Assembly (NCBI GenBank): GCA_037146775.1 | Contig: JBAWWL010000003.1 | Location: forward strand, 66,334-130,333 | Reading direction: 5' to 3' | Source: Candidatus Omnitrophota bacterium | GTDB lineage: Bacteria > Omnitrophota > Gorgyraeia > Duberdicusellales > 4484-171 | Length of the DNA: 64,000 bases | Notes under the pieces: generated by a model | What the model was told of the DNA's origin: nothing | Database searches by the model: none | Seen by the model: the letters and a program-made list of their open reading frames with translations, nothing else | Program-made: the position numbers and the translations under genes | Shown: positions 1 to 64,000 of the stretch, one piece after another | Numbering within the stretch: the stretch's first letter is position 1 | Layout of the letters: the number at the start of each line of letters is the position of its first letter

Positions 1-2
1 AC

Positions 3-338
3 GGAAAAGGTGATCAGACCCGTTCTTTTTGCTATGTTGATGATCTCATAAAAGGTATTTTAGAGACGATGAAGGCTACCTATCAACTTCCGCTTAATTT
101 AGGCAATCCTCGTGAGTTTAGAGTAATCGATTTAGCTAAAATAGTTATCAAGATGACCGGCTCATCCTCAAAGATAAAATTTATGGCTTTGCCGCAAGAT
201 GACCCGCGTAAACGTAAGCCCAGTATTGCCAAAGCCAAAAAACTATTACGGTGGCAGCCGGTGATTACCTTAGAAGAGGGATTGAAGAAAACCATACTAT
301 ATTTTAGAAAGAAAATTCAAACAGTCTCGGTAGATTAA
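3..338 (+). CDS. NAD-dependent epimerase/dehydratase, 3' partial (UDP-glucuronate decarboxylase-like C-terminus)
   Basis: Frame 3 from the window edge reads GKGDQTRSFCYVDDLIKGIL, matching the conserved UXS/dTDP-glucose-dehydratase GxQTRxFxYVxD motif. It continues into the listed 89-aa ORF, so the 5' end lies outside the window. Confidence 0.6.
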   Translation, partial: GKGDQTRSFCYVDDLIKGILETMKATYQLPLNLGNPREFRVIDLAKIVIKMTGSSSKIKFMALPQDDPRKRKPSIAKAKKLLRWQPVITLEEGLKKTILYFRKKIQTVSVD

Positions 339-375
339 ATAGTAATAACATTCAGTTTATTTTGTAGGAGGTACA

Positions 376-1329
376 ATGAAGGTTTTAATTACCGGAATTA
401 CTGGTTTTGTGGGTTCGCATTTTGCGGAGTATCTTCTCAAAAAAGGAGATATAAAGATTTATGGACTAGTCAGGTGGCGTTCAGACATTAAAAATATAAG
501 CCACATTAAAGATAAATTGACTCTCTATGAGGCAGATATACGAGATTTTATGAGCGTAAAGAGCACCATTGAAAAAATTATGCCCGATAAAATTTTTCAT
601 CTGGCTGCCCAATCTTTTGTCGGTACCTCTTTCAATGCTCCGCAGGAAACCCTTACTACCAATATTATCGGCGAGCTGAATATTTTTGAAGCGGTAAAGG
701 CTTTAGGTATCAATCCCCCTATCCAGATTTGCGGTTCTTCCGAAGAGTACGGCCTGGTGCATAAAAACGAATTGCCCATAAAAGAAACTAACCCCTTGCG
801 TCCGCTTTCTCCCTATGCAGTAAGTAAGGTTACTCAAGACTTATTAGGTTACCAATACTTTAAGAGTTATGGATTAAACATAATAGTAACCCGCGCTTTT
901 AATCATACCGGAAGACGCCGCGGGGAACCTTTTGTCTCGTCCAATTTTTCTAAACAAATTGCCATGATTGAGAAAGGTAAGCAGGATCCGGTTATTCACG
1001 TAGGAAACTTAGAAGCAATAAGAGATTTTAATGACGTGAGAGATGTTGTAAGGGCTTACTGGTCATCTTTAGAAAAATGTAGGCCCGGAGAGGTTTATAA
1101 TATTTGTAGTGGCAAAGGCTATAGAATTCAGGAAGTTTTAGACATCCTTCTTTCTTATACAAAAGTGAAAGTTAAAATAAAGCAAGATCCGGAGCGCATG
1201 CGGCCGTCAGATGTTCCGGTTTTAATTGGCGATTGCTCAAAATTTAAAGAAGAAACCGGCTGGAGCCCGGAAATACCCTTTGAAAAGACACTCGAAGATT
1301 TATTGAATTATTGGAGAGAAAACGTTTAA
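376..1329 (+). CDS. SDR-family NDP-sugar dehydratase/reductase (GDP-mannose 4,6-dehydratase / Rmd-like)
   Basis: N-terminal Rossmann motif ITGITGFVGSHFAEYL, a YxxxK catalytic dyad (PYAVSK), and a Gmd-like FNHTGRRRGEPFVSSNFSKQIA segment. Confidence 0.65.
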   Translation: MKVLITGITGFVGSHFAEYLLKKGDIKIYGLVRWRSDIKNISHIKDKLTLYEADIRDFMSVKSTIEKIMPDKIFHLAAQSFVGTSFNAPQETLTTNIIGELNIFEAVKALGINPPIQICGSSEEYGLVHKNELPIKETNPLRPLSPYAVSKVTQDLLGYQYFKSYGLNIIVTRAFNHTGRRRGEPFVSSNFSKQIAMIEKGKQDPVIHVGNLEAIRDFNDVRDVVRAYWSSLEKCRPGEVYNICSGKGYRIQEVLDILLSYTKVKVKIKQDPERMRPSDVPVLIGDCSKFKEETGWSPEIPFEKTLEDLLNYWRENV

Positions 1330-1358
1330 ATCATAATTTGCACAAGAAATTAATTTCT

Positions 1359-2330
1359 ATGCCAATACAAAATATAGCTATGGTCGGCCTGGGCGCGTGG
1401 GGTAAAAATATTCTGCGTAATTTATATGAATTAAAAGCTATACGTGTCGCGTGTGACTGTAATCTTGATACCTTGCGCGAGCGCAAAAAAGAATTTCCTG
1501 ACATAGCTTATACTGCCACGTTTGACGATATCCTGAAAGATAACGCGGTTACGGCGGTATGTATTGCCACTCCTGCCTCAACACATTATAAATTAGCAAA
1601 GATGGCTCTTGATGCGCATAAAGACGTATTTGTGGAAAAGCCGTTGGCGTTTAATGTTAAACATGGCAGAGAGCTGATGCGTATCGCCGAGAAAAAAAAG
1701 AAAATTCTCATGGTTGGTCATATCCTGCAGTATCATCCGGCTATTATTAGACTCAAAAGCCTTCTTGAAGAAGGAGCTCTTGGGCAAGTGCAATATATCT
1801 ATTCCAATAGGTTGAATATAGGTAAATTGCGCGTTGAGGAAAATATTCTATGGAGTTTTGCTCCGCACGACATTTCTGTGCTTTTAATGCTGATTGGCTC
1901 AGAGCCTTTAAGGGTAGATTGTTTCGGTGCTTCTTATATCAATAAGGGTATCAGCGATGTTACTATGACTACCCTTGAATTTAAGAACAATATAAAAGCG
2001 CATATTTTTGTAAGCTGGTTACATCCTTTCAAAGAACACAAATTGATTGTAGTCGGTTCAAAGGCTATGGCAGTTTTTGACGATTTAACAAAAGAGAAAT
2101 TATTTATTTATCCTCACAAAATAGAGTGGCACAACGGTAAAATTCCTGTTGCGCATAAAGCCGAGTATTATTGTCTGCCCATAGAAGAGAAAGAGCCATT
2201 GCGAGAAGAAATATTACATTTTATTGAATGCATTGCTGCGCGTAAAGTTCCCAAGACAGACGTAAAAGAAGGCTTAAAAGTTTTAAAAGTATTGGCGGAA
2301 GCGGAGCGAAAGCTGCGCGCTAGAAAATAG
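1359..2330 (+). CDS. Gfo/Idh/MocA family oxidoreductase (WbpB-like NDP-sugar 3-dehydrogenase)
   Basis: Rossmann motif IAMVGLGAWG followed by the EKP motif (VFVEKPLA). The start is chosen at the in-frame ATG at 1359, after the previous stop; the listed ORF begins at 1311 inside the upstream gene. Confidence 0.65.
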   Translation: MPIQNIAMVGLGAWGKNILRNLYELKAIRVACDCNLDTLRERKKEFPDIAYTATFDDILKDNAVTAVCIATPASTHYKLAKMALDAHKDVFVEKPLAFNVKHGRELMRIAEKKKKILMVGHILQYHPAIIRLKSLLEEGALGQVQYIYSNRLNIGKLRVEENILWSFAPHDISVLLMLIGSEPLRVDCFGASYINKGISDVTMTTLEFKNNIKAHIFVSWLHPFKEHKLIVVGSKAMAVFDDLTKEKLFIYPHKIEWHNGKIPVAHKAEYYCLPIEEKEPLREEILHFIECIAARKVPKTDVKEGLKVLKVLAEAERKLRARK

Positions 2331-2339
2331 TAAAATATC

Positions 2340-2921
2340 ATGTCTAAACTAGCAAAAAAATATTTTATTCACACATCTTCCATTATTGACGAAAATGTGG
2401 AAATAGGAGAAGGAACTAGAGTTTGGCATTTTTCGCATGTGTTGTCTGGTTCGAAAATTGGCAAAAATTGTAATATCGGACAAAACGTGGTTATTGGCCC
2501 CAATGTTGTTATGGGCGATAATTGTAAGATACAAAATAATGTGTCGCTTTACGAAGGCGTTATGCTGGATGACGATGTATTTTGCGGGCCATCCTGTGTT
2601 TTCACGAATGTCATTAATCCCCGCAGCGCAGTTTGTAGAAGAAGCGAGATGCGCAAAACTATAGTCAAAAAGGGAGCCACCATCGGTGCCAATGCAACCA
2701 TTGTGTGCGGCCATACCTTAGGAAAACATTCTTTTGTCGGTGCCGCAGCGGTAGTAACAAAAGATGTGTCTGACTATGCTCTTGTGTATGGCAATCCTGC
2801 CCGTCTCAAGGGGTATATGTGTGAGTGCGGTATAAAACTAGAGTTTAAAAAGGCTAAAGCTATTTGTAAAAGTTGTGCTAAAACATATTGTAAAACTAGC
2901 GCTGGCATTCAAAAAATATAG
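2340..2921 (+). CDS. hexapeptide-repeat N-acetyltransferase (WbpD/WlbB-like)
   Basis: Left-handed beta-helix hexapeptide repeats (IGKNCNIGQNVVIGPNVVMGDNCKIQNNV). It sits next to an oxidoreductase and an aminotransferase, as in 2,3-diacetamido-sugar pathways. Confidence 0.6.
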   Translation: MSKLAKKYFIHTSSIIDENVEIGEGTRVWHFSHVLSGSKIGKNCNIGQNVVIGPNVVMGDNCKIQNNVSLYEGVMLDDDVFCGPSCVFTNVINPRSAVCRRSEMRKTIVKKGATIGANATIVCGHTLGKHSFVGAAAVVTKDVSDYALVYGNPARLKGYMCECGIKLEFKKAKAICKSCAKTYCKTSAGIQKI

Positions 2922-4226
2922 ATGGCAAAGAATTTATCTATACCTCTCTTAGATTTAAAACGCGAATATGCTTTCTTAAAGAAAAGTATCGATCGAGAGC
3001 TCAAAAGCTGCTTTGCTCATCAGGCCTGGATTCTGGGAGAAAAAGTAACCCAATTTGAAAATCAAGTCGCCAAGTATTTGGATACAAAACATGCCATTGG
3101 TGTTGCCTCCGGGACAGACGCTCTAATTTTATCTTTACGGGCTTTAGCTATAAAACTTAAAAATAAAGAGTATTTCGACAAAAACGATGAAATTATCACT
3201 ACACCCTTTACTTTTGTCGCTACTGCCGAAGCAATTGTTCGTAGCGGCGCTACGCCTGTGTTTGTAGATATAAACCCCAACACCTTTAATATTGATCCCC
3301 AAGAAATAAAAAAAGCTATCACTAAAAATACCGTAGGTATTATACCGGTGCATCTTTTTGGTTTAGCCTGCCAAATGAATGAAATTTTAAGTATCGCCCG
3401 GGAAAATAATTTATTTATCGTTGAAGACGTCGCCCAAGCTTTTGGAGCCGAATATAGGTCAGAAGTCAGAGGACAGAGGACAGAAGACAGAAAAAAACTG
3501 GGGACTATCGGTAATTGTGGGGCGTTTAGTTTTTTTCCTTCCAAGAACTTAGGTAGTTACGGTGATGCAGGAATGGTTACCACTAACGATCCTAAACTTG
3601 CCGAGTTAATCAAGGTATTGCGGGCTCATGGTCAAACCAAGCAGTACGATGCTGCGTATATCGGTTACAACTCCCGTCTCGATTCTATGCAGGCAGCCAT
3701 ACTCTTGGCTAAGCTAAAATATATCAATAAATTTAACTCTATCCGTATTGCTACTGCGCATAAATATTATCAGGCCTTAAAAGGTATCAAAAGTATCCAA
3801 CTCCCACCGATATTCGATGTCTCTGGCCATCGACTTCCGACCTCTGACCTCTGTCTTCTGTCTTCTGGTCTCCAGCCTCTGACCTCTGACGTCTGTCCTC
3901 TGTCTTCTGGTCTCCAACCTCTGATCTCTGACGTCTGTCGTCTGACTTCTGAATCCTCCCACGTCTACAACCTCTACACCATCAAAGTTTCTAGCCAGGT
4001 CCGCGATAAACTCCTAAGTTTTTTAAACACCAAAGGTATCGGCGCGCGCGTATATTACCCTGTTGCTCTTCACCAAATGAAAGCCTTCAAAAATGCCAAG
4101 ATTATAGGGAGCCTGCAAAATAGCGAAGAAGCTACCAAACAAGTAATTTCTTTACCCGTCCACCCCTTTTTAAAACCGCAAGAAATAAAATTAGTTATTC
4201 AAACAATAACTGAAGCAAGCCAATAA
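2922..4226 (+). CDS. DegT/DnrJ/EryC1/StrS-family PLP aminotransferase (WbpE-like), carrying two in-frame repeat insertions
   Basis: Conserved DegT blocks (ITTPFTFVATAEAI, IVEDVAQAFGA, FSFFPSKNLGSYGDAG, HVYNLYTI). It is about 40-50 aa longer than usual because of heptamer-repeat-encoded inserts at 3456-3492 and 3836-3952. Confidence 0.75.
   Translation: MAKNLSIPLLDLKREYAFLKKSIDRELKSCFAHQAWILGEKVTQFENQVAKYLDTKHAIGVASGTDALILSLRALAIKLKNKEYFDKNDEIITTPFTFVATAEAIVRSGATPVFVDINPNTFNIDPQEIKKAITKNTVGIIPVHLFGLACQMNEILSIARENNLFIVEDVAQAFGAEYRSEVRGQRTEDRKKLGTIGNCGAFSFFPSKNLGSYGDAGMVTTNDPKLAELIKVLRAHGQTKQYDAAYIGYNSRLDSMQAAILLAKLKYINKFNSIRIATAHKYYQALKGIKSIQLPPIFDVSGHRLPTSDLCLLSSGLQPLTSDVCPLSSGLQPLISDVCRLTSESSHVYNLYTIKVSSQVRDKLLSFLNTKGIGARVYYPVALHQMKAFKNAKIIGSLQNSEEATKQVISLPVHPFLKPQEIKLVIQTITEASQ
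3456..3492 (+). repeat. heptanucleotide tandem repeat (GTCAGAG/GACAGAA units), forward orientation, in frame inside the DegT gene
   Basis: Five consecutive 7-nt units encode SEVRGQRTEDRK. This is the same unit family as 52271-52430. Confidence 0.7.
3836..3952 (-). repeat. heptanucleotide tandem repeat array, inverted copy (CTCTGAC/TTCTGTC units), in frame inside the DegT gene
   Basis: About 16 units that are the reverse complement of GTCAGAG/GACAGAA. Read on the - strand they give the RTEDRGQ-type peptide (antisense ORF 3777..3962). Confidence 0.7.
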
Positions 4227-4255
4227 AGCTACACCAAATTTTCTAACAAATAGCG

Positions 4256-4397
4256 ATGAAAGAAGTTGATATTACTATTATTGGTGCGGGAGTGGTAGGT
4301 TTGGCAATTGCCGCAAGACTTGCCAAAGTAAACCGTTCTCTATACGTGATAGAAAGGCATGATTCTTTTGGCCAGGAGACTAGCTCAGGGAATTGAA
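4256..4397 (+). pseudogene. truncated duplicate of the N-terminus of the FAD-dependent oxidoreductase gene at 5977..7122
   Basis: Encodes MKEVDITIIGAGVVGLAIAARLAKVNRSLYVIERHDSFGQETSSGN then a stop. The first ~55 nt are near-identical to 5983-6037, and the sequence diverges after that. Confidence 0.6.
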
Positions 4398-4504
4398 TAT
4401 ACAGAGGCCGCAGCATTCCCTATCTTACATAATTTACCTTGTATTATAGCCAATATAGCTATATTATATCCTTGGATATTAGCCATATATAAAAAAAATC
4501 TGTT

Positions 4505-5836
4505 ATGAAAAGAGACTTGGAAAGAGATTTATTCAATTGGAAAGAATGCAAAGATAGGCTGCCATTATTATTGCGCGGCGCGCGGCAAGTAGGTAAAAGT
4601 TATATTGTAGAAGAGTTTGGGAAGAAGGCCTTTAAAAATATAGTTATCGTTAATTTTGAATTTAGGCCTGAACTTAAACAATGTTTTACTACACTTGACC
4701 CCGTTGAAATTATTAATAAGCTGCAGCTGCTTACGGGTGAAGTCATAGAAGCAGAAAATACTTTGCTTTTTCTCGATGAGATACAGGAATGCCCCAATGC
4801 AATAATGGCTTTACGGTATTTCAAGGAAAAGCATGATCGGCTTGCCGTTATCGGGGCAGGTTCATTGATGGAATTTGCTCTTAATAATTCAAGTTTTAAA
4901 ATGCCGGTAGGAAGAGTGCAGTTTATATATCTTGAGCCTTTATCGTTTGGCGAGTTTTTGACGGCATCCGGGAATGAACTGTTGCGGAGTCATCTGCGGG
5001 AAATACGATTGAGCAGCGTATTTGAAAACACGGTACACCAGAAGTTGATGGATTTGTTGCGGGTATATCTTATTGTAGGAGGTATGCCGGCAGTGGTTAA
5101 AGAATATCTTGATAACAGAAACTTTTTAAATTGCCAGCGAATTCAAAATTCTTTACTGCAAGCGTATCGGAATGATTTTGGGAAATATGCTAAGACTTCT
5201 GAACAGAAATATTTACAAAAAGTATTAGATGAAGCTCCGCGGCTTGTTGGCGATCGCATTAAGTATTCGAATATCGATGCTGATAGTAAATCAAGAGATA
5301 TTAAACAGGCGCTTAACCTTTTAAAATTAACCGGTATTATTTATCCGGTATATGCAACTAGCGCTTCAGGGCTTCCTTTGGAAGCGCAAGTTAATGAAAT
5401 GAAATTTAAGTTAAATTTTCTTGATGTAGGTCTAATGCAAAATGCATGCGGTTTACAATCAGAACTTACATTAACGAACGATTTTATTCAGATTAATTCC
5501 GGCGCTGTAACGGAGCAGTTTATCGGCCAGGAATTAAGGGCCCATTATGATAGTTATTTAAAGCGAGGCCTTTTTTTCTGGGCGCGTGATAAAAAAAACA
5601 GTTCAGCTGAAGTTGACTATGTTATCGCGGTAGATTCCTTAATACTGCCGGTAGAGGTTAAGGCAGGCAAGACCGGCACGCTTAAGTCACTAAAGCTGTT
5701 TATGGAAGAAAAGAAGTCATTGTTTGGCGTGCGCTTTTCGCAGGAGAAGTTATCTTTGTATGATAAAGTATTAACATTGCCGTTATATATGACAGAGCAG
5801 ATAAAAAGATTAGTTCGGGAAGCAGGCAGCCTATAA
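4505..5836 (+). CDS. AAA-family ATPase (COG1373 / DUF4143-type)
   Basis: Walker A motif GARQVGKS, a Walker B-like LLFLDEIQ, and a length and architecture typical of the predicted ATPase (AAA+) with a C-terminal DUF4143 domain. Confidence 0.65.
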   Translation: MKRDLERDLFNWKECKDRLPLLLRGARQVGKSYIVEEFGKKAFKNIVIVNFEFRPELKQCFTTLDPVEIINKLQLLTGEVIEAENTLLFLDEIQECPNAIMALRYFKEKHDRLAVIGAGSLMEFALNNSSFKMPVGRVQFIYLEPLSFGEFLTASGNELLRSHLREIRLSSVFENTVHQKLMDLLRVYLIVGGMPAVVKEYLDNRNFLNCQRIQNSLLQAYRNDFGKYAKTSEQKYLQKVLDEAPRLVGDRIKYSNIDADSKSRDIKQALNLLKLTGIIYPVYATSASGLPLEAQVNEMKFKLNFLDVGLMQNACGLQSELTLTNDFIQINSGAVTEQFIGQELRAHYDSYLKRGLFFWARDKKNSSAEVDYVIAVDSLILPVEVKAGKTGTLKSLKLFMEEKKSLFGVRFSQEKLSLYDKVLTLPLYMTEQIKRLVREAGSL

Positions 5837-5976
5837 CATAACAATTATTGACAGCATTAAAATCAGTAATTTGTTTGGTCGGATACCATCCTTTACCACG
5901 GAAGAGAGAATTAGTATGAGGGAATTAAAAATTCTCTTTTTGTGTTACATTTCTTATAAATGCTAAAAATAACACT

Positions 5977-7122
5977 TTGTGTATGGAAGAAGTTGATATT
6001 ACTATTATTGGTGCGGGAGTGGTAGGTTTGGCAATCGCTGCACGAATAGCTAAGCCAAATCGTTCTTTATATATTATTGAACGCCATAATACATTTGGCC
6101 AGGAAACCAGCTCAAGAAACAGCGAAGTAATCCATGCCGGCATCTATTACCCCAATGGATCTTTAAAAGCACAATTATGTGTTGAAGGTAATAGAATGCT
6201 TTATGAGATTTGTTCCAAGCATGGTATCAGTCATAAAAGGATAGAGAAGCTTATTGTGTCAACTAATCCGCAAGAAGAAGAGGATTTGCACAAGCTCTTA
6301 GAAAATGGCTGCGCTAACGGTGTTCCTGGTCTAAAACTGTTTTCACAAGAAGAAATACGAAAACTTGAGCCCAATATAAAAACTCGCCTTGCCCTGCATT
6401 CTTCGTCTACCGGAATAATTGATACGCACAGTCTTATGAAATATTTTGAACATACTTGCAAGGCTAATCAAGGAGAGATTGTCTATGGCTGTGCAGTAAC
6501 CGGTTTGCAAAAATCGGCTTTAAGTTACGAAGTTAGCGTTAAGGATGTTTCCGGCGATACTTTTAAATTTAATTCCCGCATTGTGATTAATAGCGCCGGC
6601 CTAGAGTCAGACTATATTGCGCAGATGCTGGGTATAGATATTGATAAGCAAAATTACCGTTTAAAATATTGTAAGGGGCAGTATTTTCGCGTAATAAATT
6701 CAAGGAAATGCAGCCTTATCAACAGGCTTATTTATCCGGTACCGCACGAGAAAGCCTCTGGTTTAGGTGTGCATGCCACGAAAGACTTAGGTGGAGGTTT
6801 GCGTCTTGGTCCGGATACACAGTATGTAGATAGAAATAAATTCGATTACGAAGTCGATGTATCAAGACGTAAACATTTCTTTAAAGCAGCCTCGACTTTT
6901 TTACCTTTTTTAAAAGAGGAAGATTTAATACCTGATACCTCAGGAATGCGGCCAAAACTTCAGGGAGAAGGTGAGGATTTCCGTGATTTCGTAATTAAAG
7001 AGGAAAGTTCTTTAGGTTTTCCAGGTTTCATCAATCTTATCGGAATCGAATCCCCAGGTTTAACCAGCGCCCCGGCGATAGTGGAATACGTAGAAAAGAT
7101 TATAAAACCATTTCTTTTTTAA
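5977..7122 (+). CDS. FAD-dependent oxidoreductase (L-2-hydroxyglutarate oxidase / glycerol-3-P dehydrogenase-like)
   Basis: Dinucleotide-binding motif DITIIGAGVVGLAIA at the N-terminus, and about 380 aa of DAO-family architecture. Confidence 0.65.
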   Translation: MCMEEVDITIIGAGVVGLAIAARIAKPNRSLYIIERHNTFGQETSSRNSEVIHAGIYYPNGSLKAQLCVEGNRMLYEICSKHGISHKRIEKLIVSTNPQEEEDLHKLLENGCANGVPGLKLFSQEEIRKLEPNIKTRLALHSSSTGIIDTHSLMKYFEHTCKANQGEIVYGCAVTGLQKSALSYEVSVKDVSGDTFKFNSRIVINSAGLESDYIAQMLGIDIDKQNYRLKYCKGQYFRVINSRKCSLINRLIYPVPHEKASGLGVHATKDLGGGLRLGPDTQYVDRNKFDYEVDVSRRKHFFKAASTFLPFLKEEDLIPDTSGMRPKLQGEGEDFRDFVIKEESSLGFPGFINLIGIESPGLTSAPAIVEYVEKIIKPFLF

Positions 7123-7290
7123 AGTAAAAAATTTTTATATTTTGACATGTCATTTTGATATTTAATCGACGCGCAGATAACCCTGGCAGAGCCAGAGTTA
7201 AAATGCGCCAAAGATTATCCCGACGAGGTTGCGGGAAATTCTCTTCGACAATTTCCCGCATATTCAGCCGAGTCGGGAATATCCAGAGAA

Positions 7291-7310
7291 ACCACGGGCT
7301 TTGGCCCGTG
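7291..7310. terminator. perfect 8-bp stem hairpin (CCACGGGC-TTTG-GCCCGTGG) between convergent genes; candidate bidirectional terminator
   Basis: The GC-rich perfect inverted repeat lies immediately 3' of the - strand GT2 stop (7316) and about 170 nt 3' of the + strand gene's stop. A second hairpin, TGCGGGAAATT-N10-AATTTCCCGCA, lies at 7238-7270. Confidence 0.5.
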
Positions 7311-7315
7311 GAGGT

Positions 7316-8062
7316 TCATTCTTTGATATTTAATTTAAATAGCTCACGTTTTTGCATTCTTATCTTAACCAAGCCAAGAAAAGACTTTATCCCATCGCGC
7401 AAAGGCTTTACCTTAGAGGTTTCTTTTTTGTCTTTCCAGGTTATCGGCACCTCTTTTATACTAAAAGAAAGCCGAGCTGCTAGATAGATTACTTCACTGT
7501 CAAAACTCCAATCATTTCTCGTGACGCGGGAAAAGATACTTTTTGCTGCTTCTTTTTTAAATAACTTAAAACCACAATTATAGTCTCTAATTTTTGTCCC
7601 AAGAATCACCCCAGAAAGCATTATATAGATATTGCCTAAAATATTTCTATGTAGCGGTTGATAGGTTTCTATGGTTGCTCCGGGCACTCGACGAGAGGCA
7701 ATGGCGATATCGTTTCCATCCATAATTACCGCTATCAGCTTATCAAGTTGGCCAATGCGGGTAGAATTGTCCGCATCCATAAAAAGTATTAGTTCCCCAT
7801 TTGCTGCAAGTATACCTCTTTTGACGGTATAGCCCTTGCCGTGGTTAGTATCGTTTTTCAAAAGGGTAAAAGTATTGAATGCTGGTGCTATTTTGTATGC
7901 AGCCTCAACGGTTTTATCGGTCGAACCATCATCAATCACAATTATCTCGTACTGATAATCCTTCGTTTTAAGATAATCGACAATTTCCTGTAGAGTAGAG
8001 CTGATATTCAACTCTTCGTTGTATGCGGGAATGACTATTGATAAATATATTTTTCTCATCAA
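7316..8062 (-). CDS. GT2 polyprenyl-phosphate sugar synthase (DPM1/GtrB/ArnC-like)
   Basis: LSIVIPAYNEE near the N-terminus, DDGSTD, and the DAD motif (FMDADNS). Confidence 0.8.
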   Translation of the reverse strand: MMRKIYLSIVIPAYNEELNISSTLQEIVDYLKTKDYQYEIIVIDDGSTDKTVEAAYKIAPAFNTFTLLKNDTNHGKGYTVKRGILAANGELILFMDADNSTRIGQLDKLIAVIMDGNDIAIASRRVPGATIETYQPLHRNILGNIYIMLSGVILGTKIRDYNCGFKLFKKEAAKSIFSRVTRNDWSFDSEVIYLAARLSFSIKEVPITWKDKKETSKVKPLRDGIKSFLGLVKIRMQKRELFKLNIKE

Positions 8063-8242
8063 AAATTATTATAGCATAGAGATAACCGCGCTACCAATGA
8101 AAAGCTTCGAAATCGGTAATAAATGTTTCATTGCCGCACGCATGGCAACATGATAATATTATTGCACTACCCTTTGTTTTAAGTATTAGCTTATTAGGCA
8201 TTTTTGTAATAAAATAGATATATAAAATACCAGAAAAACAAT

Positions 8243-8956
8243 ATGTTTCTATCTATTATTATACCCGCATATAATGAGCAAGAACGTCTTAAGGCCACCC
8301 TTGAAAAGGTTAGCTTATATTTAGATATCAAGCAATACGAGTCTGAAGTTATCGTGGTCGACGATGGTTCAACTGATGATACTGTCAAGGTGGCACTTTC
8401 TAGTAAACTCAATACTTCAGGTAGGCTTACTATCTTACAAAATGAAGGTAACCGAGGAAAAGGTTTTTCGGTACGCCGGGCAATATTAGCTGCTCGCGGC
8501 GATTACATATTATTCAGTGATGCGGATTTATCTACGCCAACAGAGGAAGTGGAGAAACTTTTTAAACAAATTGAGGCAGGTGCGGATATTGCAATTGGTT
8601 CCCGTTCTATTGAAGGTGCACAAGTGCAAGTGCATCAGCCTTTTTATAGAGAATGGATGGGCAGGCTTTTTAACTTTTTTGTACAGTTGTTTGTATTGAA
8701 AGGTTTTATAGATACGCAATGCGGTTTCAAATTATTAAGAGCCAGTCCTGCTAAAGATATCGCAACTTTTCTTAAAATAGATGGTTTTTCTTTCGACGTT
8801 GAGCTTATGTATCTGGCAACGAAAAAAAATTACAAGATAAAAGAAACTCCTGTCATCTGGATAAACTCTCCTAATAGCCGCGTTAACCCGCTCATTGATT
8901 CCTACAAAATGCTCAAAGATCTTCTGATTATCAAGCAACTACATCGTGAAGATTAA
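8243..8956 (+). CDS. GT2 polyprenyl-phosphate sugar synthase (DPM1/GtrB-like)
   Basis: LSIIIPAYNEQ, VVDDGSTDDT, and FSDADLS motifs. It is divergently transcribed from the 7316..8062 gene. Confidence 0.8.
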   Translation: MFLSIIIPAYNEQERLKATLEKVSLYLDIKQYESEVIVVDDGSTDDTVKVALSSKLNTSGRLTILQNEGNRGKGFSVRRAILAARGDYILFSDADLSTPTEEVEKLFKQIEAGADIAIGSRSIEGAQVQVHQPFYREWMGRLFNFFVQLFVLKGFIDTQCGFKLLRASPAKDIATFLKIDGFSFDVELMYLATKKNYKIKETPVIWINSPNSRVNPLIDSYKMLKDLLIIKQLHRED

Positions 8957-10634
8957 ACAAGAAAAACTTATTTTAACCGCTATTCTGCTCGTGGGGGTAA
9001 TTCTAAGGTTGTGGGGAGTAAATTTTTCGCCTTATCATCCCGATGAACCATTAGTAGTGAATCAAACTCTTGCTTTTGGCACAGGCCATCTTGTTCCCCA
9101 TGTTTATTATTACCCACCACTTTTTCACTATATACTTTTAATGTTTTATGGGTTTTTCTTTTTACTGGGATGGCTTATGGGGCCATTCAGAAATTTGGAT
9201 AATTTTTTCACACTAGTGCTTACCAACCCCCTACCCTTTTATGTTATAGGCAGAATTTTGGTTGCTTTAATAGGAGCTTGTACGGTACTCCCTGTTTACA
9301 TAATTACAAAAAATTTGTATTCTAAACGCGCAGCATTGATGGCTGCATTATTTATGGCTTGTACTTATTTACACGTGAGCGATTCTCATTATTGCACTGT
9401 TGATATTCCGATGACTTTTCTTTTGATGCTTAGTTATGTATTTATATTGAAACTTACCGAAAAAGAGAATTTAAAAAACTATATCATTTGTGGACTTTTG
9501 GTAGGTTTGGCAATGGCAACAAAGTATAATGCTGGGGTGTTAATTTTTAGTATGGCTACCGCAACTTTTTTAAGCTTGTCACGGAAAAACAGCGTCGTTC
9601 AGAATTTACATATCATCAGAGCCTTAATCGTAGCTTATATGGTAACTACTTTGACTTTTTTTATTTTTTGTTCCTATATAATTTTCGATTTCCCCGGTTC
9701 TTGGAAGGCATGGCAAGTTCTTGTTACACTAGGAAAAAACATGAATGTTGGTATTTGGCATCGTTTTAGCGTTGATTTGTTCTATGGTATTGGTTTACCA
9801 TTGGAAATTTTTGGAATAAGTGGTTTTGTGTATCTAATTCGAAGAAGACGCAAAAAAGACATAGTTTTTATCCTTTTCCCCATTATATACTTGATAGGCA
9901 TTAGAAAGGTTGGCCAGCCTTTTGCCAGATATTCAATGCCTCTGGTTCCGTTTTTTGTAATAGCTGCAGCTCTATTTTTAGAAGTGATATATGATAAAAT
10001 TAAATTAAACCAGTTCTATAAAAAAATATTATTATCCTGCCTGATTGTTGTTATGCTTTTGATGCCTTTGGCAAAATCATTTTATGCGGACTATTTGTTC
10101 AGTAAACCAGATATTCGTAATTTAGCGAAAGAATGGATATATAAAAATATTCCTTATGGCTCCGGAATCGCGGTTGACAATCCTCAATACGCCCCATTTT
10201 TATATGCTACGAAAGCGCAGCTGCAAAATAAGATTAATTTTATTAAGGACAATGATAAGGGGACAGAAGCAAAGCGTAAACGTTTGCAGCTATTGTTAAA
10301 TCTTAAAACTTATCCTATTGAAAACTATCGAGTTTATTATTTCGGAACAACGCCTGCTGAATTTAGCATGCACACCCCCGTGGTTACTTACAGCAAAGAA
10401 GATATTTTTAGTAATGGTATCGAATATATAATTACGAATGATTTTTCAGAGCAGGAAAATAAAACATTTTATGAAAACATAAGAAAAGATATTATTTTAA
10501 TCCATGAATTTAATGCTTTGAAAGATAAAAAGCTCGACTACAGCAAATATCCATATAGCTATTTACCAATAGATGATACTTTGTTTAATTTAAGATATAA
10601 TGGAATAAATATAAAAATTTATAAAGTTAAATAA
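8946..10634 (+). CDS. GT-C fold membrane glycosyltransferase (ArnT/PMT, GT83/GT39-like)
   Basis: Polytopic N-terminal region with an ArnT-like first-loop motif (LRLWGVNFSPYHPDEP), and a large C-terminal soluble domain. Confidence 0.6.
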   Translation: MKIKQEKLILTAILLVGVILRLWGVNFSPYHPDEPLVVNQTLAFGTGHLVPHVYYYPPLFHYILLMFYGFFFLLGWLMGPFRNLDNFFTLVLTNPLPFYVIGRILVALIGACTVLPVYIITKNLYSKRAALMAALFMACTYLHVSDSHYCTVDIPMTFLLMLSYVFILKLTEKENLKNYIICGLLVGLAMATKYNAGVLIFSMATATFLSLSRKNSVVQNLHIIRALIVAYMVTTLTFFIFCSYIIFDFPGSWKAWQVLVTLGKNMNVGIWHRFSVDLFYGIGLPLEIFGISGFVYLIRRRRKKDIVFILFPIIYLIGIRKVGQPFARYSMPLVPFFVIAAALFLEVIYDKIKLNQFYKKILLSCLIVVMLLMPLAKSFYADYLFSKPDIRNLAKEWIYKNIPYGSGIAVDNPQYAPFLYATKAQLQNKINFIKDNDKGTEAKRKRLQLLLNLKTYPIENYRVYYFGTTPAEFSMHTPVVTYSKEDIFSNGIEYIITNDFSEQENKTFYENIRKDIILIHEFNALKDKKLDYSKYPYSYLPIDDTLFNLRYNGINIKIYKVK

Positions 10635-11506
10635 TGATTAAGCCCCAACTATTTTGTAATTTCTGTAATGGTTCGCGGCAGCGATTATTATATAAAACTA
10701 ATCCTCATTTAGTGGTTTGTGGTGATTGCGGTTTAGTATACACAAATTTTCAACCATCTATTAAAAGAATGATGGAATTTTACAATGAAGACTATTTTAT
10801 AAGCAATAATTCTATCGAAAAAGGCTACTCTCATTATGTAGAAGACAAACAAAATCTTATCAATACATTCTCCCGTCGCATGAACATAATAGAAAAATAC
10901 CACTCTGTGCCGGGAAAGATATTAGACGTGGGGTGTGCCGCTGGGTTTTTTTTAAGTGTTGCAAAGCAAAGAAGATGGCATGTGTATGGAGTGGATATAT
11001 CTAAATTTTGTAAAAATTATGCGCAACGAGAACTGAATATTAATATTGAACACGGCTTGTTTCTCAACACAAATTTTGGAGAAGCATTTTTTGATGTCAT
11101 AACAATGTGGGATTATTTAGAGCACTCTATAACTCCCAAGGAAGATGTTTTGAAGGCAAAGACATTATTGAAAGACAAAGGGCTATTGGTAATTGCTACT
11201 CCAGATATTTCAAGCTTCCCGAGCCGCACATTTCGTCAAGATTGGATTGGTATAAAGCTAGAAGAACACTTTTTTTATTTTTCCAAAACTTTTTTAGAGC
11301 AATTTTTAAATAAAAACGGTTTTAGGATAGTGGAATCCGGCTATATTGGTAAATATGTATCATTAAGAATGGTAGCTGACAGATTGATATATTACAACAA
11401 GTTTTTATCTTTTATCGGGGGAAGAGTTTTAACAAAAATTAACTTTTCTTTTTATTGCAACCCATTCGATATCACATATATTATTGCCAAAAAAATTATA
11501 TCTTAA
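10634..11506 (+). CDS. class I SAM-dependent methyltransferase with an N-terminal Cys4 zinc ribbon
   Basis: CNFCNG...CGDCG zinc ribbon, then motif I LDVGCAAGFF. It is a paralogue of the methyltransferases at 25079, 26082 (N-terminal half) and 39879. Confidence 0.7.
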   Translation: MIKPQLFCNFCNGSRQRLLYKTNPHLVVCGDCGLVYTNFQPSIKRMMEFYNEDYFISNNSIEKGYSHYVEDKQNLINTFSRRMNIIEKYHSVPGKILDVGCAAGFFLSVAKQRRWHVYGVDISKFCKNYAQRELNINIEHGLFLNTNFGEAFFDVITMWDYLEHSITPKEDVLKAKTLLKDKGLLVIATPDISSFPSRTFRQDWIGIKLEEHFFYFSKTFLEQFLNKNGFRIVESGYIGKYVSLRMVADRLIYYNKFLSFIGGRVLTKINFSFYCNPFDITYIIAKKIIS

Positions 11507-11534
11507 AAAGTATTTTTCTAATAGCATTACAATA

Positions 11535-13706
11535 ATGAAAAAACATATTGGTTTTGTGTTATTTTTTGCTGCAATCATTTACATTTTCTTGGGCGATCTT
11601 ATTGTAATGAAATCAGCATTTCTGCATGGTGATTATCTACAGCAATTCTATCCTTGGAGTAAGCTTTATAGCCAAGCTATTAAAAATTTCTCTTTTCCTT
11701 TTTGGGTGAGATATTTCGGCTGTGGATTTCCTTTAATGGCAGAAGGCCAGGTTGGAGGATTTTACCCTTTAAATATGATTTTATTTTTTGCACTGCCTTT
11801 TCATATCGCTTATAACTATTCAATAGTTCTACACTTTACTTTAGCAGGATTTTTTACGTATTTATACACTCGTAAGCTCGGTGCTGACCAGTGGGGTGGG
11901 GCACTTGCGGCATTACTTTTCTGTTTTGGTTCCGGCTACGCCGGGTGTTTTTATAATATTGTTACCCTTAAAACTTTGGTGTGGTTTCCTTTTGTACTTT
12001 TCATGTTTGAAAAATATTTCCAGTATAAAAAGATAAAGTATCTTATTATCTCCGGAGTGATTTTAGGAATGCAACTTTTAGCAGGTTTTGCCCAAATGGC
12101 CGCCTACAGCGCGTTATTTTATTTTATATATTTTGTTTACGGATTGATTACTCGCAGAACTTTTAAATTGATGGATCTGGGTAAGTTATTGACAGGGTTA
12201 TTTGTGGCTATGCTTATTTTTTTACCGCAGTTATTGTTGAGTTGGCCGCTCATTAAGCTTTCGGGACGAACAGATTCATCGCTCGGGTTTGCTTTGTGGG
12301 GATCATTCAATCCCTTAAATCTTATTAGCCTATTTTTCCCATCTCTTATATTCTATGGTGCCCAGATTTATATAGGAATTTTTTCGCTTATTTTTTTAAT
12401 AACCGCTTTTGCAAATGTAAGACAAAAGACAAAAATGTGGCCGCTTTTTTCAATACTTTTCTTTAGTCTATTTTTTGCACTCGGTGCTTATAATCCATTC
12501 TATGTACTTTTTTTAAAATTAACAAAATTCTATAGTTTTCGGAATCCATCAAAATTCATATTTTTTACAAGTTTTAGTTTATCCGTTTTAGCCGGTTTGG
12601 GATTTAAAGAATTTTTTTCTAACCAGGATATCCCACGTCGAGCCAAGAATCTTAAGTTTTTTTCGTTATGTATCTGTATAGTGCTGCTTATTTTTTCGCT
12701 TGCCAGGCTCGCACTTTATCTATTCCGGGTGCATATTTTAAACGTAGGAAAATGGTATGTTACCAACTATATTTTTGGTAAAGAATATCATCGCTATGAC
12801 TTGATCAGCTATCTTAATAGAATTAACGGTTTTTATAGCCAACTTTTTGAGCGTATTTCCGTATCGAATATCTTTACTGTTATATCTATTATTTTTTGTA
12901 TTTTCGCGTTATTCGTAGTATTGCGCATTATGAAAAGAGAAAAAAATAACAACCTATCAAAACCTTTTTTCTTTTCATTTATTGCTTTTGAGATATTTAT
13001 TTATAGTTTTTACGGTATTGGTTTTAGGGGCAATATAAGGACATTTAATTATTTACAACCAACTCACCGTATTATTTTAGAAATATTGCAAAAAGATAAG
13101 GAAATTTTCAGGATATTACCTTTTGGTTTAACCGCTGAATTTATGCCGTGGTGGATTAAGCCTAATGCAAATATTATTGTTGGTTTAGACAGCCCGGCAG
13201 TTTATAGTCCATTAGCTCAAAGAAGTTATAGAAAAGAACTCTCAACATTAGAAGTAGTTGATGATTCTCTTGGTCTTATGACGCCTTCAGAACAAGCGTT
13301 GATTGATAAATATCGGTTGCTTAAGGTCCTTAACGTAAAATATATTCTTTCAAACAAAGAGCTCAAGAATAAATTTTTAGAAAAGATTACATTCGAGAAT
13401 GGGATTTTTCTTTACCGATTAAAGGGGTGTTTACCGCGAGTATTTTTTACCGAACATATAATCGGAGATATCAAAATAGACCCACCCCAAGCCTTAAAAG
13501 TCAAAGTATACAAAGATGGTTTTATGGAATTAGAAATAATAGTGCAAAAGAAAGGTTTTGTTGTGTTTTCAGAAAACTATTATCCAGGATGGCAGGCGTA
13601 CATAGATGGTAATAAAAAAGAGATTGTGAAAGTTAAAGATTTAATTCAGGGTGTAGCCGTAAAGAATGGAAAACACAAAGTTATTTTTAAATATAATCCT
13701 TTCTAG
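11535..13706 (+). CDS. large polytopic membrane protein, YfhO/GT-C-like glycosyltransferase candidate
   Basis: More than 12 predicted transmembrane segments followed by a C-terminal soluble domain, in a context of GT-C enzymes. The start is taken at ATG 11535 (MKKHIGFV). Confidence 0.4.
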   Translation: MKKHIGFVLFFAAIIYIFLGDLIVMKSAFLHGDYLQQFYPWSKLYSQAIKNFSFPFWVRYFGCGFPLMAEGQVGGFYPLNMILFFALPFHIAYNYSIVLHFTLAGFFTYLYTRKLGADQWGGALAALLFCFGSGYAGCFYNIVTLKTLVWFPFVLFMFEKYFQYKKIKYLIISGVILGMQLLAGFAQMAAYSALFYFIYFVYGLITRRTFKLMDLGKLLTGLFVAMLIFLPQLLLSWPLIKLSGRTDSSLGFALWGSFNPLNLISLFFPSLIFYGAQIYIGIFSLIFLITAFANVRQKTKMWPLFSILFFSLFFALGAYNPFYVLFLKLTKFYSFRNPSKFIFFTSFSLSVLAGLGFKEFFSNQDIPRRAKNLKFFSLCICIVLLIFSLARLALYLFRVHILNVGKWYVTNYIFGKEYHRYDLISYLNRINGFYSQLFERISVSNIFTVISIIFCIFALFVVLRIMKREKNNNLSKPFFFSFIAFEIFIYSFYGIGFRGNIRTFNYLQPTHRIILEILQKDKEIFRILPFGLTAEFMPWWIKPNANIIVGLDSPAVYSPLAQRSYRKELSTLEVVDDSLGLMTPSEQALIDKYRLLKVLNVKYILSNKELKNKFLEKITFENGIFLYRLKGCLPRVFFTEHIIGDIKIDPPQALKVKVYKDGFMELEIIVQKKGFVVFSENYYPGWQAYIDGNKKEIVKVKDLIQGVAVKNGKHKVIFKYNPF

Positions 13707-13712
13707 CAAATC

Positions 13713-15368
13713 ATGAAAAATATAATTGCAGTCATAATTTTGCTATGCATCTTTGTGGTATTGGTTATTTCAAGCATGCGTGAGAATTCCGGTACTTGCG
13801 ACGAAATTGCGCACCACATACCCGCAGGGGTTATTATGCTTACCAAAGGTGATTTAAAAATGGATACTTCTCAGCCCCCCTTGGCGCGGTATATCATAGC
13901 TCTCCCAGTAGTATTATTTCTTAATCCTGTTGTTCCAACCGAAAAAGAAATATGGAGGGTAGAAGACAGAAGCATTTTTGGTAGAGATTTTTTCTTTAAA
14001 GACAACATTCATCCAAAACGCATATTATTTGCCAGCCGGCTAATGATAGTAATGATTGGCTGTTTGTGTGGTTTGATAATTTTTCTTTGGTCGAAAAGCT
14101 TATTTGGAATAAAAACTGCCGTTTTTGCTTTATTTTTTTATATTTTTTCACCGGACATTATAACTCACGCTCAACTCGCAACCACGGATATGGCAGCTAC
14201 TTTCTTTGTGCTGTTGAGTATTTATTGCTTCTGGCGTTTCTCTAAGAATAAAAATAATCTCAATTTGTTGATTACCGGTATCACCCTTGGCCTTGCTCAG
14301 CTTGCGAAATATTCCGCAATGATTCTTTATCCTATATTTATCTTCTTAATGGTAATCGAATTCATCTTGGCAAAGAGAATAATCTGGAAATCATGTAATT
14401 CGTTAATTTTGATTTTTTTACTATCAATCGTCACAATATGGGCTGGTTATGGCTTTAGCCTAAAACCGATTTTAAAAGATGCAATGAGAGTAGAGGAAAA
14501 ATTACAAGTTGTTGATAGTCAAACGACAAGGCTTCTTCCTTTTTTGAACACAAACAGTAGAAGCAAAGTAAATAATTTTTTATTGCGTATCCCTGTGCCG
14601 CTAGGTGAGCATCTTCTGGGAATATCAGGCATAGCCAAACACGGTAAGGATGGTCACAGGAGCTATTTTTTAGGCCGCTGGTCCAGTGGGGGGAATCTTT
14701 TGTATTTCGTTGTGGCATTCTTTATTAAAACCCCTATTTCGCTTCTTTTGTTACTTATCTGGGGTATTTTTACCTTGCATAAGGATACCTCTTTATTAAA
14801 TAGATATTTTCTTGCTGTGCCGCCATTGATATATTTTATAGTTGCTTCATTTAGCAATTTACAAATAGGCGTGCGGCATTTATTGCCTATGTACCCATTT
14901 TGCTTTATCCTGGCTGCCAGCAGTGTGTACCTATTGGAAGGCAAAATTTTTAAAGCAATATTTGTAATATTATGCATGTGGTATGTTGCGGGTTCGCTTT
15001 TTATTTGGCCGCATTATTTGAGTTATTTCAACGAATTAGCTGGAGGGCCAGATAATGGTTGGAAATATTTGCGCGATTCTAATATTGATTGGGGGCAGGA
15101 TTTGCCGGCGCTAGGGAAATATATTAAAAGAAATAATATTGGTGAGGTTCGTTTGATGTATTTTGGCGAAGATAGCCCCGGCCTGTATGGAATAAATTTT
15201 AAGAAAATAAATAACAAAGAAGTAATAAAGCCAGAAAATAAAGTTTATGCAATCAGTGTTCAATATTTGGATTCAATTAATTGGGCTATAAATTTAAAGC
15301 CCACAACTAAAGCAGGATACTCTATATTTATATACGATTTTCGAGATAGAACAAATGTTCAAAAATAA
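13713..15368 (+). CDS. GT-C fold membrane glycosyltransferase (PMT/ArnT family-like)
   Basis: Polytopic protein with an N-terminal loop bearing acidic/His residues (CDEIAHHIPAG) and a C-terminal soluble domain. Confidence 0.5.
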   Translation: MKNIIAVIILLCIFVVLVISSMRENSGTCDEIAHHIPAGVIMLTKGDLKMDTSQPPLARYIIALPVVLFLNPVVPTEKEIWRVEDRSIFGRDFFFKDNIHPKRILFASRLMIVMIGCLCGLIIFLWSKSLFGIKTAVFALFFYIFSPDIITHAQLATTDMAATFFVLLSIYCFWRFSKNKNNLNLLITGITLGLAQLAKYSAMILYPIFIFLMVIEFILAKRIIWKSCNSLILIFLLSIVTIWAGYGFSLKPILKDAMRVEEKLQVVDSQTTRLLPFLNTNSRSKVNNFLLRIPVPLGEHLLGISGIAKHGKDGHRSYFLGRWSSGGNLLYFVVAFFIKTPISLLLLLIWGIFTLHKDTSLLNRYFLAVPPLIYFIVASFSNLQIGVRHLLPMYPFCFILAASSVYLLEGKIFKAIFVILCMWYVAGSLFIWPHYLSYFNELAGGPDNGWKYLRDSNIDWGQDLPALGKYIKRNNIGEVRLMYFGEDSPGLYGINFKKINNKEVIKPENKVYAISVQYLDSINWAINLKPTTKAGYSIFIYDFRDRTNVQK

Positions 15369-15473
15369 TATAAAAAAAATAGTTCCTTTTCTGTTGGCTA
15401 TCTGGGCTATTTTTGTTATTGTCATGTATACAAAAACTTTTATTATTCCGCGTTTGCTTGACGCAATAAAAAA

Positions 15474-17252
15474 ATGACAAGTATTTTTTATTTTATAATT
15501 ATTATTCTCATTGCCTATGGATTAGGCAAACTACTTTTTAATCTATTCATCAGAAAGCCTAACAGTTTATTAGAGGATTTTACTTTTTCTGTTGGTCTGG
15601 GGCTAGCTTTGCTTGGGTATGTTGTTTATATAATTGGAAGTCTTGGTTTCTTATATCAGAAATATATTTTAACTGCACTTATGTTGTGTGTCTTAGTGGC
15701 TATCTACCCAGCTTATAGATTCATATATGGTTTTAGGCATTATAATATATCTAAAACGATAAAGAGCTTGAATATATTTGAAAAATTTCTTATAGGCATA
15801 ATAATCTTTGTTCCCGTTGTGTGTTTGTTTGGCGCTCTGGCTCCGGAAATAGGCAACGATACCCTTAGTTATCACCTGTATCATCCTAAAATCTTTATCG
15901 AAAATCACAAAATAGGTTATATTCCTTTTACCAGAGAGTCGCTTTGGCCTTATCTTGCTGAAATGCTTTTTACGATGGGGCTTATTTTAAAAAGCGTGAC
16001 AGTGGCAAAGTTGTTTCATTATTTCTTTGGAATTTTATCTGCCATGGCAGTTTTTTCTTTTACACGGAAATTTTTCTCACAAAAAGTAGCCTTATTGGCA
16101 ACAGCATTATTTTTATCCGCTCCGGGAATATTTATGCAAATGGTCTATTCTTATATTGATCTAGCTCAATGTTTTTATTCTTTTCTTGCGTTCTATGTGT
16201 TAATGCTTTGGATGGAAAGTAAGCATATAAGATTGTTGATGCTTTCTGCTGTTTTTGTCGGCTTAACCATTTCGGTAAAGCTTTTAGGCGGCATTACCTT
16301 GCTGGTATTATGTTTGATTATGCTATTAGAGTTTATACGTATAAAAACAAATTATAAAAATATGCTGAAGTATTTTTTTATTTTTGGATTCATCACCTTT
16401 CTTGTATGTTGCGTATGGTATATACGTTCGTATTTTGTACTCGGTAACCCAGTATACCCATTTTTGCATAATATATTTGGAACTGGTTGGGAAACTAATA
16501 TTAATGTGGATGTTGGAACCAAAAAAGACTTTCTTGGATTTTTGATGTTGCCCTGGGATGTGGTTATGCAATTAGATAGTTTTGGTGGCCAGCAGATCGG
16601 TGTTATATTTTTAGCGTTTTTACCATTTTTATTTTTTGTCTCTCTTAAAAATTACCCACAACATTACCTTTTTATTTTTTTAATTTGCCATGCTCTTTTG
16701 TGGTTTGTGGTAGATCCCCAATTGCGTTTTACTTTTGCGAATTTTGCTGTTGCGTTTATATTAATTAGCATAGGATTTTATGGTGCGCTGCGAAAATATA
16801 ATCTTTCTTTTATAAAGATATTACTTTTGATTTGTATTCTATTTAACATGGTTTTGTGTGTTTACTATAATATTGATGCTATAAAACTGAGTTTTGGCCT
16901 AACAAGCAAAGAAAACTATATTTTACACAAGGAAAGGACTTATCCTATCGCTACCTTTGTGAACAAAAATTTTCCTTCAAATAGTGTGGTCATAGCTATA
17001 TGTGAACCCCGTGGTTTTTATTTCGACAGAAAAATTATTTTTTACGATATTTGGGAAAATGTTACAAAAGGAAATATTTATCCATACATCGCCAAGCTTA
17101 AAAAAGATAAAGTTCCTGTTTACCTTCTCTTCCGGGATGATGGTGATCTCGGACAATTTAAGACAACAATTGCTGCTAAAATTCCTATCTATAAGATTGC
17201 CAGAGAAGTTGACGAAGGTAGATTTGCCAGCTATTACTTATTTGAGCTATAA
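15474..17252 (+). CDS. GT-C fold membrane glycosyltransferase (family 39/83-like)
   Basis: Polytopic architecture similar to the two preceding genes, with a C-terminal soluble domain. Confidence 0.45.
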   Translation: MTSIFYFIIIILIAYGLGKLLFNLFIRKPNSLLEDFTFSVGLGLALLGYVVYIIGSLGFLYQKYILTALMLCVLVAIYPAYRFIYGFRHYNISKTIKSLNIFEKFLIGIIIFVPVVCLFGALAPEIGNDTLSYHLYHPKIFIENHKIGYIPFTRESLWPYLAEMLFTMGLILKSVTVAKLFHYFFGILSAMAVFSFTRKFFSQKVALLATALFLSAPGIFMQMVYSYIDLAQCFYSFLAFYVLMLWMESKHIRLLMLSAVFVGLTISVKLLGGITLLVLCLIMLLEFIRIKTNYKNMLKYFFIFGFITFLVCCVWYIRSYFVLGNPVYPFLHNIFGTGWETNINVDVGTKKDFLGFLMLPWDVVMQLDSFGGQQIGVIFLAFLPFLFFVSLKNYPQHYLFIFLICHALLWFVVDPQLRFTFANFAVAFILISIGFYGALRKYNLSFIKILLLICILFNMVLCVYYNIDAIKLSFGLTSKENYILHKERTYPIATFVNKNFPSNSVVIAICEPRGFYFDRKIIFYDIWENVTKGNIYPYIAKLKKDKVPVYLLFRDDGDLGQFKTTIAAKIPIYKIAREVDEGRFASYYLFEL

Positions 17253-17315
17253 AAATTAGTCTTTGCTGTATATTTTGACTATCAATGACTACTAATGACC
17301 ATTGAAGATAATTGT

Positions 17316-17344
17316 TGACAGTCATGGATGTGTTGATATAATGC
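17316..17344 (+). promoter_or_regulatory. sigma70-like promoter (TTGACA-N16-TATAAT)
   Basis: ttgacagtcatggatgtgttgatataat gives a consensus -35 and a consensus -10, upstream of the structured element and the HTH/pse genes. Confidence 0.5.
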
Positions 17345-17462
17345 TTGAAAAATAAGGTATATTATTCCACTAAGTTCAAGTTGCTAATGAAACGCGTTAG
17401 AAACAATATAAGAGTATCGGTTTTCCTGGAAAACTGCTTGCATCAAAATAGTACAAGCAAAA

Positions 17463-17574
17463 TTCGGGATTACCTCGGCAAAATCACGATGAAATCTATC
17501 GATTTCATCTGCCGACCTTTCAGGCAGATTTTTTCTGCCTCGCTTTTGCGAGGCGAACAAAATCTGGGATTATA
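17463..17574 (+). repeat. palindromic hairpin element D (nested inverted repeats, flanked by GGGATTA direct repeats), 5' leader of the HTH gene
   Basis: Outer stem TCGGCA/TGCCGA encloses the perfect palindrome GATGAAATC-TATC-GATTTCATC. A second hairpin GCCTCGC-TTTT-GCGAGGC follows. It is related to element E at 54497-54596. Confidence 0.6.
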
Positions 17575-17813
17575 TGGAAATTAAGCCTAACGAAGTTTAT
17601 ACTACCGAAGAAGCTAGAAAACTGCTTAAAATAAGCCCTTCTACGACTATGCGTCTCATCAAAAAAGGCATTCTTCAGGCTGCAAAAGTTGGGAAACAAT
17701 ACCGCATTATGGGCAAAGAGTTATTGCGTCTTCTATCGCCACAGCTCGAAGATACTGTTGGTAAAGCTTATAATAAAGGCAGACAGTGGTTGCATGAAGA
17801 TGTGGATAAATAA
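17574..17813 (+). CDS. helix-turn-helix DNA-binding protein (excisionase/MerR-type HTH_17-like)
   Basis: TTEEARKLLKISPSTTMRLIKKGILQAAKVGKQYRI is the typical small excisionase-family HTH domain. Confidence 0.55.
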   Translation: MEIKPNEVYTTEEARKLLKISPSTTMRLIKKGILQAAKVGKQYRIMGKELLRLLSPQLEDTVGKAYNKGRQWLHEDVDK

Positions 17814-17853
17814 GCATATTTATGAGATATAGGTTTATAAAGAAAGAAGGAGA

Positions 17854-18843
17854 ATGGTTATGAAAGACTTATTCAAAGATAAAGTAGTACTTATCACCGG
17901 CGGTACCGGTTCGTTTGGTAAGAAATTTACCGAGATTGTCTTAAAAAATTATAAACCCAAGAAACTTATCATTTTCAGTCGTGATGAGATGAAGCAGTAT
18001 GAAATGAGCAAAATTTTTAATCAAGAAAATATCCGTTATTTTGTCGGCGATGTGCGCGATGCAGATAGGCTTCATCGTGCACTTAACAGAGTCAATATTA
18101 TTGTACATGCTGCAGCTTTAAAAATAGTTCCTACCGCAGAGTATAATCCTTTTGAAGCCGTCAAAACAAATGTTATTGGCGCCGAAAACGTTATAAACAT
18201 GGCGATCGATAATGGTATCGAAAAGGTGATTGCTTTAAGCACAGATAAAGCAGCTAACCCCATAAATCTTTATGGAGCCACTAAGCTTTGCGCAGAGAAA
18301 ATGTTTGTTGCCGCTAATAATTATTCTCCACTTGGTACAAAATTTAGCGTGGTGCGTTACGGTAATGTTTTTGGTTCGCGTGGCAGCGTTGTGCCATTTT
18401 TTAAAGAATGTAAAAAGAAAGGTGTAGTACCCATAACTGATAAGCACATGACAAGATTTTGGATAACGCTTGAACAGGGAGTGGATTTTGTGCTTCAATC
18501 ATTGAAAGATATGAATGGTGGTGAGATATTTGTTCCTAAGATATCCAGCATGAAAGTCGTCGATTTAGCAAAAGCAATATGTCCAGAATGTAAGCAGGAA
18601 ATAGTCGGTATTCGCGCGGGAGAAAAACTTCATGAAACTCTGGTGCCTAAGGATGACGGCATACATACTTACGAATATGGCGACAGATTTATTACTTATC
18701 CTTATGTCGTTTTGCATAAAAATAAAAAAGATGGCGGTAAGCCCTTAGGTTTAAATTTTGATGGATACAGAAGCGATAATAATACCAAATGGCTTTCTGT
18801 CGAGCAGTTGAGGCAGATGGTGGAGAACGATGCCAAAACTTGA
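17854..18843 (+). CDS. pseB: UDP-N-acetylglucosamine 4,6-dehydratase (inverting), PseB/CapD-like
   Basis: VLITGGTGSFGKKF...KKLIIFSRDEMKQYEM...FVGDVRD is highly characteristic of PseB/FlaA1. Confidence 0.8.
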   Translation: MVMKDLFKDKVVLITGGTGSFGKKFTEIVLKNYKPKKLIIFSRDEMKQYEMSKIFNQENIRYFVGDVRDADRLHRALNRVNIIVHAAALKIVPTAEYNPFEAVKTNVIGAENVINMAIDNGIEKVIALSTDKAANPINLYGATKLCAEKMFVAANNYSPLGTKFSVVRYGNVFGSRGSVVPFFKECKKKGVVPITDKHMTRFWITLEQGVDFVLQSLKDMNGGEIFVPKISSMKVVDLAKAICPECKQEIVGIRAGEKLHETLVPKDDGIHTYEYGDRFITYPYVVLHKNKKDGGKPLGLNFDGYRSDNNTKWLSVEQLRQMVENDAKT

Positions 18844-20089
18844 AGTTATTCCTTATGGCCGGCAATCCATTGATGAAAAAGATATTAGGGTAGTCATTGA
18901 TGTTTTAAGATCTGATTGGCTCACTCAAGGCCCAAAGATAAAAGAATTTGAATCAGCGCTTTGCCAGTATACAGGCGCTAAGTATGCAGTAGTGGTTTCA
19001 AATGGTACAGCAGCGCTGCATCTTGCTTGCCTTGCCGCTGGTATCGGTAAGGGCGATCGGGTTATTACTTCTCCCATAACCTTTGCCGCTTCGGCAAACT
19101 CTATTCTTTATGCAGGTGGCACGCCGGTTTTTATCGACGTAGACCAAGAGATTGTCAATATCAGTCCAGAAAAGATTCAACATTACATAGAACATACCAA
19201 CATAAAACTTAACAACAAACTTAAGGCCATCATTCCTGTCCATTTTGCCGGTTACCCTTGCGAGATGGAAAAAATTTACCAGATAGCCAAAAAATATAAC
19301 TTAATTATCATTGAAGACGCAGCGCATGCTTTAGGCGCAAAATATAAAATTAACGAATTAACGGGTTCACTGGTTAAAGAATTTAATAAGAAAAACAAAG
19401 AAAAATGGATAAAAATAGGTAGTTGTCAACACTCCAATATGACTATCTTTAGTTTTCATCCGGTAAAATCTATTACTACTGGTGAAGGAGGAGCAGTTTT
19501 AACTAATAATAAAGAATTATATGAAAAACTTCTGATGTTACGTAATCACGGGATTACCCGTAATCATAAGAAATTCGTTAATCCGTTAATGCGCAAATCC
19601 GTTAATCCTTTATGGTATTATGAAATGCAGATGCTCGGGTTTAATTACCGTATCACCGATATTCAGGCGGCATTAGGAATCTCTCAGCTTAAAAAATTAG
19701 ACACATTTATAACAAAACGGCACCATATTGCGCAAGTTTACGATAAGGCCTTTAGATGTAACCCATATTTTACAATTCCTACCGAGCGAGAATATTTGTA
19801 TTCAGCATATCATCTTTATCAAATACGTCTTAATGACAAACTCATGATACAAAAAACAAATATATTTCGCGAACTGATTAAGCAGGGGATACGAACACAA
19901 GTGCACTATATCCCAGTTTATCTGCACCCGTATTATCAGCAACGCAACTTCAAGAAAGGTTTGTGTCTTCAGGCGGAAGATTTTTATAAAAGAGAAATAA
20001 GTTTACCTATTTATCCAACTTTGAATATTAAGCAAACAAAATATATAATTAATAATCTTTTAAGTATATGCAAAAAATATAATGGATAA
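18830..20089 (+). CDS. pseC: UDP-4-amino-4,6-dideoxy-N-acetyl-beta-L-altrosamine transaminase, PseC-like (DegT family)
   Basis: IPYGRQSIDEKDIRVVIDVLRSDWLTQGPK N-terminus typical of PseC, with DegT motifs. It carries an internal ~40-aa insertion relative to typical PseC. Confidence 0.75.
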   Translation: MPKLEVIPYGRQSIDEKDIRVVIDVLRSDWLTQGPKIKEFESALCQYTGAKYAVVVSNGTAALHLACLAAGIGKGDRVITSPITFAASANSILYAGGTPVFIDVDQEIVNISPEKIQHYIEHTNIKLNNKLKAIIPVHFAGYPCEMEKIYQIAKKYNLIIIEDAAHALGAKYKINELTGSLVKEFNKKNKEKWIKIGSCQHSNMTIFSFHPVKSITTGEGGAVLTNNKELYEKLLMLRNHGITRNHKKFVNPLMRKSVNPLWYYEMQMLGFNYRITDIQAALGISQLKKLDTFITKRHHIAQVYDKAFRCNPYFTIPTEREYLYSAYHLYQIRLNDKLMIQKTNIFRELIKQGIRTQVHYIPVYLHPYYQQRNFKKGLCLQAEDFYKREISLPIYPTLNIKQTKYIINNLLSICKKYNG

Positions 20090-21734
20090 AATCGTTTTAG
20101 GAACAGCACAATTTGGCATGAATTATGGCATTAATAATACACGAGGCAAAATTCCGCCCTCCGAGGTTGCTGTAATAATAAAAAAAGCTGTCGAACACAA
20201 TATTAATATACTTGATACCGCTTGGGATTATGGTATAGCTGAGGCAGTTATAGGCAAGATCATAAAACAATATGATCTTAGGCTAAGGATTATATCAAAA
20301 TTTCCTGTCTGTAAACAACCGCAAGTAAAAATGTTTTTGGCCTCTTCTCTAAAGACATTACGGTGCCAGTCTTTGTATGGATATCTGTTGCATGATTTCC
20401 AAGCCTATCAGAAAGATAAAAATATTTGGCAGGAATTGTTACGTCTTAAGCAAAACGGAAAAATAAAAAAAATAGGCTTTTCTCTTTATTACCCTTCTGA
20501 TCTATATAGCATTTTCAAAGACAATATAAAAGTTGATATTATTCAAATTCCTTTCAATGTCTTTGATCAACGATTTAAGCCATATCTAGCAGAGCTTAAA
20601 AAAAGGAACATAGAAATTTATGCCCGGTCTGTATTTTTACAAGGATTAATATTTAAAAAATCTTCTGAATTGAATGATTCTTTCGAACCCTTGCAGAAAA
20701 AAGCAGATGTTTTGTCTGCTCTGTCCGATAAACTGGACATTCCACTTCTTGCAATATGCCTTAATTTTGTAATTGGGCAAAAACTAATTGATAAAGTTAT
20801 AGTGGGTGTTGATAGTTCAGAACATTTGAGTGAGATACTGCTGGCACAGAATTATTTTTCCAAAATAGCAAGTATTACTCCTCAGCTTGAACAATTAGCG
20901 GTAAACGAGGAAAAAATAATACTTCCTGTCAACTGGAAAGATACACATAAGGCCGAACATAAAGAAAAAGTTATTGCTATTATTCAGGCGCGTACGAGTT
21001 CTACGCGTCTTGCAGCAAAAGTACTACTTAATTTGGAAGGCAAAACAGTTTTGGAACACGTAATAGAAAGAGTAGAGCAGGCAAAATTAGTTGATGAAGT
21101 AATTGTAGCTACCACTTTTGACAAGAATGATTTAAAACTAGTTGATGTTTGTTCGCAAAGAGGAACTCGTGTGTTTTGTGGTTCGCGAGACGACGTTTTA
21201 GACCGTTATTATCAAGCTGCCCGGCTAACCAATCCGACTCACGTCGTTAGAATTACGGCAGACTGCCCGATTATAGACCCAAAAGTTATTGATGAAACCA
21301 TTGCTGTACATTTAGCTAAAAAAGTAGATTATACGGGTAACAGAACAGAAAGTATGGGTTTTCCCGACGGCCAAGACGTAGAGGTTTTTAAGTTCGAAGC
21401 CCTAGAGAAAGCCTGGCGAGGTGCGAGGTTATCATCTGAGCGTGAACATGTTACTCCCTACATCAAGAATCATCCGGAATTATTTAAATTCGGATATCAC
21501 AATTGTTTTACCAATCTTTATCATAAGAGATGGACGCTAGATAGAGAAGATGATTTTCTATTTATAAAATTACTATATAAGAAGCTTTACAGGAAAAATA
21601 ATTTTTTTGGTATGAAAGAAATATTAAGTTTACTTAAAGAACATCCAGAATACGAAAAGATCAATGATTGGATATTATTAAATGAGGGATATATTAAATC
21701 TTTACGGGAAGATAAGATTGTAAAGACAGATTAA
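20082..21734 (+). CDS. fusion protein: N-terminal aldo/keto reductase plus C-terminal SpsF/PseF-like cytidylyltransferase (CTP_transf_3)
   Basis: AKR signature LGTAQFGMNYG...LDTAWDYG in residues 1 to ~280. The C-terminal half reads IIQARTSSTRLAAKVLLNLEGKTVLEHVIERV, typical of SpsF/FlmC/PseF cytidylyltransferases. Confidence 0.65.
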   Translation: MDKIVLGTAQFGMNYGINNTRGKIPPSEVAVIIKKAVEHNINILDTAWDYGIAEAVIGKIIKQYDLRLRIISKFPVCKQPQVKMFLASSLKTLRCQSLYGYLLHDFQAYQKDKNIWQELLRLKQNGKIKKIGFSLYYPSDLYSIFKDNIKVDIIQIPFNVFDQRFKPYLAELKKRNIEIYARSVFLQGLIFKKSSELNDSFEPLQKKADVLSALSDKLDIPLLAICLNFVIGQKLIDKVIVGVDSSEHLSEILLAQNYFSKIASITPQLEQLAVNEEKIILPVNWKDTHKAEHKEKVIAIIQARTSSTRLAAKVLLNLEGKTVLEHVIERVEQAKLVDEVIVATTFDKNDLKLVDVCSQRGTRVFCGSRDDVLDRYYQAARLTNPTHVVRITADCPIIDPKVIDETIAVHLAKKVDYTGNRTESMGFPDGQDVEVFKFEALEKAWRGARLSSEREHVTPYIKNHPELFKFGYHNCFTNLYHKRWTLDREDDFLFIKLLYKKLYRKNNFFGMKEILSLLKEHPEYEKINDWILLNEGYIKSLREDKIVKTD

Positions 21735-21737
21735 AAT

Positions 21738-23048
21738 ATGGGGAAAGGCCAGAAATTATATAAAGAAGCAAAAAGAATAATTCCTGGGGGGACACAGCTC
21801 CTTTCCAAGAGGCCGGAAATGTTGTTGCCGGATCTTTGGCCGGCTTATTACAGTAAGGCTCGGGGTTGTGAAGTCTGGGACTTGGATAATAACAAATATA
21901 TAGATATGAGCTATATGGGTATTGGCTCGTGCATATTAGGATATGCCGATAAAGATGTAAATAAAGCGGTTAAGCAAGCCGTTAATAACGGTAGTATGTC
22001 TACCCTCAACGCTCCCGAAGAGGTTGAATTGGCTAAGCTTCTTTGTGGGCTTCATCCCTGGGCTCGTATGGTGCGATACGCGCGTTGTGGTGGTGAATCT
22101 ATGGCTATTGCCGTTAGAATTGCCCGTGCTGCAGCCAAAAAAGACGTGATTTTATTTTGTGGGTATCATGGTTGGCATGATTGGTATTTGGCAGCAAATT
22201 TAGCTTCAAACCAAGCGCTTAATGGCCATCTTATTGCTGGCTTAAACCCTTTAGGTGTACCCAGAAAACTAAAAGGAACATCTTATCCTTTTAAATATAA
22301 TGATACAGAAAGTTTTTTAAGGCTGGTTGATAAGTACAGAAATAAAATTGGCGTTATAATAATGGAGCCCATAAGAAGCCAAGAGCCCGATGAAAAATTT
22401 ATTCAAACTATTAACAAGATTGCCAAAGATTTAAAGGCGGTATTAGTGATAGATGAAATAACCGCCGGGTTTAAGCTTACTACTGGAGGAGCGCATTTAT
22501 TGTTCGGTTTAGAGCCGGACATTGCAGTATTTGCTAAGGCCATGAGTAATGGTTTTCCTATGGCCGCGATAATTGGGAAGGAAAAAATAATGCAAGTAGC
22601 CCAAGAAACTTTTATCAGTAGCACTTATTGGACTGACAGAATCGGTCCGGTAGCGGCTTTGGCGACTATCAAAAAAATACAAAAAAATAAAGTTCCGCAG
22701 TATTTAATAAAAATTGGAAAAGAAATGAGAGAAGGATGGAAAAAGCTTGCGCTTTGTCATGGGCTCAAACTTGAATTCTCCGGAATATTGCCTTTGGGCC
22801 ATTTTTCTTTCCAACACGAAAATCCCATTGTTTTGAAAACTCTTTTTACTCAACTCATGCTTGAAGAGGGTTTTCTTGCTACCACTGCATTTTTTGCTTC
22901 TTATTCCCACAAGGAGGAGCACATGGAGAAATATTTTAATGCTGTTGATAAAGCCTTTAGTTTTCTTAGTAGGGCGATAAAGGAAGGCAACCCCAAAAGA
23001 TATTTAAAAGGTCCCGTTTGTCATAGCGGTTTTCAAAGATTAACCTAA
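21738..23048 (+). CDS. class III PLP aminotransferase (glutamate-1-semialdehyde aminomutase-like)
   Basis: Class-III aminotransferase architecture (LLFGLEPDIAVFAKAMSNGFPMAAIIG lysine region). It is embedded between pse genes. Confidence 0.7.
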   Translation: MGKGQKLYKEAKRIIPGGTQLLSKRPEMLLPDLWPAYYSKARGCEVWDLDNNKYIDMSYMGIGSCILGYADKDVNKAVKQAVNNGSMSTLNAPEEVELAKLLCGLHPWARMVRYARCGGESMAIAVRIARAAAKKDVILFCGYHGWHDWYLAANLASNQALNGHLIAGLNPLGVPRKLKGTSYPFKYNDTESFLRLVDKYRNKIGVIIMEPIRSQEPDEKFIQTINKIAKDLKAVLVIDEITAGFKLTTGGAHLLFGLEPDIAVFAKAMSNGFPMAAIIGKEKIMQVAQETFISSTYWTDRIGPVAALATIKKIQKNKVPQYLIKIGKEMREGWKKLALCHGLKLEFSGILPLGHFSFQHENPIVLKTLFTQLMLEEGFLATTAFFASYSHKEEHMEKYFNAVDKAFSFLSRAIKEGNPKRYLKGPVCHSGFQRLT

Positions 23049-23061
23049 AAAAGTCTAGCAC

Positions 23062-23916
23062 ATGCCAGTTAAATTTATAGCTGAAGTTTCTAGTAACCAC
23101 AACAAAGATTTAAAGCGTTGCCTAAGATTTATTGATGTAGCAGCAAAAATAGGCTGTGATGCGGTAAAATTCCAGTTATTTAAAATAGAAAGGCTTTTTG
23201 CGTCAGAGGTTTTAAAGAAGAATAAAGATATTCAAAAAAGAAAACAATGGGAATTACCTATTGGTTTTTTACCCCGCCTATACAAACGAAGCAAAAAAAT
23301 AGGATTGCAATTTGGCTGCACACCATTTTATATGGAGGCAGTAGACGAGCTAAAGCCGTACGTAGACTTTTACAAGATATCGTCTTATGATTTATTGAGG
23401 CTAGATTTAATCAAAGCGTGTGGATTAACAGGTATTCCGGTAATTCTGTCAACGGGAATGGCAAACATGGCAGAAATAAAAGAAGCTGTTGATGCCTTGC
23501 GTTTAGTTAAAACCAAAGATATTTCGTTGCTCCATTGCGTGTCAAATTACCCCACTTTAGTAAAAGATTGTAATTTAGCTGTGATTAATACCTTAAGGGA
23601 TAAATTTAGATGTAAAGTAGGCTGGTCCGACCATACGGTGTCAGATATTGTTTTATTTCGGGCAGTTTATACATGGAATGCCGAAATTATTGAATTTCAT
23701 TTCGATTTAGATACTAAAGGAAGAGAATTTAATATTGGACATTGTTGGTTGCCTGAGCAAATTTCCTCAGTAATTAAAAAAATAAAAGAAGGACAATTTG
23801 CTGACGGAAAAGGCGTTAAGGAGCCGAAAGTCTGTGAGTTACGAGAAAGAAACTGGCGGGCAGATTATCACGATGGTCTAAGGCCTTTAATGGAAACACG
23901 CAAGAGATTGAAATAA
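23062..23916 (+). CDS. NeuB/PseI/SpsE-family nonulosonic acid synthase (short form lacking the C-terminal SAF domain)
   Basis: FIAEVSSNHNKDLKRCLRFIDVAAKIGCDAVKFQLFK matches the NeuB N-terminal TIM-barrel. At 284 aa it is shorter than the ~340-aa NeuB/PseI, which carry the antifreeze-like domain. Confidence 0.7.
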   Translation: MPVKFIAEVSSNHNKDLKRCLRFIDVAAKIGCDAVKFQLFKIERLFASEVLKKNKDIQKRKQWELPIGFLPRLYKRSKKIGLQFGCTPFYMEAVDELKPYVDFYKISSYDLLRLDLIKACGLTGIPVILSTGMANMAEIKEAVDALRLVKTKDISLLHCVSNYPTLVKDCNLAVINTLRDKFRCKVGWSDHTVSDIVLFRAVYTWNAEIIEFHFDLDTKGREFNIGHCWLPEQISSVIKKIKEGQFADGKGVKEPKVCELRERNWRADYHDGLRPLMETRKRLK

Positions 23917-23924
23917 TAATTAGT

Positions 23925-24050
23925 GGAGTCTCGCGGACTAAAGTCCATGGCTCCCTACTGAGCAGAAATCTCAAAAGAGCATTCATTCCCCGGGTTCGCC
24001 GCCAAAGGCGGCAGGCCCGAGGATTTCTGCGAAGGATTAAAACACCCGCT
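23925..24050. repeat. GC-rich intergenic hairpin region (GCCGCC-AAA-GGCGGC) between the synthase and pseG-like genes
   Basis: A local GC-rich island in an AT-rich genome, with a perfect 6-bp stem and a shared CTGCGAAGG-like motif also seen in elements C and E. Confidence 0.4.
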
Positions 24051-24054
24051 TTTG

Positions 24055-25086
24055 ATGAAAAAAACAATAATTATCCGCTGTGACGGAGATTCGCAAGTTG
24101 GATTGGGGCATATTTATCGCTGTATTGCTCTTGCTGATGAGCTTCGAAAAACCTATAGATGTAAGATAATATTTGCGTTGATAAGAGGAAAAGAGGGTAT
24201 AGATTTAATTAAACAAGCACATTATTTCTTAGAGAAAAAACCTTTAAATATTAATGAAGAAAACTGGCTTAATACAATTATCAAACAATATGCACCCAGC
24301 ATTTTAATCTTTGATATTCGTACAGATCTTTCACGAGCGGCTCTTGAGGGTTGGCGTAATAGCAAAATGTTAACCGTTATTATAGACGATACGAGCTCAC
24401 GGCGTCTTGCTGGCAATTTAGTTTTTTGTCCGCCCGTTAGGCAAATAAAAAAATTAGATTGGAAAAATTTTAAAGGTAAATTATATACAGGCTGGAAATG
24501 GGTAATATTAAGAAAAGAGTTTGCCAAGAATTATCCAAAACGTATTAATAAAATACCACAGGTATTAGTCACTATGGGTGGCAGCGATCCACAGGCAATG
24601 ACACTCAAGACAATTAAAGCATTAGATTTTTTACGAGACAATTTTAATACGGTTGTCGTATTGGGTGCTGGATTCAAGCGCAACAAAGAATTACGCGTAT
24701 TACTATATAAAGCATATCGGCCGTTTGTGATTAGAAGAAATGTAAAAAATATAGCACAAATTATGTCAAAGGTTGATTTAGCCGTTGCTTCTTTTGGGGT
24801 AACGGCGTATGAGCTCGCGGCAATAAAGGTTCCGGCTATATATCTGTGTCTGACAAAAGACCACGCGCAGTCTGCAAAAACTTTTACTAATACCGGTATG
24901 GCCATATCGGTAGGGGTGCATAATAAGGTGCAAGAACAATTATTAGCGAAAAAAGTGCATCTCTTGCTGCGAGAAAAAATAGCTAGAGATAAAATGAAAA
25001 GCCGATGTTATAAAAAGATAGACGCCCAGGGCGCAGAACGTATTGCTGCTGTTATCATAAATGCTGTGGAGGCTACTTATGGGTGA
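24055..25086 (+). CDS. pseG: PseG-like UDP-2,4-diacetamido-2,4,6-trideoxy-hexose hydrolase (GT28-like fold)
   Basis: IIIRCDGDSQVGLGHIYRCIALADEL matches the PseG N-terminal signature (RxDxxxxxGxGHxxR). The C-terminal half is MurG-like. Confidence 0.65.
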   Translation: MKKTIIIRCDGDSQVGLGHIYRCIALADELRKTYRCKIIFALIRGKEGIDLIKQAHYFLEKKPLNINEENWLNTIIKQYAPSILIFDIRTDLSRAALEGWRNSKMLTVIIDDTSSRRLAGNLVFCPPVRQIKKLDWKNFKGKLYTGWKWVILRKEFAKNYPKRINKIPQVLVTMGGSDPQAMTLKTIKALDFLRDNFNTVVVLGAGFKRNKELRVLLYKAYRPFVIRRNVKNIAQIMSKVDLAVASFGVTAYELAAIKVPAIYLCLTKDHAQSAKTFTNTGMAISVGVHNKVQEQLLAKKVHLLLREKIARDKMKSRCYKKIDAQGAERIAAVIINAVEATYG

Positions 25087-25993
25087 TACAAAATCTTGGA
25101 AGAAGCATAAAGGTTGTTTATTGGATTCCGAAAAAGGGTTTGATGTTATAGATTGTTTAACTTGCGGTTTTAAGCACATTATTCCTATACCCACTTTCAA
25201 TGAATTAAAATCTGTTTATCGTCACCAATATTATACTCTTGAAAAACCATTATATTTAGAGCGCCACAGAGAAGACTTAGATTGGTGGAATTTGGTATAT
25301 AGCGAGCGTTACGATATTTTTGAAAAAGAATTATCTCTTAAGCACCGCATGATCTTAGATATAGGTTCAGGTCCGGGTTTTTTTCTTTTACATGGTAAGC
25401 AGCGCGGATGGGAAACGTTAGGTATTGAGCCATCTAAAAAAGCTGCTATGCATAGTAAGGAATTAGGGCTAAACATTCGAGAAGATTTCTTGACAAAAAA
25501 AACTGCTAAACAATTAGGTAAATTTGACGTAGTTCATCTTAGCGAGGTTATTGAGCATATTTCTGATCCTAAGGGGCTTTTGTGTTTAGTAAGAAGCATA
25601 TTGAATCCAGGAGGGCTTATTTGTGTTGTTGCGCCTAACGACTACAATCCCTTTCAGTATGTTTTAAGAAAGGCGTGTGGTTTTAAGCCTTGGTGGGTTG
25701 CCCCACCGCACCATATAAATTATTTTGATTTTGATTCTTTAAGTAAATTATTAAAGAATAGCGGATTTAAAATAATTTCTTGCGAAGCCACCTTTCCTAT
25801 AGATATTTTTCTTTTGATGGGAGATAATTATGTTAATAATGAGGTGCTTGGGAGACAGTGCCATACTAAGCGTAAACAATTTGAGCTAAATTTATGCAAA
25901 GCTGGTATGAAAAGTATTTATAAAAAACTATATCAACGATTAGCGGAAATGAAGATTGGACGCGAAATCGTAGTTTATGGTCGCAAGGTTTGA
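25079..25993 (+). CDS. class I SAM-dependent methyltransferase with a zinc ribbon
   Basis: CLTCGFKH ribbon and motif I LDIGSGPGFF. The ATG at 25079 gives an ATGA overlap with the pseG stop. Confidence 0.7.
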   Translation: MGDTKSWKKHKGCLLDSEKGFDVIDCLTCGFKHIIPIPTFNELKSVYRHQYYTLEKPLYLERHREDLDWWNLVYSERYDIFEKELSLKHRMILDIGSGPGFFLLHGKQRGWETLGIEPSKKAAMHSKELGLNIREDFLTKKTAKQLGKFDVVHLSEVIEHISDPKGLLCLVRSILNPGGLICVVAPNDYNPFQYVLRKACGFKPWWVAPPHHINYFDFDSLSKLLKNSGFKIISCEATFPIDIFLLMGDNYVNNEVLGRQCHTKRKQFELNLCKAGMKSIYKKLYQRLAEMKIGREIVVYGRKV

Positions 25994-26081
25994 AAGAGAC
26001 ATGGGAGTGGTCAAGCTCCATAATTTTTATTCGATTTTTTTCTGATGACAGGGATAGGCGTCGGTAAAGAGGAGAAATAGT

Positions 26082-27293
26082 ATGATGCAAAGTATCCCGC
26101 CAACCAGTAGAGAATGTTTTATCTGCGCGAGTTCTGAGCAAGAAGTAATTGAAGATTTCCTAGGAGCCGCCTTGTTTGTTATGGATGATTTTTATTCAAT
26201 TGATATTAAAAAAGTTCTTTGTAAACAATGTGGACTAATTTATGCGTCACATTATTTAGGTGTTGAGCATCTTGAGCGGTTGTATGTATCTATGAATGCT
26301 GGGCCGGAGAATCTCACCTATCGTTTTAGTGCGGCGCCTGATTATAATCAGTTTTTTGTAGATTCTTTGACAAAAATGTTTCCTAACAGACGAAGAAGGG
26401 TATTAGATGTTGGGTGCGGAAGGTGCCAAACCCTCGATCGTTTTAAATCTCTCGGCTGGGAAACGTACGGTGTCGATATTTCTCCACTTAGCCAGGATTT
26501 AGCTAAGAAGAAAGGACATTCGGTATGGTGTGGGGCATTTCAAGATATAGATTTTGGAGACATCCAATTTGAGGCCATTCTTTTTGAAGAATCACTGGAG
26601 CACATGTTGAATCCTAACTTTGTTTTAGAACGGGTCAATGAGTTATTAACGGATAGCGGGTTGATTGGAGTATCTTTGCCGGAATCGTATACATGTTTGA
26701 AGAGTAAGAATCTTTATGATATCTTACGAGACGATCATTGCAATCATTTCACCCCCGTTACTATTCGTAAATTGCTTACTTCAAAAGGACTGTACCCACT
26801 AGATATGTATTTAGATGTGGACGCGCCACTTCCTGATATGAAAGTAATAGCGTCTAAAAAACCAGTTTTTTCTTTATTAGTGGAAGGTTTTGAGGAAAAG
26901 CGTGATTTCTCACGAGAGGCCATGCAGTTATACTGGAAGATGAAGCAGGGCTTACGCGATGTTTTTTCAAAGGAGACATCCGGTTATAAACGAATCGTCG
27001 TCTATTGCGCCGGATCTTACGCAACGATTGTCTTGCCGGTTATCTGGGGAGATTATTCGAAGCGAGTAACGGCCTTTATTGATAATGATCTGCGAAAGTA
27101 CGGCAAGAGTCTTTACAATAAGCCAGTCTTACCTTCCCGGGATTTGAAAGATTTGAATCCGGACTGTATTGTCATTGCTAGTGAACAGTTTGAGAATGAA
27201 ATTTGTGGCAATATTTCTGAAGACATGCAAAGCGTTAAAATAATTAAAGCGCACCATTTTTTAAAAGACGTATTAAGTCAAATGGTAATTTGA
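26082..27293 (+). CDS. NDP-hexose C-methyltransferase-like protein (TylCIII/NovU architecture: Zn-binding domain, methyltransferase domain, C-methyltransferase C-terminal domain)
   Basis: N-terminal CFIC...CKQCG ribbon and motif I LDVGCGRCQT. C-terminal ~150 aa read RIVVYCAGSYATIVLPV...AFIDNDLRKYGKSLYNKPVLPSRDL...PDCIVIASEQFENEI, matching the pattern of the C-methyltransferase C-terminal domain (G.G..., D.N..K.G, PD..LI..W....EI). Confidence 0.5.
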   Translation: MMQSIPPTSRECFICASSEQEVIEDFLGAALFVMDDFYSIDIKKVLCKQCGLIYASHYLGVEHLERLYVSMNAGPENLTYRFSAAPDYNQFFVDSLTKMFPNRRRRVLDVGCGRCQTLDRFKSLGWETYGVDISPLSQDLAKKKGHSVWCGAFQDIDFGDIQFEAILFEESLEHMLNPNFVLERVNELLTDSGLIGVSLPESYTCLKSKNLYDILRDDHCNHFTPVTIRKLLTSKGLYPLDMYLDVDAPLPDMKVIASKKPVFSLLVEGFEEKRDFSREAMQLYWKMKQGLRDVFSKETSGYKRIVVYCAGSYATIVLPVIWGDYSKRVTAFIDNDLRKYGKSLYNKPVLPSRDLKDLNPDCIVIASEQFENEICGNISEDMQSVKIIKAHHFLKDVLSQMVI

Positions 27294-27316
27294 AGAGTTA
27301 GGGGGAGGCACTAATT

Positions 27317-28480
27317 ATGTTCCATAAATTTTTTTCAGACAATGAACTTGGTTTTTGGCGATTTTATTGCAATACAAAGATTTTTTTCGGGAGAGGCGAG
27401 GTCTTTAAAATATTGAGAGAAATTGTTAACTCTTTCGGTGGAAAAATCGGGGTTTTGACCGACGAGAATGTTAATCGACTGCATTTTACCGAAAATTTTC
27501 TAGCGGCGGTTCAAGACCAAATTAGCTCTGTACATTTTGCGGGGCGTGAAGCGAATTATTCGGATATCGAAAAAGTCGTTACGGCATTTAGGAAGTCGGA
27601 CGTTAAAACGATAATGGCAATCGGTGGTGGCAGCGTTTTAGATTCCGCAAAAGTCGCATCTGTGCTTGTGAACAATCCTATGGATATTACGGCTCTTCAT
27701 AATGTTTCTGAATTGGAGAATCCCAGAGTGCCATTGATAGCCATTCCGACTACGTTTGGAACCGGTTCGGAAGTGAATATGTATGCAGTTGTCAATAATG
27801 AATCGAACACGTTACGGACGTCAATTAAAAATTTTTTTTTAACTCCCGATATTGCGATTATTAATCCAGATGTTGCCAAGGAGACCCCAGTATCTCTAAA
27901 GTATGAGGTTGGCATTGACGCGTTTGTACATGCGCTTGAAGTTTTGACTTTAAAGCGAGAAATTTCTCCAGTTCAAATACCATTGATGAGATCAGCTATG
28001 GACCTATTCTTCCGGCATTTCAAAAATTATGTTGAGAATCCCCACGATGAAGACGAAGAGGCCATAGCCACCGCTTCTATTATAGCGGGAATTGGAGTTA
28101 ATAATTCTCGTTCAGGACTCATCCACTCCCTCGCGAATAAGTTTGCTAAACACCAGTGGTGTTCGCACCCGGTTTCTCTTATTCCTTTCATTTTACCTTG
28201 CTTGAGATTAAACTGGAGCTACGATCGAAAATATTTTCAAGACATGCCCTGGCAGGATTTCTATCGGCAAATGAAGGAAAGGATTTTATTTAGGCCCGCA
28301 GAAGAATTGTCTTGTCTTGCTATCAGTAAAGACATGATAGACGTTATGGCAGAAGAATGTTTAACGGATACTGTGATTCTAAAAGAGAATCCAGTCATTT
28401 TGAGCAAGCAGGTATTCAAGTTACTCTATGAGCAGGCATTATGTCTTGGCGGAAATATAAACTCTTGCCATGAAAGTTAA
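27317..28480 (+). CDS. iron-containing alcohol dehydrogenase family protein (DHQS/Fe-ADH superfamily)
   Basis: MAIGGGSVLDSAKV glycine-rich NAD(P)-binding motif of Fe-ADHs, plus the metal-binding His region. Confidence 0.65.
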   Translation: MFHKFFSDNELGFWRFYCNTKIFFGRGEVFKILREIVNSFGGKIGVLTDENVNRLHFTENFLAAVQDQISSVHFAGREANYSDIEKVVTAFRKSDVKTIMAIGGGSVLDSAKVASVLVNNPMDITALHNVSELENPRVPLIAIPTTFGTGSEVNMYAVVNNESNTLRTSIKNFFLTPDIAIINPDVAKETPVSLKYEVGIDAFVHALEVLTLKREISPVQIPLMRSAMDLFFRHFKNYVENPHDEDEEAIATASIIAGIGVNNSRSGLIHSLANKFAKHQWCSHPVSLIPFILPCLRLNWSYDRKYFQDMPWQDFYRQMKERILFRPAEELSCLAISKDMIDVMAEECLTDTVILKENPVILSKQVFKLLYEQALCLGGNINSCHES

Positions 28481-28727
28481 AAAAATACTTTTATTAGATT
28501 CCCCGTTTGTGCATTTTATGGGCGAAACGCAGCCGAGTGTGCCTTTAGGGCTGGCTTATCTTGCTGCTGTTTTGTTGAAGTTGGATCTTGAGGTAGCGGT
28601 TTACAATACAGATCTTGAACATCGTTCCGTAGTCATTGAAAGTGGCAAAAGATTTTTTGATGAAATATCGGCTTTCAATCAATACAGGGACGCGATCACT
28701 AATACGGAGCACTATTTATATAAATAA
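28470..28727 (+). pseudogene. 85-aa remnant resembling the N-terminal B12-binding region of the downstream radical SAM gene
   Basis: ILLLDSPFVHFMGETQPSVPLGLAYLAAVLLKLDLEV parallels IILIEPPISRPKDETVGIAAEVPMALVSLAATLLKRNHEV of the 28965 gene. It is followed by ~220 bp of non-coding sequence. Confidence 0.4.
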
Positions 28728-28964
28728 GTTTTTTATCGATCAATGTTCAGATGATAATTAAAAACAAAAATATTCCAGATCAAGAAATCAAGATTATAAA
28801 AAATGAGACAAAGAAGGAACTTTTAGATGAATTATCGCAGTATTCTTGCGTGAATTTTTATCAAAAGGCTAGTGACGATCCTAAAGGCCCGGAGATTTTG
28901 TCGAATCCCTGATCATTTTTGACTTATACCGGTCGAAGAATATTTTGTGGAGAAAGTTAACTCG

Positions 28965-30467
28965 ATGAGAATAATATTAATTGAACCGCCAATTAGCCGG
29001 CCTAAAGATGAAACAGTGGGGATCGCAGCGGAGGTTCCTATGGCCCTAGTTTCACTTGCCGCTACGCTTTTAAAAAGAAATCACGAAGTACATATTATCG
29101 ATGCCTTTGCTGAGGGGTATTTCGAGAGGACTATTCGAGATAAGAATAGTATGTATATTGGTCTTACCTTTGAAGACATTTTACAAAGAATTTTAAATTT
29201 CCGTGCAGACATTGTCGGAATTTCTTCAATATTTTTCTTTAATGCGCCAGTCGTCGTTGAGCTTGCTAACTTTCTTAAAGAACGCTGCCCAAATTTACAA
29301 ATTATTTTGGGTGGAATTGTCCCCGGGGTGCTATACCAAAAAATAATGAAGGAGAAAGGTGTGGATTTTATCGTGAGGGGGGAGGGAGACCATATTTTAC
29401 CCGATCTCGCAGAGAACATCAAAAATCCCGCCAAGGTACACGGCATTATTTGGCGCAAGGGGGCAAAAATTATCATAAATGAGGATGTGCCATTGCCTGA
29501 AGATCTGGATCAGTTACCTTTTCCTGCACGCGAACTATCTGATTTAGACCTTTACATCAAACTGGACAAGCCATTTGGATTTGTAAAAGAGAGAAAACGG
29601 TTTACAACGATATTAACTTCAAGGGGATGTCCTTTTTCTTGCGCTTTTTGTTCCGCTCATTTGGTACACGGGAAAAAAATTAGGTATCGCTCACCAGAAA
29701 ATGTTCTCATGGAGATTGATGAGCTGGTACAGAATTACGGAATCAATGAGGTGCATATCATTGATGAAAACTTCTCTTTAGACAAGTCACGCGCCATGAA
29801 AATAATGAACGGTTTAATTATGCGAGGTTATAATAAATTTCTTTCGTGGACCTGTCCAAACGGTCTCTTTGTCAAGTCTTTAGACGAGGAAGTAATAGAT
29901 AAGATGCAAGAAAGCAATTGCATTTCGGTGGCGTTGGCTGTTGAGAGCGGAAATCACGACGTCTGCAAAAATATGGTGAGAAAACCAGTTGATCATAAGC
30001 AAGTCGAAAGGGTTGTCAGGTATTTTAAAGAGCATACGGATATTCTTTTATGTGGATATTTCATTATAGGCTTTCCGGGAGAAACAAAAAAACAGGTAAT
30101 TGAAACATTTAACTTTGCGAATAAATTACAAATGCATAATGCTACAATTAGTATTTTAATGCCGTATCCATTCACGGATATTTACAATATTGCCTTGAGA
30201 GATGGATATCTTATTTTGGATGAAACGGATGAGTATTTTTCAAACCTGATGCCTAAACATGGTGTTATTAAGACCAATGAATTTGACCCATCGTGGCTTA
30301 AGGCAATCCAAGAAACCGATCGTTTCTTGGCACTTTTGAAAAAGAAGAAGAAGACTTTTTGGAGATTATGCTGGGAACTGATTTTTCGAGTCCATTGGAT
30401 GCTACCACGGGTTGCAGTGATGATTATTTATCACGCGATTAAAGGGGATATTTCGGGGAAAAAATGA
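28965..30467 (+). CDS. B12-binding domain radical SAM protein (class B rSAM)
   Basis: N-terminal cobalamin-binding Rossmann-like region, then the CxxxCxxC cluster (SRGCPFSCAFCS). The ATG at 28965 is preferred over the GTG at 28947. Confidence 0.75.
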   Translation: MRIILIEPPISRPKDETVGIAAEVPMALVSLAATLLKRNHEVHIIDAFAEGYFERTIRDKNSMYIGLTFEDILQRILNFRADIVGISSIFFFNAPVVVELANFLKERCPNLQIILGGIVPGVLYQKIMKEKGVDFIVRGEGDHILPDLAENIKNPAKVHGIIWRKGAKIIINEDVPLPEDLDQLPFPARELSDLDLYIKLDKPFGFVKERKRFTTILTSRGCPFSCAFCSAHLVHGKKIRYRSPENVLMEIDELVQNYGINEVHIIDENFSLDKSRAMKIMNGLIMRGYNKFLSWTCPNGLFVKSLDEEVIDKMQESNCISVALAVESGNHDVCKNMVRKPVDHKQVERVVRYFKEHTDILLCGYFIIGFPGETKKQVIETFNFANKLQMHNATISILMPYPFTDIYNIALRDGYLILDETDEYFSNLMPKHGVIKTNEFDPSWLKAIQETDRFLALLKKKKKTFWRLCWELIFRVHWMLPRVAVMIIYHAIKGDISGKK

Positions 30468-30708
30468 ATCTTTTGGCTTTTTCTTTTGACTACAAAATTG
30501 TCAATTTTTTCTTATGAAAAAAGATTATTTCGATGCGGCTGCGTTTATTCTTAGGAAGCAAAAGATGAGTTTATGTTCGTTGTTTGATTGGGAGTGTGCC
30601 TATCTATTGGTGTTATCCATATTAGTTTAATCGATACGCAAAAATCTTTGGTCTTTAGCCCGTGGAAATTCATTTGAAGGAAAGAAAAATTTTGAGATAG
30701 ATATTTAT

Positions 30709-31569
30709 TTGGTGGGTGGAGATAGCGACTTGAATAAAAAACAAATAAAATTCCTGCAAAGACTCGCGTCGGAAATAAGGACATATATTATTCGAATGAA
30801 TTGTTATGCGAATTCCGGACATCCTGGTGGGGCTTTGTCGTCGGCAGAAATCATTACTTATCTTTTTCATAAAGAGCTTAATTTTTCCCTATGTAATTAC
30901 CGGGATCCAGAGCGAGACCGGTTTATTCTGTCCAAGGGGCATTCTTGCATGGTTTTGTATGCGGCTCTGGCGCAGAAGGGTTTTTTTGGAATAGAGGAAT
31001 TTAGGAAATTACGCAAAGTTAATAGTATACTTCAGGGGCATCCTGATCGATTGAAGACCCCGGGCGTTGAGTTTAATTCCGGTTCTTTAGGCCAAGGATT
31101 TTCGTTTGCTCTTGGTTGTGCATTAGGTGGAAAACTTACTATGAAAAAATTTAGGGTTTATGTGCTACTTGGCGATGGGGAGTTAAACGAAGGCCAAGTG
31201 TGGGAAGGTTTTATGTTCGGCGCATTTTATAAATTAGATAATTTAGTTGCTATTGTAGATTATAATAAATATCAAAGCGATGATTTGTGCTCCAATGTTA
31301 CTGCACTTGAGCCCTTGGCTGATAAATTTAAAGCATTTGGTTGGAATGTATTGAGGATTAATGGACATAATTTTAAAGAAATTGCCAGAGCCTTCAGAAA
31401 CGCAAAAAACAGGAAAGGTAAGCCGACGGTTATTTTGGCCGACACCATTAAAGGTAAGGGGATATCTTTTATGGAAAATAATCCAAAATGGCATGGGAGC
31501 CTTGCTCCTCAGGGCGAAGAAAAGAAATGTGCTTTTCAAGAATGCGGTTGCGACGATATTAATCTATGA
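30709..31569 (+). CDS. transketolase, N-terminal (TPP/PP-domain) subunit
   Basis: SGHPGGALS, LGDGELNEGQVWE, and the GxxG TPP-binding motifs. A non-ATG (TTG/GTG) start is needed to retain the conserved N-terminus. Confidence 0.8.
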   Translation: MVGGDSDLNKKQIKFLQRLASEIRTYIIRMNCYANSGHPGGALSSAEIITYLFHKELNFSLCNYRDPERDRFILSKGHSCMVLYAALAQKGFFGIEEFRKLRKVNSILQGHPDRLKTPGVEFNSGSLGQGFSFALGCALGGKLTMKKFRVYVLLGDGELNEGQVWEGFMFGAFYKLDNLVAIVDYNKYQSDDLCSNVTALEPLADKFKAFGWNVLRINGHNFKEIARAFRNAKNRKGKPTVILADTIKGKGISFMENNPKWHGSLAPQGEEKKCAFQECGCDDINL

Positions 31570-32513
31570 TGACAATGCGTGAAGCCTTTGGTAAAGTTTT
31601 GGTTGAGTTAGGAAGCATACGTGATGATTTTGTAGTTCTCGATGCAGATGTGGCTGGTGGCACAGGTACCAATATTTTTAGAGACAAGTTTCCTGATAGA
31701 TTTATACAATGCGGTATTGCCGAGCAGAACATGATGTCTGTAGCCGCTGGTCTTTCAAGTATAGGGATTATACCCATTGTTACTTGTTACGGAGTTTTTG
31801 CTTCAATGCGAGCACTAGAACAAGCAAGAAATTCCATAGCTTATCCTAATTTTAATGTGAAAATTGTAGCGAGCCATTTAGGACTTGATGTTGGGCCGGA
31901 TGGCCCTACGCATCAGGCAATAGAGGATATCGCAATTTTCAGGTCTATTCCCAACTTTCGTATTATTTCTCCAGCTGATCCGTTTGAACTAAAAAAAGCC
32001 TTTACCGTTATGCTTGATATCCAGGGACCTTTTTACTTTCGCACAGGCAGAAGCCCCATACCTTTTATTTTTAATGATGATATAGATTTTAGGTTAGGAA
32101 AAGGAGTGCTTGTCCGAAAAGGCAATGATATTACTATAATAGCGGTGGGGGTAATGGTGAGCAGGGCAATTGAAGCGGCAGAAAAACTTAAAAACAAAAG
32201 GATACATTGTCGGGTAATCAATATGTCTACTCTCAAACCGATTGACAAAAAAATTATTATAAATTCAGCGGTTAAAACTAGAGCATTTGTTACAGCAGAG
32301 GACCACAATGTTAAGGGGGGGTTGGGCAGCGCAGTATCAGAGGTTTTAAGCCAACATTGCCCCTGTCCAATAGAATTTGTGGGTATCAAAGATACGTTCG
32401 CGGAATCCGGAGAGCCAGGATCATTGGCAGAAAAATACGGATTGACTTCTTCACATATTATTAAGGCAGTGGAACGGGTTATAAGACGTAAGAAAAAGGA
32501 GAATATAAAATGA
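31566..32513 (+). CDS. transketolase, C-terminal (Pyr-domain plus C-terminal domain) subunit
   Basis: FIQCGIAEQNMMSVAAGL and the HLGLDVGPDGPTHQAIEDIA motif. The start overlaps the N-terminal subunit gene. Confidence 0.8.
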   Translation: MMTMREAFGKVLVELGSIRDDFVVLDADVAGGTGTNIFRDKFPDRFIQCGIAEQNMMSVAAGLSSIGIIPIVTCYGVFASMRALEQARNSIAYPNFNVKIVASHLGLDVGPDGPTHQAIEDIAIFRSIPNFRIISPADPFELKKAFTVMLDIQGPFYFRTGRSPIPFIFNDDIDFRLGKGVLVRKGNDITIIAVGVMVSRAIEAAEKLKNKRIHCRVINMSTLKPIDKKIIINSAVKTRAFVTAEDHNVKGGLGSAVSEVLSQHCPCPIEFVGIKDTFAESGEPGSLAEKYGLTSSHIIKAVERVIRRKKKENIK

Positions 32514-33256
32514 TTCTTTCCAATAAAGTTACTCTGGTTACAGGCGGTAGTCGAGGTCTTGGGAGAATAATTAGTTTAAATTTAGCTAACGCGGGAGCTT
32601 TGGTGATTTTGACTTATCATACGCGAAGACATCAAGCCGAAAGAGTCGTTCAACAGATTTTGCATGATGGCGGTAAGGCGTTGGCCTTACAAATGGATGT
32701 ATGCGACAGAAGGAGTGTCCGAAAAGTCATTGGATTTATAAAAAAGAAGTATAAAAAACTAGATGTTTTAGTCAATAACGCGGGTATAAATCAGCCGGCC
32801 GATTTCGATAAAATTAAAGACAAAGATTGGGATAAAGTTTTAGCTGTTAATCTTAAGGGTCCGTTTATATGTATTCAAGAATCTTTGTTTTTACTGAAGA
32901 AATCAGCAGCTGGCAGCATAATCAACATTGGTTCGGTCAGTGGTCAATATGGTGGTCCGAGAACAGTCCACTATGCAGTAAGTAAAGCCGGATTGATTTC
33001 TTTAAGCCAAGTTGTAGCTCGTTTTGTTGCAAATTATAATATTCGTTGTAATACCATAGCCGTAGGATTAATAAAATCTGAAATGGCAAATAAGGGTTTA
33101 AAATCTTTAGCTGTATCGAAATTAGCGGAGAATATATTATTAAAAAGATTAGGTACGGCACAAGAAGTGGCGACGGCGGTATTATTTTTAGCAGCGAATG
33201 ACAGTAGCTATATTACTGCGCAAACAATTAATGTTAATGGAGGTTTATACTTTTGA
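32510..33256 (+). CDS. SDR-family oxidoreductase (FabG-like 3-oxoacyl reductase fold)
   Basis: TGGSRGLGR, NNAG, and YxxSK (YAVSKAG) motifs. Confidence 0.8.
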   Translation: MILSNKVTLVTGGSRGLGRIISLNLANAGALVILTYHTRRHQAERVVQQILHDGGKALALQMDVCDRRSVRKVIGFIKKKYKKLDVLVNNAGINQPADFDKIKDKDWDKVLAVNLKGPFICIQESLFLLKKSAAGSIINIGSVSGQYGGPRTVHYAVSKAGLISLSQVVARFVANYNIRCNTIAVGLIKSEMANKGLKSLAVSKLAENILLKRLGTAQEVATAVLFLAANDSSYITAQTINVNGGLYF

Positions 33257-34470
33257 ACAAGACTTTACTTATTATAGGCGCTGGCATAGAACAAATTCCA
33301 GGCATAAAATTAGCCAAAAAAATGGGACTATATGTTTTAGCAACAGATGGTAATCCTTTTGCGCCCGGTTTTAAACATGCGGATGATTATGCCAGGGTAA
33401 GCACTTATAATATTAAAGGGACAGTAGATTTTGCTTCTAGGTATAACCAAAAGAAAAAAATAGACGGCGTAGTGACTTTAGCTAGTGACGTTCCTGTGAC
33501 CGTTTCTTCAGTGGCACATGAATTACGATTATCTGGGAATACTATAACAACAGCAAAATTAGCATCTAACAAATTACTGATGAAAAATAAATTTGCTGCC
33601 GATGGTATTTCTATTCCAGAATTTTGCGAGGTAAAGAATGTGCAAGATATCAAAAGATTTATTAAAAAAAATGGATATCCAGTAGTTATAAAACCAATTG
33701 ATAGTCGCGGAGCAAGGGGAGTTTTGAGAATTACAGAAAATATAGACTTGGAATGGGCATTTGGACGAAGCAAAAAAGAGTCATCTTTGGGGCGGGTTAT
33801 GGTAGAAAAATTTTTAGACGGCCCGCAGATTAGTTCAGAATCTATTATCTATGATGATAATATTTATACCCCGGGATTATCTAATAGAAATTACGAATAT
33901 CTGGAAAGATTCAGTCCTTACATAATAGAAAATGGAGGAGATCTTCCTGTTTCGTTGAACGACAGCCAAAAAAAATCTTTAGATGAAGTTTTGCTTAAAG
34001 CTGCAAATTCAATAGGGATTAAGCGAGGCTCGATCAAGGGAGATATCGTTTGGACGCGTAATGGACCAAAAGTGATAGAGGTGGCCGCGCGTTTAAGTGG
34101 CGGTTGGTTTTGCACTGATGAAATCCCACTTTCAACCGGGGTCAATGTTGTAAAAACGGTTATTGATATGGCTTTGGGGATAAAGCCTAATTTTACGGAA
34201 CTTATACCAAAATATCATAGAGGAGTGGCATTAAGGTATATTTTCGCAAATAAAGGTAAAATAACTGGAATTTCCGGAGTCAATGTTGTCAAGGGTAACC
34301 CAAATGTCGTAAAGGTTGGGATAAATATTAAGCCAGGTAGCATTATAGATGAAATAAGCGACCATACGAAGAGGTTAGGTTATGTTATAACACGAGCTGA
34401 CACAAGAGAAAAAGCTATAAAAGCTGCCCAAAAAGCTATATCCTCAATAAAAATACACATTTCTAAATGA
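33253..34470 (+). CDS. ATP-grasp domain protein
   Basis: Pre-ATP-grasp Rossmann region (LLIIGAGIEQI) followed by the ATP-grasp core (YPVVIKPIDSRGARGV...VEKFLDGPQISSE). The start is a TTG overlapping the upstream stop. Confidence 0.6.
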   Translation: MNKTLLIIGAGIEQIPGIKLAKKMGLYVLATDGNPFAPGFKHADDYARVSTYNIKGTVDFASRYNQKKKIDGVVTLASDVPVTVSSVAHELRLSGNTITTAKLASNKLLMKNKFAADGISIPEFCEVKNVQDIKRFIKKNGYPVVIKPIDSRGARGVLRITENIDLEWAFGRSKKESSLGRVMVEKFLDGPQISSESIIYDDNIYTPGLSNRNYEYLERFSPYIIENGGDLPVSLNDSQKKSLDEVLLKAANSIGIKRGSIKGDIVWTRNGPKVIEVAARLSGGWFCTDEIPLSTGVNVVKTVIDMALGIKPNFTELIPKYHRGVALRYIFANKGKITGISGVNVVKGNPNVVKVGINIKPGSIIDEISDHTKRLGYVITRADTREKAIKAAQKAISSIKIHISK

Positions 34471-36470
34471 ACAAGCTAAATTTATACATTGTATTTCATT
34501 TAAATATCAATTATTCATCTATTGCCAAGAAGCAGAGACCTCTTGTTATGGAAAAATGTTACTGGCCAATATTAGATTTTGTTGATTTATTCAACATTCC
34601 GTTGGGTATAGAATTGTCAGGATATACATTAGAGCAAATTAACAAACTTTCTCCTGATTGGACTAAAAAAATTCGCTCATTATTGAAGCAGAATAAAATT
34701 GAGATAATCGGATCCGGTTATTCTCAAGTAATAGGACCACTAGTTCCGGCTGAAGTTAATCAATATAATCAAAAAATTGGTATAGAAACTTATCAAAAAA
34801 TCTTAGGGGTAAGGCCAATAATTGCCTTGGTCAACGAACAAGCCTATTCCGTTGGCTTACTATCTCATTATAAAAAAGCAGGTTACCAGGCTATTGTGAC
34901 GGAATGGGATAATCCTTATCGTTTTCATCAAAATTGGAATAAGTTATGGAAGTATTATCCACAGATAGCTTGCGATGATTATGGTAATCGTATTAATCTT
35001 ATTTGGAATAAAGCAATCGCTTTTCAAAAATTCCAGCGCTACGCCCATGCGGAAATAGAATTTGATGAGTATCTTGAATATTTAAAAAGCCATATAGCAA
35101 AAGAAGAAAGAACTCTTGCTTTGTACGGAAATGATGCTGAGATTTTTGATTTCCGACCAGGCCGTTTTCTTACTGAGGCAAAGATATATAAGAATGGTGA
35201 ATGGAATAGGATTAAAGAACTATTTAAAAGACTAAAGGAAGATAGAAATTTTGACTTTATACTTCCCTCGGACGTTCTTAAATTATTAAAGCATCCTTTA
35301 GCTGGAAACAAACTGCATTTAGAGTCGAGCGAGCAGCCGATACCAGTAAAAAAACAGGAGAAATACAATATTACCAGATGGGCAGTTACTGGTAAAAATG
35401 ATACAGAAATTAACACTAAATGTTATCAAATTTATTATCGCTTGATAAATTGTAAAATAATAGTAAAGAATCAGATGAAACTTAAGCAATTATGGAAAAA
35501 ATTATGCTATCTATGGAGCAGTGATTTCCGAACCCACATAGAACAGAAGCGGTGGCTAATTTTTCAAAAGGAGCTGGAAACCACGCTGCGTATAGCTAAT
35601 AAACTGCCAAGCAAAGAAGTAGCAAAGCGTAAAACTAATGTATGTTGCCATAAAAGTAACTATTTTCCCAAGGTAAATGTAAGAAATGTAAATACTAAGA
35701 TTGAAATTGAAACAAAAAGAGCTGAAATAACGCTTAACCGCGCCAAGGGATTAGCAATAGATTCGCTGATATTTAAAAATATTTCTGCCAAACCACTAAT
35801 TGGAACAATTCCGCACGGCTATTACGATGACATAAGTTTTGGCGCAGATTTTTTTACAGGGCATACTATTATAGAGGAGAGTGGTAAGAAAAAGATAACT
35901 GACTTAGAAGAAGCCCACCCAGTTATAGATAAAAATTGTCATAAAAATAAAGAATATTTAACCATAAAAGCTTTACTACAAACAAGGCTTGGTAAGATAC
36001 AAAAAGAAATTTTTATCTATCTTTTCAAAGATAGAATTGATATTAGTTATGATTTTGACATTTTTCTTGAAAATCTAGCTTCATTACGTACTGGCATTAT
36101 TACTTTATTGCCGGAATCTTTTGACAAAAAGACGCTTTATTATAAGACAATGAACGGCGGCTATAATCCTGAAAAGTTTTCGGTTGGTAAAAATTCTATA
36201 CGCCATACCAATTCTGTCGATAGGCTTATATCAGCGTGCCATTGTTTGGGTTCAACCAGTGGATGGGTTGAAATGGGAGATAAAGATAAACATATCACTG
36301 TTCATACCGATAAATCAAAGATGTATAGCGTTCCAATGATAGAATATGAAAATGTATCAAAATCTTATTTCTTTAGGTGTTCCAACTCGGTCTTAGAAAG
36401 CGATGAAACATCTGTTGAAAATAAAATAATTAAAGGAAAGATAACACTCTCTATAACAGCATCTAGATGA
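34467..36470 (+). CDS. hypothetical protein with an N-terminal GH57-like (glycoside hydrolase family 57 fold) domain
   Basis: The first ~190 aa are collinear with the GH57 N-terminal barrel (block pattern FHLN.., Y.P.LD.., KIEIIGSGYSQVIGPL.., ALVNEQAYS, VTEWDNPY). The canonical HQP motif is replaced by HLN, and the remaining ~450 aa are unrecognised. Confidence 0.35.
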   Translation: MNKLNLYIVFHLNINYSSIAKKQRPLVMEKCYWPILDFVDLFNIPLGIELSGYTLEQINKLSPDWTKKIRSLLKQNKIEIIGSGYSQVIGPLVPAEVNQYNQKIGIETYQKILGVRPIIALVNEQAYSVGLLSHYKKAGYQAIVTEWDNPYRFHQNWNKLWKYYPQIACDDYGNRINLIWNKAIAFQKFQRYAHAEIEFDEYLEYLKSHIAKEERTLALYGNDAEIFDFRPGRFLTEAKIYKNGEWNRIKELFKRLKEDRNFDFILPSDVLKLLKHPLAGNKLHLESSEQPIPVKKQEKYNITRWAVTGKNDTEINTKCYQIYYRLINCKIIVKNQMKLKQLWKKLCYLWSSDFRTHIEQKRWLIFQKELETTLRIANKLPSKEVAKRKTNVCCHKSNYFPKVNVRNVNTKIEIETKRAEITLNRAKGLAIDSLIFKNISAKPLIGTIPHGYYDDISFGADFFTGHTIIEESGKKKITDLEEAHPVIDKNCHKNKEYLTIKALLQTRLGKIQKEIFIYLFKDRIDISYDFDIFLENLASLRTGIITLLPESFDKKTLYYKTMNGGYNPEKFSVGKNSIRHTNSVDRLISACHCLGSTSGWVEMGDKDKHITVHTDKSKMYSVPMIEYENVSKSYFFRCSNSVLESDETSVENKIIKGKITLSITASR

Positions 36471-36482
36471 GTTTAATTTATC

Positions 36483-38006
36483 ATGGACATTAAAAGCAAT
36501 AATATGTTCGCCATGAGCAATGATGTTTTTTATGCACTATATTCTTGGATAGATAAACATAGTCGAGAGAAACAATTTATTTATGAAGGAATAGATATTC
36601 TTCAAGCATATGGAGAGAGGCTATATTATTTTTTATTTACCATTGTTCAGGAAGAAACAGTAAAAAATTCCACTAAAAACACATATTCTACTATAACTTC
36701 GGAAATGGAACTAAGCTATAAAAATGATAATTTTTCCGCTCGGGAACTTTTAGATTCTTTTTTAAACACAATACGTAAAACAACAAATTTTTTAAGACCT
36801 ATTAAAAATAAAAAAATTCTTATATATTCTGATTTAAATCGGGTAGAAGTAATCACAGAGCTGCTAAAGAAAGAAGTTATCTTTTTAAGAGACTCACTGC
36901 CAACATCATTATTTTTTCCGTTATTGTCTAAGGGAATTATTATAAAGTTAACTTCAGACTATAGAATATCTCTCAAACAAAAGGAAAATCTCTCACGAGT
37001 TGCAGATGAAATGATAAATAAAATGGAAAAATCATCCGAAGTCTTATATCTCAGCAATAATAATTTTTCTTGTTATGTCAAAAAATATCTTTTATTGATA
37101 TGGCAAAAAGAATTAGCACACGTTTTTCAAAGGATAGAGCAGTTTCATTCTTTATTCAAGACCGTACCAATTGTGGCTTTGTTGGTTGATGAGGATAGGA
37201 CTGTTGATAAAAATTTATTGGTTCAGGTGTCTAAGCAATATTCTTGTAAATCTTATGTAAATTGTCATGGTGAACCATTCTTAAAAATAGGATATATTCC
37301 CCTGGTTGCTGATTATATATTTGTGTGGGGAGAGCACCAAAAAACAATATTGATTCAAGCAGGCTTAGAGGCCAATAAAATTATCGTAAATGGCAGTTCC
37401 AAGCACGACCTCTATGTGAATGTTGATACCGCTGTAATTAAAAGAAAGATTTGTAAAGATTTACAATTATCACAATCCAAGACGATATTATTGATTGCTC
37501 CTCATCCTATCTTTGATAAAAGAACAGTTTGGAAACGTATATTATGGCCTCAAAATGAGGCGATAATAAGGACAGCCAGCACTTTTAAGGAATTACAAAT
37601 TGTCGTAAAACTTCATCCTGGTGACGTGTGTGGTCCCGAAATACGTTTTTTGGCAAAAAGTTTAGGTATTAGGGAAGAAAGCATTCTAATAAAATACGAT
37701 TCTCTTGTATTAGCCAAGGGGGTAGACCTGTTAATTGTTAACAAATCTACTTTTGCTATTGATGGGTTGGCATACCAGAAACCAGTGGTTCTAGCCGATG
37801 AAGAAAGTGTAGAAAGGTATAAAAACCTGAATGTATTTTATGATGGAACAACAGAAGAAAAATTAAAAGATTCTATCGAGGGCATTTTATCCGGCAAGTA
37901 TAAAAACCATCTTGTTAATTGGCAGACAGCTGCTAATTATTTGTTTAATGGTGTGGATGGTAAGGCTTCGGAAAGGATTGTCAAGAGGTTACTTGAAAAT
38001 GAATAG
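36483..38006 (+). CDS. hypothetical protein, weak resemblance to TagB/TagF-type CDP-glycerol glycerophosphotransferase / capsule-synthesis C-terminal domain
   Basis: The C-terminal region LLIAPHP...IVVKLHPGD...LLIVNKSTFAIDGLAYQKPVV resembles the HP-motif region of TagF-like enzymes. This is a low-confidence call. Confidence 0.3.
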   Translation: MDIKSNNMFAMSNDVFYALYSWIDKHSREKQFIYEGIDILQAYGERLYYFLFTIVQEETVKNSTKNTYSTITSEMELSYKNDNFSARELLDSFLNTIRKTTNFLRPIKNKKILIYSDLNRVEVITELLKKEVIFLRDSLPTSLFFPLLSKGIIIKLTSDYRISLKQKENLSRVADEMINKMEKSSEVLYLSNNNFSCYVKKYLLLIWQKELAHVFQRIEQFHSLFKTVPIVALLVDEDRTVDKNLLVQVSKQYSCKSYVNCHGEPFLKIGYIPLVADYIFVWGEHQKTILIQAGLEANKIIVNGSSKHDLYVNVDTAVIKRKICKDLQLSQSKTILLIAPHPIFDKRTVWKRILWPQNEAIIRTASTFKELQIVVKLHPGDVCGPEIRFLAKSLGIREESILIKYDSLVLAKGVDLLIVNKSTFAIDGLAYQKPVVLADEESVERYKNLNVFYDGTTEEKLKDSIEGILSGKYKNHLVNWQTAANYLFNGVDGKASERIVKRLLENE

Positions 38007-39480
38007 CCAAGATAGGAAGGCGGTAATAATTAAAGATACAAGCAAATATTCTTTAGCGCAATATGCGGCGCAGGCAATCGGTTTTCTTACCGCATTTTTT
38101 ATGCGTAAGTTTTTGGGGCCTTATCAGATGGGTATATGGAGTTTGCTTAAAGTAGCGCAAGGATATTTAGGCTATTTGCAGCTTGGGGTTGAATCTGCCG
38201 CGGTGTATCGTATCCCGTTTTATAAAGGGAAAAGCGACGTCGCCGCTGAAACTGAAACAAAAGATACTGCTTTTAGCTTCATGTTTTTGATGTCTGTATT
38301 TTCATCAATAGCTTTGGCAATCGCCGCATTGTTGGTAAGAAAGCATTATCCATTAGAAGTTATTGTCGGCCTTTTATCTTTAGCGTTGTATGTTATCCTG
38401 CAGCGTTTATATTCTTTCTATATCATTACGCTAAGAGCTTACAGAAATTTTTCAGTGCTTACTAAGTCGTTACTTTTTGACGCTATAGTTAACCTTATAT
38501 TGGTGGTTTTATTAGTTAAGTTTTTTAAAATTTACGGGCTTTATATTACCATAAGCATACTTGCTGTCTTAAATACGTTGTTTGTAGGCCGTCTGTCCGG
38601 ATATAAATTAAATTTTAAGTTTGTATTCAAGCGGTTTAAGGAGCTGACTGTTTATGGTTTTCCGCTTTTGATTGGAGGCTTTTTGGGGGAGATATTAAGC
38701 ACCATAGACAGCATTATGATTGCAAAAATGATGGGTGTGGTTTTTGTGGGTTATTACAGCGTTGCTCTTATGACAAAAAATTGTATTTATGGTTTATCTA
38801 ACAATTTAGGGATTGTAACTATACCTCATATGCAGGAAGTGTATGGCAAAAGCGGGGATATGGAAGAAATAAAGAAATTTGTAACTCATTCTGTAAAAGT
38901 AATTTCATATCTTTTGTCGCCCATCTTAGGTATAACTTATTTTATCGCACCTTTTTTTGTAACAATTTTTCTGCCCAAATATATCCCAGGTATAGCTGCC
39001 TTGCAAATACTTCTTCTTAATACATTTTTTCTTTCTTGTTCTGCGCAATCAGGGCAATTTCTAGTTACTATCGGGAAACAGTCTCGTTTAATAATTATTA
39101 GTGTGGCCGCGATTATACTAAATATATTTTTCAACTTTTATTTTATTAAAATCGGATTAGGAATTTCAGGCGTTGCGTTGGGTACTTCGTTTTCTTCTTT
39201 TTTTGTTTTTACAGCCATGCTTATATATGCGATGAAACACTTTGCGAATTTTCGTGACATATTTAAATTCATTGTTAATATTCTGCTCGCCCCATTTTAT
39301 ATGATATCCATAATCTATTTTTGTGACTCTTTAAAAATCACAGGACTTTCCTCGATATCATTGCTTACTTTTCAATTAATTGTTATGGCTTTTGCTTCAT
39401 TGCCTTTAGTTATCTATATAAATAAAGAAACAGGAGTATTACATTTAATATTCGAAGCGATAGTAAAACGTTTTAAGTAA
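37999..39480 (+). CDS. oligosaccharide/polysaccharide flippase (Wzx-like, MOP superfamily)
   Basis: About 12-14 transmembrane segments with MATE-like flippase architecture. The ATG at 37999 gives an 8-nt overlap with the upstream stop. Confidence 0.65.
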   Translation: MNSQDRKAVIIKDTSKYSLAQYAAQAIGFLTAFFMRKFLGPYQMGIWSLLKVAQGYLGYLQLGVESAAVYRIPFYKGKSDVAAETETKDTAFSFMFLMSVFSSIALAIAALLVRKHYPLEVIVGLLSLALYVILQRLYSFYIITLRAYRNFSVLTKSLLFDAIVNLILVVLLVKFFKIYGLYITISILAVLNTLFVGRLSGYKLNFKFVFKRFKELTVYGFPLLIGGFLGEILSTIDSIMIAKMMGVVFVGYYSVALMTKNCIYGLSNNLGIVTIPHMQEVYGKSGDMEEIKKFVTHSVKVISYLLSPILGITYFIAPFFVTIFLPKYIPGIAALQILLLNTFFLSCSAQSGQFLVTIGKQSRLIIISVAAIILNIFFNFYFIKIGLGISGVALGTSFSSFFVFTAMLIYAMKHFANFRDIFKFIVNILLAPFYMISIIYFCDSLKITGLSSISLLTFQLIVMAFASLPLVIYINKETGVLHLIFEAIVKRFK

Positions 39481-39528
39481 TTATGCCGAAAATTAATATT
39501 GCAGTTTTAAATTATATTTTTACCAAAA

Positions 39529-39873
39529 AAGGATGGGGGGATAACTGGTGTAGCCATCACAACACTATTGTCTTCTTTTTTTATTTTTATTGTTACGCTA
39601 GTATGTACTACGCGCCATTTTTCTAAGCAACATGAAATTATACAGTTTATTTTAAAAATTTTGTTTCCTCTAGTCTATGTTATATGTATTGTGATGGGGG
39701 TGTACTTATTTTATAAGAATTTTAAATCCCGACATTAGATTATTTGTAAATCTCGCAGTAATGAGCGTAGCCTCGATGCCTTTATTATTTTATATTGACA
39801 AAAAAACACATGTTTTGCGGTTAATATTTAAGTATTTAAAAAATAAAATTATATTCATGAAGAGGAGGATGGT
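39529..39873 (+). pseudogene. degenerate duplicate of the 3' end of the flippase gene (two frames, internal stop)
   Basis: GITGVAITTLLSSFFIFIVTLVCTTRHFSKQHEIIQFILKILFPLVYVICIVMGVYLF parallels flippase residues GISGVALGTSFSSFFVFTAMLIYAMKHFANFRDIFKFIVNILLAPFYMISIIYF. LFVNLAVMSVASMPLLFYIDKKTHVLRLIF parallels LIVMAFASLPLVIYINKETGVLHLIF. Confidence 0.5.
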
Positions 39874-39878
39874 GAACA

Positions 39879-40580
39879 ATGGAAAGCGATCATCGTTATA
39901 GTAGAGTAGCTAAATATGATGAATATTCTATGGATCTTTCTAAAGTATACTATCGAAAGATAATAAGGGAAGTAACTCAATTCTTAAAGAAAGGAACTAT
40001 TTTAGATGTTGGATGCTATGATGGTAGTCTTGGGGAAATTTTTTTGAATAAAGGTTACGAGGTTTATGGTATAGAAGCGCATGATGGGGCTTGTACTAAG
40101 GCTTGTCAAAAAGGTATAAGGGTGATCAAGAAAAATATTGAAGAAGGAATGCCATGGGAACAAGATTCCTTTGATTGTGTTATAGCCGCAGAAATAATAG
40201 AGCATCTATATGATACCGATCGATTCCTCAATGATATAAAAAGAGTGCTTAAGAAAGACGGTATTCTTGTGATGTCAATTCCAAATGTAGCATGTTTTAC
40301 AAATCGTTTAAAATTATTATTGGGTAGTTACCCAAGATATTGTGAGTATCAGGCTGGTGAGGGTGGAGGGCACATAAGAGTATATACGCTTAAAGCGATA
40401 AAAGATCAGCTTGTACAACGCGGGTTTGAGGTGTTGGCGGCGAGCGGAGCTAATTTTCCTCTTCCTATGCATGTAAAAGCTATACCACTTTTTATAAAAA
40501 AAATTGCTATTGGTTTAGGAGACTATACTCCGGGGCTCGCTGGGCAGATTATAATAACTGCACGTAACCGTAAGGTATGA
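39879..40580 (+). CDS. class I SAM-dependent methyltransferase
   Basis: Motif I LDVGCYDGSLG. It is a paralogue of the 10634 and 25079 genes, and has a strong RBS GAGGAGG. Confidence 0.7.
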   Translation: MESDHRYSRVAKYDEYSMDLSKVYYRKIIREVTQFLKKGTILDVGCYDGSLGEIFLNKGYEVYGIEAHDGACTKACQKGIRVIKKNIEEGMPWEQDSFDCVIAAEIIEHLYDTDRFLNDIKRVLKKDGILVMSIPNVACFTNRLKLLLGSYPRYCEYQAGEGGGHIRVYTLKAIKDQLVQRGFEVLAASGANFPLPMHVKAIPLFIKKIAIGLGDYTPGLAGQIIITARNRKV

Positions 40581-40622
40581 GATAGGTTCTTTTTGTAGAT
40601 AGAAAAACTCATAATAGGTGAT

Positions 40623-41555
40623 ATGAAAGTTAATATCGCGATACTTAATTATAACGGTATAAACCTTTTAAAAGAATGTTTGCCGAGCATTATTGCTGCA
40701 CGCCGGGTGAGTAAACAGGAATGTGCAGTGACAGTTTTAGATAATCAAAGTACTGACGCAAGCGTAAATTTCTTAAAAGACAATTTTTCAGAAATTGGTA
40801 TATATATTGCCAAAGAGAACAAAGTACTTTGCTCGTTTAATGAATTTGCCAGTAAATCCGATGCAGACATACTAATTTTATTGAATAATGATATTAAAGT
40901 TGATGAACATTTTGTTGATCCTCTCGCAGATATTTTTCAAAAACATAGCGATGCGTTCTTAGTGGGGCCAAAATGTTTAATGTTCGATAATAAAACTTAC
41001 GATGGTTCTAGGTCTTTATGGTGGATAGATAAAGGTATATTTAAAGCAAGTTCGCGTTATAAGGGTTTCGAAAAAGATATAGATATTGAAGGGTACACAA
41101 TGCAATCAGGTTTTGGCGCTTTTGACAGGAAGAAATTTCTGGAGTTAGGCGGATATGACGATCTTTATCTGCCTGGAATTATGGAAGACGCAGATTTGTG
41201 TTATAGGGCATGGAAAGCAGGACACAAGAGTTATTATCAGCCGAAAAGCTTGGTTTTTCATATGGGGCAAGCAAGTTTTAAAAAGGAATTTGGTTCGCGA
41301 AAAATTATGGAATTAGCCCACAGAAACACATTTTTGTTTATGTGGAAAAATATAAGAGATGTACGTGTTTGGGCGTCGCATTTTTTTTGGCTACCACTGA
41401 GGATTTTTTATTCGGTACTTACCAACAAAAGAGAATTTGTGACGGGTTTTATGAAAGCTTTACCTAAGTTTAAGCAAGCTTTTCAAAAAGGCAATATTTC
41501 CACAAAGTACCTATTGAATGACCAGGAATTATTTAAAATTTCAAAAAATATATAA
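40623..41555 (+). CDS. GT2-family glycosyltransferase
   Basis: IAILNYNG N-terminus and a DxD-like NNDIKVD motif, with GT-A fold length. Confidence 0.65.
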   Translation: MKVNIAILNYNGINLLKECLPSIIAARRVSKQECAVTVLDNQSTDASVNFLKDNFSEIGIYIAKENKVLCSFNEFASKSDADILILLNNDIKVDEHFVDPLADIFQKHSDAFLVGPKCLMFDNKTYDGSRSLWWIDKGIFKASSRYKGFEKDIDIEGYTMQSGFGAFDRKKFLELGGYDDLYLPGIMEDADLCYRAWKAGHKSYYQPKSLVFHMGQASFKKEFGSRKIMELAHRNTFLFMWKNIRDVRVWASHFFWLPLRIFYSVLTNKREFVTGFMKALPKFKQAFQKGNISTKYLLNDQELFKISKNI

Positions 41556-42868
41556 TGGCAAAGATATCTACAATAACACTAACATATAATGAAGAAGCTG
41601 ACATAGAAAGATGTTTACGGTCATTACAGTGGGTTGACGAAACAATTGTGATTGATTGTTTTAGTTCAGACAAAACAGTAATAAAAGCAAAGCCGTTATG
41701 TACGCGGATTATCCAGCAAAATATGACAGATTTTTCTGCCTTAAGGAATTTTGGAATTCAAGAAGCCAAAAATACATGGGTTTTGATGGTAGACGCAGAC
41801 GAGATCGTCCCTCCGGAATTAGCAAAAGAAATTAGAGAAGCCATTAATATCGACGCATTTAATGGTTATTATTTGCGTAGAATCAATTATATGTATGGAA
41901 AAGAGTTGTGCTATGATCAGCCTGATTATCATCTACGGCTTTTTAGAAAGGAGGAGGCAAGTTACTTATATAAAGTACACGAAGTAGCCGTAGTTACAGG
42001 TAAAGTGTGTCGACTAAAAAATAATTTTTTGCATTATTCTATGAAAAACATAAACGAACATGTGCAGAAAATGAATACTTATACTACTTTAGCCGCCGCA
42101 CAAAGGCACGGTGCAAACATTAGTTTATTTATAAAACCTTTTTATAGATTCGCTCAGCATTTTTTTTTAAAAAGAGCCTGCCGAGATGGCATGTTAGGGC
42201 TCATCTTAAGTTTAAAAGCGTTTTTTTATGAATTTTTAGTTTTATTCAAAATATGGGAAAGAAAAGTTTTATCAAGAACCTGGCCTGAGTTCTATGAAAA
42301 TGTAAATATTGAACAGGAAATAATCCAACAAGCGAATGTTCATAAAGAATTTATCAAGACTCTTCTCTCTGACAGGCCAAGAAAATTTTTAGAAGTAGGT
42401 AGTGGTGCCGCGTCCATTTCGTTTTCTATCTTAAAACAAAATCGCATAAATCTCATAACAGTAGATAACCGATTGGAAATACTGAAAAGTATTGTTAATA
42501 ATGCCCAGAAATTAGGCCTACATATTGCAGTGGTGTGTGCAGATGCATTCAGGTTGCCTTTTAAGAAAGATAGCGTTAACGTTACTTTTTCTCAAGGATT
42601 ACTCGAGCATTTTGATGATTCCGATATCTGCAAAATACTAGATGAACAATTAAGAATTAGTGATTCTAGTGTTGTGTTTAGTGTTCCTAATAACCATTAT
42701 CGGAGAAAAGATTTTGGTAATGAACGACTTTTGTCAAAAATACAATGGGAGTTCCTGCTTAAGAACTACAAGTTATTAGAAAGTAGAAATTATTATTATC
42801 TTTCCACGAAAAGAAATTTTTTATTTAAGCTTCCTTTGATGTATATGTGCAAACTAAAAAAAAGATGA
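41555..42868 (+). CDS. bifunctional GT2 glycosyltransferase (KdtX/WaaE-like N-terminal half) fused to a class I SAM methyltransferase (C-terminal half)
   Basis: The N-terminal half is paralogous to the 51512 and 54614 GT2s (ITLTYNEEADIERCL, WVLMVDADE). The C-terminal half has MTase motif I LEVGSGAASIS and the post-I acidic motif VVCADAFRLPF. Confidence 0.6.
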   Translation: MAKISTITLTYNEEADIERCLRSLQWVDETIVIDCFSSDKTVIKAKPLCTRIIQQNMTDFSALRNFGIQEAKNTWVLMVDADEIVPPELAKEIREAINIDAFNGYYLRRINYMYGKELCYDQPDYHLRLFRKEEASYLYKVHEVAVVTGKVCRLKNNFLHYSMKNINEHVQKMNTYTTLAAAQRHGANISLFIKPFYRFAQHFFLKRACRDGMLGLILSLKAFFYEFLVLFKIWERKVLSRTWPEFYENVNIEQEIIQQANVHKEFIKTLLSDRPRKFLEVGSGAASISFSILKQNRINLITVDNRLEILKSIVNNAQKLGLHIAVVCADAFRLPFKKDSVNVTFSQGLLEHFDDSDICKILDEQLRISDSSVVFSVPNNHYRRKDFGNERLLSKIQWEFLLKNYKLLESRNYYYLSTKRNFLFKLPLMYMCKLKKR

Positions 42869-43950
42869 TAAAAGTTGGTATCGACATACAATCAACCTTA
42901 GGCAAAAAAACGGGAATCGGCTATTATACAAAAAATTTGGTGGAACACATAAAAGATTATAAAGACCTTGAACTCTATTTTTATCAAGACCCCGTGAAGC
43001 ATGATTATAATACATTGCAGAGAATGCTGTGGGAAAATATCCGTGTTTCTAGGTATGCAAGGAATAGCAAAATCGACTTGCTGCACGTTCCTGGGTTTGC
43101 TGGGCCATTAGCGAAAGGAAAATATCAAAAAATTACTACCGTTCATGATCTAATCGGAATGATTTACCCTGATAATCTTGGTTACGCCAGCCGTTTTTAT
43201 TGGCAAAAGTGGCTCCCGTGTTGCATTAAAAATTCGGATTGTATTATCGCTGATTCACAGAATACCAAGGCGGATATTATAAAATTTTTGGATATTGTAC
43301 CCGATAAAATAAGAGTAATTCCGCTTGCTGTAGATTCTTACTTTAAGTCAATAGAGAAGTCCGATAATTATCGAACATTACTAAAAAAATATGGCATAAC
43401 CGGAAAATATATTTTGAATGTCGGTACCATCGAGCCACGTAAAAATATACCTATGCTTATAGAGTCTTTTTCTGACTGTCTGAAAGAAACGAACTTGGAT
43501 GGCATTGTTCTTGTTATTGTCGGCAAGAAAGGGTGGGATTATAAGCGATGCTACCAGAAAGTATTAGATTTAAATCTTAAGGATAGAATTGTGTTTTGTG
43601 ATTATATTTCCGAAGAACACCTTTCCATATTATATAACTTTGCCGAAGCATTTGTTTACCCATCTTTATATGAAGGGTTTGGTTTACCTGTGTTAGAGGC
43701 CATGAGTTGTGCTGTGCCCGTAATATGCTCTGAAACTTCTTCGTTGCCGGAGATAACCGGTAAATCCGCGATACTTATCGACCCGAATAATCGAGATATG
43801 CTTAAAAATGCGCTATTGAAACTGTTGACTGATGAAAAACTAAAGAATGAAATGTCATGTAAAGCGCTTGAGGAATCAAAAAAATTTTCTTGGAAGAAAA
43901 CAGCACTAGAAACCATTAAAATATACCGAGAGGTATATAATGAAGCTTAG
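42865..43950 (+). CDS. GT4-family glycosyltransferase (GT-B, glycosyl transferases group 1)
   Basis: EGFGLPVLEAMSCAVPVICSETSSLPEI is the canonical GT4 EX7E region. The ATG at 42865 gives an ATGA overlap with the upstream stop. Confidence 0.8.
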   Translation: MIKVGIDIQSTLGKKTGIGYYTKNLVEHIKDYKDLELYFYQDPVKHDYNTLQRMLWENIRVSRYARNSKIDLLHVPGFAGPLAKGKYQKITTVHDLIGMIYPDNLGYASRFYWQKWLPCCIKNSDCIIADSQNTKADIIKFLDIVPDKIRVIPLAVDSYFKSIEKSDNYRTLLKKYGITGKYILNVGTIEPRKNIPMLIESFSDCLKETNLDGIVLVIVGKKGWDYKRCYQKVLDLNLKDRIVFCDYISEEHLSILYNFAEAFVYPSLYEGFGLPVLEAMSCAVPVICSETSSLPEITGKSAILIDPNNRDMLKNALLKLLTDEKLKNEMSCKALEESKKFSWKKTALETIKIYREVYNEA

Positions 43951-44626
43951 CATTTTAATACCGGTATATAATGAACGCGAAACTATCCTTCCCATATTAA
44001 AGATTATTAAAGATGTTTGTGTGGACAAGGAAATAATTATCGTTGATGATTGTTCTAGCGACGGAACGAGGGAGTTACTTTTAAAAAACTTTGGAAATGG
44101 TCGAGAAAATTTAAAAATAATATATCAAGACGTAAATCAAGGCAAAGGATCAGCGATTAAGGCGGCGCTTGCTCAAGCGAAAGGAGAATACGCTATTATT
44201 CAAGACGCCGACATGGAATACGATCCTAACGACTATATACTTCTTATGGAGGCAATTACAAAAAATAATACCGACGTTGTTTACGGCTCAAGATTTAAAA
44301 AAACATGGAAGAATACTTCTTGGTGGCATTTTCTAGGCAATATTTTTTTAACAGCTGTTACAAATATATTGTATGGTTCCAGGCTTACAGACATGGAAAC
44401 TTGCTATAAGTTGATACGTGCAGATATTTTTAGAGATCTTAACATACAGTCAAAACGCTTTGAAATTGAGCCGGAAATTACCGCAAAATTAATTAAAAAA
44501 GGTTATAAAATTATTGAGGTTCCGATTTCATATAGGGGTAGAGGATATCATGAAGGGAAAAAGATTGGCTGGAAAGATGGTTTTGCTACTATAGCCACTC
44601 TTTTTAAGTACAAATTCAAGCAATGA
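43940..44626 (+). CDS. GT2 polyprenyl-phosphate sugar synthase (DPM1-like)
   Basis: LSILIPVYNERE, VDDCSSDGT, and QDADMEYDP motifs. Confidence 0.8.
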   Translation: MKLSILIPVYNERETILPILKIIKDVCVDKEIIIVDDCSSDGTRELLLKNFGNGRENLKIIYQDVNQGKGSAIKAALAQAKGEYAIIQDADMEYDPNDYILLMEAITKNNTDVVYGSRFKKTWKNTSWWHFLGNIFLTAVTNILYGSRLTDMETCYKLIRADIFRDLNIQSKRFEIEPEITAKLIKKGYKIIEVPISYRGRGYHEGKKIGWKDGFATIATLFKYKFKQ

Positions 44627-44627
44627 G

Positions 44628-45752
44628 ATGAGGTATGTTTTTAAAAAAGTTAGATATAAATTTCTTGTATTTATAATAGATTCTTTAGGCTACGTCATTT
44701 TTTTCTTCCCTCGTTTCTTCAAAAAAAATACCCCATTATCACCCAAGAAAATACTTGTGGTACGCGTGGATCACATAGGTGATTTTGTGTGCACACTACC
44801 TGTTTTTGAGAATCTAAAATTAAACTTTCCTCAGAGCAAAATCAGTGTTTTAATCAACTCTTCCTCAGTATCCTTAGCAAAACTTAGTCCGCATATTGAC
44901 GAAATAATTTCGGTTAACCCATTTTGGATGCAAAGGGGTAACAAACGCCTTTCTTTTAGGGAGATATTTAAAGTAATACGTGAACTGCGTGAACAAAATT
45001 TTGATTTAGGTTTTGATATGCGCGGAGATTTTTTCTCAATTGCGCTTATGTTTTTAGGCAGAGTAAGGTATAGGGTGGGGTATGCGGTTACTGGGGGAGG
45101 GTTCTTATTAGGTAAGAATGTTTTATATACTAAGAATATAAATACGGTCGAGCGTAATTTTAATCTATTAAGAAATATCGGCGTTCCGATAAAAAAATCG
45201 AGCATCGAACTTAAATTTAGCGATGAAGATAAAAATATAGTTATGTGTATGTTGCAAGACCTATCACTTAAAGAGCAAAAATCCGTTATTTTACATCCTT
45301 TTGCCGGTACTAAAGCAAAACAATGGAGTGTAAGTAAATTTCAAGAGTTAATTGATCAGCTGCGAAAAGCAAATTTTAATATTTTTGTTATTGGTACCAA
45401 AACCGATACAGAACATTATGATGGAGTATGTGATGTGCGAGGTAGATTTGCCTTATCGCAACTAGCATTTTTTATAAAACATGTAGGGTTTTTTATCGGG
45501 CTTGATTCCGGCCCAGCAAATATCGCTGCCGTACTTGATGTACCGACAATAGTAATTTGTTCCGGCACGAATATCCCAGAGCGCTGGATATTTATCGGCA
45601 AAAATGTTAAGCTGGTTTATCGTGATACCGATTGTAAGCCTTGTGAGCTTAAGATTTGCCCTAAAAACAAGCATTATTGTATGGAGGATATTGGGGTGGG
45701 GGAGGTCATGGGTGAGGTGGATAGGTTGATAGGTGGGTATGTTGATAAGTGA
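44628..45752 (+). CDS. GT9-family glycosyltransferase (ADP-heptose:LPS heptosyltransferase-like)
   Basis: KILVVRVDHIGDFVCTLPVF N-terminal GT9 signature and the C-terminal GLDSGPANIAA region. Confidence 0.7.
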   Translation: MRYVFKKVRYKFLVFIIDSLGYVIFFFPRFFKKNTPLSPKKILVVRVDHIGDFVCTLPVFENLKLNFPQSKISVLINSSSVSLAKLSPHIDEIISVNPFWMQRGNKRLSFREIFKVIRELREQNFDLGFDMRGDFFSIALMFLGRVRYRVGYAVTGGGFLLGKNVLYTKNINTVERNFNLLRNIGVPIKKSSIELKFSDEDKNIVMCMLQDLSLKEQKSVILHPFAGTKAKQWSVSKFQELIDQLRKANFNIFVIGTKTDTEHYDGVCDVRGRFALSQLAFFIKHVGFFIGLDSGPANIAAVLDVPTIVICSGTNIPERWIFIGKNVKLVYRDTDCKPCELKICPKNKHYCMEDIGVGEVMGEVDRLIGGYVDK

Positions 45753-45786
45753 TTAAGTTAGTAGGTGGGTGAATAAGGAGAGTGTC

Positions 45787-46143
45787 ATGGGCGGGAGTTG
45801 GAAAGATTTGGATGTTTGGCGGGAGAGTCATTCTTTAGTTTTACAATTGTACAAATTGGTGAGTACTTTTCCGGCCACAGAAAGATATGCCTTGGTCGAT
45901 CAAATAAAACGGGCGGCATATTCTATACCAGCAAATATTGTTGAAGGCCACTCAAGAAACAGTAAGAAGGAATTTCAACGTTATCTTTATATCTCTAGAG
46001 GTTCCCTAGAGGAGTTAAGGTATTTCTTGTTGTTGGCGAAAGACTTGCATTATATCGATGATGTAATCCATAAAGAATATGAAGATAAATTATCGCGGGT
46101 AAGTAAAATGTTGAATGGTTTGATAAGGTCTTTAACATACTAA
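45787..46143 (+). CDS. four-helix-bundle protein (family formerly called 23S rRNA intervening-sequence protein, TIGR02436)
   Basis: WRESHSLVLQLYKLVSTFPATERYALVDQIKRAAYSIPANIVEGHSR...ISRGSLEELRYFLLLAKDL is the hallmark sequence of this family. An RBS AAGGAGAG precedes the ATG. Confidence 0.8.
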   Translation: MGGSWKDLDVWRESHSLVLQLYKLVSTFPATERYALVDQIKRAAYSIPANIVEGHSRNSKKEFQRYLYISRGSLEELRYFLLLAKDLHYIDDVIHKEYEDKLSRVSKMLNGLIRSLTY

Positions 46144-46175
46144 CATAATAACCTATTAACATAACAACTAAGCCA

Positions 46176-47249
46176 ATGAAAATATTCTTTGATGCTAGAA
46201 TGATTGCGCATGCCGGAATCGGTAGGTATATTCGGGGAATATTGCCGGAGATTGCCAAAGATAAGTCTATTGAATTGTGCTTATTAGGTAACCGAATCCT
46301 TATTGAAAAATTCTTTGATGCACAAAATAGAGTTATTGATTTTAATTATCCTATCTATTCTATCCAAGAACAAATAGGTTTCAAAAAGCTAAAAAGTACC
46401 ATTGGCGACAATCTTCTTCATGTCCCTCACTACAACATTCCGGTTTTTGCACCGTACAATTTGGTTGTAACCATCCATGATCTAATCCATATTCTCTATC
46501 CACAAGGAGCAAGCAGCTATTTTGCGCGTTTCTATATGAATTTTATGATTAGAAAGGTTTTGAGTATGGCAAAAAAAGTGATATGTGTTTCTGGTCACAC
46601 TAAAGAAGCTATTTGTCATAATTATCATGTAGCCGGCACAAATTTGGAGGTAGTTGGGGAAGGCGTTGATGGTAGTTTTTCAAAGATAACAGACGAGGGC
46701 TTTCTGGACGCCATTAAACAGAAATATCACTTACCGGGTAAATTTATTCTGTATGTCGGCAGCATCCGTAAGCACAAGAATATTACAATGCTTTTAGAAG
46801 TATTTTCAAAAATCAGAAAAGAAATGCCCGAGGTATCTTTAGTTCTTGTTGGTAAACTTTCTCAATCCTTTGATTTGAAGCTCGATGGCGTGCATTATCT
46901 GGGCGAGGTCCCTGACGACAAGGAATTAGCAGCAATATATAATCTTTCTTCTGTATTTTGTAATCTCTCGCTTTTTGAGGGTTTTGGCTTAACTATTCTG
47001 GAAGCACAGGCTTGTGGCGTGCCAATAGTTTGTAGCGATATAGCGGTACATCGGGAGACTGGAGGAAACGGTATTCTGGCGGTTCCTCCAAGTAATGTTG
47101 ACCAGATAGCACAAGCTCTATATAATGTTTTAACTAAACAAACCTTTCAAGACATTCTTATCAAGAATGGGCTTGAGAATGTGCAGCGATTCAGCTGGCA
47201 GAAAGCATCCGAAAGGGTGGTAGAGTTATATAGGTTGGTAGGTGGATAG
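46176..47249 (+). CDS. GT4-family glycosyltransferase
   Basis: EGFGLTILEAQACGVPIVCSDIAVHRETGG. Confidence 0.8.
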   Translation: MKIFFDARMIAHAGIGRYIRGILPEIAKDKSIELCLLGNRILIEKFFDAQNRVIDFNYPIYSIQEQIGFKKLKSTIGDNLLHVPHYNIPVFAPYNLVVTIHDLIHILYPQGASSYFARFYMNFMIRKVLSMAKKVICVSGHTKEAICHNYHVAGTNLEVVGEGVDGSFSKITDEGFLDAIKQKYHLPGKFILYVGSIRKHKNITMLLEVFSKIRKEMPEVSLVLVGKLSQSFDLKLDGVHYLGEVPDDKELAAIYNLSSVFCNLSLFEGFGLTILEAQACGVPIVCSDIAVHRETGGNGILAVPPSNVDQIAQALYNVLTKQTFQDILIKNGLENVQRFSWQKASERVVELYRLVGG

Positions 47250-47347
47250 GTTGGCATGTTAGTAGGTTATGGCATTACCAACGTTAAATTTTTACGTATC
47301 AACATAACAACTTAACAACATATTAATCTAACAATATAACAACCAAA

Positions 47348-48484
47348 ATGAAAATAGCGATAGTCCATGATTGGTTAACCGGTATGCGCGGCGGAGAAAA
47401 ATGTTTGGAGGTATTTTGTGAACTTTTTCCGCAGGCTACCATATTTACCCTTTTACACAACAAAGGTTCTGTTTCTAGAATTATTGAAAGTATGAAAATT
47501 AAAACTTCTTTTATGCAGCATTTACCAAAAGCAAACATGCATTACAGAAATTACCTTCCTTTGTTTCCAAGGGCGGTTGAGAGTTTTGATTTAAAAGAAT
47601 TTGATTTCGTTTTGAGCTCAAGTCACTGTGTTGCTAAGGGTGCGCGAAAACCACCGCAGGCAAAACATCTTTGTTACTGTTATACCCCGATGCGTTATGC
47701 CTGGTTTTTTTTTGAACAATATTTTGGCTCGTATCCTTCTTGGAAGAAGAAAATTGTGCAAGCTACTACCGAATACCTGAAAAAATGGGATTTGGCGACT
47801 CTTAATAGAGTGGATGAATTTATGGCTATATCAGAGACAGTCAAGGAAAGGATACATACGATATATAACCGGGGGGCAGAAGTGATTTATCCACCCGTTG
47901 ACATTGAAAACTTTCAGGCAGATTCTCGTAGTGCACAAGATTTTTACTTATGTGTATCTTCGTTAGTCCCGTACAAGCGGATAGACGTTATTATTGAAGC
48001 GTTTAATCAAATGCCCGATAAAAAACTCATTATTGTCGGCGATGGTCATCTGCGCAAGGATCTCGAACAAAGAAAAATATCCAAGAATATAAACCTCTTG
48101 GGATGGCTTCCTCAAAAAGATTTAGTCTCTCTCTACCGCCAAGCATGCTGTTTCGTATATGCGGCTGAGGAAGATTTTGGCATCGCACCAGTAGAGGCTC
48201 AAGCCTCTGGCGTGCCTGTCGTAGCTTATGGTAAAGGCGGAGTAACCGAAACAGTTGTTGCGCTAAATGCTACCGCTGCGAAACAACATCCTACGGGATT
48301 ATTCTTTGATAAACAGACTAGTAGCTCCTTGATTGCGGCGATAGAACTGTTTGAAAAAATGAAACAGGAGTTTAGTTCGGAAACGATAAGACAGCACGCG
48401 TTGCAATTCTCACGGCAGCATTTTAAAGAAAGAATACAGGAATATATACACCAAAAAATAGGCAGTTATTGCTATGTTAACTAA
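47348..48484 (+). CDS. GT4-family glycosyltransferase
   Basis: IAIVHDWLTGMRGGEKCLE N-terminus and an EDFGIAPVEAQASGVPVV GT-B C-terminal motif. It contains a T9 homopolymer at 47705-47713. Confidence 0.75.
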   Translation: MKIAIVHDWLTGMRGGEKCLEVFCELFPQATIFTLLHNKGSVSRIIESMKIKTSFMQHLPKANMHYRNYLPLFPRAVESFDLKEFDFVLSSSHCVAKGARKPPQAKHLCYCYTPMRYAWFFFEQYFGSYPSWKKKIVQATTEYLKKWDLATLNRVDEFMAISETVKERIHTIYNRGAEVIYPPVDIENFQADSRSAQDFYLCVSSLVPYKRIDVIIEAFNQMPDKKLIIVGDGHLRKDLEQRKISKNINLLGWLPQKDLVSLYRQACCFVYAAEEDFGIAPVEAQASGVPVVAYGKGGVTETVVALNATAAKQHPTGLFFDKQTSSSLIAAIELFEKMKQEFSSETIRQHALQFSRQHFKERIQEYIHQKIGSYCYVN

Positions 48485-49874
48485 GCTTAGAAAGAAAAGA
48501 AAAAATATTTATTTTTCCGGTTTGCTAATGTTTAGTGATTTCCTGGCAGTTATTATAGCTTTTATCTTCTCTTATCTTTTCCGTTTTTATTCAAGGCTTT
48601 TTTCTGTTCCCTTCGGTGTGCCGCGCTGGCAAGATTATATTGTGCCTGTATTATTCATAGCAGGACTGCTTATTTATTTTATCAACAGCCGAGGCCTTTA
48701 TAAGCCCGATCCGGCAAAGAAATTTATCGATCAGGCTTTCCCGCTTATTAAATGCACCTGTATTACTATGCTTATTGTGTTCGCCGGAACATTTTTTTAC
48801 CGCGAGGTGAGCTACTCACGGCTTTTACTTTTTATTATCTGGTTTAGCATAGGAGTACTTCTGGTGTTTTTCCGCTATTTACTGAACATTTTTTATCTTC
48901 AGAATATATTGCCGAGGATCCGAAAGAAAATCATTATTGTTTGTAAACCGGAAAGTGTTGAACATATCCAAAAATATAATACTTATTTTACACATTATGG
49001 GACTATCGCAGGTTTTGTTTCTATTCGTAAACAGGTGCAGGAAAAAACGGAAATACCATGCCTGGGCCACATAGATGAATTTGAACACATTTTGGATAGT
49101 TTGAAGCCGGATGAGGTAATACTCGCCGATTTGGAATTGCCACGGAAGCGTATTACTACTCTCATTGTGGAATCAGAAAAACGGCTGATTAAATTTAAGA
49201 TTGTTGCTGATTTATTAGATATTATGATACAGCAATTTGAGCTTGAAAATATAGATGGTTTAAATCTGATTAAAATAAAAGAATCGCCGCTTACTCTTGC
49301 TTCTAATAGATTTATCAAAAGGCTTATAGATATCTGCGGTTCTTTTTTTGGTATAGTCTTGCTTTCGCCGTTTCTTTTGGCAGTTGCTGTACTGGTAAAA
49401 TTAGGTTCAAGAGGGCCAGTATTCTTTTCTCAAGAACGAGTAGGCGAAGATGGCCGGATTTTTAAAATTTATAAATTCCGCACCATGCAACAAGACGCAG
49501 AGGCACATACCGGGCCTGTATTCGTCAAGAAAGATGATGAGCGCTGTACAAGCTTAGGAAAAACCTTGCGCAAATATAACATAGATGAATTACCCCAGCT
49601 TTTTAATGTATTGAGGGGAGAGATGAGCTTAGTTGGTCCCCGGCCAGAGCGGCCATATTTTGTAGAGCAATTTAAAGACGATATTCCGCGCTACATGAGC
49701 CGGCACCACATCAAATCCGGTATCACCGGCTGGGCGCAAGTGCATGGCCTGCGGCAGGGTACTGCTATTGACGAACGTGTGAAATACGATCTCTATTACG
49801 TCGAAAATTGGTCGGCATGGCTGGATATAAAAATTATATTTTTATCATTTTTTGCATTAAAGAATGCTTACTAG
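48474..49874 (+). CDS. polyprenyl-phosphate hexose-1-phosphate transferase (WbaP/CpsE-like bacterial sugar transferase)
   Basis: RLIDICGSFFGIVLLSPFLL...KIYKFRTM...DELPQLFNVLRGEMSLVGPRPERP is the canonical bacterial sugar transferase C-terminal domain, following 4-5 transmembrane segments. Confidence 0.85.
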   Translation: MLTKLRKKRKNIYFSGLLMFSDFLAVIIAFIFSYLFRFYSRLFSVPFGVPRWQDYIVPVLFIAGLLIYFINSRGLYKPDPAKKFIDQAFPLIKCTCITMLIVFAGTFFYREVSYSRLLLFIIWFSIGVLLVFFRYLLNIFYLQNILPRIRKKIIIVCKPESVEHIQKYNTYFTHYGTIAGFVSIRKQVQEKTEIPCLGHIDEFEHILDSLKPDEVILADLELPRKRITTLIVESEKRLIKFKIVADLLDIMIQQFELENIDGLNLIKIKESPLTLASNRFIKRLIDICGSFFGIVLLSPFLLAVAVLVKLGSRGPVFFSQERVGEDGRIFKIYKFRTMQQDAEAHTGPVFVKKDDERCTSLGKTLRKYNIDELPQLFNVLRGEMSLVGPRPERPYFVEQFKDDIPRYMSRHHIKSGITGWAQVHGLRQGTAIDERVKYDLYYVENWSAWLDIKIIFLSFFALKNAY

Positions 49875-49877
49875 TAA

Positions 49878-50175
49878 AAAGATTACAGTGATTATTAAAT
49901 GATTACAATGATGACGAAAAAGATTGCAGTGATTTGAGGTGTGGTTCTCCAGTATTTCGGTAACGGTAACGATGCCTGTATCGGTTACGTTTTATGGTAA
50001 AGGCTTATATTATAAAAGACGAATTACGTAACCCTTAGACGAAACGAGCATCGTAACCGTAGCCGGTTTCCATTATTATGAAGCGTTGTGCGGCAGGCAG
50101 GGATTATGGTGATTATGAGAAAGATTACGGTGATTAAAGAATCTCTGTAATCTATATTTAATCTTTGTAATCAAC
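49878..50175. repeat. iteron-like array: five direct and two inverted copies of AAGATTAC(A/G)GTGATTA flanking a ~160-bp core rich in long-range inverted repeats
   Basis: Direct copies start at 49878, 49898, 49919, 50100 and 50120. Inverted copies are at 50137-50153 and 50159-50175. The core contains CGGTAACGGTAACGATGC ... GCATCGTAACCGTAGCCG. Confidence 0.6.
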
Positions 50176-50184
50176 CTACATAAA

Positions 50185-51519
50185 ATGATTATTAAAAGAT
50201 TAGACTACATCAGCGAGTTTTTCCTTTTTGTGCTCATGGTGGGTATTACCGTTAACAACGCTCCCACGGAAGTGGCATCTTATCTTCTTATTTTTATTTT
50301 TTTACTGAAACATATTATTCGTCGCGACATCAAACTGCCCAGCTCCCCAATAAATATATTTTTATGCATGTATTCTGTCGTAGTGCTGGTTACGCTCATA
50401 CACAGTAGTTATTTTGGTGAAAGTATAAAAGGTTTTTCGCGGGTTCCTAAATATATATTTTTATATCTTGCCCTGGTTGAACTTTTTAAAAATGATCTGA
50501 AGCGATTAAATCGTTTTTTTTGGATAATAATGGTTGTTTCTGCGGTTACTTTTATAAATGGTGTATTCCAGAGTATTTTTGGTTTTGATTTTTTCAGGCA
50601 TAACGCCATAGATGGGCCGACATCGTTATGCCGTATCAGCTCATCATTTGTTCATTCTAACGACTTCGGATCTTACATAATTACAGTATTGCCTTTGACA
50701 TTCTTGATATTTTCTTCGCTTATCAGCAAAAGAAAAAGGTTAGCATTATTACCCGTAAGTCTTTTGGGTTTTTATTGCCTTTTAAGAACATCTTCTCGGG
50801 GGGCCTGGCTCGGTTTTCTTATAGCAATAATCATATATTTTTTTATGTATAAGAAAAAAATCGCTATACTTATACCTATTATTTTCATAATTTTGATTAT
50901 GTTTTTGCCTTACGGATTCGAACGCGTAACAAGTATTTTTAAGACTAACCAAGGGACTGTCTGGGAAAGAACCAAGCTTTGGCAGGGTGCGTGGGGTATG
51001 ATAAAAGAACATCCTGTTTTAGGCCTTGGCGTAAACACCTTTTCTAAAAATTTTCCTCAATATAAACCCGCAGATTATCCGGACTTAAGATATGCGCATA
51101 ATTCTTATCTACAGATGTGGGCAGAAATAGGATTGTTAGGGTTAATTATATTTTTAGCTATGCCTTTGACTATTTTGGCTAAAGCTTTCAAGGGTATAAA
51201 AAATGAAATTCCATATACTTCCCGCGGCAAGCTCGCCTCGCTTGAGCTTCGGCGAAGCGGGCCGCGGGGTATTCAGTTCATTCCTCCGAAGCCGAATTCC
51301 CTGCGACAAACTACAGGGTGTTCGGCGGAGGAGAATAAAATAAAAGCTGGTCCCCAAGGTTTAATCCTTTTGGGAGCTGTGTGTGGTTATGTGGGGTTTT
51401 TAGTGCAGAGTGGTATGGATAACAACTTATTTTCTCTTGTCCTTACTACTCTTTTTTGGGTATTCAGTGCTTACATTGTTTCCTGGAATAGTTATCTTGA
51501 AAATAAAAACCATGCCTAA
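50185..51519 (+). CDS. O-antigen ligase / Wzy_C-family membrane protein (WaaL-like), carrying an in-frame repeat-element insertion
   Basis: Polytopic protein with the Wzy_C periplasmic-loop motif YAHNSYLQMWAEIGLLGLIIF. Codons ~347-385 are encoded by GC-rich element A (51222-51337). Confidence 0.65.
   Translation: MIIKRLDYISEFFLFVLMVGITVNNAPTEVASYLLIFIFLLKHIIRRDIKLPSSPINIFLCMYSVVVLVTLIHSSYFGESIKGFSRVPKYIFLYLALVELFKNDLKRLNRFFWIIMVVSAVTFINGVFQSIFGFDFFRHNAIDGPTSLCRISSSFVHSNDFGSYIITVLPLTFLIFSSLISKRKRLALLPVSLLGFYCLLRTSSRGAWLGFLIAIIIYFFMYKKKIAILIPIIFIILIMFLPYGFERVTSIFKTNQGTVWERTKLWQGAWGMIKEHPVLGLGVNTFSKNFPQYKPADYPDLRYAHNSYLQMWAEIGLLGLIIFLAMPLTILAKAFKGIKNEIPYTSRGKLASLELRRSGPRGIQFIPPKPNSLRQTTGCSAEENKIKAGPQGLILLGAVCGYVGFLVQSGMDNNLFSLVLTTLFWVFSAYIVSWNSYLENKNHA
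51222..51337 (+). repeat. GC-rich palindromic MITE-like element A (module 1 plus module 2), in frame within the ligase gene
   Basis: Module 1 CCCGCGGC-AAGCTCGCCTCGCTTGAGCTTCGGCGAAGCGGGC-CGCGGGG is homologous to 60064-60098. Module 2 TCAGTTCATTCCTCCGAAGCCGAATTCC...GTTCGGCGGAGGAGAAT is homologous to the reverse complement of 56694-56783. Confidence 0.65.
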
Positions 51520-52402
51520 AAATTACTCTTTAGCGGCAGTCATACTTACTTGCAATTCGGAAAAGAAACTAGAGCAATGTTTAGCTTCTCTGTCTGGGTG
51601 GGTAGACGAAATTATATTGGTTGATGGTCAAAGTCATGACCGCACCATTGCGATTGCTGAACGTTTTGGGGCCAAAATATATTCGCACGCATTTTTAGGG
51701 GCTTTTTCGAAAGAAAGGAATTTTGGAATAGAAAAAGCAAATAGCCAATGGGTTTTGCAGTTAGATAGTGACGAAGTGGTAACTCAGGACTTTAAGAACA
51801 CCTGTGATGAGGCCTTGCCAAGCACTTTATGCGTTTCGTTTAAGTTTCTGCGCAAGAACAACTTTTTGGGGCATTTTTTCCAGTATGGCGGCTGGCATCA
51901 TTGGTCGCAGCACTTACTTAAAAAAGGTTATGCTCATTATGAGGGCAGAGTCCATGAGCGCATGGTGGTAGACGGTGAGGTGGGGTTGATTGAGGCGGAT
52001 ATATTGCATTTTCCGTTCGACAGCCTTACAGAATTCATCGAGCGGCAAAATCGTTACACGACTTTACAAGCCCAAGATATCCTGGATGGCGAAAAAGACC
52101 TCACCATGAAAAAAATTAAATATAATATTATCTGGAAACCGCTGAAACTTTTTAAAAAAATGTACCTGAATAAAAAAGGCTATAAAGAAGGAATGTATGG
52201 ATTTGTTTTTTCGGTATTATTTGCCTGGGTACATTTTGTAAAATGGGCGAAGGTGTGGGAAGTGTACAGTAAGACAGAAGTCAGAGGTCAGAAGACAGAA
52301 GTTAGGGACAGAGGTCAGAGAACAGAAGACAGAGGACAGGGGTCAGAGGACAGAGGTCAGAGAACAGAAGACAGAAAACAGAGGGCGGAAGACAGAGGAT
52401 AG
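51512..52402 (+). CDS. GT2-family glycosyltransferase (KdtX/WaaE-like) with a heptamer-repeat-encoded C-terminal tail
   Basis: AAVILTCNSEKKLEQCL...LQLDSDE GT-A motifs. The last ~45 aa (SKTEVRGQKTEVRDRGQRTEDRGQGSEDRGQRTEDRKQRAEDRG) are encoded by the heptamer array. Confidence 0.65.
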   Translation: MPKNYSLAAVILTCNSEKKLEQCLASLSGWVDEIILVDGQSHDRTIAIAERFGAKIYSHAFLGAFSKERNFGIEKANSQWVLQLDSDEVVTQDFKNTCDEALPSTLCVSFKFLRKNNFLGHFFQYGGWHHWSQHLLKKGYAHYEGRVHERMVVDGEVGLIEADILHFPFDSLTEFIERQNRYTTLQAQDILDGEKDLTMKKIKYNIIWKPLKLFKKMYLNKKGYKEGMYGFVFSVLFAWVHFVKWAKVWEVYSKTEVRGQKTEVRDRGQRTEDRGQGSEDRGQRTEDRKQRAEDRG

Positions 52403-52430
52403 AGGGCAGAAGGCAGAGATCTGGCATCTG
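52271..52430 (+). repeat. heptanucleotide tandem repeat array (~23 units of GACAGAG/GTCAGAG/AACAGAA)
   Basis: A 7-nt periodicity visible by eye. It runs through the stop codon (52400-52402) of the GT2 gene and ~28 nt beyond, and is the same family as 3456-3492 and 3836-3952. Confidence 0.75.
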
Positions 52431-52452
52431 TGTCAAATCTTAGTTTTAAACT

Positions 52453-53514
52453 ATGTTTAAGAAAATATTAATTGTACGCATTGGGAATATTGGGGATGTG
52501 TTATTTACTACTCCGCTGATTCGTATTTTAAGAAAGAATCTTCCTCACACGTATATCGACATGCTAACGTCAGCGCAGGCAAGTGTGGTGGTTGAAAAAA
52601 ATCCTTACTTAAACCGGGTTTTTATCTACAAAAAATTCCATCGACTGGAGCGCTGGATACGTCGCAAAATATTATTGCAAAAACTTATTTCTCAAAATTA
52701 TGATTTATGTATTGTGCTTGAGTCTAATCCTGAATATACCAACTTTTCTTACCAGGCAGCCAAACGAGCTTTCCGTGCAGGTATTAGCGCAGAATTAAGC
52801 AACAAATTTCTTAACCGTTCGGTAGTATTTTCTCGAGATCATCATGCTATAGAAAACTATTTACGTATTATTCCTGAATTATTTAAAATAAAGATTACTG
52901 CCGACGATTACCAAATGGATTTTTTTATGGACGAGCCTCCTGAGGCGCTTAAAAATGAACTGGAAGGTTATCGTAAAAACGGTTACGTAGTGCTGCACCC
53001 TTCTTGTAGCTGCGGCCTTCCTTATCGAGGTTGGCCTATCGAGAAGTTTGTTGAGGTGGTTCGGTATCTTACAGAGAAGCAGATAGCGGTTTTTATTACC
53101 GGCATACCAGCTGATGAAGAAACGCAAAATCTTCTAAAGCAGCTATCGGCTGAACCGAACGTACATGCTTTTATCGGTCGCAGCATTAACGAAGTAGGTT
53201 ATTTATTAAAGCATTCAAAAGGGTTACTATGTTTAGATACCGGGATCTTGCATTTAGCCAGGGCCTTAGATGTTCCTTTGGTAAGCCTTTTTGGGCCGTC
53301 AGCGAAACATCATACCGGCCCCATTGGTAATGGCCGATACAAAGTTATCAGTAAAGATTTCGCCTGCAGTCCCTGTCAGTATTTTCCTGAACATCGTAAA
53401 GAAGAAAAGGCTAAGTGTATGGATGGTAACGTGCCAGCTTGTATGATAGAGATTACTCCAGTGGAAGTTTTAGCGGCAATAGATGAAATAATATTGAAAG
53501 GCAATGATAAATAA
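52453..53514 (+). CDS. GT9-family glycosyltransferase (heptosyltransferase-like)
   Basis: ILIVRIGNIGDVLFTTPLIRIL N-terminal GT9 signature and the LCLDTGILHLA C-terminal region. Confidence 0.7.
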   Translation: MFKKILIVRIGNIGDVLFTTPLIRILRKNLPHTYIDMLTSAQASVVVEKNPYLNRVFIYKKFHRLERWIRRKILLQKLISQNYDLCIVLESNPEYTNFSYQAAKRAFRAGISAELSNKFLNRSVVFSRDHHAIENYLRIIPELFKIKITADDYQMDFFMDEPPEALKNELEGYRKNGYVVLHPSCSCGLPYRGWPIEKFVEVVRYLTEKQIAVFITGIPADEETQNLLKQLSAEPNVHAFIGRSINEVGYLLKHSKGLLCLDTGILHLARALDVPLVSLFGPSAKHHTGPIGNGRYKVISKDFACSPCQYFPEHRKEEKAKCMDGNVPACMIEITPVEVLAAIDEIILKGNDK

Positions 53515-54460
53515 GATTCTTTTTATTCGTTCGGATAGGTTCGGAGAATTTCTTTTGAGTTTACCTGCCATAAAGCTTGCAAAAATAAATTATCCCAAAG
53601 CCCGTATTTATCTCTTAGCTCAGCAAGACAATATAGAATTGATTCGCGGAGTTGATTTTATTGATAATTTTGTAACATATAGCGAAGCGCATTATAGTGG
53701 TTATCAGGGCGCGTGGCGTTTATCGCGCTTGTTGCGAAAAGAGCAGATAGATTGTGTGGTAGCGCTTAATCCCAAAAAGGAATTCCATTTTGCGTCTTAT
53801 TTAGCCGCGACGAAATTACGGGTCGGTTATGACCGTAAATGGGGTTGGTGCCTGAACAAAAAAATAGAGGACAAGAAGTACGAAGGCGAAAAGCACGAAA
53901 TAGAATACAACGTTGATTTAGTAAGTGTATTTTGCGAGCAGAGCTCTATCCTGCCATTTGAATTTCCCGCTGACGGTTCAGCCACGCTCGCTTTTTTGAA
54001 CGAGATGGTTGTTCCCACAAAAAAGTATATCGTCATACACCCCTTTAGTTCGCATCCGGCAAAAAAAGTTGGTACTGAATTCTGGACTGCTTTGATTGGA
54101 AAAATAAAGAATGAATTTACCAGAGATATTATTGTAATCGGCGCAGAGGAAGATCGTTTCGAGGCTGAGCAGTTAGCGCAAGAAGCAGCGGTTACTAATC
54201 TCGCAGGAAAATTAAGTTTACGTAACCTGGCAACTCTTCTTAAGCACCACTGCTCTTTTTTTATTGGCTTAGATTCGGGGCCGATGCACTTGGCATCGTT
54301 AATGCATGTTCCTGTGGTGGGGTTATTTACCATATCTAACCCAAAACGCTGGGGACCTTTTTGCAGTGATTCGCTGGTTATCCATTGCGTTGCCAACAAA
54401 TGGTTTATAGAAAAAATCGACAATATCATATCTTTCATTTCAAAACTCTACGAGAATTGA
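53504..54460 (+). CDS. GT9-family glycosyltransferase (heptosyltransferase-like)
   Basis: ILFIRSDRFGEFLLSLPAI and FIGLDSGPMHLAS regions. It is a tandem paralogue of 52453..53514. Confidence 0.7.
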   Translation: MINKILFIRSDRFGEFLLSLPAIKLAKINYPKARIYLLAQQDNIELIRGVDFIDNFVTYSEAHYSGYQGAWRLSRLLRKEQIDCVVALNPKKEFHFASYLAATKLRVGYDRKWGWCLNKKIEDKKYEGEKHEIEYNVDLVSVFCEQSSILPFEFPADGSATLAFLNEMVVPTKKYIVIHPFSSHPAKKVGTEFWTALIGKIKNEFTRDIIVIGAEEDRFEAEQLAQEAAVTNLAGKLSLRNLATLLKHHCSFFIGLDSGPMHLASLMHVPVVGLFTISNPKRWGPFCSDSLVIHCVANKWFIEKIDNIISFISKLYEN

Positions 54461-54496
54461 TCAGTTGTGTATGGCAGGTAAAAATTTAAACTACTT

Positions 54497-54596
54497 AAGG
54501 GGTGTTTAGTTATAACCTCGACGTTATCCAAAATTTCTATGAAATTTTGGCGTCGACCCCTGTGCTTTAGCCTGCGAAGCGTGCATTTTTTAGGTT
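54497..54596 (+). repeat. palindromic hairpin element E, 5' leader of a GT2 gene (related to element D)
   Basis: Outer stem TCGACG/CGTCGA encloses the perfect palindrome CCAAAATTTC-TATG-AAATTTTGG. A downstream GC segment reads GCCTGCGAAGCGTGC, and TTAAGG direct repeats flank the element. Confidence 0.6.
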
Positions 54597-54613
54597 AAGG
54601 AGGTTTATCTATT

Positions 54614-55399
54614 ATGGCTAGATCTGCGTTGTCGGTGATTGTGTTAGCAAAAAACGAATCCCAAAGGATTAAGGGTTGCCTTGATTCAGTACGGGAGTGG
54701 GTAGATGAAATTATTGTGGTGGATGATGAAAGCAGCGATAATACTCCAGAGATAGCTAAGGCCCTTGGTGCAAACGTGTTTATCAGGAAGATGGAAATCG
54801 AAGGGCAGCATCGTAATTGGGCTTATGCGCAGGCCAAAAACGAGTGGGTGTTAAGTTTAGACGCCGACGAACGGGTGACCGAAGAGCTCAAAGAAGAGCT
54901 AGCGATCTTATTGACCACAAAACCGAAAGAGAATGCTTTTACCATACCGCGGCGTAACTTTATCGGCAATTATTGGATACGTTGGGGAGGCCAATACCCT
55001 TCTGCCCAGATAAAGTTATTTCGAAAAGACAAATTTAAATGGGAAGAAGTAGAGGTTCACCCAAGAGCATTTTTGGAAGGTGTTTGTGGCCACCTGCAAA
55101 AAGATCTCATTCATTATACCTACCGTGACTGGGCTGATTTCTTAAAGAAACTTAACAACCAGACAACGCTAGAAGCAAAGAAATGGTATAAACTTTCTTT
55201 GGAAAACCCCAAGAAGGCCCGCTATAAAATGAATTTTTTTCATGCGAGTTGGCGAACCTTGGATAGGTTTATCCGGACTTTTTTTGCGAAAAAGGGGTAT
55301 CGCGACGGCTTTATCGGATTTATGATCGCCTATTTTGCATCTCTTTATCAGATAGTAAGCTATGCGAAGTATAGAGAACTTAAACAAAATAACAAATAA
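54614..55399 (+). CDS. GT2-family glycosyltransferase (KdtX/WaaE-like)
   Basis: LSVIVLAKNESQRIKGCL...VVDDESSDNT...LSLDADE. It is paralogous to 51512 and the N-terminal half of 41555, and has a strong RBS AAGGAGG. Confidence 0.7.
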   Translation: MARSALSVIVLAKNESQRIKGCLDSVREWVDEIIVVDDESSDNTPEIAKALGANVFIRKMEIEGQHRNWAYAQAKNEWVLSLDADERVTEELKEELAILLTTKPKENAFTIPRRNFIGNYWIRWGGQYPSAQIKLFRKDKFKWEEVEVHPRAFLEGVCGHLQKDLIHYTYRDWADFLKKLNNQTTLEAKKWYKLSLENPKKARYKMNFFHASWRTLDRFIRTFFAKKGYRDGFIGFMIAYFASLYQIVSYAKYRELKQNNK

Positions 55400-55416
55400 C
55401 AAAATCCAAATGGCAA

Positions 55417-56643
55417 ATGAAGATAGCAGCACATAAAAGAAAGATTATTTTTGTTTTCTTAGCAATTTTGTTTATAAGTTTATTCTTTCGTTATGCTCAG
55501 CGTGCGCCTAAAAGAAAATACTGTGATTTCAGGGTTTATTATGCCACGGCCGAGCGTTTCTTGGCTAAAGACGATATTTATTCCCGGCCGGACGAGGCAA
55601 TAACACCTTTTAAGTACTCACCCATGTTTGCATTGCTGGTTGCGCCGCTTGCTTTTGTGTCTCAGAAGTGCGCAAGCCTTATTTTTTTTACGATAAGTTT
55701 TTTTTCTCTTCTTGCCGTTTTTATCTTGTCCAAAAAGTTAATTGTAAAGGAGCCGGTTACATTTAAGCAAAGATTATTGTTATATATTGTGCCGGCAGTT
55801 TTTACTTCACGTTTTATTTTTGCTGTTTTAGACTCAGGCCAGGTAACCAATATAATATTTTTCTTGGTAGTTCTTGGCCTTTATTTGTTAGAAAAGAAGA
55901 AAGAAGTGTTATCTGCGGCCAGTATCGGACTTTCGACTATGTTCAAATATACTTCAGGCTTGTTTCTTCCATACTTTGTGTTTCGAAAAAAAATAAAGGT
56001 AGTACTATTTGTAATTTTCTCCGCCGCACTCTATTGTATATTGCCAGCCCTGCATGTCGGTATCAGCCAGGAGGCAACTTATTTAAAGAAATGGTTACCA
56101 TTTATCAGCGAAACGTCTTTAGATAAAGGCTCATGGTATGATCCAAAAAACCAGTCGCTATATTCTTTTGTTTTGCGTATCGCAGGGATGGATTCTCCTT
56201 TCCGGTTAATAGCCAAGCTGACTCTTTGGCAGGGCTTAGCGGTAGCGTTCTTGATAGGTGCATTTATATATCTTTTAATTCTTATTAAGGCAAAGAAACA
56301 AAATAGTAGTAATCGAATAGATTATGCGTTGTTGTTTCTTTGTATGGCTCTTTTTAATCCTAATGCCTGGCTAGCGAATTTCGTGGTTTTCGTCTTCGCT
56401 TATATGGTTATTTTGTATCACATAATATTAACTCGGTATAAGGACAGGCTTAGCCTGGCGCTTATGATACTTTCCTTCATGATTGCAAGCTGGTTTAGCG
56501 AATCAATGGTTGGAGATAATTTGCAGAAATTCTTCGAAAGTTTATCCACCGTTACTATTGGTGCGCTATTATTGGTTTTTGTCCTGTTACGCTTAAAATT
56601 CAGCTCAAAAACAGCAGCATTATTACCTTCAAATCAAACATAA
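55417..56643 (+). CDS. polytopic membrane protein (DUF2029/GT87-like glycosyltransferase candidate)
   Basis: About 11 transmembrane segments with no soluble domain, similar to small GT-C mannosyltransferase-like proteins. The call is from architecture only. Confidence 0.35.
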   Translation: MKIAAHKRKIIFVFLAILFISLFFRYAQRAPKRKYCDFRVYYATAERFLAKDDIYSRPDEAITPFKYSPMFALLVAPLAFVSQKCASLIFFTISFFSLLAVFILSKKLIVKEPVTFKQRLLLYIVPAVFTSRFIFAVLDSGQVTNIIFFLVVLGLYLLEKKKEVLSAASIGLSTMFKYTSGLFLPYFVFRKKIKVVLFVIFSAALYCILPALHVGISQEATYLKKWLPFISETSLDKGSWYDPKNQSLYSFVLRIAGMDSPFRLIAKLTLWQGLAVAFLIGAFIYLLILIKAKKQNSSNRIDYALLFLCMALFNPNAWLANFVVFVFAYMVILYHIILTRYKDRLSLALMILSFMIASWFSESMVGDNLQKFFESLSTVTIGALLLVFVLLRLKFSSKTAALLPSNQT

Positions 56644-56693
56644 TCCTAACATTCTTTTCTGTCGATTTTCTGATATAATAAAAAGATACAATT

Positions 56694-56783
56694 TATTCTC
56701 CTCCGCCGAATATCCTGTGGCAAGCTACAGAGAATTCAGCTTCGGAGAAATGAACTGGATATCCTTCAGAGTTCATAGGGGGA
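56694..56783 (-). repeat. GC-rich MITE-like element B (module 2, inverted relative to element A)
   Basis: Its reverse complement, CCAGTTCATTTCTCCGAAGCTGAATTCTCTGTAGCTTGCCACAGGATATTCGGCGGAGGAGAAT, aligns to 51270-51337. Confidence 0.65.
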
Positions 56784-56799
56784 GTATGTGGAGTTTCAT

Positions 56800-57900
56800 A
56801 TGATGGATAAAAACAAAAAAAGCACAATATTTTTAACAGGCGCCACTGGACTGTTGGGTTCTTATTTATTAAAAATTCTCCTTGAAAATGATAATAAAGT
56901 TTATGCGCTCGTAAGAAGCAGAAAGAATAAAAGTGGCTACCAACGAGTTATTGATCTTTTGAAATTTTGGGACGATTCAATATCAGCCACTACATTAAAA
57001 AATCTTATAGCCATAGAAGGAGATATTACCTTAGACGATTTTGGATTTGAACAAAAAGATACACTAAAAGTGATTAGTTCAGAGGTTGAAGTAATTTTTC
57101 ACTGCGCAGCGTTAACAAGTTTTATAGCTCCCCTAGCTATACTTAAAAAAATAAATATAGAAGGAACGAAAAAAGTTTTTGACTTTGCATTAGGCTGCAA
57201 GAAAATTAAAAAAATAAATCATATAAGCACAGCTTTTGTGGTAGGAAATAAAAACGATATTAATTTTAACGAAGGGATGTTGAAGCTAGGACAAGGTTTT
57301 TATAATGATTATGAGCGAACTAAATACGAAGCAGAAGAGTTAATGGATGGTTATAGGAAAAAAGGAATAAATATATCAGTCTTTCGTCCAAGCCTAATTA
57401 TAGGAGAATCTAAGGATGGTAAAACTAATAATTTTAACTTTTTCTATGAGCCACATCGTTTCTTCTCGCAAGAACTTTATGCAGATTTCCCCATGAATTT
57501 AGAGTGCTCGCTAAACCTTATTAATATAGATACTGCAACTAAAGCAATTTTTTTACTTGGTTGTAGAGATGAGTCAGCAACGTATCATATAGTTTCACCG
57601 GATGACACAAATAATTATTTTTTTGCAAAGTTGTCATCAGAATATTTTGGATTCAAAATGCCAAAATTTACGCCTTTAGAAAAATTTGACTTTACGAAAT
57701 GGACATTTACACAAAAAGTGTTAGCCACCCCTTTCATTCCTTATTGCAACTATAAAAATAAGTTTATTTCTTCCTATGCCTCAAACATTCTAAAAGAATA
57801 CAAATTTGAATATCCAAAAATAGATAGTAAAAATCTGATTAGGACATTTGAGTATTGTGATAGAGTAGGATTCATTAAAAAGAAAACATACAAAATATGA
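56800..57900 (+). CDS. SDR-family NAD-dependent epimerase/dehydratase or thioester-reductase-like protein (NAD_binding_4-like)
   Basis: IFLTGATGLLGSYLL Rossmann motif, and YxxxK (YERTKYEAE). The in-frame ATG at 56800 is preferred over the GTG at 56788. Confidence 0.55.
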   Translation: MMDKNKKSTIFLTGATGLLGSYLLKILLENDNKVYALVRSRKNKSGYQRVIDLLKFWDDSISATTLKNLIAIEGDITLDDFGFEQKDTLKVISSEVEVIFHCAALTSFIAPLAILKKINIEGTKKVFDFALGCKKIKKINHISTAFVVGNKNDINFNEGMLKLGQGFYNDYERTKYEAEELMDGYRKKGINISVFRPSLIIGESKDGKTNNFNFFYEPHRFFSQELYADFPMNLECSLNLINIDTATKAIFLLGCRDESATYHIVSPDDTNNYFFAKLSSEYFGFKMPKFTPLEKFDFTKWTFTQKVLATPFIPYCNYKNKFISSYASNILKEYKFEYPKIDSKNLIRTFEYCDRVGFIKKKTYKI

Positions 57901-59981
57901 ATGTCTTTCTAGTAATTAGTTGTTTAGTCGCGGTTAATAACGTAATAATGGCATTCTTTTTGATATTAAAGGGGAGCCACAAATCTATAAATAAGATTTT
58001 CAGTGCAATGTCTATCGCAATAGCCATATGGGGTTTTGCTGGGGTAATGATTTCTCTCACACCAAAATCTCAATATAATTCGGCATTATTCTGGTGGCAA
58101 TTTGCATATACAGGGATAATTTTCATCCCTGTATTTTATGTGCACTTCATCTTTACATTTCTAAATTTAAGGAGAAGATTTTTCATTATTTCTATGTATT
58201 TGATAGGGCTAATTTTATTATTTTTTAATTGGTATGATCATTCAAGGCTATTTTTAGGAGATTTTACATTTACGTTCAATCAATTCTATTGGCACGATTG
58301 GACAAAGTCACGAAGCGCTATATATTTAACTTTTTATATCAGTTTTTATTGGTTATTACTTACATATGGATTTGTATATCTTTTATTTAGCTTTATTAAG
58401 ACACGAATTGTTGTACGTAACCAATTCAAATATATCATAATAGGTTCAATCGTTGGTTTGATCGGAGGGCAGTCTAACTTTTTTCCAGATTTTGATTTAA
58501 AAATATACCCTTATCTTAATTTCTTGACCGCCTTTTACGTTCCTATTCTTGCCTATGGTATACTGCGGTATCGTGTGATGGATATTCGTGTTGCTCTTTC
58601 TCGCGCGGGGATATTTATTTTTATTTATGCTTTCATCCTGGGATCACCGCTATGGTTTGGAGCAAAAACAGGCCTTTGGGTTTGGGCAGTATTAATGATG
58701 GGCGTTTTATCCACTATAGGCCCATTTATATACAGCTATTTACGCCAGCAAATAGAAAATGCTCTTTTCAAAGAACAGCAGCGTTATCAAAAGGCGATAC
58801 GCGAGCTGGCTAAGCGAATGACCCAGATAAGAGAATTAGATAAGCTCTTTGTGGAAATCGTAGCGGAAGTTTATGCTGTTGTTCAACCGCAATTTATCGC
58901 TCTTTATACTTTTTCTAGCGCAGAAAAGGTATATACGTTGAGCCGTCATCATCTGCCGATTGATTATGCTTTTGACAAACAAATTTTGCTTAACTCTCAG
59001 CTTATTGCAGTATTTTCTAAACACAAGCGTCCGATGTTGGCGGAGAGCGCCAGTACCGCGAATTTTCCTCTGGAAACATTACTTGTGCCTTATTTTAGTG
59101 AGGGTCGTCTTTTTGGTTTTTTAGTGTTGGGCCAGAAGTCAACCAAATTGATGTATACAGATTCTGATTTTGTTACTTTTGATATACTTTCTTCGCAGGT
59201 TTCTTTAGCTATTGAAAACTGCCTTTTTTGGCAGGAAGAGAAAACCCGGCTCGCTAAAGAAGAGCAAATCAGGCGCCAGCGGGCGATGGATCATTTTAGC
59301 GCTTCATTGGCTCACGAAATAGATAATCCCATTTTTGCGGTAACCGGAATAGCAGAAGTGGTGAAGGTGGTTATAATGGAGGATTTAAAAAGTTATATTC
59401 CGCAAGATAAATTAGATTATCTTTCCGATAGGCTCAGCCGCATCAACCATGACCTTTTAAGAATCTCTAAAATGATAAAGGCAATCAGGGAATTTTCTTC
59501 ACAAACTAAAGGTGAGCAGGTGATTTTGGATTTGGACGAGGTCTTAAGCGGTTTTTTTAGTATTGTTGAGCCGCAGTTTAAGTATGAGGGTATTGTTTTC
59601 GAGAAAGAAGTAGAAACAGGCATAAAGATAAAGGGAAATAAAATCCACCTGGAAGAAGTTTTGGTAAATTTTTCCACCAACTCTATCCACGCGGTAAAAT
59701 ATAACAATAAAAAAGAAAAAAGAATATCACTCACCGTACGTAAAAACAGCCCCGCGACATTTTTGGTAGAATTTAAAGATAATGGATATGGGATAAAACA
59801 GGAATTATTAGAAGATATTTTTCTTGATTTTGTTACCACTAAGGCTTCGAGTGAAGGTAGTGGTATCGGGCTTGGGAGAGTGAGAAAGATAATTGAAGAT
59901 CACGGCGGTAAAGTTTGGGCGTCTTCGCAAGGAGAAAACACCGGTTCCGCTTTTTTTATCGAAATGCCGGCGCAGTTATAA
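57897..59981 (+). CDS. sensor histidine kinase with an N-terminal multi-pass membrane sensor domain
   Basis: About 8 transmembrane segments in the N-terminal ~300 aa, an H-box (FSASLAHEIDNPI), and a HATPase_c with G-boxes (DNGYGI, GSGIGLGRV). Confidence 0.8.
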   Translation: MNVFLVISCLVAVNNVIMAFFLILKGSHKSINKIFSAMSIAIAIWGFAGVMISLTPKSQYNSALFWWQFAYTGIIFIPVFYVHFIFTFLNLRRRFFIISMYLIGLILLFFNWYDHSRLFLGDFTFTFNQFYWHDWTKSRSAIYLTFYISFYWLLLTYGFVYLLFSFIKTRIVVRNQFKYIIIGSIVGLIGGQSNFFPDFDLKIYPYLNFLTAFYVPILAYGILRYRVMDIRVALSRAGIFIFIYAFILGSPLWFGAKTGLWVWAVLMMGVLSTIGPFIYSYLRQQIENALFKEQQRYQKAIRELAKRMTQIRELDKLFVEIVAEVYAVVQPQFIALYTFSSAEKVYTLSRHHLPIDYAFDKQILLNSQLIAVFSKHKRPMLAESASTANFPLETLLVPYFSEGRLFGFLVLGQKSTKLMYTDSDFVTFDILSSQVSLAIENCLFWQEEKTRLAKEEQIRRQRAMDHFSASLAHEIDNPIFAVTGIAEVVKVVIMEDLKSYIPQDKLDYLSDRLSRINHDLLRISKMIKAIREFSSQTKGEQVILDLDEVLSGFFSIVEPQFKYEGIVFEKEVETGIKIKGNKIHLEEVLVNFSTNSIHAVKYNNKKEKRISLTVRKNSPATFLVEFKDNGYGIKQELLEDIFLDFVTTKASSEGSGIGLGRVRKIIEDHGGKVWASSQGENTGSAFFIEMPAQL

Positions 59982-60039
59982 ACAATAAGTTCTAAATAAT
60001 TGTACTATTCATGAGTCAAGTTTACACTTTATGTATTAC

Positions 60040-60215
60040 TAATTTCGTTTATCGTCTATCGGGTGCTCGCCTCGCTAAAGCTTCAGCGAAGCGGGCGCGA
60101 CTCGTTTCGGTTGCGTTAATCGTCAACCGGCTTTGTTTCTTATGATATTTCTGACTCAACCGTTATACGATAGACGATACGAGCTGCGCCTGCCTCGCCG
60201 GCAAGGCGGGCAACC
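60040..60215. repeat. structured GC-rich repeat region C (module 1 copy nested inside an ATCGTCTATCG / CGATAGACGAT inverted repeat)
   Basis: 60047-60060 pairs with 60168-60183. Module 1 at 60064-60098 is homologous to 51231-51268, and a further hairpin GCCTGCCTCGCC-GGCAAGGCGGGC lies at 60189-60212. Confidence 0.55.
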
Positions 60216-60318
60216 GTTTAACGCATAACGAGACAGAAAGCTGTAAACACATCTATCGAATTATACACACAACTTAAAACTTATAACTTACAATTAGCAT
60301 TCTTGCGAGGAGGTAACT

Positions 60319-60705
60319 ATGGAGAAAAGAAGGATTCTTGTGGTTGATGACGAAGAAGATATTTGTATTTTTCTCAAAGACATATTAGCCCGCGTCGGAT
60401 TTGAGGTTTATACTGCGTTAAGCGGGCAACAGGCTATGGAGATTTTTAAGAAGTATAAGCCGCATGCGTGCATTATTGACGTGCATATGCCATTTTCCGA
60501 ATATGACGGTATAGAAGTCTTGAGGCGCATTAAAGAGCTCGATAAAAAAACCAACTGTGTTATGATAACGCGTATTGATGATGATGAAAAAATAACCGAA
60601 GCAGCGTCTTTGGGGGCGCAAGAGTATTTAATAAAACCTGTGCGCTTGGAAAAGCTAAAAGAATTGGCAGAATCTTTGAAGGCTGACACCCCTTCGAAAA
60701 AATAA
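60319..60705 (+). CDS. single-domain response regulator (CheY-like receiver)
   Basis: ILVVDDEEDI with the conserved Asp pocket, and a phospho-acceptor Asp in IIDVHMP. There is no output domain, and the RBS is GAGGAGG. Confidence 0.8.
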   Translation: MEKRRILVVDDEEDICIFLKDILARVGFEVYTALSGQQAMEIFKKYKPHACIIDVHMPFSEYDGIEVLRRIKELDKKTNCVMITRIDDDEKITEAASLGAQEYLIKPVRLEKLKELAESLKADTPSKK

Positions 60706-60706
60706 T

Positions 60707-62059
60707 ATGAATAATCTTTTCAATACAGATAAAATTTATTCTGTTTCGGAGCTGAATAATACCGTCAAACAGCTGATTAGGCAAGAGTTTCCCAGTCACG
60801 TCTGGGTATGCGGAGAAATCCAGGATTTGAGAGATCGTGGTATTATCAATTTAAACCTGGTTCAGAAACATGCTGCGTTTGATGAAATCGTTGCCCAGGT
60901 AAAAGCGGTCATTTTTGAGAACGTAAAACCGCAGATTATCAGGCGGATTAAAGAAACCGAGGGCAGTTTTGAGTTAAAGAAAGATATTGAAGTAAAATTA
61001 CTCTGTAAAGTTGATTTATATGTCAAGACCGGCCAATTCAGTTTAACGGTTGTCGACATTGACCCTGTCTATACGATTGGGAAAATTGCCCAAGGCCGGC
61101 AAAAAATTATCGAGGAGTTACGCACGAAGGGCCTCTTAGAAAGGAATAAGCAACTGCGTATGCCCAGCCTACCTTTACGCATAGGCCTGATTACTTCGAG
61201 CGACTCAGCCGCTTATCACGATTTTATCGATGAGTTGAAAAAAAGTAGCTACGGTTTTAAGGTTTTTTTATACGATAGCTACATGCAAGGAGCGCAAAGC
61301 GAACAGAGCGTTCTTGCCGGTTTAAGTATTTTTAATAGTTTAACCGAAGAAGAGCTGGATATTATTTTGATTGCTCGCGGCGGAGGCTCTACCGCGGATT
61401 TAAGCTGGTTTGATAATAAAAAGATCGCTGAGGCAGTTGCTCTTTCGCGCTTTCCGGTTCTTTCCGCTCTTGGCCATCAAATAAACACTACTATTACCGA
61501 TATGGTCGCGCATACGTCGGTCAAAACTCCCACTAAAGGTGCACAAGTATTAGTGGAAGCAGTACAAATATTCTTGCAACAGGTCACGGACCTTGAAAAA
61601 GAAATTTGTTTTCAAGCCGAGAATTTTGTTGAACGCAAGAAAAAAGCTCTAGAAAACGCAGTGCTGAAAATTGATTCCGGCCTTTTGCGGTATTTTCGCC
61701 TGCATAGAGACCAGCTGCGCGACGGCCAACTACAAGTGAATAACTTTGCGCAACGTTTTTTGACAGCTCAGAAGCAGCAACTTTGTGCTAATTTTGATAT
61801 GTTAAAACTACGCGCGGATACGTTATTTAAAAACTGTCGCGACGAGATACAGTTTAGGCAAGATAAAGTCCGTTTGCTTGACCCCAGGCATATTCTCAAG
61901 CGAGGCTATTCTGTAACCCTTCAAAATGGTAAGGCATTGAAATCCGTTGACAATGTTACAGAAAATGATATTATTAAAACTCTTCTTTTTGATGGGATGC
62001 TGGAGTCCAGGGTGACAGAAAAGGCAAGAGAACATGAGCAAGAAAACGATAAAATATAG
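60707..62059 (+). CDS. xseA: exodeoxyribonuclease VII large subunit
   Basis: N-terminal OB-fold signature YSVSELNNTVKQLIRQEFPSHVWVCGEIQD, and a length of ~450 aa. Confidence 0.85.
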   Translation: MNNLFNTDKIYSVSELNNTVKQLIRQEFPSHVWVCGEIQDLRDRGIINLNLVQKHAAFDEIVAQVKAVIFENVKPQIIRRIKETEGSFELKKDIEVKLLCKVDLYVKTGQFSLTVVDIDPVYTIGKIAQGRQKIIEELRTKGLLERNKQLRMPSLPLRIGLITSSDSAAYHDFIDELKKSSYGFKVFLYDSYMQGAQSEQSVLAGLSIFNSLTEEELDIILIARGGGSTADLSWFDNKKIAEAVALSRFPVLSALGHQINTTITDMVAHTSVKTPTKGAQVLVEAVQIFLQQVTDLEKEICFQAENFVERKKKALENAVLKIDSGLLRYFRLHRDQLRDGQLQVNNFAQRFLTAQKQQLCANFDMLKLRADTLFKNCRDEIQFRQDKVRLLDPRHILKRGYSVTLQNGKALKSVDNVTENDIIKTLLFDGMLESRVTEKAREHEQENDKI

Positions 62060-62261
62060 CGAAGCCGTCAGCGAATTAAACACTATTTTAGACGGTTTGG
62101 AGGCTGAGCAGGTAGATGTTGATGAGGTTTCGGTTAAGGTGAAACGGGCCATCGAACTGATCAAGTTTTGCCGGGAAAAAATCGAGCATACCGAACTAGA
62201 AGTGCGTAAGATCGTAAAGGAATTCGAAAAAGATCCCAGTAAGGATCAAGAGCATACGTAA
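62034..62261 (+). CDS. xseB: exodeoxyribonuclease VII small subunit
   Basis: A 75-aa coiled-coil protein overlapping the xseA 3' end, with the typical LEELE...LE pattern. Confidence 0.75.
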   Translation: MSKKTIKYSEAVSELNTILDGLEAEQVDVDEVSVKVKRAIELIKFCREKIEHTELEVRKIVKEFEKDPSKDQEHT

Positions 62262-62283
62262 ACACGGTTAAGGAGGAAGTATC

Positions 62284-63261
62284 ATGTTTTCCCTGAATAT
62301 GCGAATGTCTATCTTGGTAATTATTCTCTTTAGCATTCTTTATGCAGTCGGCTCATTAATCATGTACTATGGTTTTGGGGTAAGCGGTTTTGCTCCCCAG
62401 ATAGTGCTGGCCTTGGCAATTGCACTTATTCAATATCTCGTTGGCCCAAAAATCGTAGAAATGGTTATGCAGGTAAAATATATCAACAAGGCTGATGCCC
62501 CGTGGCTGTTTGAAATGGTCGAAGAGCTCGCGCGTAAAGCTAACCTTCCTACCCCGAAAATAGGCATATCGTATATAAATGTCCCCAACGCTTTTGCCTT
62601 CGGCCGCGGCGTAAAAGACGGCCGAGTTTGTGTTACCAAGGGGATTATGGATTTGTTGAACCATGAAGAATTGAGAGCGGTGCTGGGCCATGAGTTGTCC
62701 CATATTAAGAACCGCGATGTTTTGTTTATTACTTTTCTCTCGGTTATCCCGTTGATTCTTTATCGGTTATTTTTCCAGCTGACCTTTTTTGGCGGTTATT
62801 CGCGCAGGCGCGAGAATGGAGGGTATGCCGCATTATTAGGGATAGCGGCTTTCCTTTTTTATTTTATCACTAATTTGCTGGTTCTCTATGCTTCGCGCAT
62901 TCGGGAATACTTTGCCGACAAGGGTTCGATAATGCTGGGCAATTCCCCCGCGGTTATGGCCACTGCCCTTTATAAGCTGGTATATGGGGCGGCTAAAACT
63001 CCGAAAGAGGAATTGAAACAGGTGGAAGGAGTAAAAGCATTTTTCTTGAATGATTTATCCAAGGCTAGACAGGAAATAAACGAATTAGCCGAGCTAGACT
63101 TAGATAGAAGCGGTACCATAGATCCCTATGAGCTGAGAAGCCTTAGGGAGAAGCCGATACATTTAGGTTTTGCGGATAGGGCGATGGAATTGCTGAGCAC
63201 GCACCCGAATATGCTAAAAAGGATCAAGCATCTTTCGCAGTATACTCGGACCGGTGCCTAA
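62284..63261 (+). CDS. htpX: M48-family zinc metalloprotease HtpX homologue, with an EF-hand-like insertion near the C-terminus
   Basis: HELSHIKNRD (HExxH) zinc site, N-terminal transmembrane helices, and a C-terminal STHPNMLKRI motif. The insert DLDRSGTIDPYE fits the canonical EF-hand loop pattern. Confidence 0.75.
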   Translation: MFSLNMRMSILVIILFSILYAVGSLIMYYGFGVSGFAPQIVLALAIALIQYLVGPKIVEMVMQVKYINKADAPWLFEMVEELARKANLPTPKIGISYINVPNAFAFGRGVKDGRVCVTKGIMDLLNHEELRAVLGHELSHIKNRDVLFITFLSVIPLILYRLFFQLTFFGGYSRRRENGGYAALLGIAAFLFYFITNLLVLYASRIREYFADKGSIMLGNSPAVMATALYKLVYGAAKTPKEELKQVEGVKAFFLNDLSKARQEINELAELDLDRSGTIDPYELRSLREKPIHLGFADRAMELLSTHPNMLKRIKHLSQYTRTGA

Positions 63262-63363
63262 ATATAGCCTTTTGATACAATTCATAACATATTGTCCTGC
63301 AATAAGTTAACCTTGAAGTGTCGCCAAACAACAATTTTATTTTTATTATCTATTAAATTGGGG

Positions 63364-63398
63364 TTGACAGAAAGGGGACAAAAAGGTATTATATAATA
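63364..63398 (+). promoter_or_regulatory. sigma70-like promoter for rpsO (TTGACA-N17-TATTAT/TATAAT)
   Basis: ttgacagaaaggggacaaaaaggtattatataat lies immediately upstream of rpsO. Confidence 0.55.
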
Positions 63399-63400
63399 CC

Positions 63401-63664
63401 ATGTTAGCAAAAGATAAAAAGAAAAATTTAATTGAGAAATTCAAGGAGCACACGCAGGACACTGGTTCTTCTTCCGTGCAGATCGCATTGCTTACTCAGA
63501 GAATCAGCGATTTGACCGAGCACCTTAAAAAACACAAAAAAGACTTCCATTCACGCCGGGGTCTTTTGATGCTGGTAGGAAGACGTCGGCGTCTAATCAC
63601 TTATCTCAAGAAAAAAGATCCACAGGCCTATAATGAAGTCGTAAAGGATCTTAACCTCAAATAA
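63401..63664 (+). CDS. rpsO: 30S ribosomal protein S15
   Basis: An 87-aa protein with the conserved S15 motif [23 protein letters not shown], followed by pnp as in most bacteria. Confidence 0.9.
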
Positions 63665-63665
63665 A

Positions 63666-64000
63666 ATGAGCTTTTCTCTTACCCTTTCTAATTTAGGAAA
63701 AGACCCTCTTACCTTTTCTACGGGAGAGTGGGCTAAGCAAGCCAACGGCAGCGTAAATGCTTCTTATGGCGATACCGTTGTTCTTGCCACTGTCTGCATG
63801 GCTCAAGAGCCTAAAGAAGCGAGAAATTTCCTACCTTTAACTGTCGAATACCAGGAAAAAACCTATGCGATGGGCAAAATTCCCGGAGGCTTTCTCAAGC
63901 GGGAAGGCCGGCCCAAAGACGAAGAAATATTGAATGCCCGCCTTATCGACCGTCCCCTAAGGCCACTTTTTCCTAAGGGATTAGTCAATGAAATCCAGAT
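63666..64000 (+). CDS. pnp: polyribonucleotide nucleotidyltransferase (PNPase), 5' partial at window end
   Basis: GDTVVLATV...[25 protein letters not shown]...[13 protein letters not shown] are the conserved PNPase N-terminal RNase PH-like domain motifs. Confidence 0.85.

Follow-up and report, generated by a model that had tools for sequence, protein, structure and literature searches.

A gene for a predicted O-antigen ligase, situated in a 64,000-nt stretch of the genome of a Candidatus Omnitrophota bacterium (hereafter the window), carries an insertion of GC-rich, strongly folding DNA which leaves the reading frame intact. We consider it probable that this insert is selfish DNA without coding function, a mosaic built of GC-rich stem-loops which is tolerated in frame and works like the RPE or REP elements. 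As judged from its anatomy, the mosaic consists of two things: a framework element of about 100 nt and a 30-nt hairpin core nested within it. Far from being restricted to this genome, the core has matches in many phyla well above the chance level. The positions of the features are collected in Table 1, where the insert in the ligase gene is also referred to as copy A.

Table 1. Features of the ligase gene, its insert and the related repeats (positions in the window)
Feature	Position	Strand	Basis
Host gene: O-antigen-ligase family (Wzy_C / WaaL-type) membrane protein, 444 aa (predicted)	50185..51519	+	Pfam, homologues, AlphaFold
In-frame insert (copy A), 132 nt = 44 codons, encodes NEIPYTSRGKLASLELRRSGPRGIQFIPPKPNSLRQTTGCSAEE	51202..51333	+	absent in homologues and orthologous DNA
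Octamer AATGAAAT, partner AATAAAAT at 51334-51341	51202..51209	+	L004 empty site, copy B comparison
Left terminus TCCATATACTTCCC, common to copy B	51210..51223	+	A/B alignment
Nested hairpin: outer 7-bp stem CCCGCGG (51221-51227) / CCGCGGG (51262-51268), enclosing spacer CAAG and the 30-nt core	51221..51268	+	sequence; fold predictions pair the arms on both strands
30-nt hairpin core CTCGCCTCGCT-TGAGCTTCG-GCGAAGCGGG, read here as LASLELRRSG	51232..51261	+	nhmmer profile; stems-only pattern
Module 2, three-tier hairpin CCTCC/GGAGG, GCCGAA/TTCGGC, CCCTG/CAGGG, GAA bulge	51283..51333	+	fold predictions; 81% identity to inverted copy 56692-56764
Copy B: termini and module 2, with another middle hairpin, ATGAACT...AGTTCAT, instead of the nested core	56692..56799	-	alignments, blast
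Unit of 130 nt with perfect 12-nt inverted repeat TATCGTCTATCG / CGATAGACGATA, holding the second core copy as well as a hairpin that resembles a terminator	60050..60179	+	
Second core copy CTCGCCTCGCT-AAAGCTTCA-GCGAAGCGGG, intergenic between histidine-kinase and response-regulator genes	60066..60095	+	blastn-short; foreign profile E = 4e-10
CCTGCCTCGCCGGCAAGGCGGG, 'empty' member of the second GC-hairpin type	60189..60210	+	similar empty hairpins in L037, L122, L104, L125 and others
Tryptic peptide expected of the translated insert: GIQFIPPKPNSLR			

The host gene could be placed in the O-antigen ligase family by both domain content and fold: Pfam recognised a Wzy_C domain in residues 192-324 (E = 2.3e-28; 99.3 bits versus a cut-off of 31.7), and the AlphaFold model (pTM 0.82) has a WaaL-like polytopic fold with a Foldseek match to WaaL (7tpg_B, E = 4.5e-7, TM 0.59/0.64); glycan-joining activity is predicted. 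About 150 homologues were found, mostly of about 400 aa and mostly from Omnitrophota. With a dN/dS of 0.15 against the closest orthologue, sequence comparison indicates that the lineage of the gene is under purifying selection, and 52 invariant columns of the family alignment are retained in the ligase together with its insert.

In the alignment with 20 homologues the ligase was longer by exactly 44 residues (NEIPYTS...CSAEE), which are missing in all of the 20 proteins. Similarly, in the orthologous contigs L003 and L004 the DNA continues across the insertion site without the insert. The boundaries can be slid by up to 8 nt, to 51210-51341, and the GC content is 60% (bases 51210-51333) versus 35% in the rest of the ORF, the window having 37%. 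The preliminary description had recognised a GC-rich in-frame segment of 116 bp at 51222-51337. Its sequence and peptide are as described there (61% GC), and the in-frame insertion was borne out: the length is divisible by three, the used frame contains no stop and the ORF stays open; only the extent had to be slightly enlarged.

The octamers that flank the insert agree at seven of eight positions, and the empty site of L004 has AATAAAAT once. They would represent either an imperfect 8-nt target duplication or, as regards the GAAAT part, the element's own 5' end. The corresponding ends of copy B read TATGAAAC and AATAAATT, where a G is common to both copies; because copy B has the same flanking octamers, the target duplication of the ligase insert is ambiguous, and the octamers may either be part of the element or result from a preference for certain targets. 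The timing of the insertion and its exact junction are likewise ambiguous, since the nearest ligase orthologue is just 85% identical; there is no closely related pair of filled and empty alleles for this insert. The left terminus TCCAYATACTYCCC is also common to the insert and the second framework copy, and at their ends (GAAAYTCCAYATAC... and ...GGCGGAGGAGAAT) copies A and B have an imperfect complementarity of 6-7 nt only, ATTC(T)CC, so that convincing terminal inverted repeats of the kind that define a MITE are missing from the ligase insert.

Copy B is a full-length framework copy lacking module 1, which aligns end to end with the insert and lies 5.4 kb away in the inverted orientation. 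It fills the intergenic spacer between the GT87 and epimerase genes, and its end GGAGTTTCAT adjoins the epimerase ATG at 56800. An inverted copy of module 2 had been reported at 56694-56783; we located it at 56692-56764 (73 nt, 81% complementary; blast E = 3e-5 and 1e-4). Copies A and B are about 81-84% identical and their middle modules differ, therefore neither can be a recent copy of the other. The reading was extended by about 10 kb on each side of the window, which gave altogether about 83 kb of the 180-kb contig: this region holds two framework copies, namely the insert and copy B, and two core copies, and no further framework or core copy was found in the two extensions. A strict pattern of module 2 and the framework had no match among species-representative genomes, a collection that does not contain this genome. 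A looser pattern was also tried, and its nine JGI metagenome and five IMG/VR matches were discarded, all being chance-like and situated in unrelated, mostly GC-rich surroundings. The framework is probably best explained as a lineage-restricted outer layer of the mosaic.

The core behaves differently. Both modules of the insert recur in the window beyond chance, as had been proposed: besides module 2, a 32-nt stretch of module 1 has a counterpart at 60065-60096, which agrees with it at 29 of 32 bases (blastn-short, E = 8e-6 for the 64-kb window). The module 1 copy formerly assigned to 60064-60098 was found to comprise the 30-nt core, without the outer CCCGCGG/CCGCGGG stem, which does not recur. 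Both stems are identical in the two core copies and all three differences fall in the loop. A profile built from 81 foreign copies alone recognised the core of the insert with nhmmer (E = 5e-10). The idea of one repeat family holds as far as modular recurrence is concerned and fails as regards a single family, given that the framework was met nowhere else in the genome, metagenome, viral and protein collections searched, while the core is common to many phyla. The second GC-hairpin type, of which an empty member stands close to the second core copy, carries the core in its loop in other phyla; locus L058 reads CCTGCCTCGCCGG, then the core, then CAGGCGGG. The heptamer arrays pointed out earlier were also confirmed, in frame in the neighbouring glycan genes.

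The distribution of the core, CTCGCCTCGCT-N9-GCGAAGCGGG, was mapped in species-representative genomes with a stems-only pattern, in which the loop was left free. At least 120 loci were found against 2-3 expected by chance; among the matches listed the hosts are mostly Patescibacteria, and there are also Omnitrophota, Bacteroidota, Nitrospirota, Planctomycetota, WOR-3 and the cultured Chelativorans. Eight matches were obtained from the viral contigs of IMG/VR; this broader scan superseded a narrower one, in which the loop was forced to AGCTTC and a single chance match came up. In length the core is 27-30 nt, and it includes T.G pairs and a C/A mismatch that is conserved. Its 21 stem bases are identical across phyla, an invariance that is partly by construction, the stems being fixed by the search pattern; near-variants of the stems are nevertheless almost absent (three cases in 0.96 Mb of loci), and AGCT is present in 67-75 of the 79 nine-nt loops, for which the search was free. 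The flanks tend to read C-Y-Y-G at positions -4 to -1 and C-C-G-G at +1 to +4 (G at -1 in 79/119, C at -4 in 63/119, C at +1 in 74/119, and G at +3 and +4). The settings include intergenic regions, loops of other GC hairpins, junctions of tandem hepta- and octamer arrays, and in-frame positions within conserved genes. A constant target duplication or a constant outer stem around the core was rejected, these repeats being minority features, variable or absent: exact direct repeats of at least 5 nt surround 12 of 119 copies and inverted repeats 15 of 119, both above controls, and a fold-based test of the outer stem gave 43% versus 31%, a weak difference with an imperfect control. A link of the core to bAvd / 23S-IVS-protein genes, followed with jackhmmer, was dropped as well, such genes being found at 4 of 120 core-bearing loci without enrichment; they stand next to atpD in L077 and L155. 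A tRNA-like sequence lies beside the core in L100 and L062, where ARAGORN calls no tRNA. No published description of the core was found in a full-text literature search, which included the core sequence itself.

About 45% of the core copies (52-57 of 121) lie within long ORFs, and all six frames are represented. The host genes include rpoB, atpD, leuS, argS, lon, rho and copA, and Pfam confirmed RpoB, LeuRS, ArgRS, Lon, Rho, CopA, PolX and PrmC as hosts. When AtpD and CopA were aligned to solved structures, 15-residue inserts appeared exactly at the core peptide. The AtpD gene of L077 contains a 27-nt core, which is missing from those of P0121 and P0123 (94% and 88% identical, respectively); the flanks of the three are identical, ...ACCCA|CAAACCC..., with no target duplication. 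In the 92%-identical AtpD of P0122 this site is occupied by another hairpin insert, which is larger and different. The one filled/empty pair of L077 and P0121 demonstrates, at the level of sequence comparison, that the insertion of the core can be precise and free of target-site duplication.

These data bear on whether transposition needs to be invoked at all. With A-rich microhomology as the bridge, local templated repair or replication template switching could have drawn on a B-like sequence at a distance of 5.4 kb. The GC hairpins would then be no mobile units but side products of a replication prone to palindromes. The proximity and inverted orientation of copy B are in line with this, together with the ATGAAA and AATAAA microhomologies that it has in common with the ligase site, the lack of a transposase in the 83 kb, and the variable length or absence of the repeats that flank the core family. 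Nevertheless we regard it as unlikely: the identity of A and B is too far from complete and the middle module has been replaced, repeated de novo origin cannot account for a 30-nt core whose stems are identical in many phyla and in viral contigs, and the AtpD pair represents a clean, unit-length insertion.

The insert might alternatively be a functional RNA, its hairpins acting in the ligase mRNA and, as copy B, in the 5' leader of the epimerase, for instance as an RNase III/E site, a translational pause, an attenuator or a stabiliser that tunes the long glycan operon. The predicted folding is indeed very strong: the region 51200-51345 gave -65 and -65.8 kcal/mol on the two strands (z = -5.3 and -6.0 versus shuffled sequences), in agreement with the hairpins described earlier. 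Moreover, on the 5' arms of module 2 copies A and B differ by C-to-T changes, with G.U pairs maintained on the plus strand, although just two sequences are compared here; copy B terminates in GGAG, 6 nt ahead of the epimerase start codon, and the second core copy adjoins a terminator-like hairpin in an intergenic region. However, A and B are oppositely oriented relative to co-directional genes, so that the strand which keeps the G.U pairs is the antisense one at B, and orthologous ligases do without the insert. Rfam covariance models gave no match at gathering thresholds in the whole window and chance-level matches only (E >= 0.38) in an E-value scan of 51150-51400; ARAGORN reported no meaningful tRNA match, and a promoter and terminator scan of 49.5-61 kb returned nothing at the ligase insert. 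A strand-specific RNA role of the core was rejected too, since its copies have no orientation bias either within genes (27 sense versus 25 antisense) or between co-directional genes (12 versus 13). Hence the RNA explanation appears quite improbable.

At the protein level, the insert is modelled by AlphaFold as a low-confidence loop, which joins the third-last transmembrane helix to the second-last one: residues 341-383 have pLDDT < 50 and lie between helices 307-335 and 385-411. Because of the K/R-rich flanks and the known WaaL topology, this loop is probably cytoplasmic, on the side opposite to the catalytic loop in the periplasm. It is rich in Arg, Pro, Ser and Gly and, as the open frame suggests, the insert is presumably translated. 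One could suppose that the 44-residue loop has gained a partner-binding or regulatory function on the cytoplasmic face, with the peptide itself under selection; the open frame in a gene otherwise under purifying selection and the net positive charge, which fits the cytoplasmic side, would agree with it. We consider this very unlikely, since the loop is modelled as disordered, three of the six frames of the insert are open regardless of use, and the same DNA is non-coding and inverted at 56.7 kb, with the core at 60.07 kb. Furthermore, the peptide occurs in no other protein: when all six translations were searched as a concatenated query against about 5.8 billion protein clusters, the sole match was the ligase itself, and this, together with its absence from the 20 homologues, upholds the earlier view that the segment was inserted into the ligase gene.

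A chimeric join or a collapsed repeat in the assembly or binning is hardly credible as the origin of the GC-rich sequence, even though the source is a metagenome-assembled genome and Logan contigs break at repeats in the region (two of them end or start inside the second core copy, at 60095 and 60068), because the NCBI MAG contig and the Logan contig are identical over the whole ligase gene (the same reads may underlie both), the frame is kept exactly, the flanks align perfectly with the orthologues, and similar inserts are found in single-cell genomes, in the closed Levybacteria chromosome OY970292.1 and in cultured isolates such as Chelativorans.

The selfish mosaic that we favour resembles several known systems by behaviour, and it was not filed as a member of any of them. 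RPE families are, to our knowledge, confined to Rickettsia and relatives. In the account of Ogata et al., RPEs are palindromic repeats of about 105-146 nt, found in frame in functional ORFs and also in intergenic regions. The ligase insert is similar in its length, in-frame position, strong folding, absence from orthologues and intergenic second copy, and both would be read as an extra surface loop. It is different in the hosts, which are Omnitrophota and Patescibacteria instead of Rickettsia, and in being a mosaic whose core is common to many phyla.

We know of no REP sequences that are not specific to a species or genus, whereas the core sequence is common across phyla. REPs, which have RAYT (Y1 HUH) transposases, are GC-rich imperfect palindromes of 20-40 bp in high copy number, one end of which carries a GTAG or CGTC tag (PMC3733652). 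The core, being a GC-rich imperfect palindrome of similar size with conserved mismatches and occurring in mosaics, recalls REP/BIME arrangements; in the AtpD pair it also inserted without target duplication, as would be expected of hairpin-specific single-strand transposition. On the other hand, its flanks have neither GTAG nor CGTC, a large share of its copies is genic whereas REPs are extragenic, and no RAYT is present among the called genes of the approximately 83 kb around the insert. The label 'REP/RPE type' of the preliminary description was fair for the mode of working, and as a family assignment it is at most tentative.

'MITE-like' had been the other label. MITEs are defined by terminal inverted repeats and target duplications, as in Nezha and the Correia elements (PMC3184786); in Coxiella there are QMITE1 and QMITE2, the latter with a REP inside it and with direct repeats whose length varies from 7 to 11 nt (PMC5896051). 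Bacterial MITEs and the ligase insert are alike as small, non-autonomous, strongly folding repeats that overlap ORFs, and the GC-rich, palindromic and modular character of the insert stands. It could not be placed among the MITEs in the strict sense, as it has no convincing terminal inverted repeats and as the core, in the AtpD pair, inserted without duplication; unlike the ligase insert, the 130-nt unit that contains the second core copy is bounded by a perfect inverted repeat.

Yeast mitochondrial genomes contain GC clusters, including an optional in-frame cluster in var1. Repetitive hairpin-forming elements are also described from sponge mitochondria (PMC2800124). The likeness to such organelle clusters lies in short GC-rich palindromes in an AT-rich genome, intergenic and sometimes in-frame coding, and nested; the difference is that here bacterial chromosomes of many phyla are involved, with another sequence family.

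Under the favoured explanation, the mosaic would have landed in an A-rich run of lysine codons (AAT^AAAAT) of the ligase gene and would persist there as harmless, the framework (termini and module 2) forming the outer layer and the core, nested in a framework stem, the inner one. The core might move as single-stranded hairpin DNA in a duplication-free manner, similarly to substrates of HUH/Y1-like enzymes (IS200/IS605 TnpA, RAYT), and the mobilising enzyme, for which such proteins are candidates only, would be supplied in trans. No transposase, RAYT or reverse-transcriptase gene was detected among the called genes of the approximately 83 kb, and no enzyme linked to the core was found. Many core insertions in protein loops may survive selection, because about five of the six reading frames of the core are open.

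More tentatively, the core may be a single, horizontally spreading, sequence-conserved hairpin replicator, hitherto undescribed, which would colonise hairpin loops, junctions of short tandem arrays and essential genes (rpoB, atpD, aminoacyl-tRNA synthetases, lon, rho) in Patescibacteria and Omnitrophota as well as in five or more further phyla. Its insertion would be precise and duplication-free, by means of a widely distributed or phage-borne trans-acting enzyme that has so far escaped recognition. This wider proposal is possible, and we do not hold it to be the probable one; if true, few known mobile DNA units would be as small as the core replicator.

For the ligase itself, the insert suggests that a WaaL-type enzyme tolerates an addition of 44 residues in a C-terminal loop, which is presumably cytoplasmic. 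It is also a warning to annotators that such GC-rich 'low-complexity' stretches in the proteins of Omnitrophota and CPR are inserted DNA and not native protein. If the core family is as widespread as the scan suggests, it would be the bacterial counterpart of the Rickettsia RPEs and the mitochondrial GC clusters on a far larger phylogenetic scale. It could then serve as a marker of recent insertion and horizontal transfer among ultra-small bacteria and as a handle for finding the mobilising enzyme, and it would be a source both of innovation in protein loops and of alignment artefacts in phylogenomic marker genes.

Alignment of the Wzy_C/WaaL-type O-antigen-ligase-family protein with 20 homologues (394-436 aa) revealed 44 extra residues in the window protein alone, which fall between KGIK and NKIK while the flanks are otherwise gap-free. 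At the DNA level the two closest orthologous contigs run through this site (L003, GGCATAAAA/AAGAAAATAAAAGCC; L004, GGCATAAAG/AATAAAATCAAT) where the window has 132 additional bases, and from these comparisons the insert is 51202-51333; sliding over an 8-nt repeat, it can also be placed at 51210-51341. The GC-rich segment reported in the preliminary description was confirmed (61% GC against 35% in the remaining gene), and its peptide translation was reproduced. The six translations of the insert matched nothing besides this ligase among ~5.8 billion protein clusters, thus the peptide is not a family feature and is not shared by unrelated ligases. Three of the six frames are stop-free across the insert.

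The insert comprises a 30-nt core hairpin nested in a framework element of about 100 nt. RNA folding, proposed earlier as a check on its modules, gave both strands far more stable folds than shuffled controls (z = -5.3 and -6.0). The two flanking octamers match at 7 of 8 positions, resembling a target duplication of AATAAAAT, which is present once in L004, and copy B, the inverted intergenic framework copy, has TATGAAAC and AATAAATT at the positions of the two octamers, with a G in common with the ligase insert. The junction looks like a 7/8 target duplication, and a duplication-free insertion of GAAAT...GGAGGAGAAT at AAT^AAAAT would describe it equally well.

Coordinates of the ligase gene, its insert and related elements (window positions unless a locus is named)
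Feature	Position	Strand	Remark
Intein-bearing dehydrogenase gene	L015 1728-4496		window's own contig, upstream of window
Heptamer arrays, GTCAGAG/GACAGAG type	3451-3502, 3819-3951, 52270-52442		in frame in glycan genes
Octamer arrays, ATAGGTTG type and complement	45713-45766, 46132-46177, 47230-47344		long-range inverted repeats
Ligase ORF	50185-51519	+	444 aa; Wzy_C domain E = 2.3e-28, residues 192-324
Octamer AATGAAAT	51202-51209	+	5' end of insert
Terminus TCCATATACTTCCC	after octamer	+	left terminus, shared with copy B
Outer 7-bp stem CCCGCGG/CCGCGGG	51221-51227, 51262-51268	+	encloses CAAG and core
Core CTCGCCTCGCT-TGAGCTTCG-GCGAAGCGGG	51232-51261	+	30 nt
Spacer TATTCAGTTCATT	between outer stem and module 2	+	
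Module 2	51283-51333	+	three-tier hairpin
Octamer AATAAAAT	51334-51341	+	part of gene, not insert
Copy B	56692-56799	inverted	aligns from ATGAAAY-TCCAYATACTYCCC via module 2 to GGAGGAGAATAAA
130-nt unit around second core copy	60050-60179		perfect 12-nt inverted repeat (60050-60061, 60168-60179)
Second core copy, core alone	60066-60095	+	stems identical, 3 loop differences
CCTGCCTCGCCGGCAAGGCGGG	60189-60210		10 bases beyond 130-nt unit

The AlphaFold model built from the ligase alignment (mean pLDDT 81, pTM 0.82) matches the WaaL cryo-EM structure 7tpg_B (E = 4.5e-7), and it locates the insert, whose placement in the protein had been recommended as a check, between two C-terminal helices (307-335 and 385-411), in a low-confidence loop where residues 341-383 have pLDDT < 50. 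In the alignment the invariant H305-N-S-Y-L-Q motif stands before helix 307-335 and the invariant D412/N414 come after helix 390-411. From the positions of these motifs, the Lys and Arg residues on both sides of the loop and the known membrane topology of WaaL, we infer that the loop is cytoplasmic, far from the periplasmic catalytic region. A dN/dS of 0.15 against the nearest orthologue indicates purifying selection on the host gene, which retains 52 of 52 invariant columns and looks functional.

The inverted intergenic copy of module 2 announced earlier was found as copy B, which has ~81-84% identity to the insert outside its middle, where a different small hairpin (ATGAACT...AGTTCAT) replaces the outer stem and core. 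It fills the GT87-epimerase spacer, and its end provides GGAG 6 nt ahead of the epimerase ATG. As for module 1, its recurrence holds for the core and not for the outer stem. The 130-nt unit around this second core copy (inverted repeat arms TATCGTCTATCG/CGATAGACGATA) also holds a terminator-like hairpin, GGTTG...CAACC with a run rich in T behind it. The unit seems to come closer to the classical MITE form than does the ligase insert, and no target duplication is evident at it. Beyond it, CCTGCCTCGCCGGCAAGGCGGG represents a second GC-hairpin type (CCTGCC...GGCRGG), also present in Patescibacteria MAG loci, where its loop is either empty or occupied by the 30-nt core. No further copy of framework or core occurs in the window and 10 kb on either side. 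Two Logan contigs (run SRR12676968) end or start within the 60.07-kb core (60068-60095), which fits more identical core copies elsewhere in the sample but is only suggestive. Logan contigs of this run also break at a 27-nt exact repeat at ~4267-4293 (about 4289), and position 43598 is listed with these breaks. Module 2 patterns gave no match in species-representative genomes (one per species) and chance-like matches only in JGI metagenomes and IMG/VR, thus the framework appears restricted to this lineage in the collections reachable, the source genome not being among them.

The core was sought in 596 Gb of genomes with its two stems fixed and the loop free at 5-13 nt. At least 120 loci were obtained against ~2-3 expected by chance according to our own arithmetic (21 fixed bases, 9 spacings, two strands, equal base frequencies), the stem identity of foreign copies being set by the search pattern itself. 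Among the matches listed the loci have a median GC of 0.42; about eight of them, GC-rich and with odd loops, probably match by chance. Patescibacteria predominate among the hosts listed, with single-cell genomes and the closed chromosome OY970292.1 represented; also listed are four Omnitrophota MAGs, one WOR-3 MAG (3 contigs), one Lentimicrobiaceae MAG (7 contigs), Nitrospirota, Planctomycetota, Raymondbacteria and, as cultured hosts, two Chelativorans species. The label 'Gammaproteobacteria' stands on several MAGs that are evidently CPR; L077, for example, has its best AtpD relatives in Curtissbacteria. The loop, free in the pattern, has 9 nt in 79 copies listed (consensus R-A-A-G-C-T-Y-Y-G, with AGCT in 67-75 of the 79) and 6 nt in another 21, mostly TCGCGG or GAGTCG. 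A profile made from foreign copies alone matches both window cores (E ~4e-10) and no other stretch of the window. Across 0.96 Mb of loci the stems have almost no near-variants; hairpins with the core's loop but other stems exist. Eight IMG/VR loci carry the core, in five distinct sequences, all GC-rich.

The mode of insertion could be followed in AtpD. The filled site of L077 reads ...ACAGACCCA[CCCGCTTCGCCCGCGAAGCGAGGCGAG]CAAACCCACTGACC..., and the empty sites of P0121 (94% identical) and P0123 (88% identical), ...ACCCACAAACCCAC(T/C)GACC..., are without the 27 nt and with no flank duplicated. The core therefore goes in as an exact unit and leaves no duplicated target; in this one filled/empty pair the insertion is unit-length, duplication-free and situated at a tandem-octamer junction. 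In remoter orthologues the octamer repeats around the site are missing as well. P0122 (92% identical) has a different and larger hairpin mosaic at the exact core site, and the site is an insertion hot spot. In alignment A2 (columns 70-105), P0122, P0124, P0125, P0169 and P0223, from different Curtissbacteria, have different inserts of 10-40 residues in one surface loop, which belongs to the N-terminal domain of ATP synthase beta, a phylogenomic marker gene. Exact direct repeats flank 12 of the 119 copies listed, mostly pre-existing tandem hepta-/octamers. Exact inverted flanks (15 of 119) are other GC hairpins with the core in their loop, e.g. CCTGCCTG(core)CCGGCAGGCAGG, so that the nested architecture of the ligase insert is typical of the core family; most listed copies have neither.

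Genic copies make up 57 of the 121 foreign copies listed (>30 nt within ORFs of 120 aa or more), or 52 under a stricter rule (150 aa or more of open frame, with 25 aa or more flanking the core on either side). Each of the six frames is used, and so are both orientations (27 sense vs 25 antisense). On average five of six frames are open across the core, genic or not, and in the frame where the commonest loop would make TGA the genic copies have other loops. According to Pfam the products of the core-bearing genes include RpoB, LeuRS, ArgRS (two copies), Lon, Rho, a CopA-type P-type ATPase, PolX, PrmC and, in a Patescibacteria single-cell genome, a Wzy_C-containing protein. Alignment with solved structures shows a 15-residue insertion in AtpD of L077 and another in CopA of L040, both coinciding exactly with the core peptide; the one in CopA lies directly ahead of the GDGINDAPAL motif. 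In L087 (~1000-1140; Omnitrophota MAG DAOVKU01) a 567-aa ORF has the core in frame, in the linker joining its oxidoreductase and hexapeptide-acyltransferase domains; beside the core are another GC hairpin, GTCACCGAAGGTGGC, and a short TCCATAT motif that the window element also has in its terminus. tRNA-like sequence flanks the core in L100 (~5214-5290), where it comes after GGTCCCTTCGTCTAGTGGTTAG, resembling the 5' half of tRNA-Glu, and in L062 (~4380-4520); ARAGORN called no tRNA at either core site, and the hairpin may have broken up tRNA genes or pseudogenes there.

The window belongs to the 180-kb contig CAZTHQ010000030.1 of MAG GCA_964613555.1, which is annotated as Candidatus Omnitrophota, and is a single long glycan-synthesis locus with co-directional genes throughout (glycosyltransferases, PMT/YfhO-type membrane transferases, sugar-nucleotide enzymes, flippase, initiating sugar transferase), and no transposase, reverse transcriptase or RAYT was found among the called genes of ~83 kb (window and flanks). 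By precomputed Pfam hits, a 922-aa UDP-glucose/GDP-mannose dehydrogenase gene contains an intein with a LAGLIDADG endonuclease domain. The heptamer arrays claimed for glycan genes are indeed present and in frame. The DegT aminotransferase ORF (2922-4226) has two mutually inverted ones, the second being a ~33-aa insert relative to the paralogue at 18830-20089; the third makes up the C-terminal tail (EVRGQKTEVRDRGQRTEDRG...) encoded by the GT2 gene adjoining the ligase. In other phyla the core stands at unit junctions of hepta-/octamer-type arrays (L134, L105, L040, L077). The octamer arrays bracket two genes, a small bAvd/23S-rRNA-IVS-protein-like one (45787-46143) and the one that follows. Another gene of the bAvd/IVS type is situated upstream of the window (L015 8549-8944), and similar genes are part of the L077 and L155 atp operons, adjoining AtpD genes with hairpin inserts. 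Such genes are common in core-bearing genomes; as a core-linked enzyme they were dropped, there being no enrichment near listed cores.

Among the GC clusters of yeast mitochondria the var1 case is known. The ligase insert is alike in behaviour to such clusters and to mitochondrial hairpin elements (PMC2800124), and likewise, being 132 nt long and internal to a coding sequence, to the Rickettsia palindromic elements of 105-146 nt, which are fused internally into coding sequences (PMC3184786). The insert has no convincing terminal inverted repeats, a hallmark of MITEs (PMC3184786), and 'MITE-like' in the strict sense is not supported. The core resembles REP/BIME units (PMC3733652) in structure and duplication-free insertion but fails two tested REP hallmarks, extragenic location and the GTAG/CGTC tag. 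What stands of 'REP/RPE type' is that the insert appears to work like RPE or REP; we assign it to neither family. The full-text literature searched, also with the core sequence, contained no published description, its coverage being thin for subscription journals, where an earlier one is possible.

The most likely explanation of the ligase insert is selfish hairpin DNA, tolerated in frame. It is an insertion relative to the orthologues, keeps an open frame, falls in a low-confidence loop between two helices in the product of a gene under purifying selection and is of repeat nature in both layers; the core inserted without duplication and at unit length in one gene, and its listed copies have no orientation bias relative to host transcription. 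The insert would be translated as part of the ligase, in a loop that probably faces the cytoplasm. The core may move as a single-stranded hairpin via an HUH/Y1-type or similar reaction supplied in trans, and the framework element might be mobilised in a similar way.

Follow-up and report, generated by a model that had tools for sequence, protein, structure and literature searches.

A translated heptamer array at a glycosyltransferase gene junction in an Omnitrophota genome is probably an expanded arm of an intervening-sequence-type stem element

Heptanucleotide phase variation is known from the 5′ heptads of neuO in Escherichia coli K1, where three heptads make seven residues, and from the promoter heptamers of Haemophilus HMW. 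Repeats of another kind, the Rickettsia palindromic elements, consist of palindromic units of 100–150 nt that lie in frame in open reading frames (ORFs). [quoted passage not shown] TAACTGA heptamers occur as direct repeats in Beggiatoaceae, cyanobacteria and Bacteroidetes (MacGregor 2015, PMC4679880). As far as it is recounted there, a survey of long simple-sequence repeats with units of 5–11 nt in prokaryotes (Mrazek et al. 2007, cited in PMC4679880) found heptamers to be the commonest long-unit class, presumed slippage as their origin, and reported that unit lengths divisible by three dominate within genes.

We analysed a window of 64 kb, the whole stretch of DNA presented here, in which nearly all genes are glycan genes of an LPS/O-antigen cluster. 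The pattern GWCAGARGWCAGAR, with at most one mismatch, occurs 26 times across the window (shuffles give an expectation of 0.08), and all 26 matches are confined to three arrays of one unit family (GWCAGAR), two inside a DegT gene and one at the junction between a GT2 gene and a GT9 gene. The features concerned are the following.

2922–4226, + strand: DegT/DnrJ/EryC1 aminotransferase ORF, host of arrays A1 and A2 (PF01041, E = 6.7e-110; PDB matches, 5.9e-86).
3456–3492, + strand: array A1, five GWCAGAR units in frame in DegT (Tandem Repeats Finder, pattern search).
3839–3952, − strand: array A2, the GWCAGAR family in reverse orientation, in frame in DegT (Tandem Repeats Finder, pattern search).
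51512–52402, + strand: GT2 glycosyltransferase ORF, 296 aa (PF00535, E = 1.8e-15).
52268–52399, + strand: repeat-encoded tail of GT2, 44 codons (SKTEV...AEDRG; translation).
52273–52418, + strand: array A3, 21 degenerate heptamers of the GWCAGAR family, the purine-rich strand being the sense strand (Tandem Repeats Finder).
52400–52402, + strand: GT2 stop codon TAG inside a mutated unit (GATAGAG for GACAGAG; sequence).
52420–52434, + strand: putative vestigial inverted arm, two degenerate units in opposite orientation, TCTGGCATCTGTGTC (matches units of PF05635 cassettes).
52453–53514, + strand: downstream GT9 (heptosyltransferase-family) gene (PF01075).

The initial annotation had described a heptamer array at the 3′ end of GT2, and both Tandem Repeats Finder (period 7, 21.0 copies, 71% matches, consensus GACAGAG, score 117) and the shuffle test bear this out. 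Its count of about 23 units comes down to 21, and the array does overrun the stop codon, but by only about 16 nt in array orientation (to about 52418) rather than the 28 nt or so that it gave. It had also grouped A3 with the two DegT arrays as one dispersed unit family, as the pattern search confirms; its further claim, that the repeat recurrently lands in frame in glycan-synthesis genes, was an over-reading, because almost all genes of the window are glycan genes. A second period of 42 nt (52306–52419, 2.7 copies, 83% matches) is superimposed on A3, and A2 has a 42-nt superperiod as well. Being a head-to-tail array of 7-nt units longer than chance, A3 is a heptanucleotide long simple-sequence repeat of the kind covered by the Mrazek survey, so far as that is recounted (PMC4679880). 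A unit length that is not a multiple of three can stand in coding sequence here because the purine-rich strand is open in all frames: it has no stop codon in any of them, and the peptides of the three frames are permutations of one 7-residue motif.

The GT2 protein has a conserved core whose last residues, ...KWAKVWEVY, end at 52267; AlphaFold pLDDT exceeds 90 up to about residue 260, and a hydrophobic C-terminal helix precedes the repeat-encoded tail. The 'KdtX-like' label that the initial annotation gave to the gene fits its PF00535 catalytic domain and its LPS-core-type neighbourhood (a Wzy_C O-antigen ligase and two GT9 genes), but no NCBIfam equivalog model reaches its cut-off against GT2 (best score 40 bits; cut-offs 182–350). 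About 120 homologues from Omnitrophota, of 254–265 aa, cover only about 84% of GT2 and terminate 5–15 residues past ...KVWE(V/I)Y. The remaining 44 residues, SKTEVRGQKTEVRDRGQRTEDRGQGSEDRGQRTEDRKQRAEDRG in translation, are missing from the nearest distinct orthologue, P0122 (L123/L124), which is about 90% identical, and are neither present nor alignable as a conserved C-terminal module in the roughly 120 homologues or in other proteins. The paralogue at 54614 ends five residues past the equivalent point, likewise without a tail, and a protein search with the tail peptide returned only nine tiny, spurious hypothetical ORFs and no protein family. To judge from these comparisons, the tail is lineage-specific.

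At the nucleotide level, the GT2–GT9 intercistronic junction is a site of repeats in other genomes too. The spacer is 8 nt long and holds no array in the nearest distinct orthologue (L123), and three further orthologues carry other heptamer arrays exactly at this junction: (ACAGAAG)x8 plus (TGATCGG)x6 in L125, (ACAGACA)x5 in L126 and, in the syntenic L127, (CACAAGC)x4.6 with an inverted partner, which together form a predicted hairpin of −50 kcal/mol (z −5.6). That A3 would be a nucleotide-level repeat and not a protein domain had been anticipated, and the anticipation holds: homologues are tail-less, and the tailed ones carry DNA-level heptamer arrays.

The GWCAGAR family spans many phyla, with over 120 loci in genomes, a complete genome and isolates among them, and over 120 in viruses. 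Where it forms close inverted pairs, the purine-rich arm comes first every time (18/18 and 13/13, 31/31 in total). Genes for PF05635, the '23S rRNA IVS protein', lie directly between such arms at four loci (L035, L039, L068 and L129); the L039 cassette is located within a true 23S rRNA gene and is thus a true rRNA IVS with arms of this family, like that of Coxiella. In the source genome itself, of which our heptamer census covers about 84 kb, an intact cassette of purine arm, PF05635 gene and pyrimidine arm precedes the window by about 1.1 kb (L251, 8502–8958; gene at 8549–8944), and another PF05635 gene lies in the window at 45787–46143. The L251 cassette has complementary arms of at least 20 bp and folds as a closed stem (z −3.9). 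Its purine arm overruns the stop codon of the upstream epimerase (...DWFRETEVR*), and at L129 the epimerase upstream of the cassette ends, like GT2, at a GATAGAR-type stop. Between two genomes with neighbouring genes of 69–81% identity, the IVS protein shows 92% identity. The family of A3 is therefore linked to IVS-type cassettes, one of them next to the window. No PF05635 gene was found near arrays in 1.1 Mb of viral contigs, and a full-text literature search with the repeat strings returned no bacterial reports.

A3 shares with the cassettes (L251, L129, L035, L039 and L068) the GACAGAN-type heptamers of a 5′ purine-rich arm, and with the Coxiella IVS the GACAGAT/GACAGAA tandem repeats that make up the 5′ part of the stem (PMC4990558); the further Coxiella feature of a purine arm upstream of a four-helix-bundle ORF is seen in the L251 cassette, not in A3. 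A3 differs in lying in an LPS operon, in being far longer and translated as part of a protein, and in having hardly any partner arm and no loop module. The 33 nt from the array to the GT9 ATG contain no PF05635 ORF, and within 400 nt of A3 no inverted partner above seed length turned up. The candidate arm TCTGGCATCTGTGTC matches the two units (TCTGACATCTGA) with which the pyrimidine arm ends in the intact cassettes of L251 and L129. It comprises just 15 nt (52420–52434), so that a complementary 3′ arm for a stem of at least 20 bp is not present, and with A3 it forms a weak predicted hairpin (−13 kcal/mol, z −0.9) no better than those of shuffles.

Like A3, the TAACTGA repeats are cross-phylum heptamers, mainly intergenic and adjoining gene ends; they are missing from the orthologous spacers of close relatives, and some overlap the C-terminal ends of ORFs outside functional domains, as in a glycosyl hydrolase and MurG (PMC4679880). 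By contrast, they have another unit and a proposed action just upstream of start codons, and no association with inverted pairs or IVSs is reported for them (PMC4679880). TAACTGA has stops in all forward frames, so ORFs that run into it are truncated, not extended. With the Rickettsia palindromic elements A3 has in common that small selfish repeats are tolerated in coding genes as extra surface peptide, but those units are palindromic and not tandem heptamers. Within the window, the closest analogue of these elements is a 132-nt insert in the Wzy gene.

We think it probable that A3 is the expanded purine arm of an IVS-type stem element with a vestigial partner, and that the charged tail of GT2 is a by-product, tolerated and probably disordered, of a repeat that is selfish or neutral at the DNA or RNA level, being neither a selected domain nor an on/off switch. 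The complete form of the family is an inverted pair, with the purine-rich arm first and the pyrimidine-rich arm second, giving a long RNA stem around a 23S rRNA IVS, a PF05635 gene or a spacer tRNA, or else a gene-less intercistronic hairpin. At A3, the purine arm would have grown to 21 units (typical arms have 4–10), partly by 42-nt duplications, and the partner arm would have been reduced to two units. The GT2 frame would then have run on into the array and ended only at a TAG made by a C-to-T change. GT2 could absorb A3 because the purine-rich strand is stop-free in all frames, and it is this property, together with the equivalence of the frames, that marks the tail as a by-product of the repeat. 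The descent of A3 from a stem element is put forward from a short match and by analogy, because the partner is 15 nt long and the hairpin has a z of −0.9; A3 itself presumably now has little or no function. The length of A3 and its 42-nt superperiod, which A2 has too although the frame is unconstrained after the stop, may point to an active process, or else to length being selected. A purely neutral account also does not explain the near-identity of the unit across phyla, which suggests a sequence constraint, for example a binding protein or an RNase III context.

The two arrays in DegT indicate that selection is not on the peptide. A1 contributes 10 residues (SEVRGQRTED) to a loop ahead of the FSF...K strand, an insertion relative to PDB homologues at which pLDDT falls to 69; the same insert site and length recur in 12 of 120 orthologues, there with other unit families. 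A2 accounts for about 40 residues, rich in Ser, Leu, Cys and Pro, of a loop that varies in length (pLDDT 37–49), so that opposite orientations of the GWCAGAR family yield unrelated peptides within one protein. Only the DegT frame is open through A2, and the remaining two frames have 3–4 TGA each; a test of stop avoidance gave in-frame TGN as TGA in 0 of 3 cases against 7 of 11 off frame, which is not significant at such low counts (Fisher p = 0.19). The DegT sites are old hot spots common to Omnitrophota orthologues and not fresh landings; the initial annotation had overlooked this, and likewise the link to IVS-type stem elements. Two further ideas were discarded. Ungapped identity between the arrays is about 64% at every 7-nt register, so A1, A2 and A3 are not copies of one fixed 114-nt element and instead are independent arrangements of one unit family. 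A long-range RNA stem between A1 and A2, a purine/pyrimidine pair 346 nt apart, is predicted in the source genome (z −4.5), but the orthologous sites hold same-strand or unrelated arrays and the pairing is not conserved.

As a wider and tentative proposal, GWCAGAR arrays might be the termini of cross-phylum selfish cassettes that are excisable at the RNA level, of which the 23S rRNA IVSs with S23p/PF05635 would be only the best-known members. Such cassettes would further settle in junctions between cistrons, in rRNA spacers, in phage genomes and even in the surface loops of enzymes, leaving behind solo arms (the GT2 tail) and paired arms (DegT), and the purine-first polarity would reflect how they work or spread. 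If this is true, solo or paired arms could expose ordinary mRNAs to RNase III cleavage or to other stem-dependent control.

That A3 is instead a functional intercistronic RNA element on the operon mRNA, as a processing site, stability element, protein-binding platform or spacer tuning GT9 translation, seems to us rather unlikely. Related inverted pairs with strong predicted folds do sit exactly at intercistronic positions (L075, z −5.2, and L127 as above), and the unit sequence is kept across phyla. GT9 lacks a Shine–Dalgarno-like motif (one is found in 12 of 48 genes here against a 10% background, a weak signal) and A3 contains eight GAGG motifs; a gain or loss of one unit would set the GT2 stop 9 nt before the GT9 ATG, or overlapping it. 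The Coxiella IVS stems, which belong to this heptamer family, are moreover RNase III substrates (PMC4990558). Against this, no substantial complementary arm lies within 400 nt of A3, whose local fold does not exceed shuffles, a terminator and promoter scan around the array showed no terminator-like site, and Rfam gave no match in the whole window. The nearest orthologue (L123), besides, works with a spacer of 8 nt.

A lower probability still attaches to A3 and the DegT arrays being contingency loci, at which slipped-strand gain or loss of heptamers would shift the frame and so vary the GT2 tail, and would switch DegT off and on to give phase-variable surface glycans; unit gain and loss was the mechanism that the initial annotation had called plausible for the tail. 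Seven is not divisible by three, the arrays lie within an LPS/O-antigen cluster, and neuO and HMW provide precedents with 7-nt units in or beside surface-glycan or adhesin genes. Those tracts, however, are perfect, have a 5′-terminal or promoter position and switch expression, whereas A3 is degenerate, 3′-terminal and past the catalytic domain. Perfect period-7 runs reach at most 13 nt in A3, less than two units, and 18 nt in A1 and A2, so none of the three is a long tract of identical units; perfect arrays do occur in DegT orthologues (L128, (ACTCACG)x3.4–4.3 at 95–100%; L130, (AACTTAC)x3.6 at 100%), and Coxiella strains are one GACAGAT unit apart (PMC4990558). A unit change would alter a functional part in the DegT arrays, not in A3: there it would move the stop by merely 40–56 nt, to 52441–3 or 52456–8, and would leave the type of peptide unchanged because all three frames encode permutations of one motif. 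In DegT orthologues, the commonest insert lengths are spaced by 7 residues, which is the pattern expected when changes that break the frame are lost. No length variants were seen among three assemblies, which are identical at A3 and share one data set (Logan versus NCBI, 0 mismatches over 16–21 kb). L121 and L122, considered as independent assemblies for length heterogeneity, are 100% identical to the window and therefore the same data, and two scans of JGI metagenomes, covering the 3′ and the 5′ junction of A3, turned up no other contig with this junction.

Selection for the 7-residue periodic tail as a disordered linker or interaction module of GT2 is largely refuted and, in our view, very improbable. 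The tail follows a hydrophobic C-terminal helix, 55% of its residues are charged (13 positive and 11 negative of 44; mean hydropathy 0.224), and AlphaFold models it as a helix at a pLDDT of 53–57; the charge and low confidence agree with the disorder that had been proposed for it. The interaction module proposed alongside finds no support as a conserved feature: the tail is missing from about 120 homologues, one of them about 90% identical, and no protein family shares it. The array also carries on beyond the stop, and its reverse-orientation copy in DegT encodes a very different peptide. An assembly or sequencing artefact is barely credible, for although the assemblies with A3 all come from one data set and perfect arrays of the family break contigs elsewhere (L072, L074 and L110), A3 is degenerate enough for unique assembly, lies within a 180-kb contig, is recovered identically by two assemblers, and belongs to a family that is also present in a complete genome, in isolates and at orthologous sites.

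The reading of A3 as a translated repeat arm shows one junction in three states: empty, occupied by an intact heptamer-armed hairpin, and occupied by an expanded solo arm translated as protein. For annotation, it means that 7-residue-periodic, low-complexity C-terminal tails and loop inserts in proteins of uncultured bacteria can be repeat arms that are translated, rather than domains; such segments are unfit for defining families and appear as low-confidence loops in structure models. In DegT, heptamer arrays are kept at two fixed loops, with the commonest insert lengths 7 residues apart. The context of the heptamer family, the IVS cassettes, is more interesting than the GT2 tail itself. Heptamer arms with PF05635 ORFs between ordinary genes, in several phyla, bear on the nature of rRNA intervening sequences and of their four-helix-bundle ORFs, and they open a direct way to test mobility and processing by RNase III in settings other than rRNA.

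The GWCAGAR heptamer array at the GT2-GT9 junction (A3) lies in a low-GC window (~37%) occupied over nearly its whole length by envelope-glycan genes on one strand, whose products match proteins of Candidatus Omnitrophota MAGs. Tandem Repeats Finder resolves A3 as a period-7 array of 21 copies with 71% matches and the consensus GACAGAG. The two-unit pattern GWCAGARGWCAGAR (≤1 mismatch) matched 26 times in the window, against 0.08 expected, and all 26 matches are confined to A3 and to two arrays (A1 and A2) inside the DegT aminotransferase ORF 2922-4226.

Arrays in the window and features of the GT2-GT9 junction
3456-3492, + strand: array A1 (GWCAGARGWCAGAR pattern matches)
3839-3952, reverse orientation: array A2 (GWCAGARGWCAGAR pattern matches)
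51512-52402, + strand: GT2 ORF, with PF00535 at residues 10-94
52273-52418, + strand: array A3 (GWCAGARGWCAGAR pattern matches, Tandem Repeats Finder)
52400-52402, + strand: GT2 stop TAG, inside a mutated unit, GATAGAG
52420-52434, 3' of A3: two degenerate opposite-orientation units, TCTGGCATCTGTGTC
52453, + strand: start of the GT9 gene, downstream of the inverted units

The last 44 GT2 codons are translated A3. The initial annotation correctly described a real array at the GT2 end, but its unit count (about 23) and its overrun of the stop codon (~28 nt) become 21 copies and ~16 nt. A 42-nt (six-unit) higher-order period is present in A3 (52306-52419, 2.7 copies, 83% matches) and in A2 (3839-3951, 2.7 copies, 91% matches); frame preservation is relevant to A2 only, yet this superperiod is common to both. 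Perfect 42-nt periodicity spans 60-70 nt, but period-7 repetition stays perfect for at most 13 nt in A3 and 18 nt in A1 and A2. We rejected the idea that the three arrays are copies of one element, as any 7-nt register gives an ungapped identity of ~64%.

GT2 homologues do not conserve the tail. The best 120 GT2 homologues are mostly 254-265 residues long (~84% query coverage) and end 5-15 residues past the conserved ...KWAKVWE(V/I)Y. The 90%-identity GT2 cluster comprises four sequences, three of which carry an identical tail; these three represent the same data, as their contigs match the window at 100% identity over 16-21 kb. The fourth, P0122 (the closest distinct orthologue), lacks the array: its GT2 terminates in ...VWEIYNAQKVEANAQLPESK, with 8 nt separating it from the GT9 ATG. 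As the initial annotation had it, the window paralogue at 54614 (29% identity, same architecture) is also tailless, ending five residues past the equivalent point. Searching 5.8 billion proteins with the tail peptide returned nine ORFs of 57-72 residues without domains. The suggestion that the tail is disordered agrees with its composition (55% charged, mean normalized hydropathy 0.224) and with the AlphaFold GT2 model (mean pLDDT 91.8), which is confident elsewhere and falls to 53-57 in the tail. These data show that the presence of A3 is recent and lineage-specific.

Heptamer arrays recur at the junction itself. Three further GT2 orthologues examined at the DNA level all carry one, beginning directly after the conserved motif that ends the core, ...K(V/Y)WE(I/L).

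Arrays at the equivalent junction in other genomes
L125: (ACAGAAG)x8.4 then (TGATCGG)x6.4
L126: (ACAGACA)x5
L127: (CACAAGC)x4.6 and an inverted partner immediately before the GT9 ATG

L127 and the window have the gene order Wzy-GT2-GT9-GT9 in common. A hairpin of -50 kcal/mol (z -5.6) is predicted at the L127 junction, and another Omnitrophota intercistronic pair (L075) has a predicted fold of z -5.2; A3 has a local hairpin of just -13 kcal/mol (z -0.9). One junction is thus found in three states: empty (L123, the P0122 contig), with an intact heptamer-armed hairpin (L127) and with a long solo arm (the window).

The initial annotation had proposed that gain or loss of a single unit shifts the frame and alters the tail, as a plausible tail- or phase-variation mechanism, which proved mostly wrong. 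The purine-rich strand of GACAGAG-, GTCAGAG- and GACAGAA-type units is stop-free in all frames and, because 7 and 3 are coprime, every frame yields a circular permutation of one seven-residue motif; three-frame translation of A3 bears this out. Removing one unit shifts the stop to TAA at 52456-8, overlapping the GT9 ATG, adding one shifts it to TAG at 52441-3, and neither change touches the catalytic core. With a longest perfect run of only 13 nt, A3 is too degenerate for efficient slippage. The degenerate array and the stop shifts that spare the core argue against a phase-variation switch at GT2, and A3 fails as a contingency locus on both counts.

Aligned to solved DegT-family structures, both DegT arrays are in-frame insertions, A1 adding ten residues after AEY and A2 ~45 residues before HVYNLY; the AlphaFold model is confident except at these sites (pLDDT 69 and 37-49, respectively). 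In A2 the DegT frame alone is open, with 3-4 TGA codons in each other frame, a difference that is not significant on its own (Fisher p=0.19). Among 120 DegT homologues, site 1 measures 5 (n=99), 15 (n=12) or 22 (n=1) residues, and site 2 most often 7 (n=44) or 12 (n=25), with 19 (n=4), 26 (n=1) and other scattered lengths up to 51 in the window DegT. The commonest insert lengths lie 7 residues apart, and inserts of ≥16 residues have a self-identity of 0.198 at lag 7 versus 0.04-0.095 at other lags. In nucleotide sequence, four genomes each have five units at site 1, drawn from differing families.

Unit families at the two DegT sites (window and orthologous loci)
Site 1: TCAGARG in the window and L129; CTCACGA in L128; CTACAAA in L130
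Site 2: (AACTTAC)n in L130, with a remnant of (AACTTAC)n in L129
Site 2: (ACTCACG)n in L128, of the same family and strand as at L128 site 1
Site 2: reverse-orientation GWCAGAR array in the window

Both DegT loops are therefore hot spots for heptamer arrays across Omnitrophota orthologues, and the insert lengths and unit comparison indicate arrays that are old, frame-constrained and swap unit family within lineages. A1 and A2 are complementary and form a predicted long-range stem in the window DegT (z -4.5), which is not conserved among the orthologues compared.

The GWCAGAR family extends far beyond Omnitrophota. Scanning one genome per species for three consecutive units gave at least 120 loci, and the same scan of viral contigs at least 120 more. 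The genome matches listed include Verrucomicrobiota, Acidobacteriota, Planctomycetota, Desulfobacterota, Cyanobacteria, Bacteroidota, Nitrospirota and Omnitrophota, as well as a complete Kiritimatiellota genome and cultured isolates. Classified crudely by ORFs, about half of 164 arrays among the matches listed lie outside every ORF of ≥100 residues; an ORF 3' end is overlapped by about a quarter or more, and about a tenth fall within a long ORF, with the purine strand almost always sense. In close inverted pairs among the matches listed, the purine arm comes first in 18 of 18 genome cases (p=7.6e-6) and in 13 of 13 viral-contig cases; across these loci (L001-L120 and L131-L250), spanning many phyla and viral contigs, the opposite order occurs in 0 of 31.

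A gene for the four-helix-bundle 23S rRNA intervening-sequence (IVS) protein (IVP; PF05635, 23S_rRNA_IVP) is present at 6 of the 120 genome loci listed (89-133 bits; cut-off 33.8), and lies directly between two arms in L035, L039, L068 and the Omnitrophota locus L129. The L039 cassette (1490-1975) is inside a Rhodospirillales 23S rRNA gene (Rfam), and is thus a genuine IVS. In the L086 rRNA operon, GWCAGAR arms flank the spacer tRNA and occupy the 23S-5S spacer (164-340; 3823-4075). In L036 (~228-790, Desulfobacterium), one ~40-nt sequence, a pyrimidine array then TAAACGTYTCTG..GTGAA, stands in direct orientation on either side of the PF05635 gene, an arrangement that resembles an insertion-site duplication or a tandem cassette.

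An intact IVS-like cassette lies between two epimerase genes in the source genome (L251, 8502-8958), starting ~1.1 kb upstream of the first base of the window; L251 and the window have positions 1-4289 of the latter in common.

The cassette in L251
8502-8549: purine array (GACAGAG)x6.9
8549-8944: PF05635 gene
8925-8958: pyrimidine array (TTCTGAC)x4.9
8977-9014: (ACTACAT/ACTCACG)x5, after the pyrimidine array

A closed stem is predicted around the ORF (z -3.9), and the cassette is syntenic with that of L129 (7346-7809), the IVP proteins being 92% and the neighbouring epimerases 81% identical. The purine arm extends past the stop codon of the upstream epimerase in L251 as in L129 (...DWFRETEVR and ...GWFRGQKSEVRG), and the IVP C-terminus (...LTSDL) is read from the pyrimidine arm, so that arms of these cassettes repeatedly become C-terminal tails. 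The two inverted units that follow A3 (TCTGGCATCTG) match the terminal pair of pyrimidine-arm units (TCTGACATCTG) in both cassettes.

A second PF05635 gene sits between GT9 and GT4, and a gene-less pair of the same array families lies nearby.

The second PF05635 gene and the gene-less pair
45715-45751: G/U-rich array (AGGTGGAT)n of ~8-nt units, flanking the gene
45787-46143: PF05635 gene
46133-46168: A/C-rich array (TAACATAA)n, other flank
47231-47268 and 47300-47343: gene-less pair of the AGGTGGAT/TAACATAA families

The gene-less pair has a predicted fold of -31.3 kcal/mol (z -2.9) in sense and -24.3 (z -1.7) in antisense, as would be expected of a G.U-dependent RNA stem. The Wzy_C O-antigen ligase ORF (50185-51519) contains a 132-nt (44-residue) in-frame insertion (51203-51340) that is missing from its 78%-identical orthologue in L123. 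The insertion has 55% GC, versus 37% for the window, with two strong predicted hairpins (-64 kcal/mol) and partial copies in intergenic DNA (60065-60096, 56692-56710), and resembles a REP/RPE-like palindromic element that the ORF tolerates. Another selfish insert class shares these glycan clusters: sugar-nucleotide enzymes bearing inteins, namely a UDP-glucose dehydrogenase with Intein_splicing and LAGLIDADG matches and an epimerase/dehydratase with Intein_splicing (L251 1728-4496; L129 3333-5411).

The closest sequence relative of A3 is the IVS stem of Coxiella burnetii. That IVS sits in helix 45, carries the S23p ORF and is removed by RNase III at a stem of terminal inverted repeats 28 bp long; its 5' region carries tandem GACAGAT heptamers (two or three copies by strain) and one GACAGAA unit, and RNase III cuts where the first repeat starts (PMC4990558). 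A3 has the unit family in common with IVS arms but failed the structural tests, having no long stem, ORF or rRNA context. It falls within the general class of heptanucleotide long simple-sequence repeats of Mrazek et al., as summarized in PMC4679880, and the closest description is that of the MacGregor TAACTGA repeats, in which a heptamer array over an ORF end is missing in close relatives. A full-text literature search of limited scope found no bacterial mention of the GWCAGAR repeat strings and no description of PF05635 cassettes with such arms outside rRNA, which is weak evidence of novelty.

Our conclusion is that A3 represents an arm-type array of the GWCAGAR family at an intercistronic junction. 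We infer that it descended from a paired stem element, whose purine side would have expanded greatly while the partner side is now nearly bare, and that it probably has no present function; the GT2 frame runs on into it, as no stop codon intervenes. The GT2 tail is thus most likely a by-product of a repeat of known kind. More deserving of follow-up than the tail is the picture around it, which includes arms of IVS type lying between ordinary genes, the consistent purine-first order and the heptamer arrays at fixed enzyme loops.
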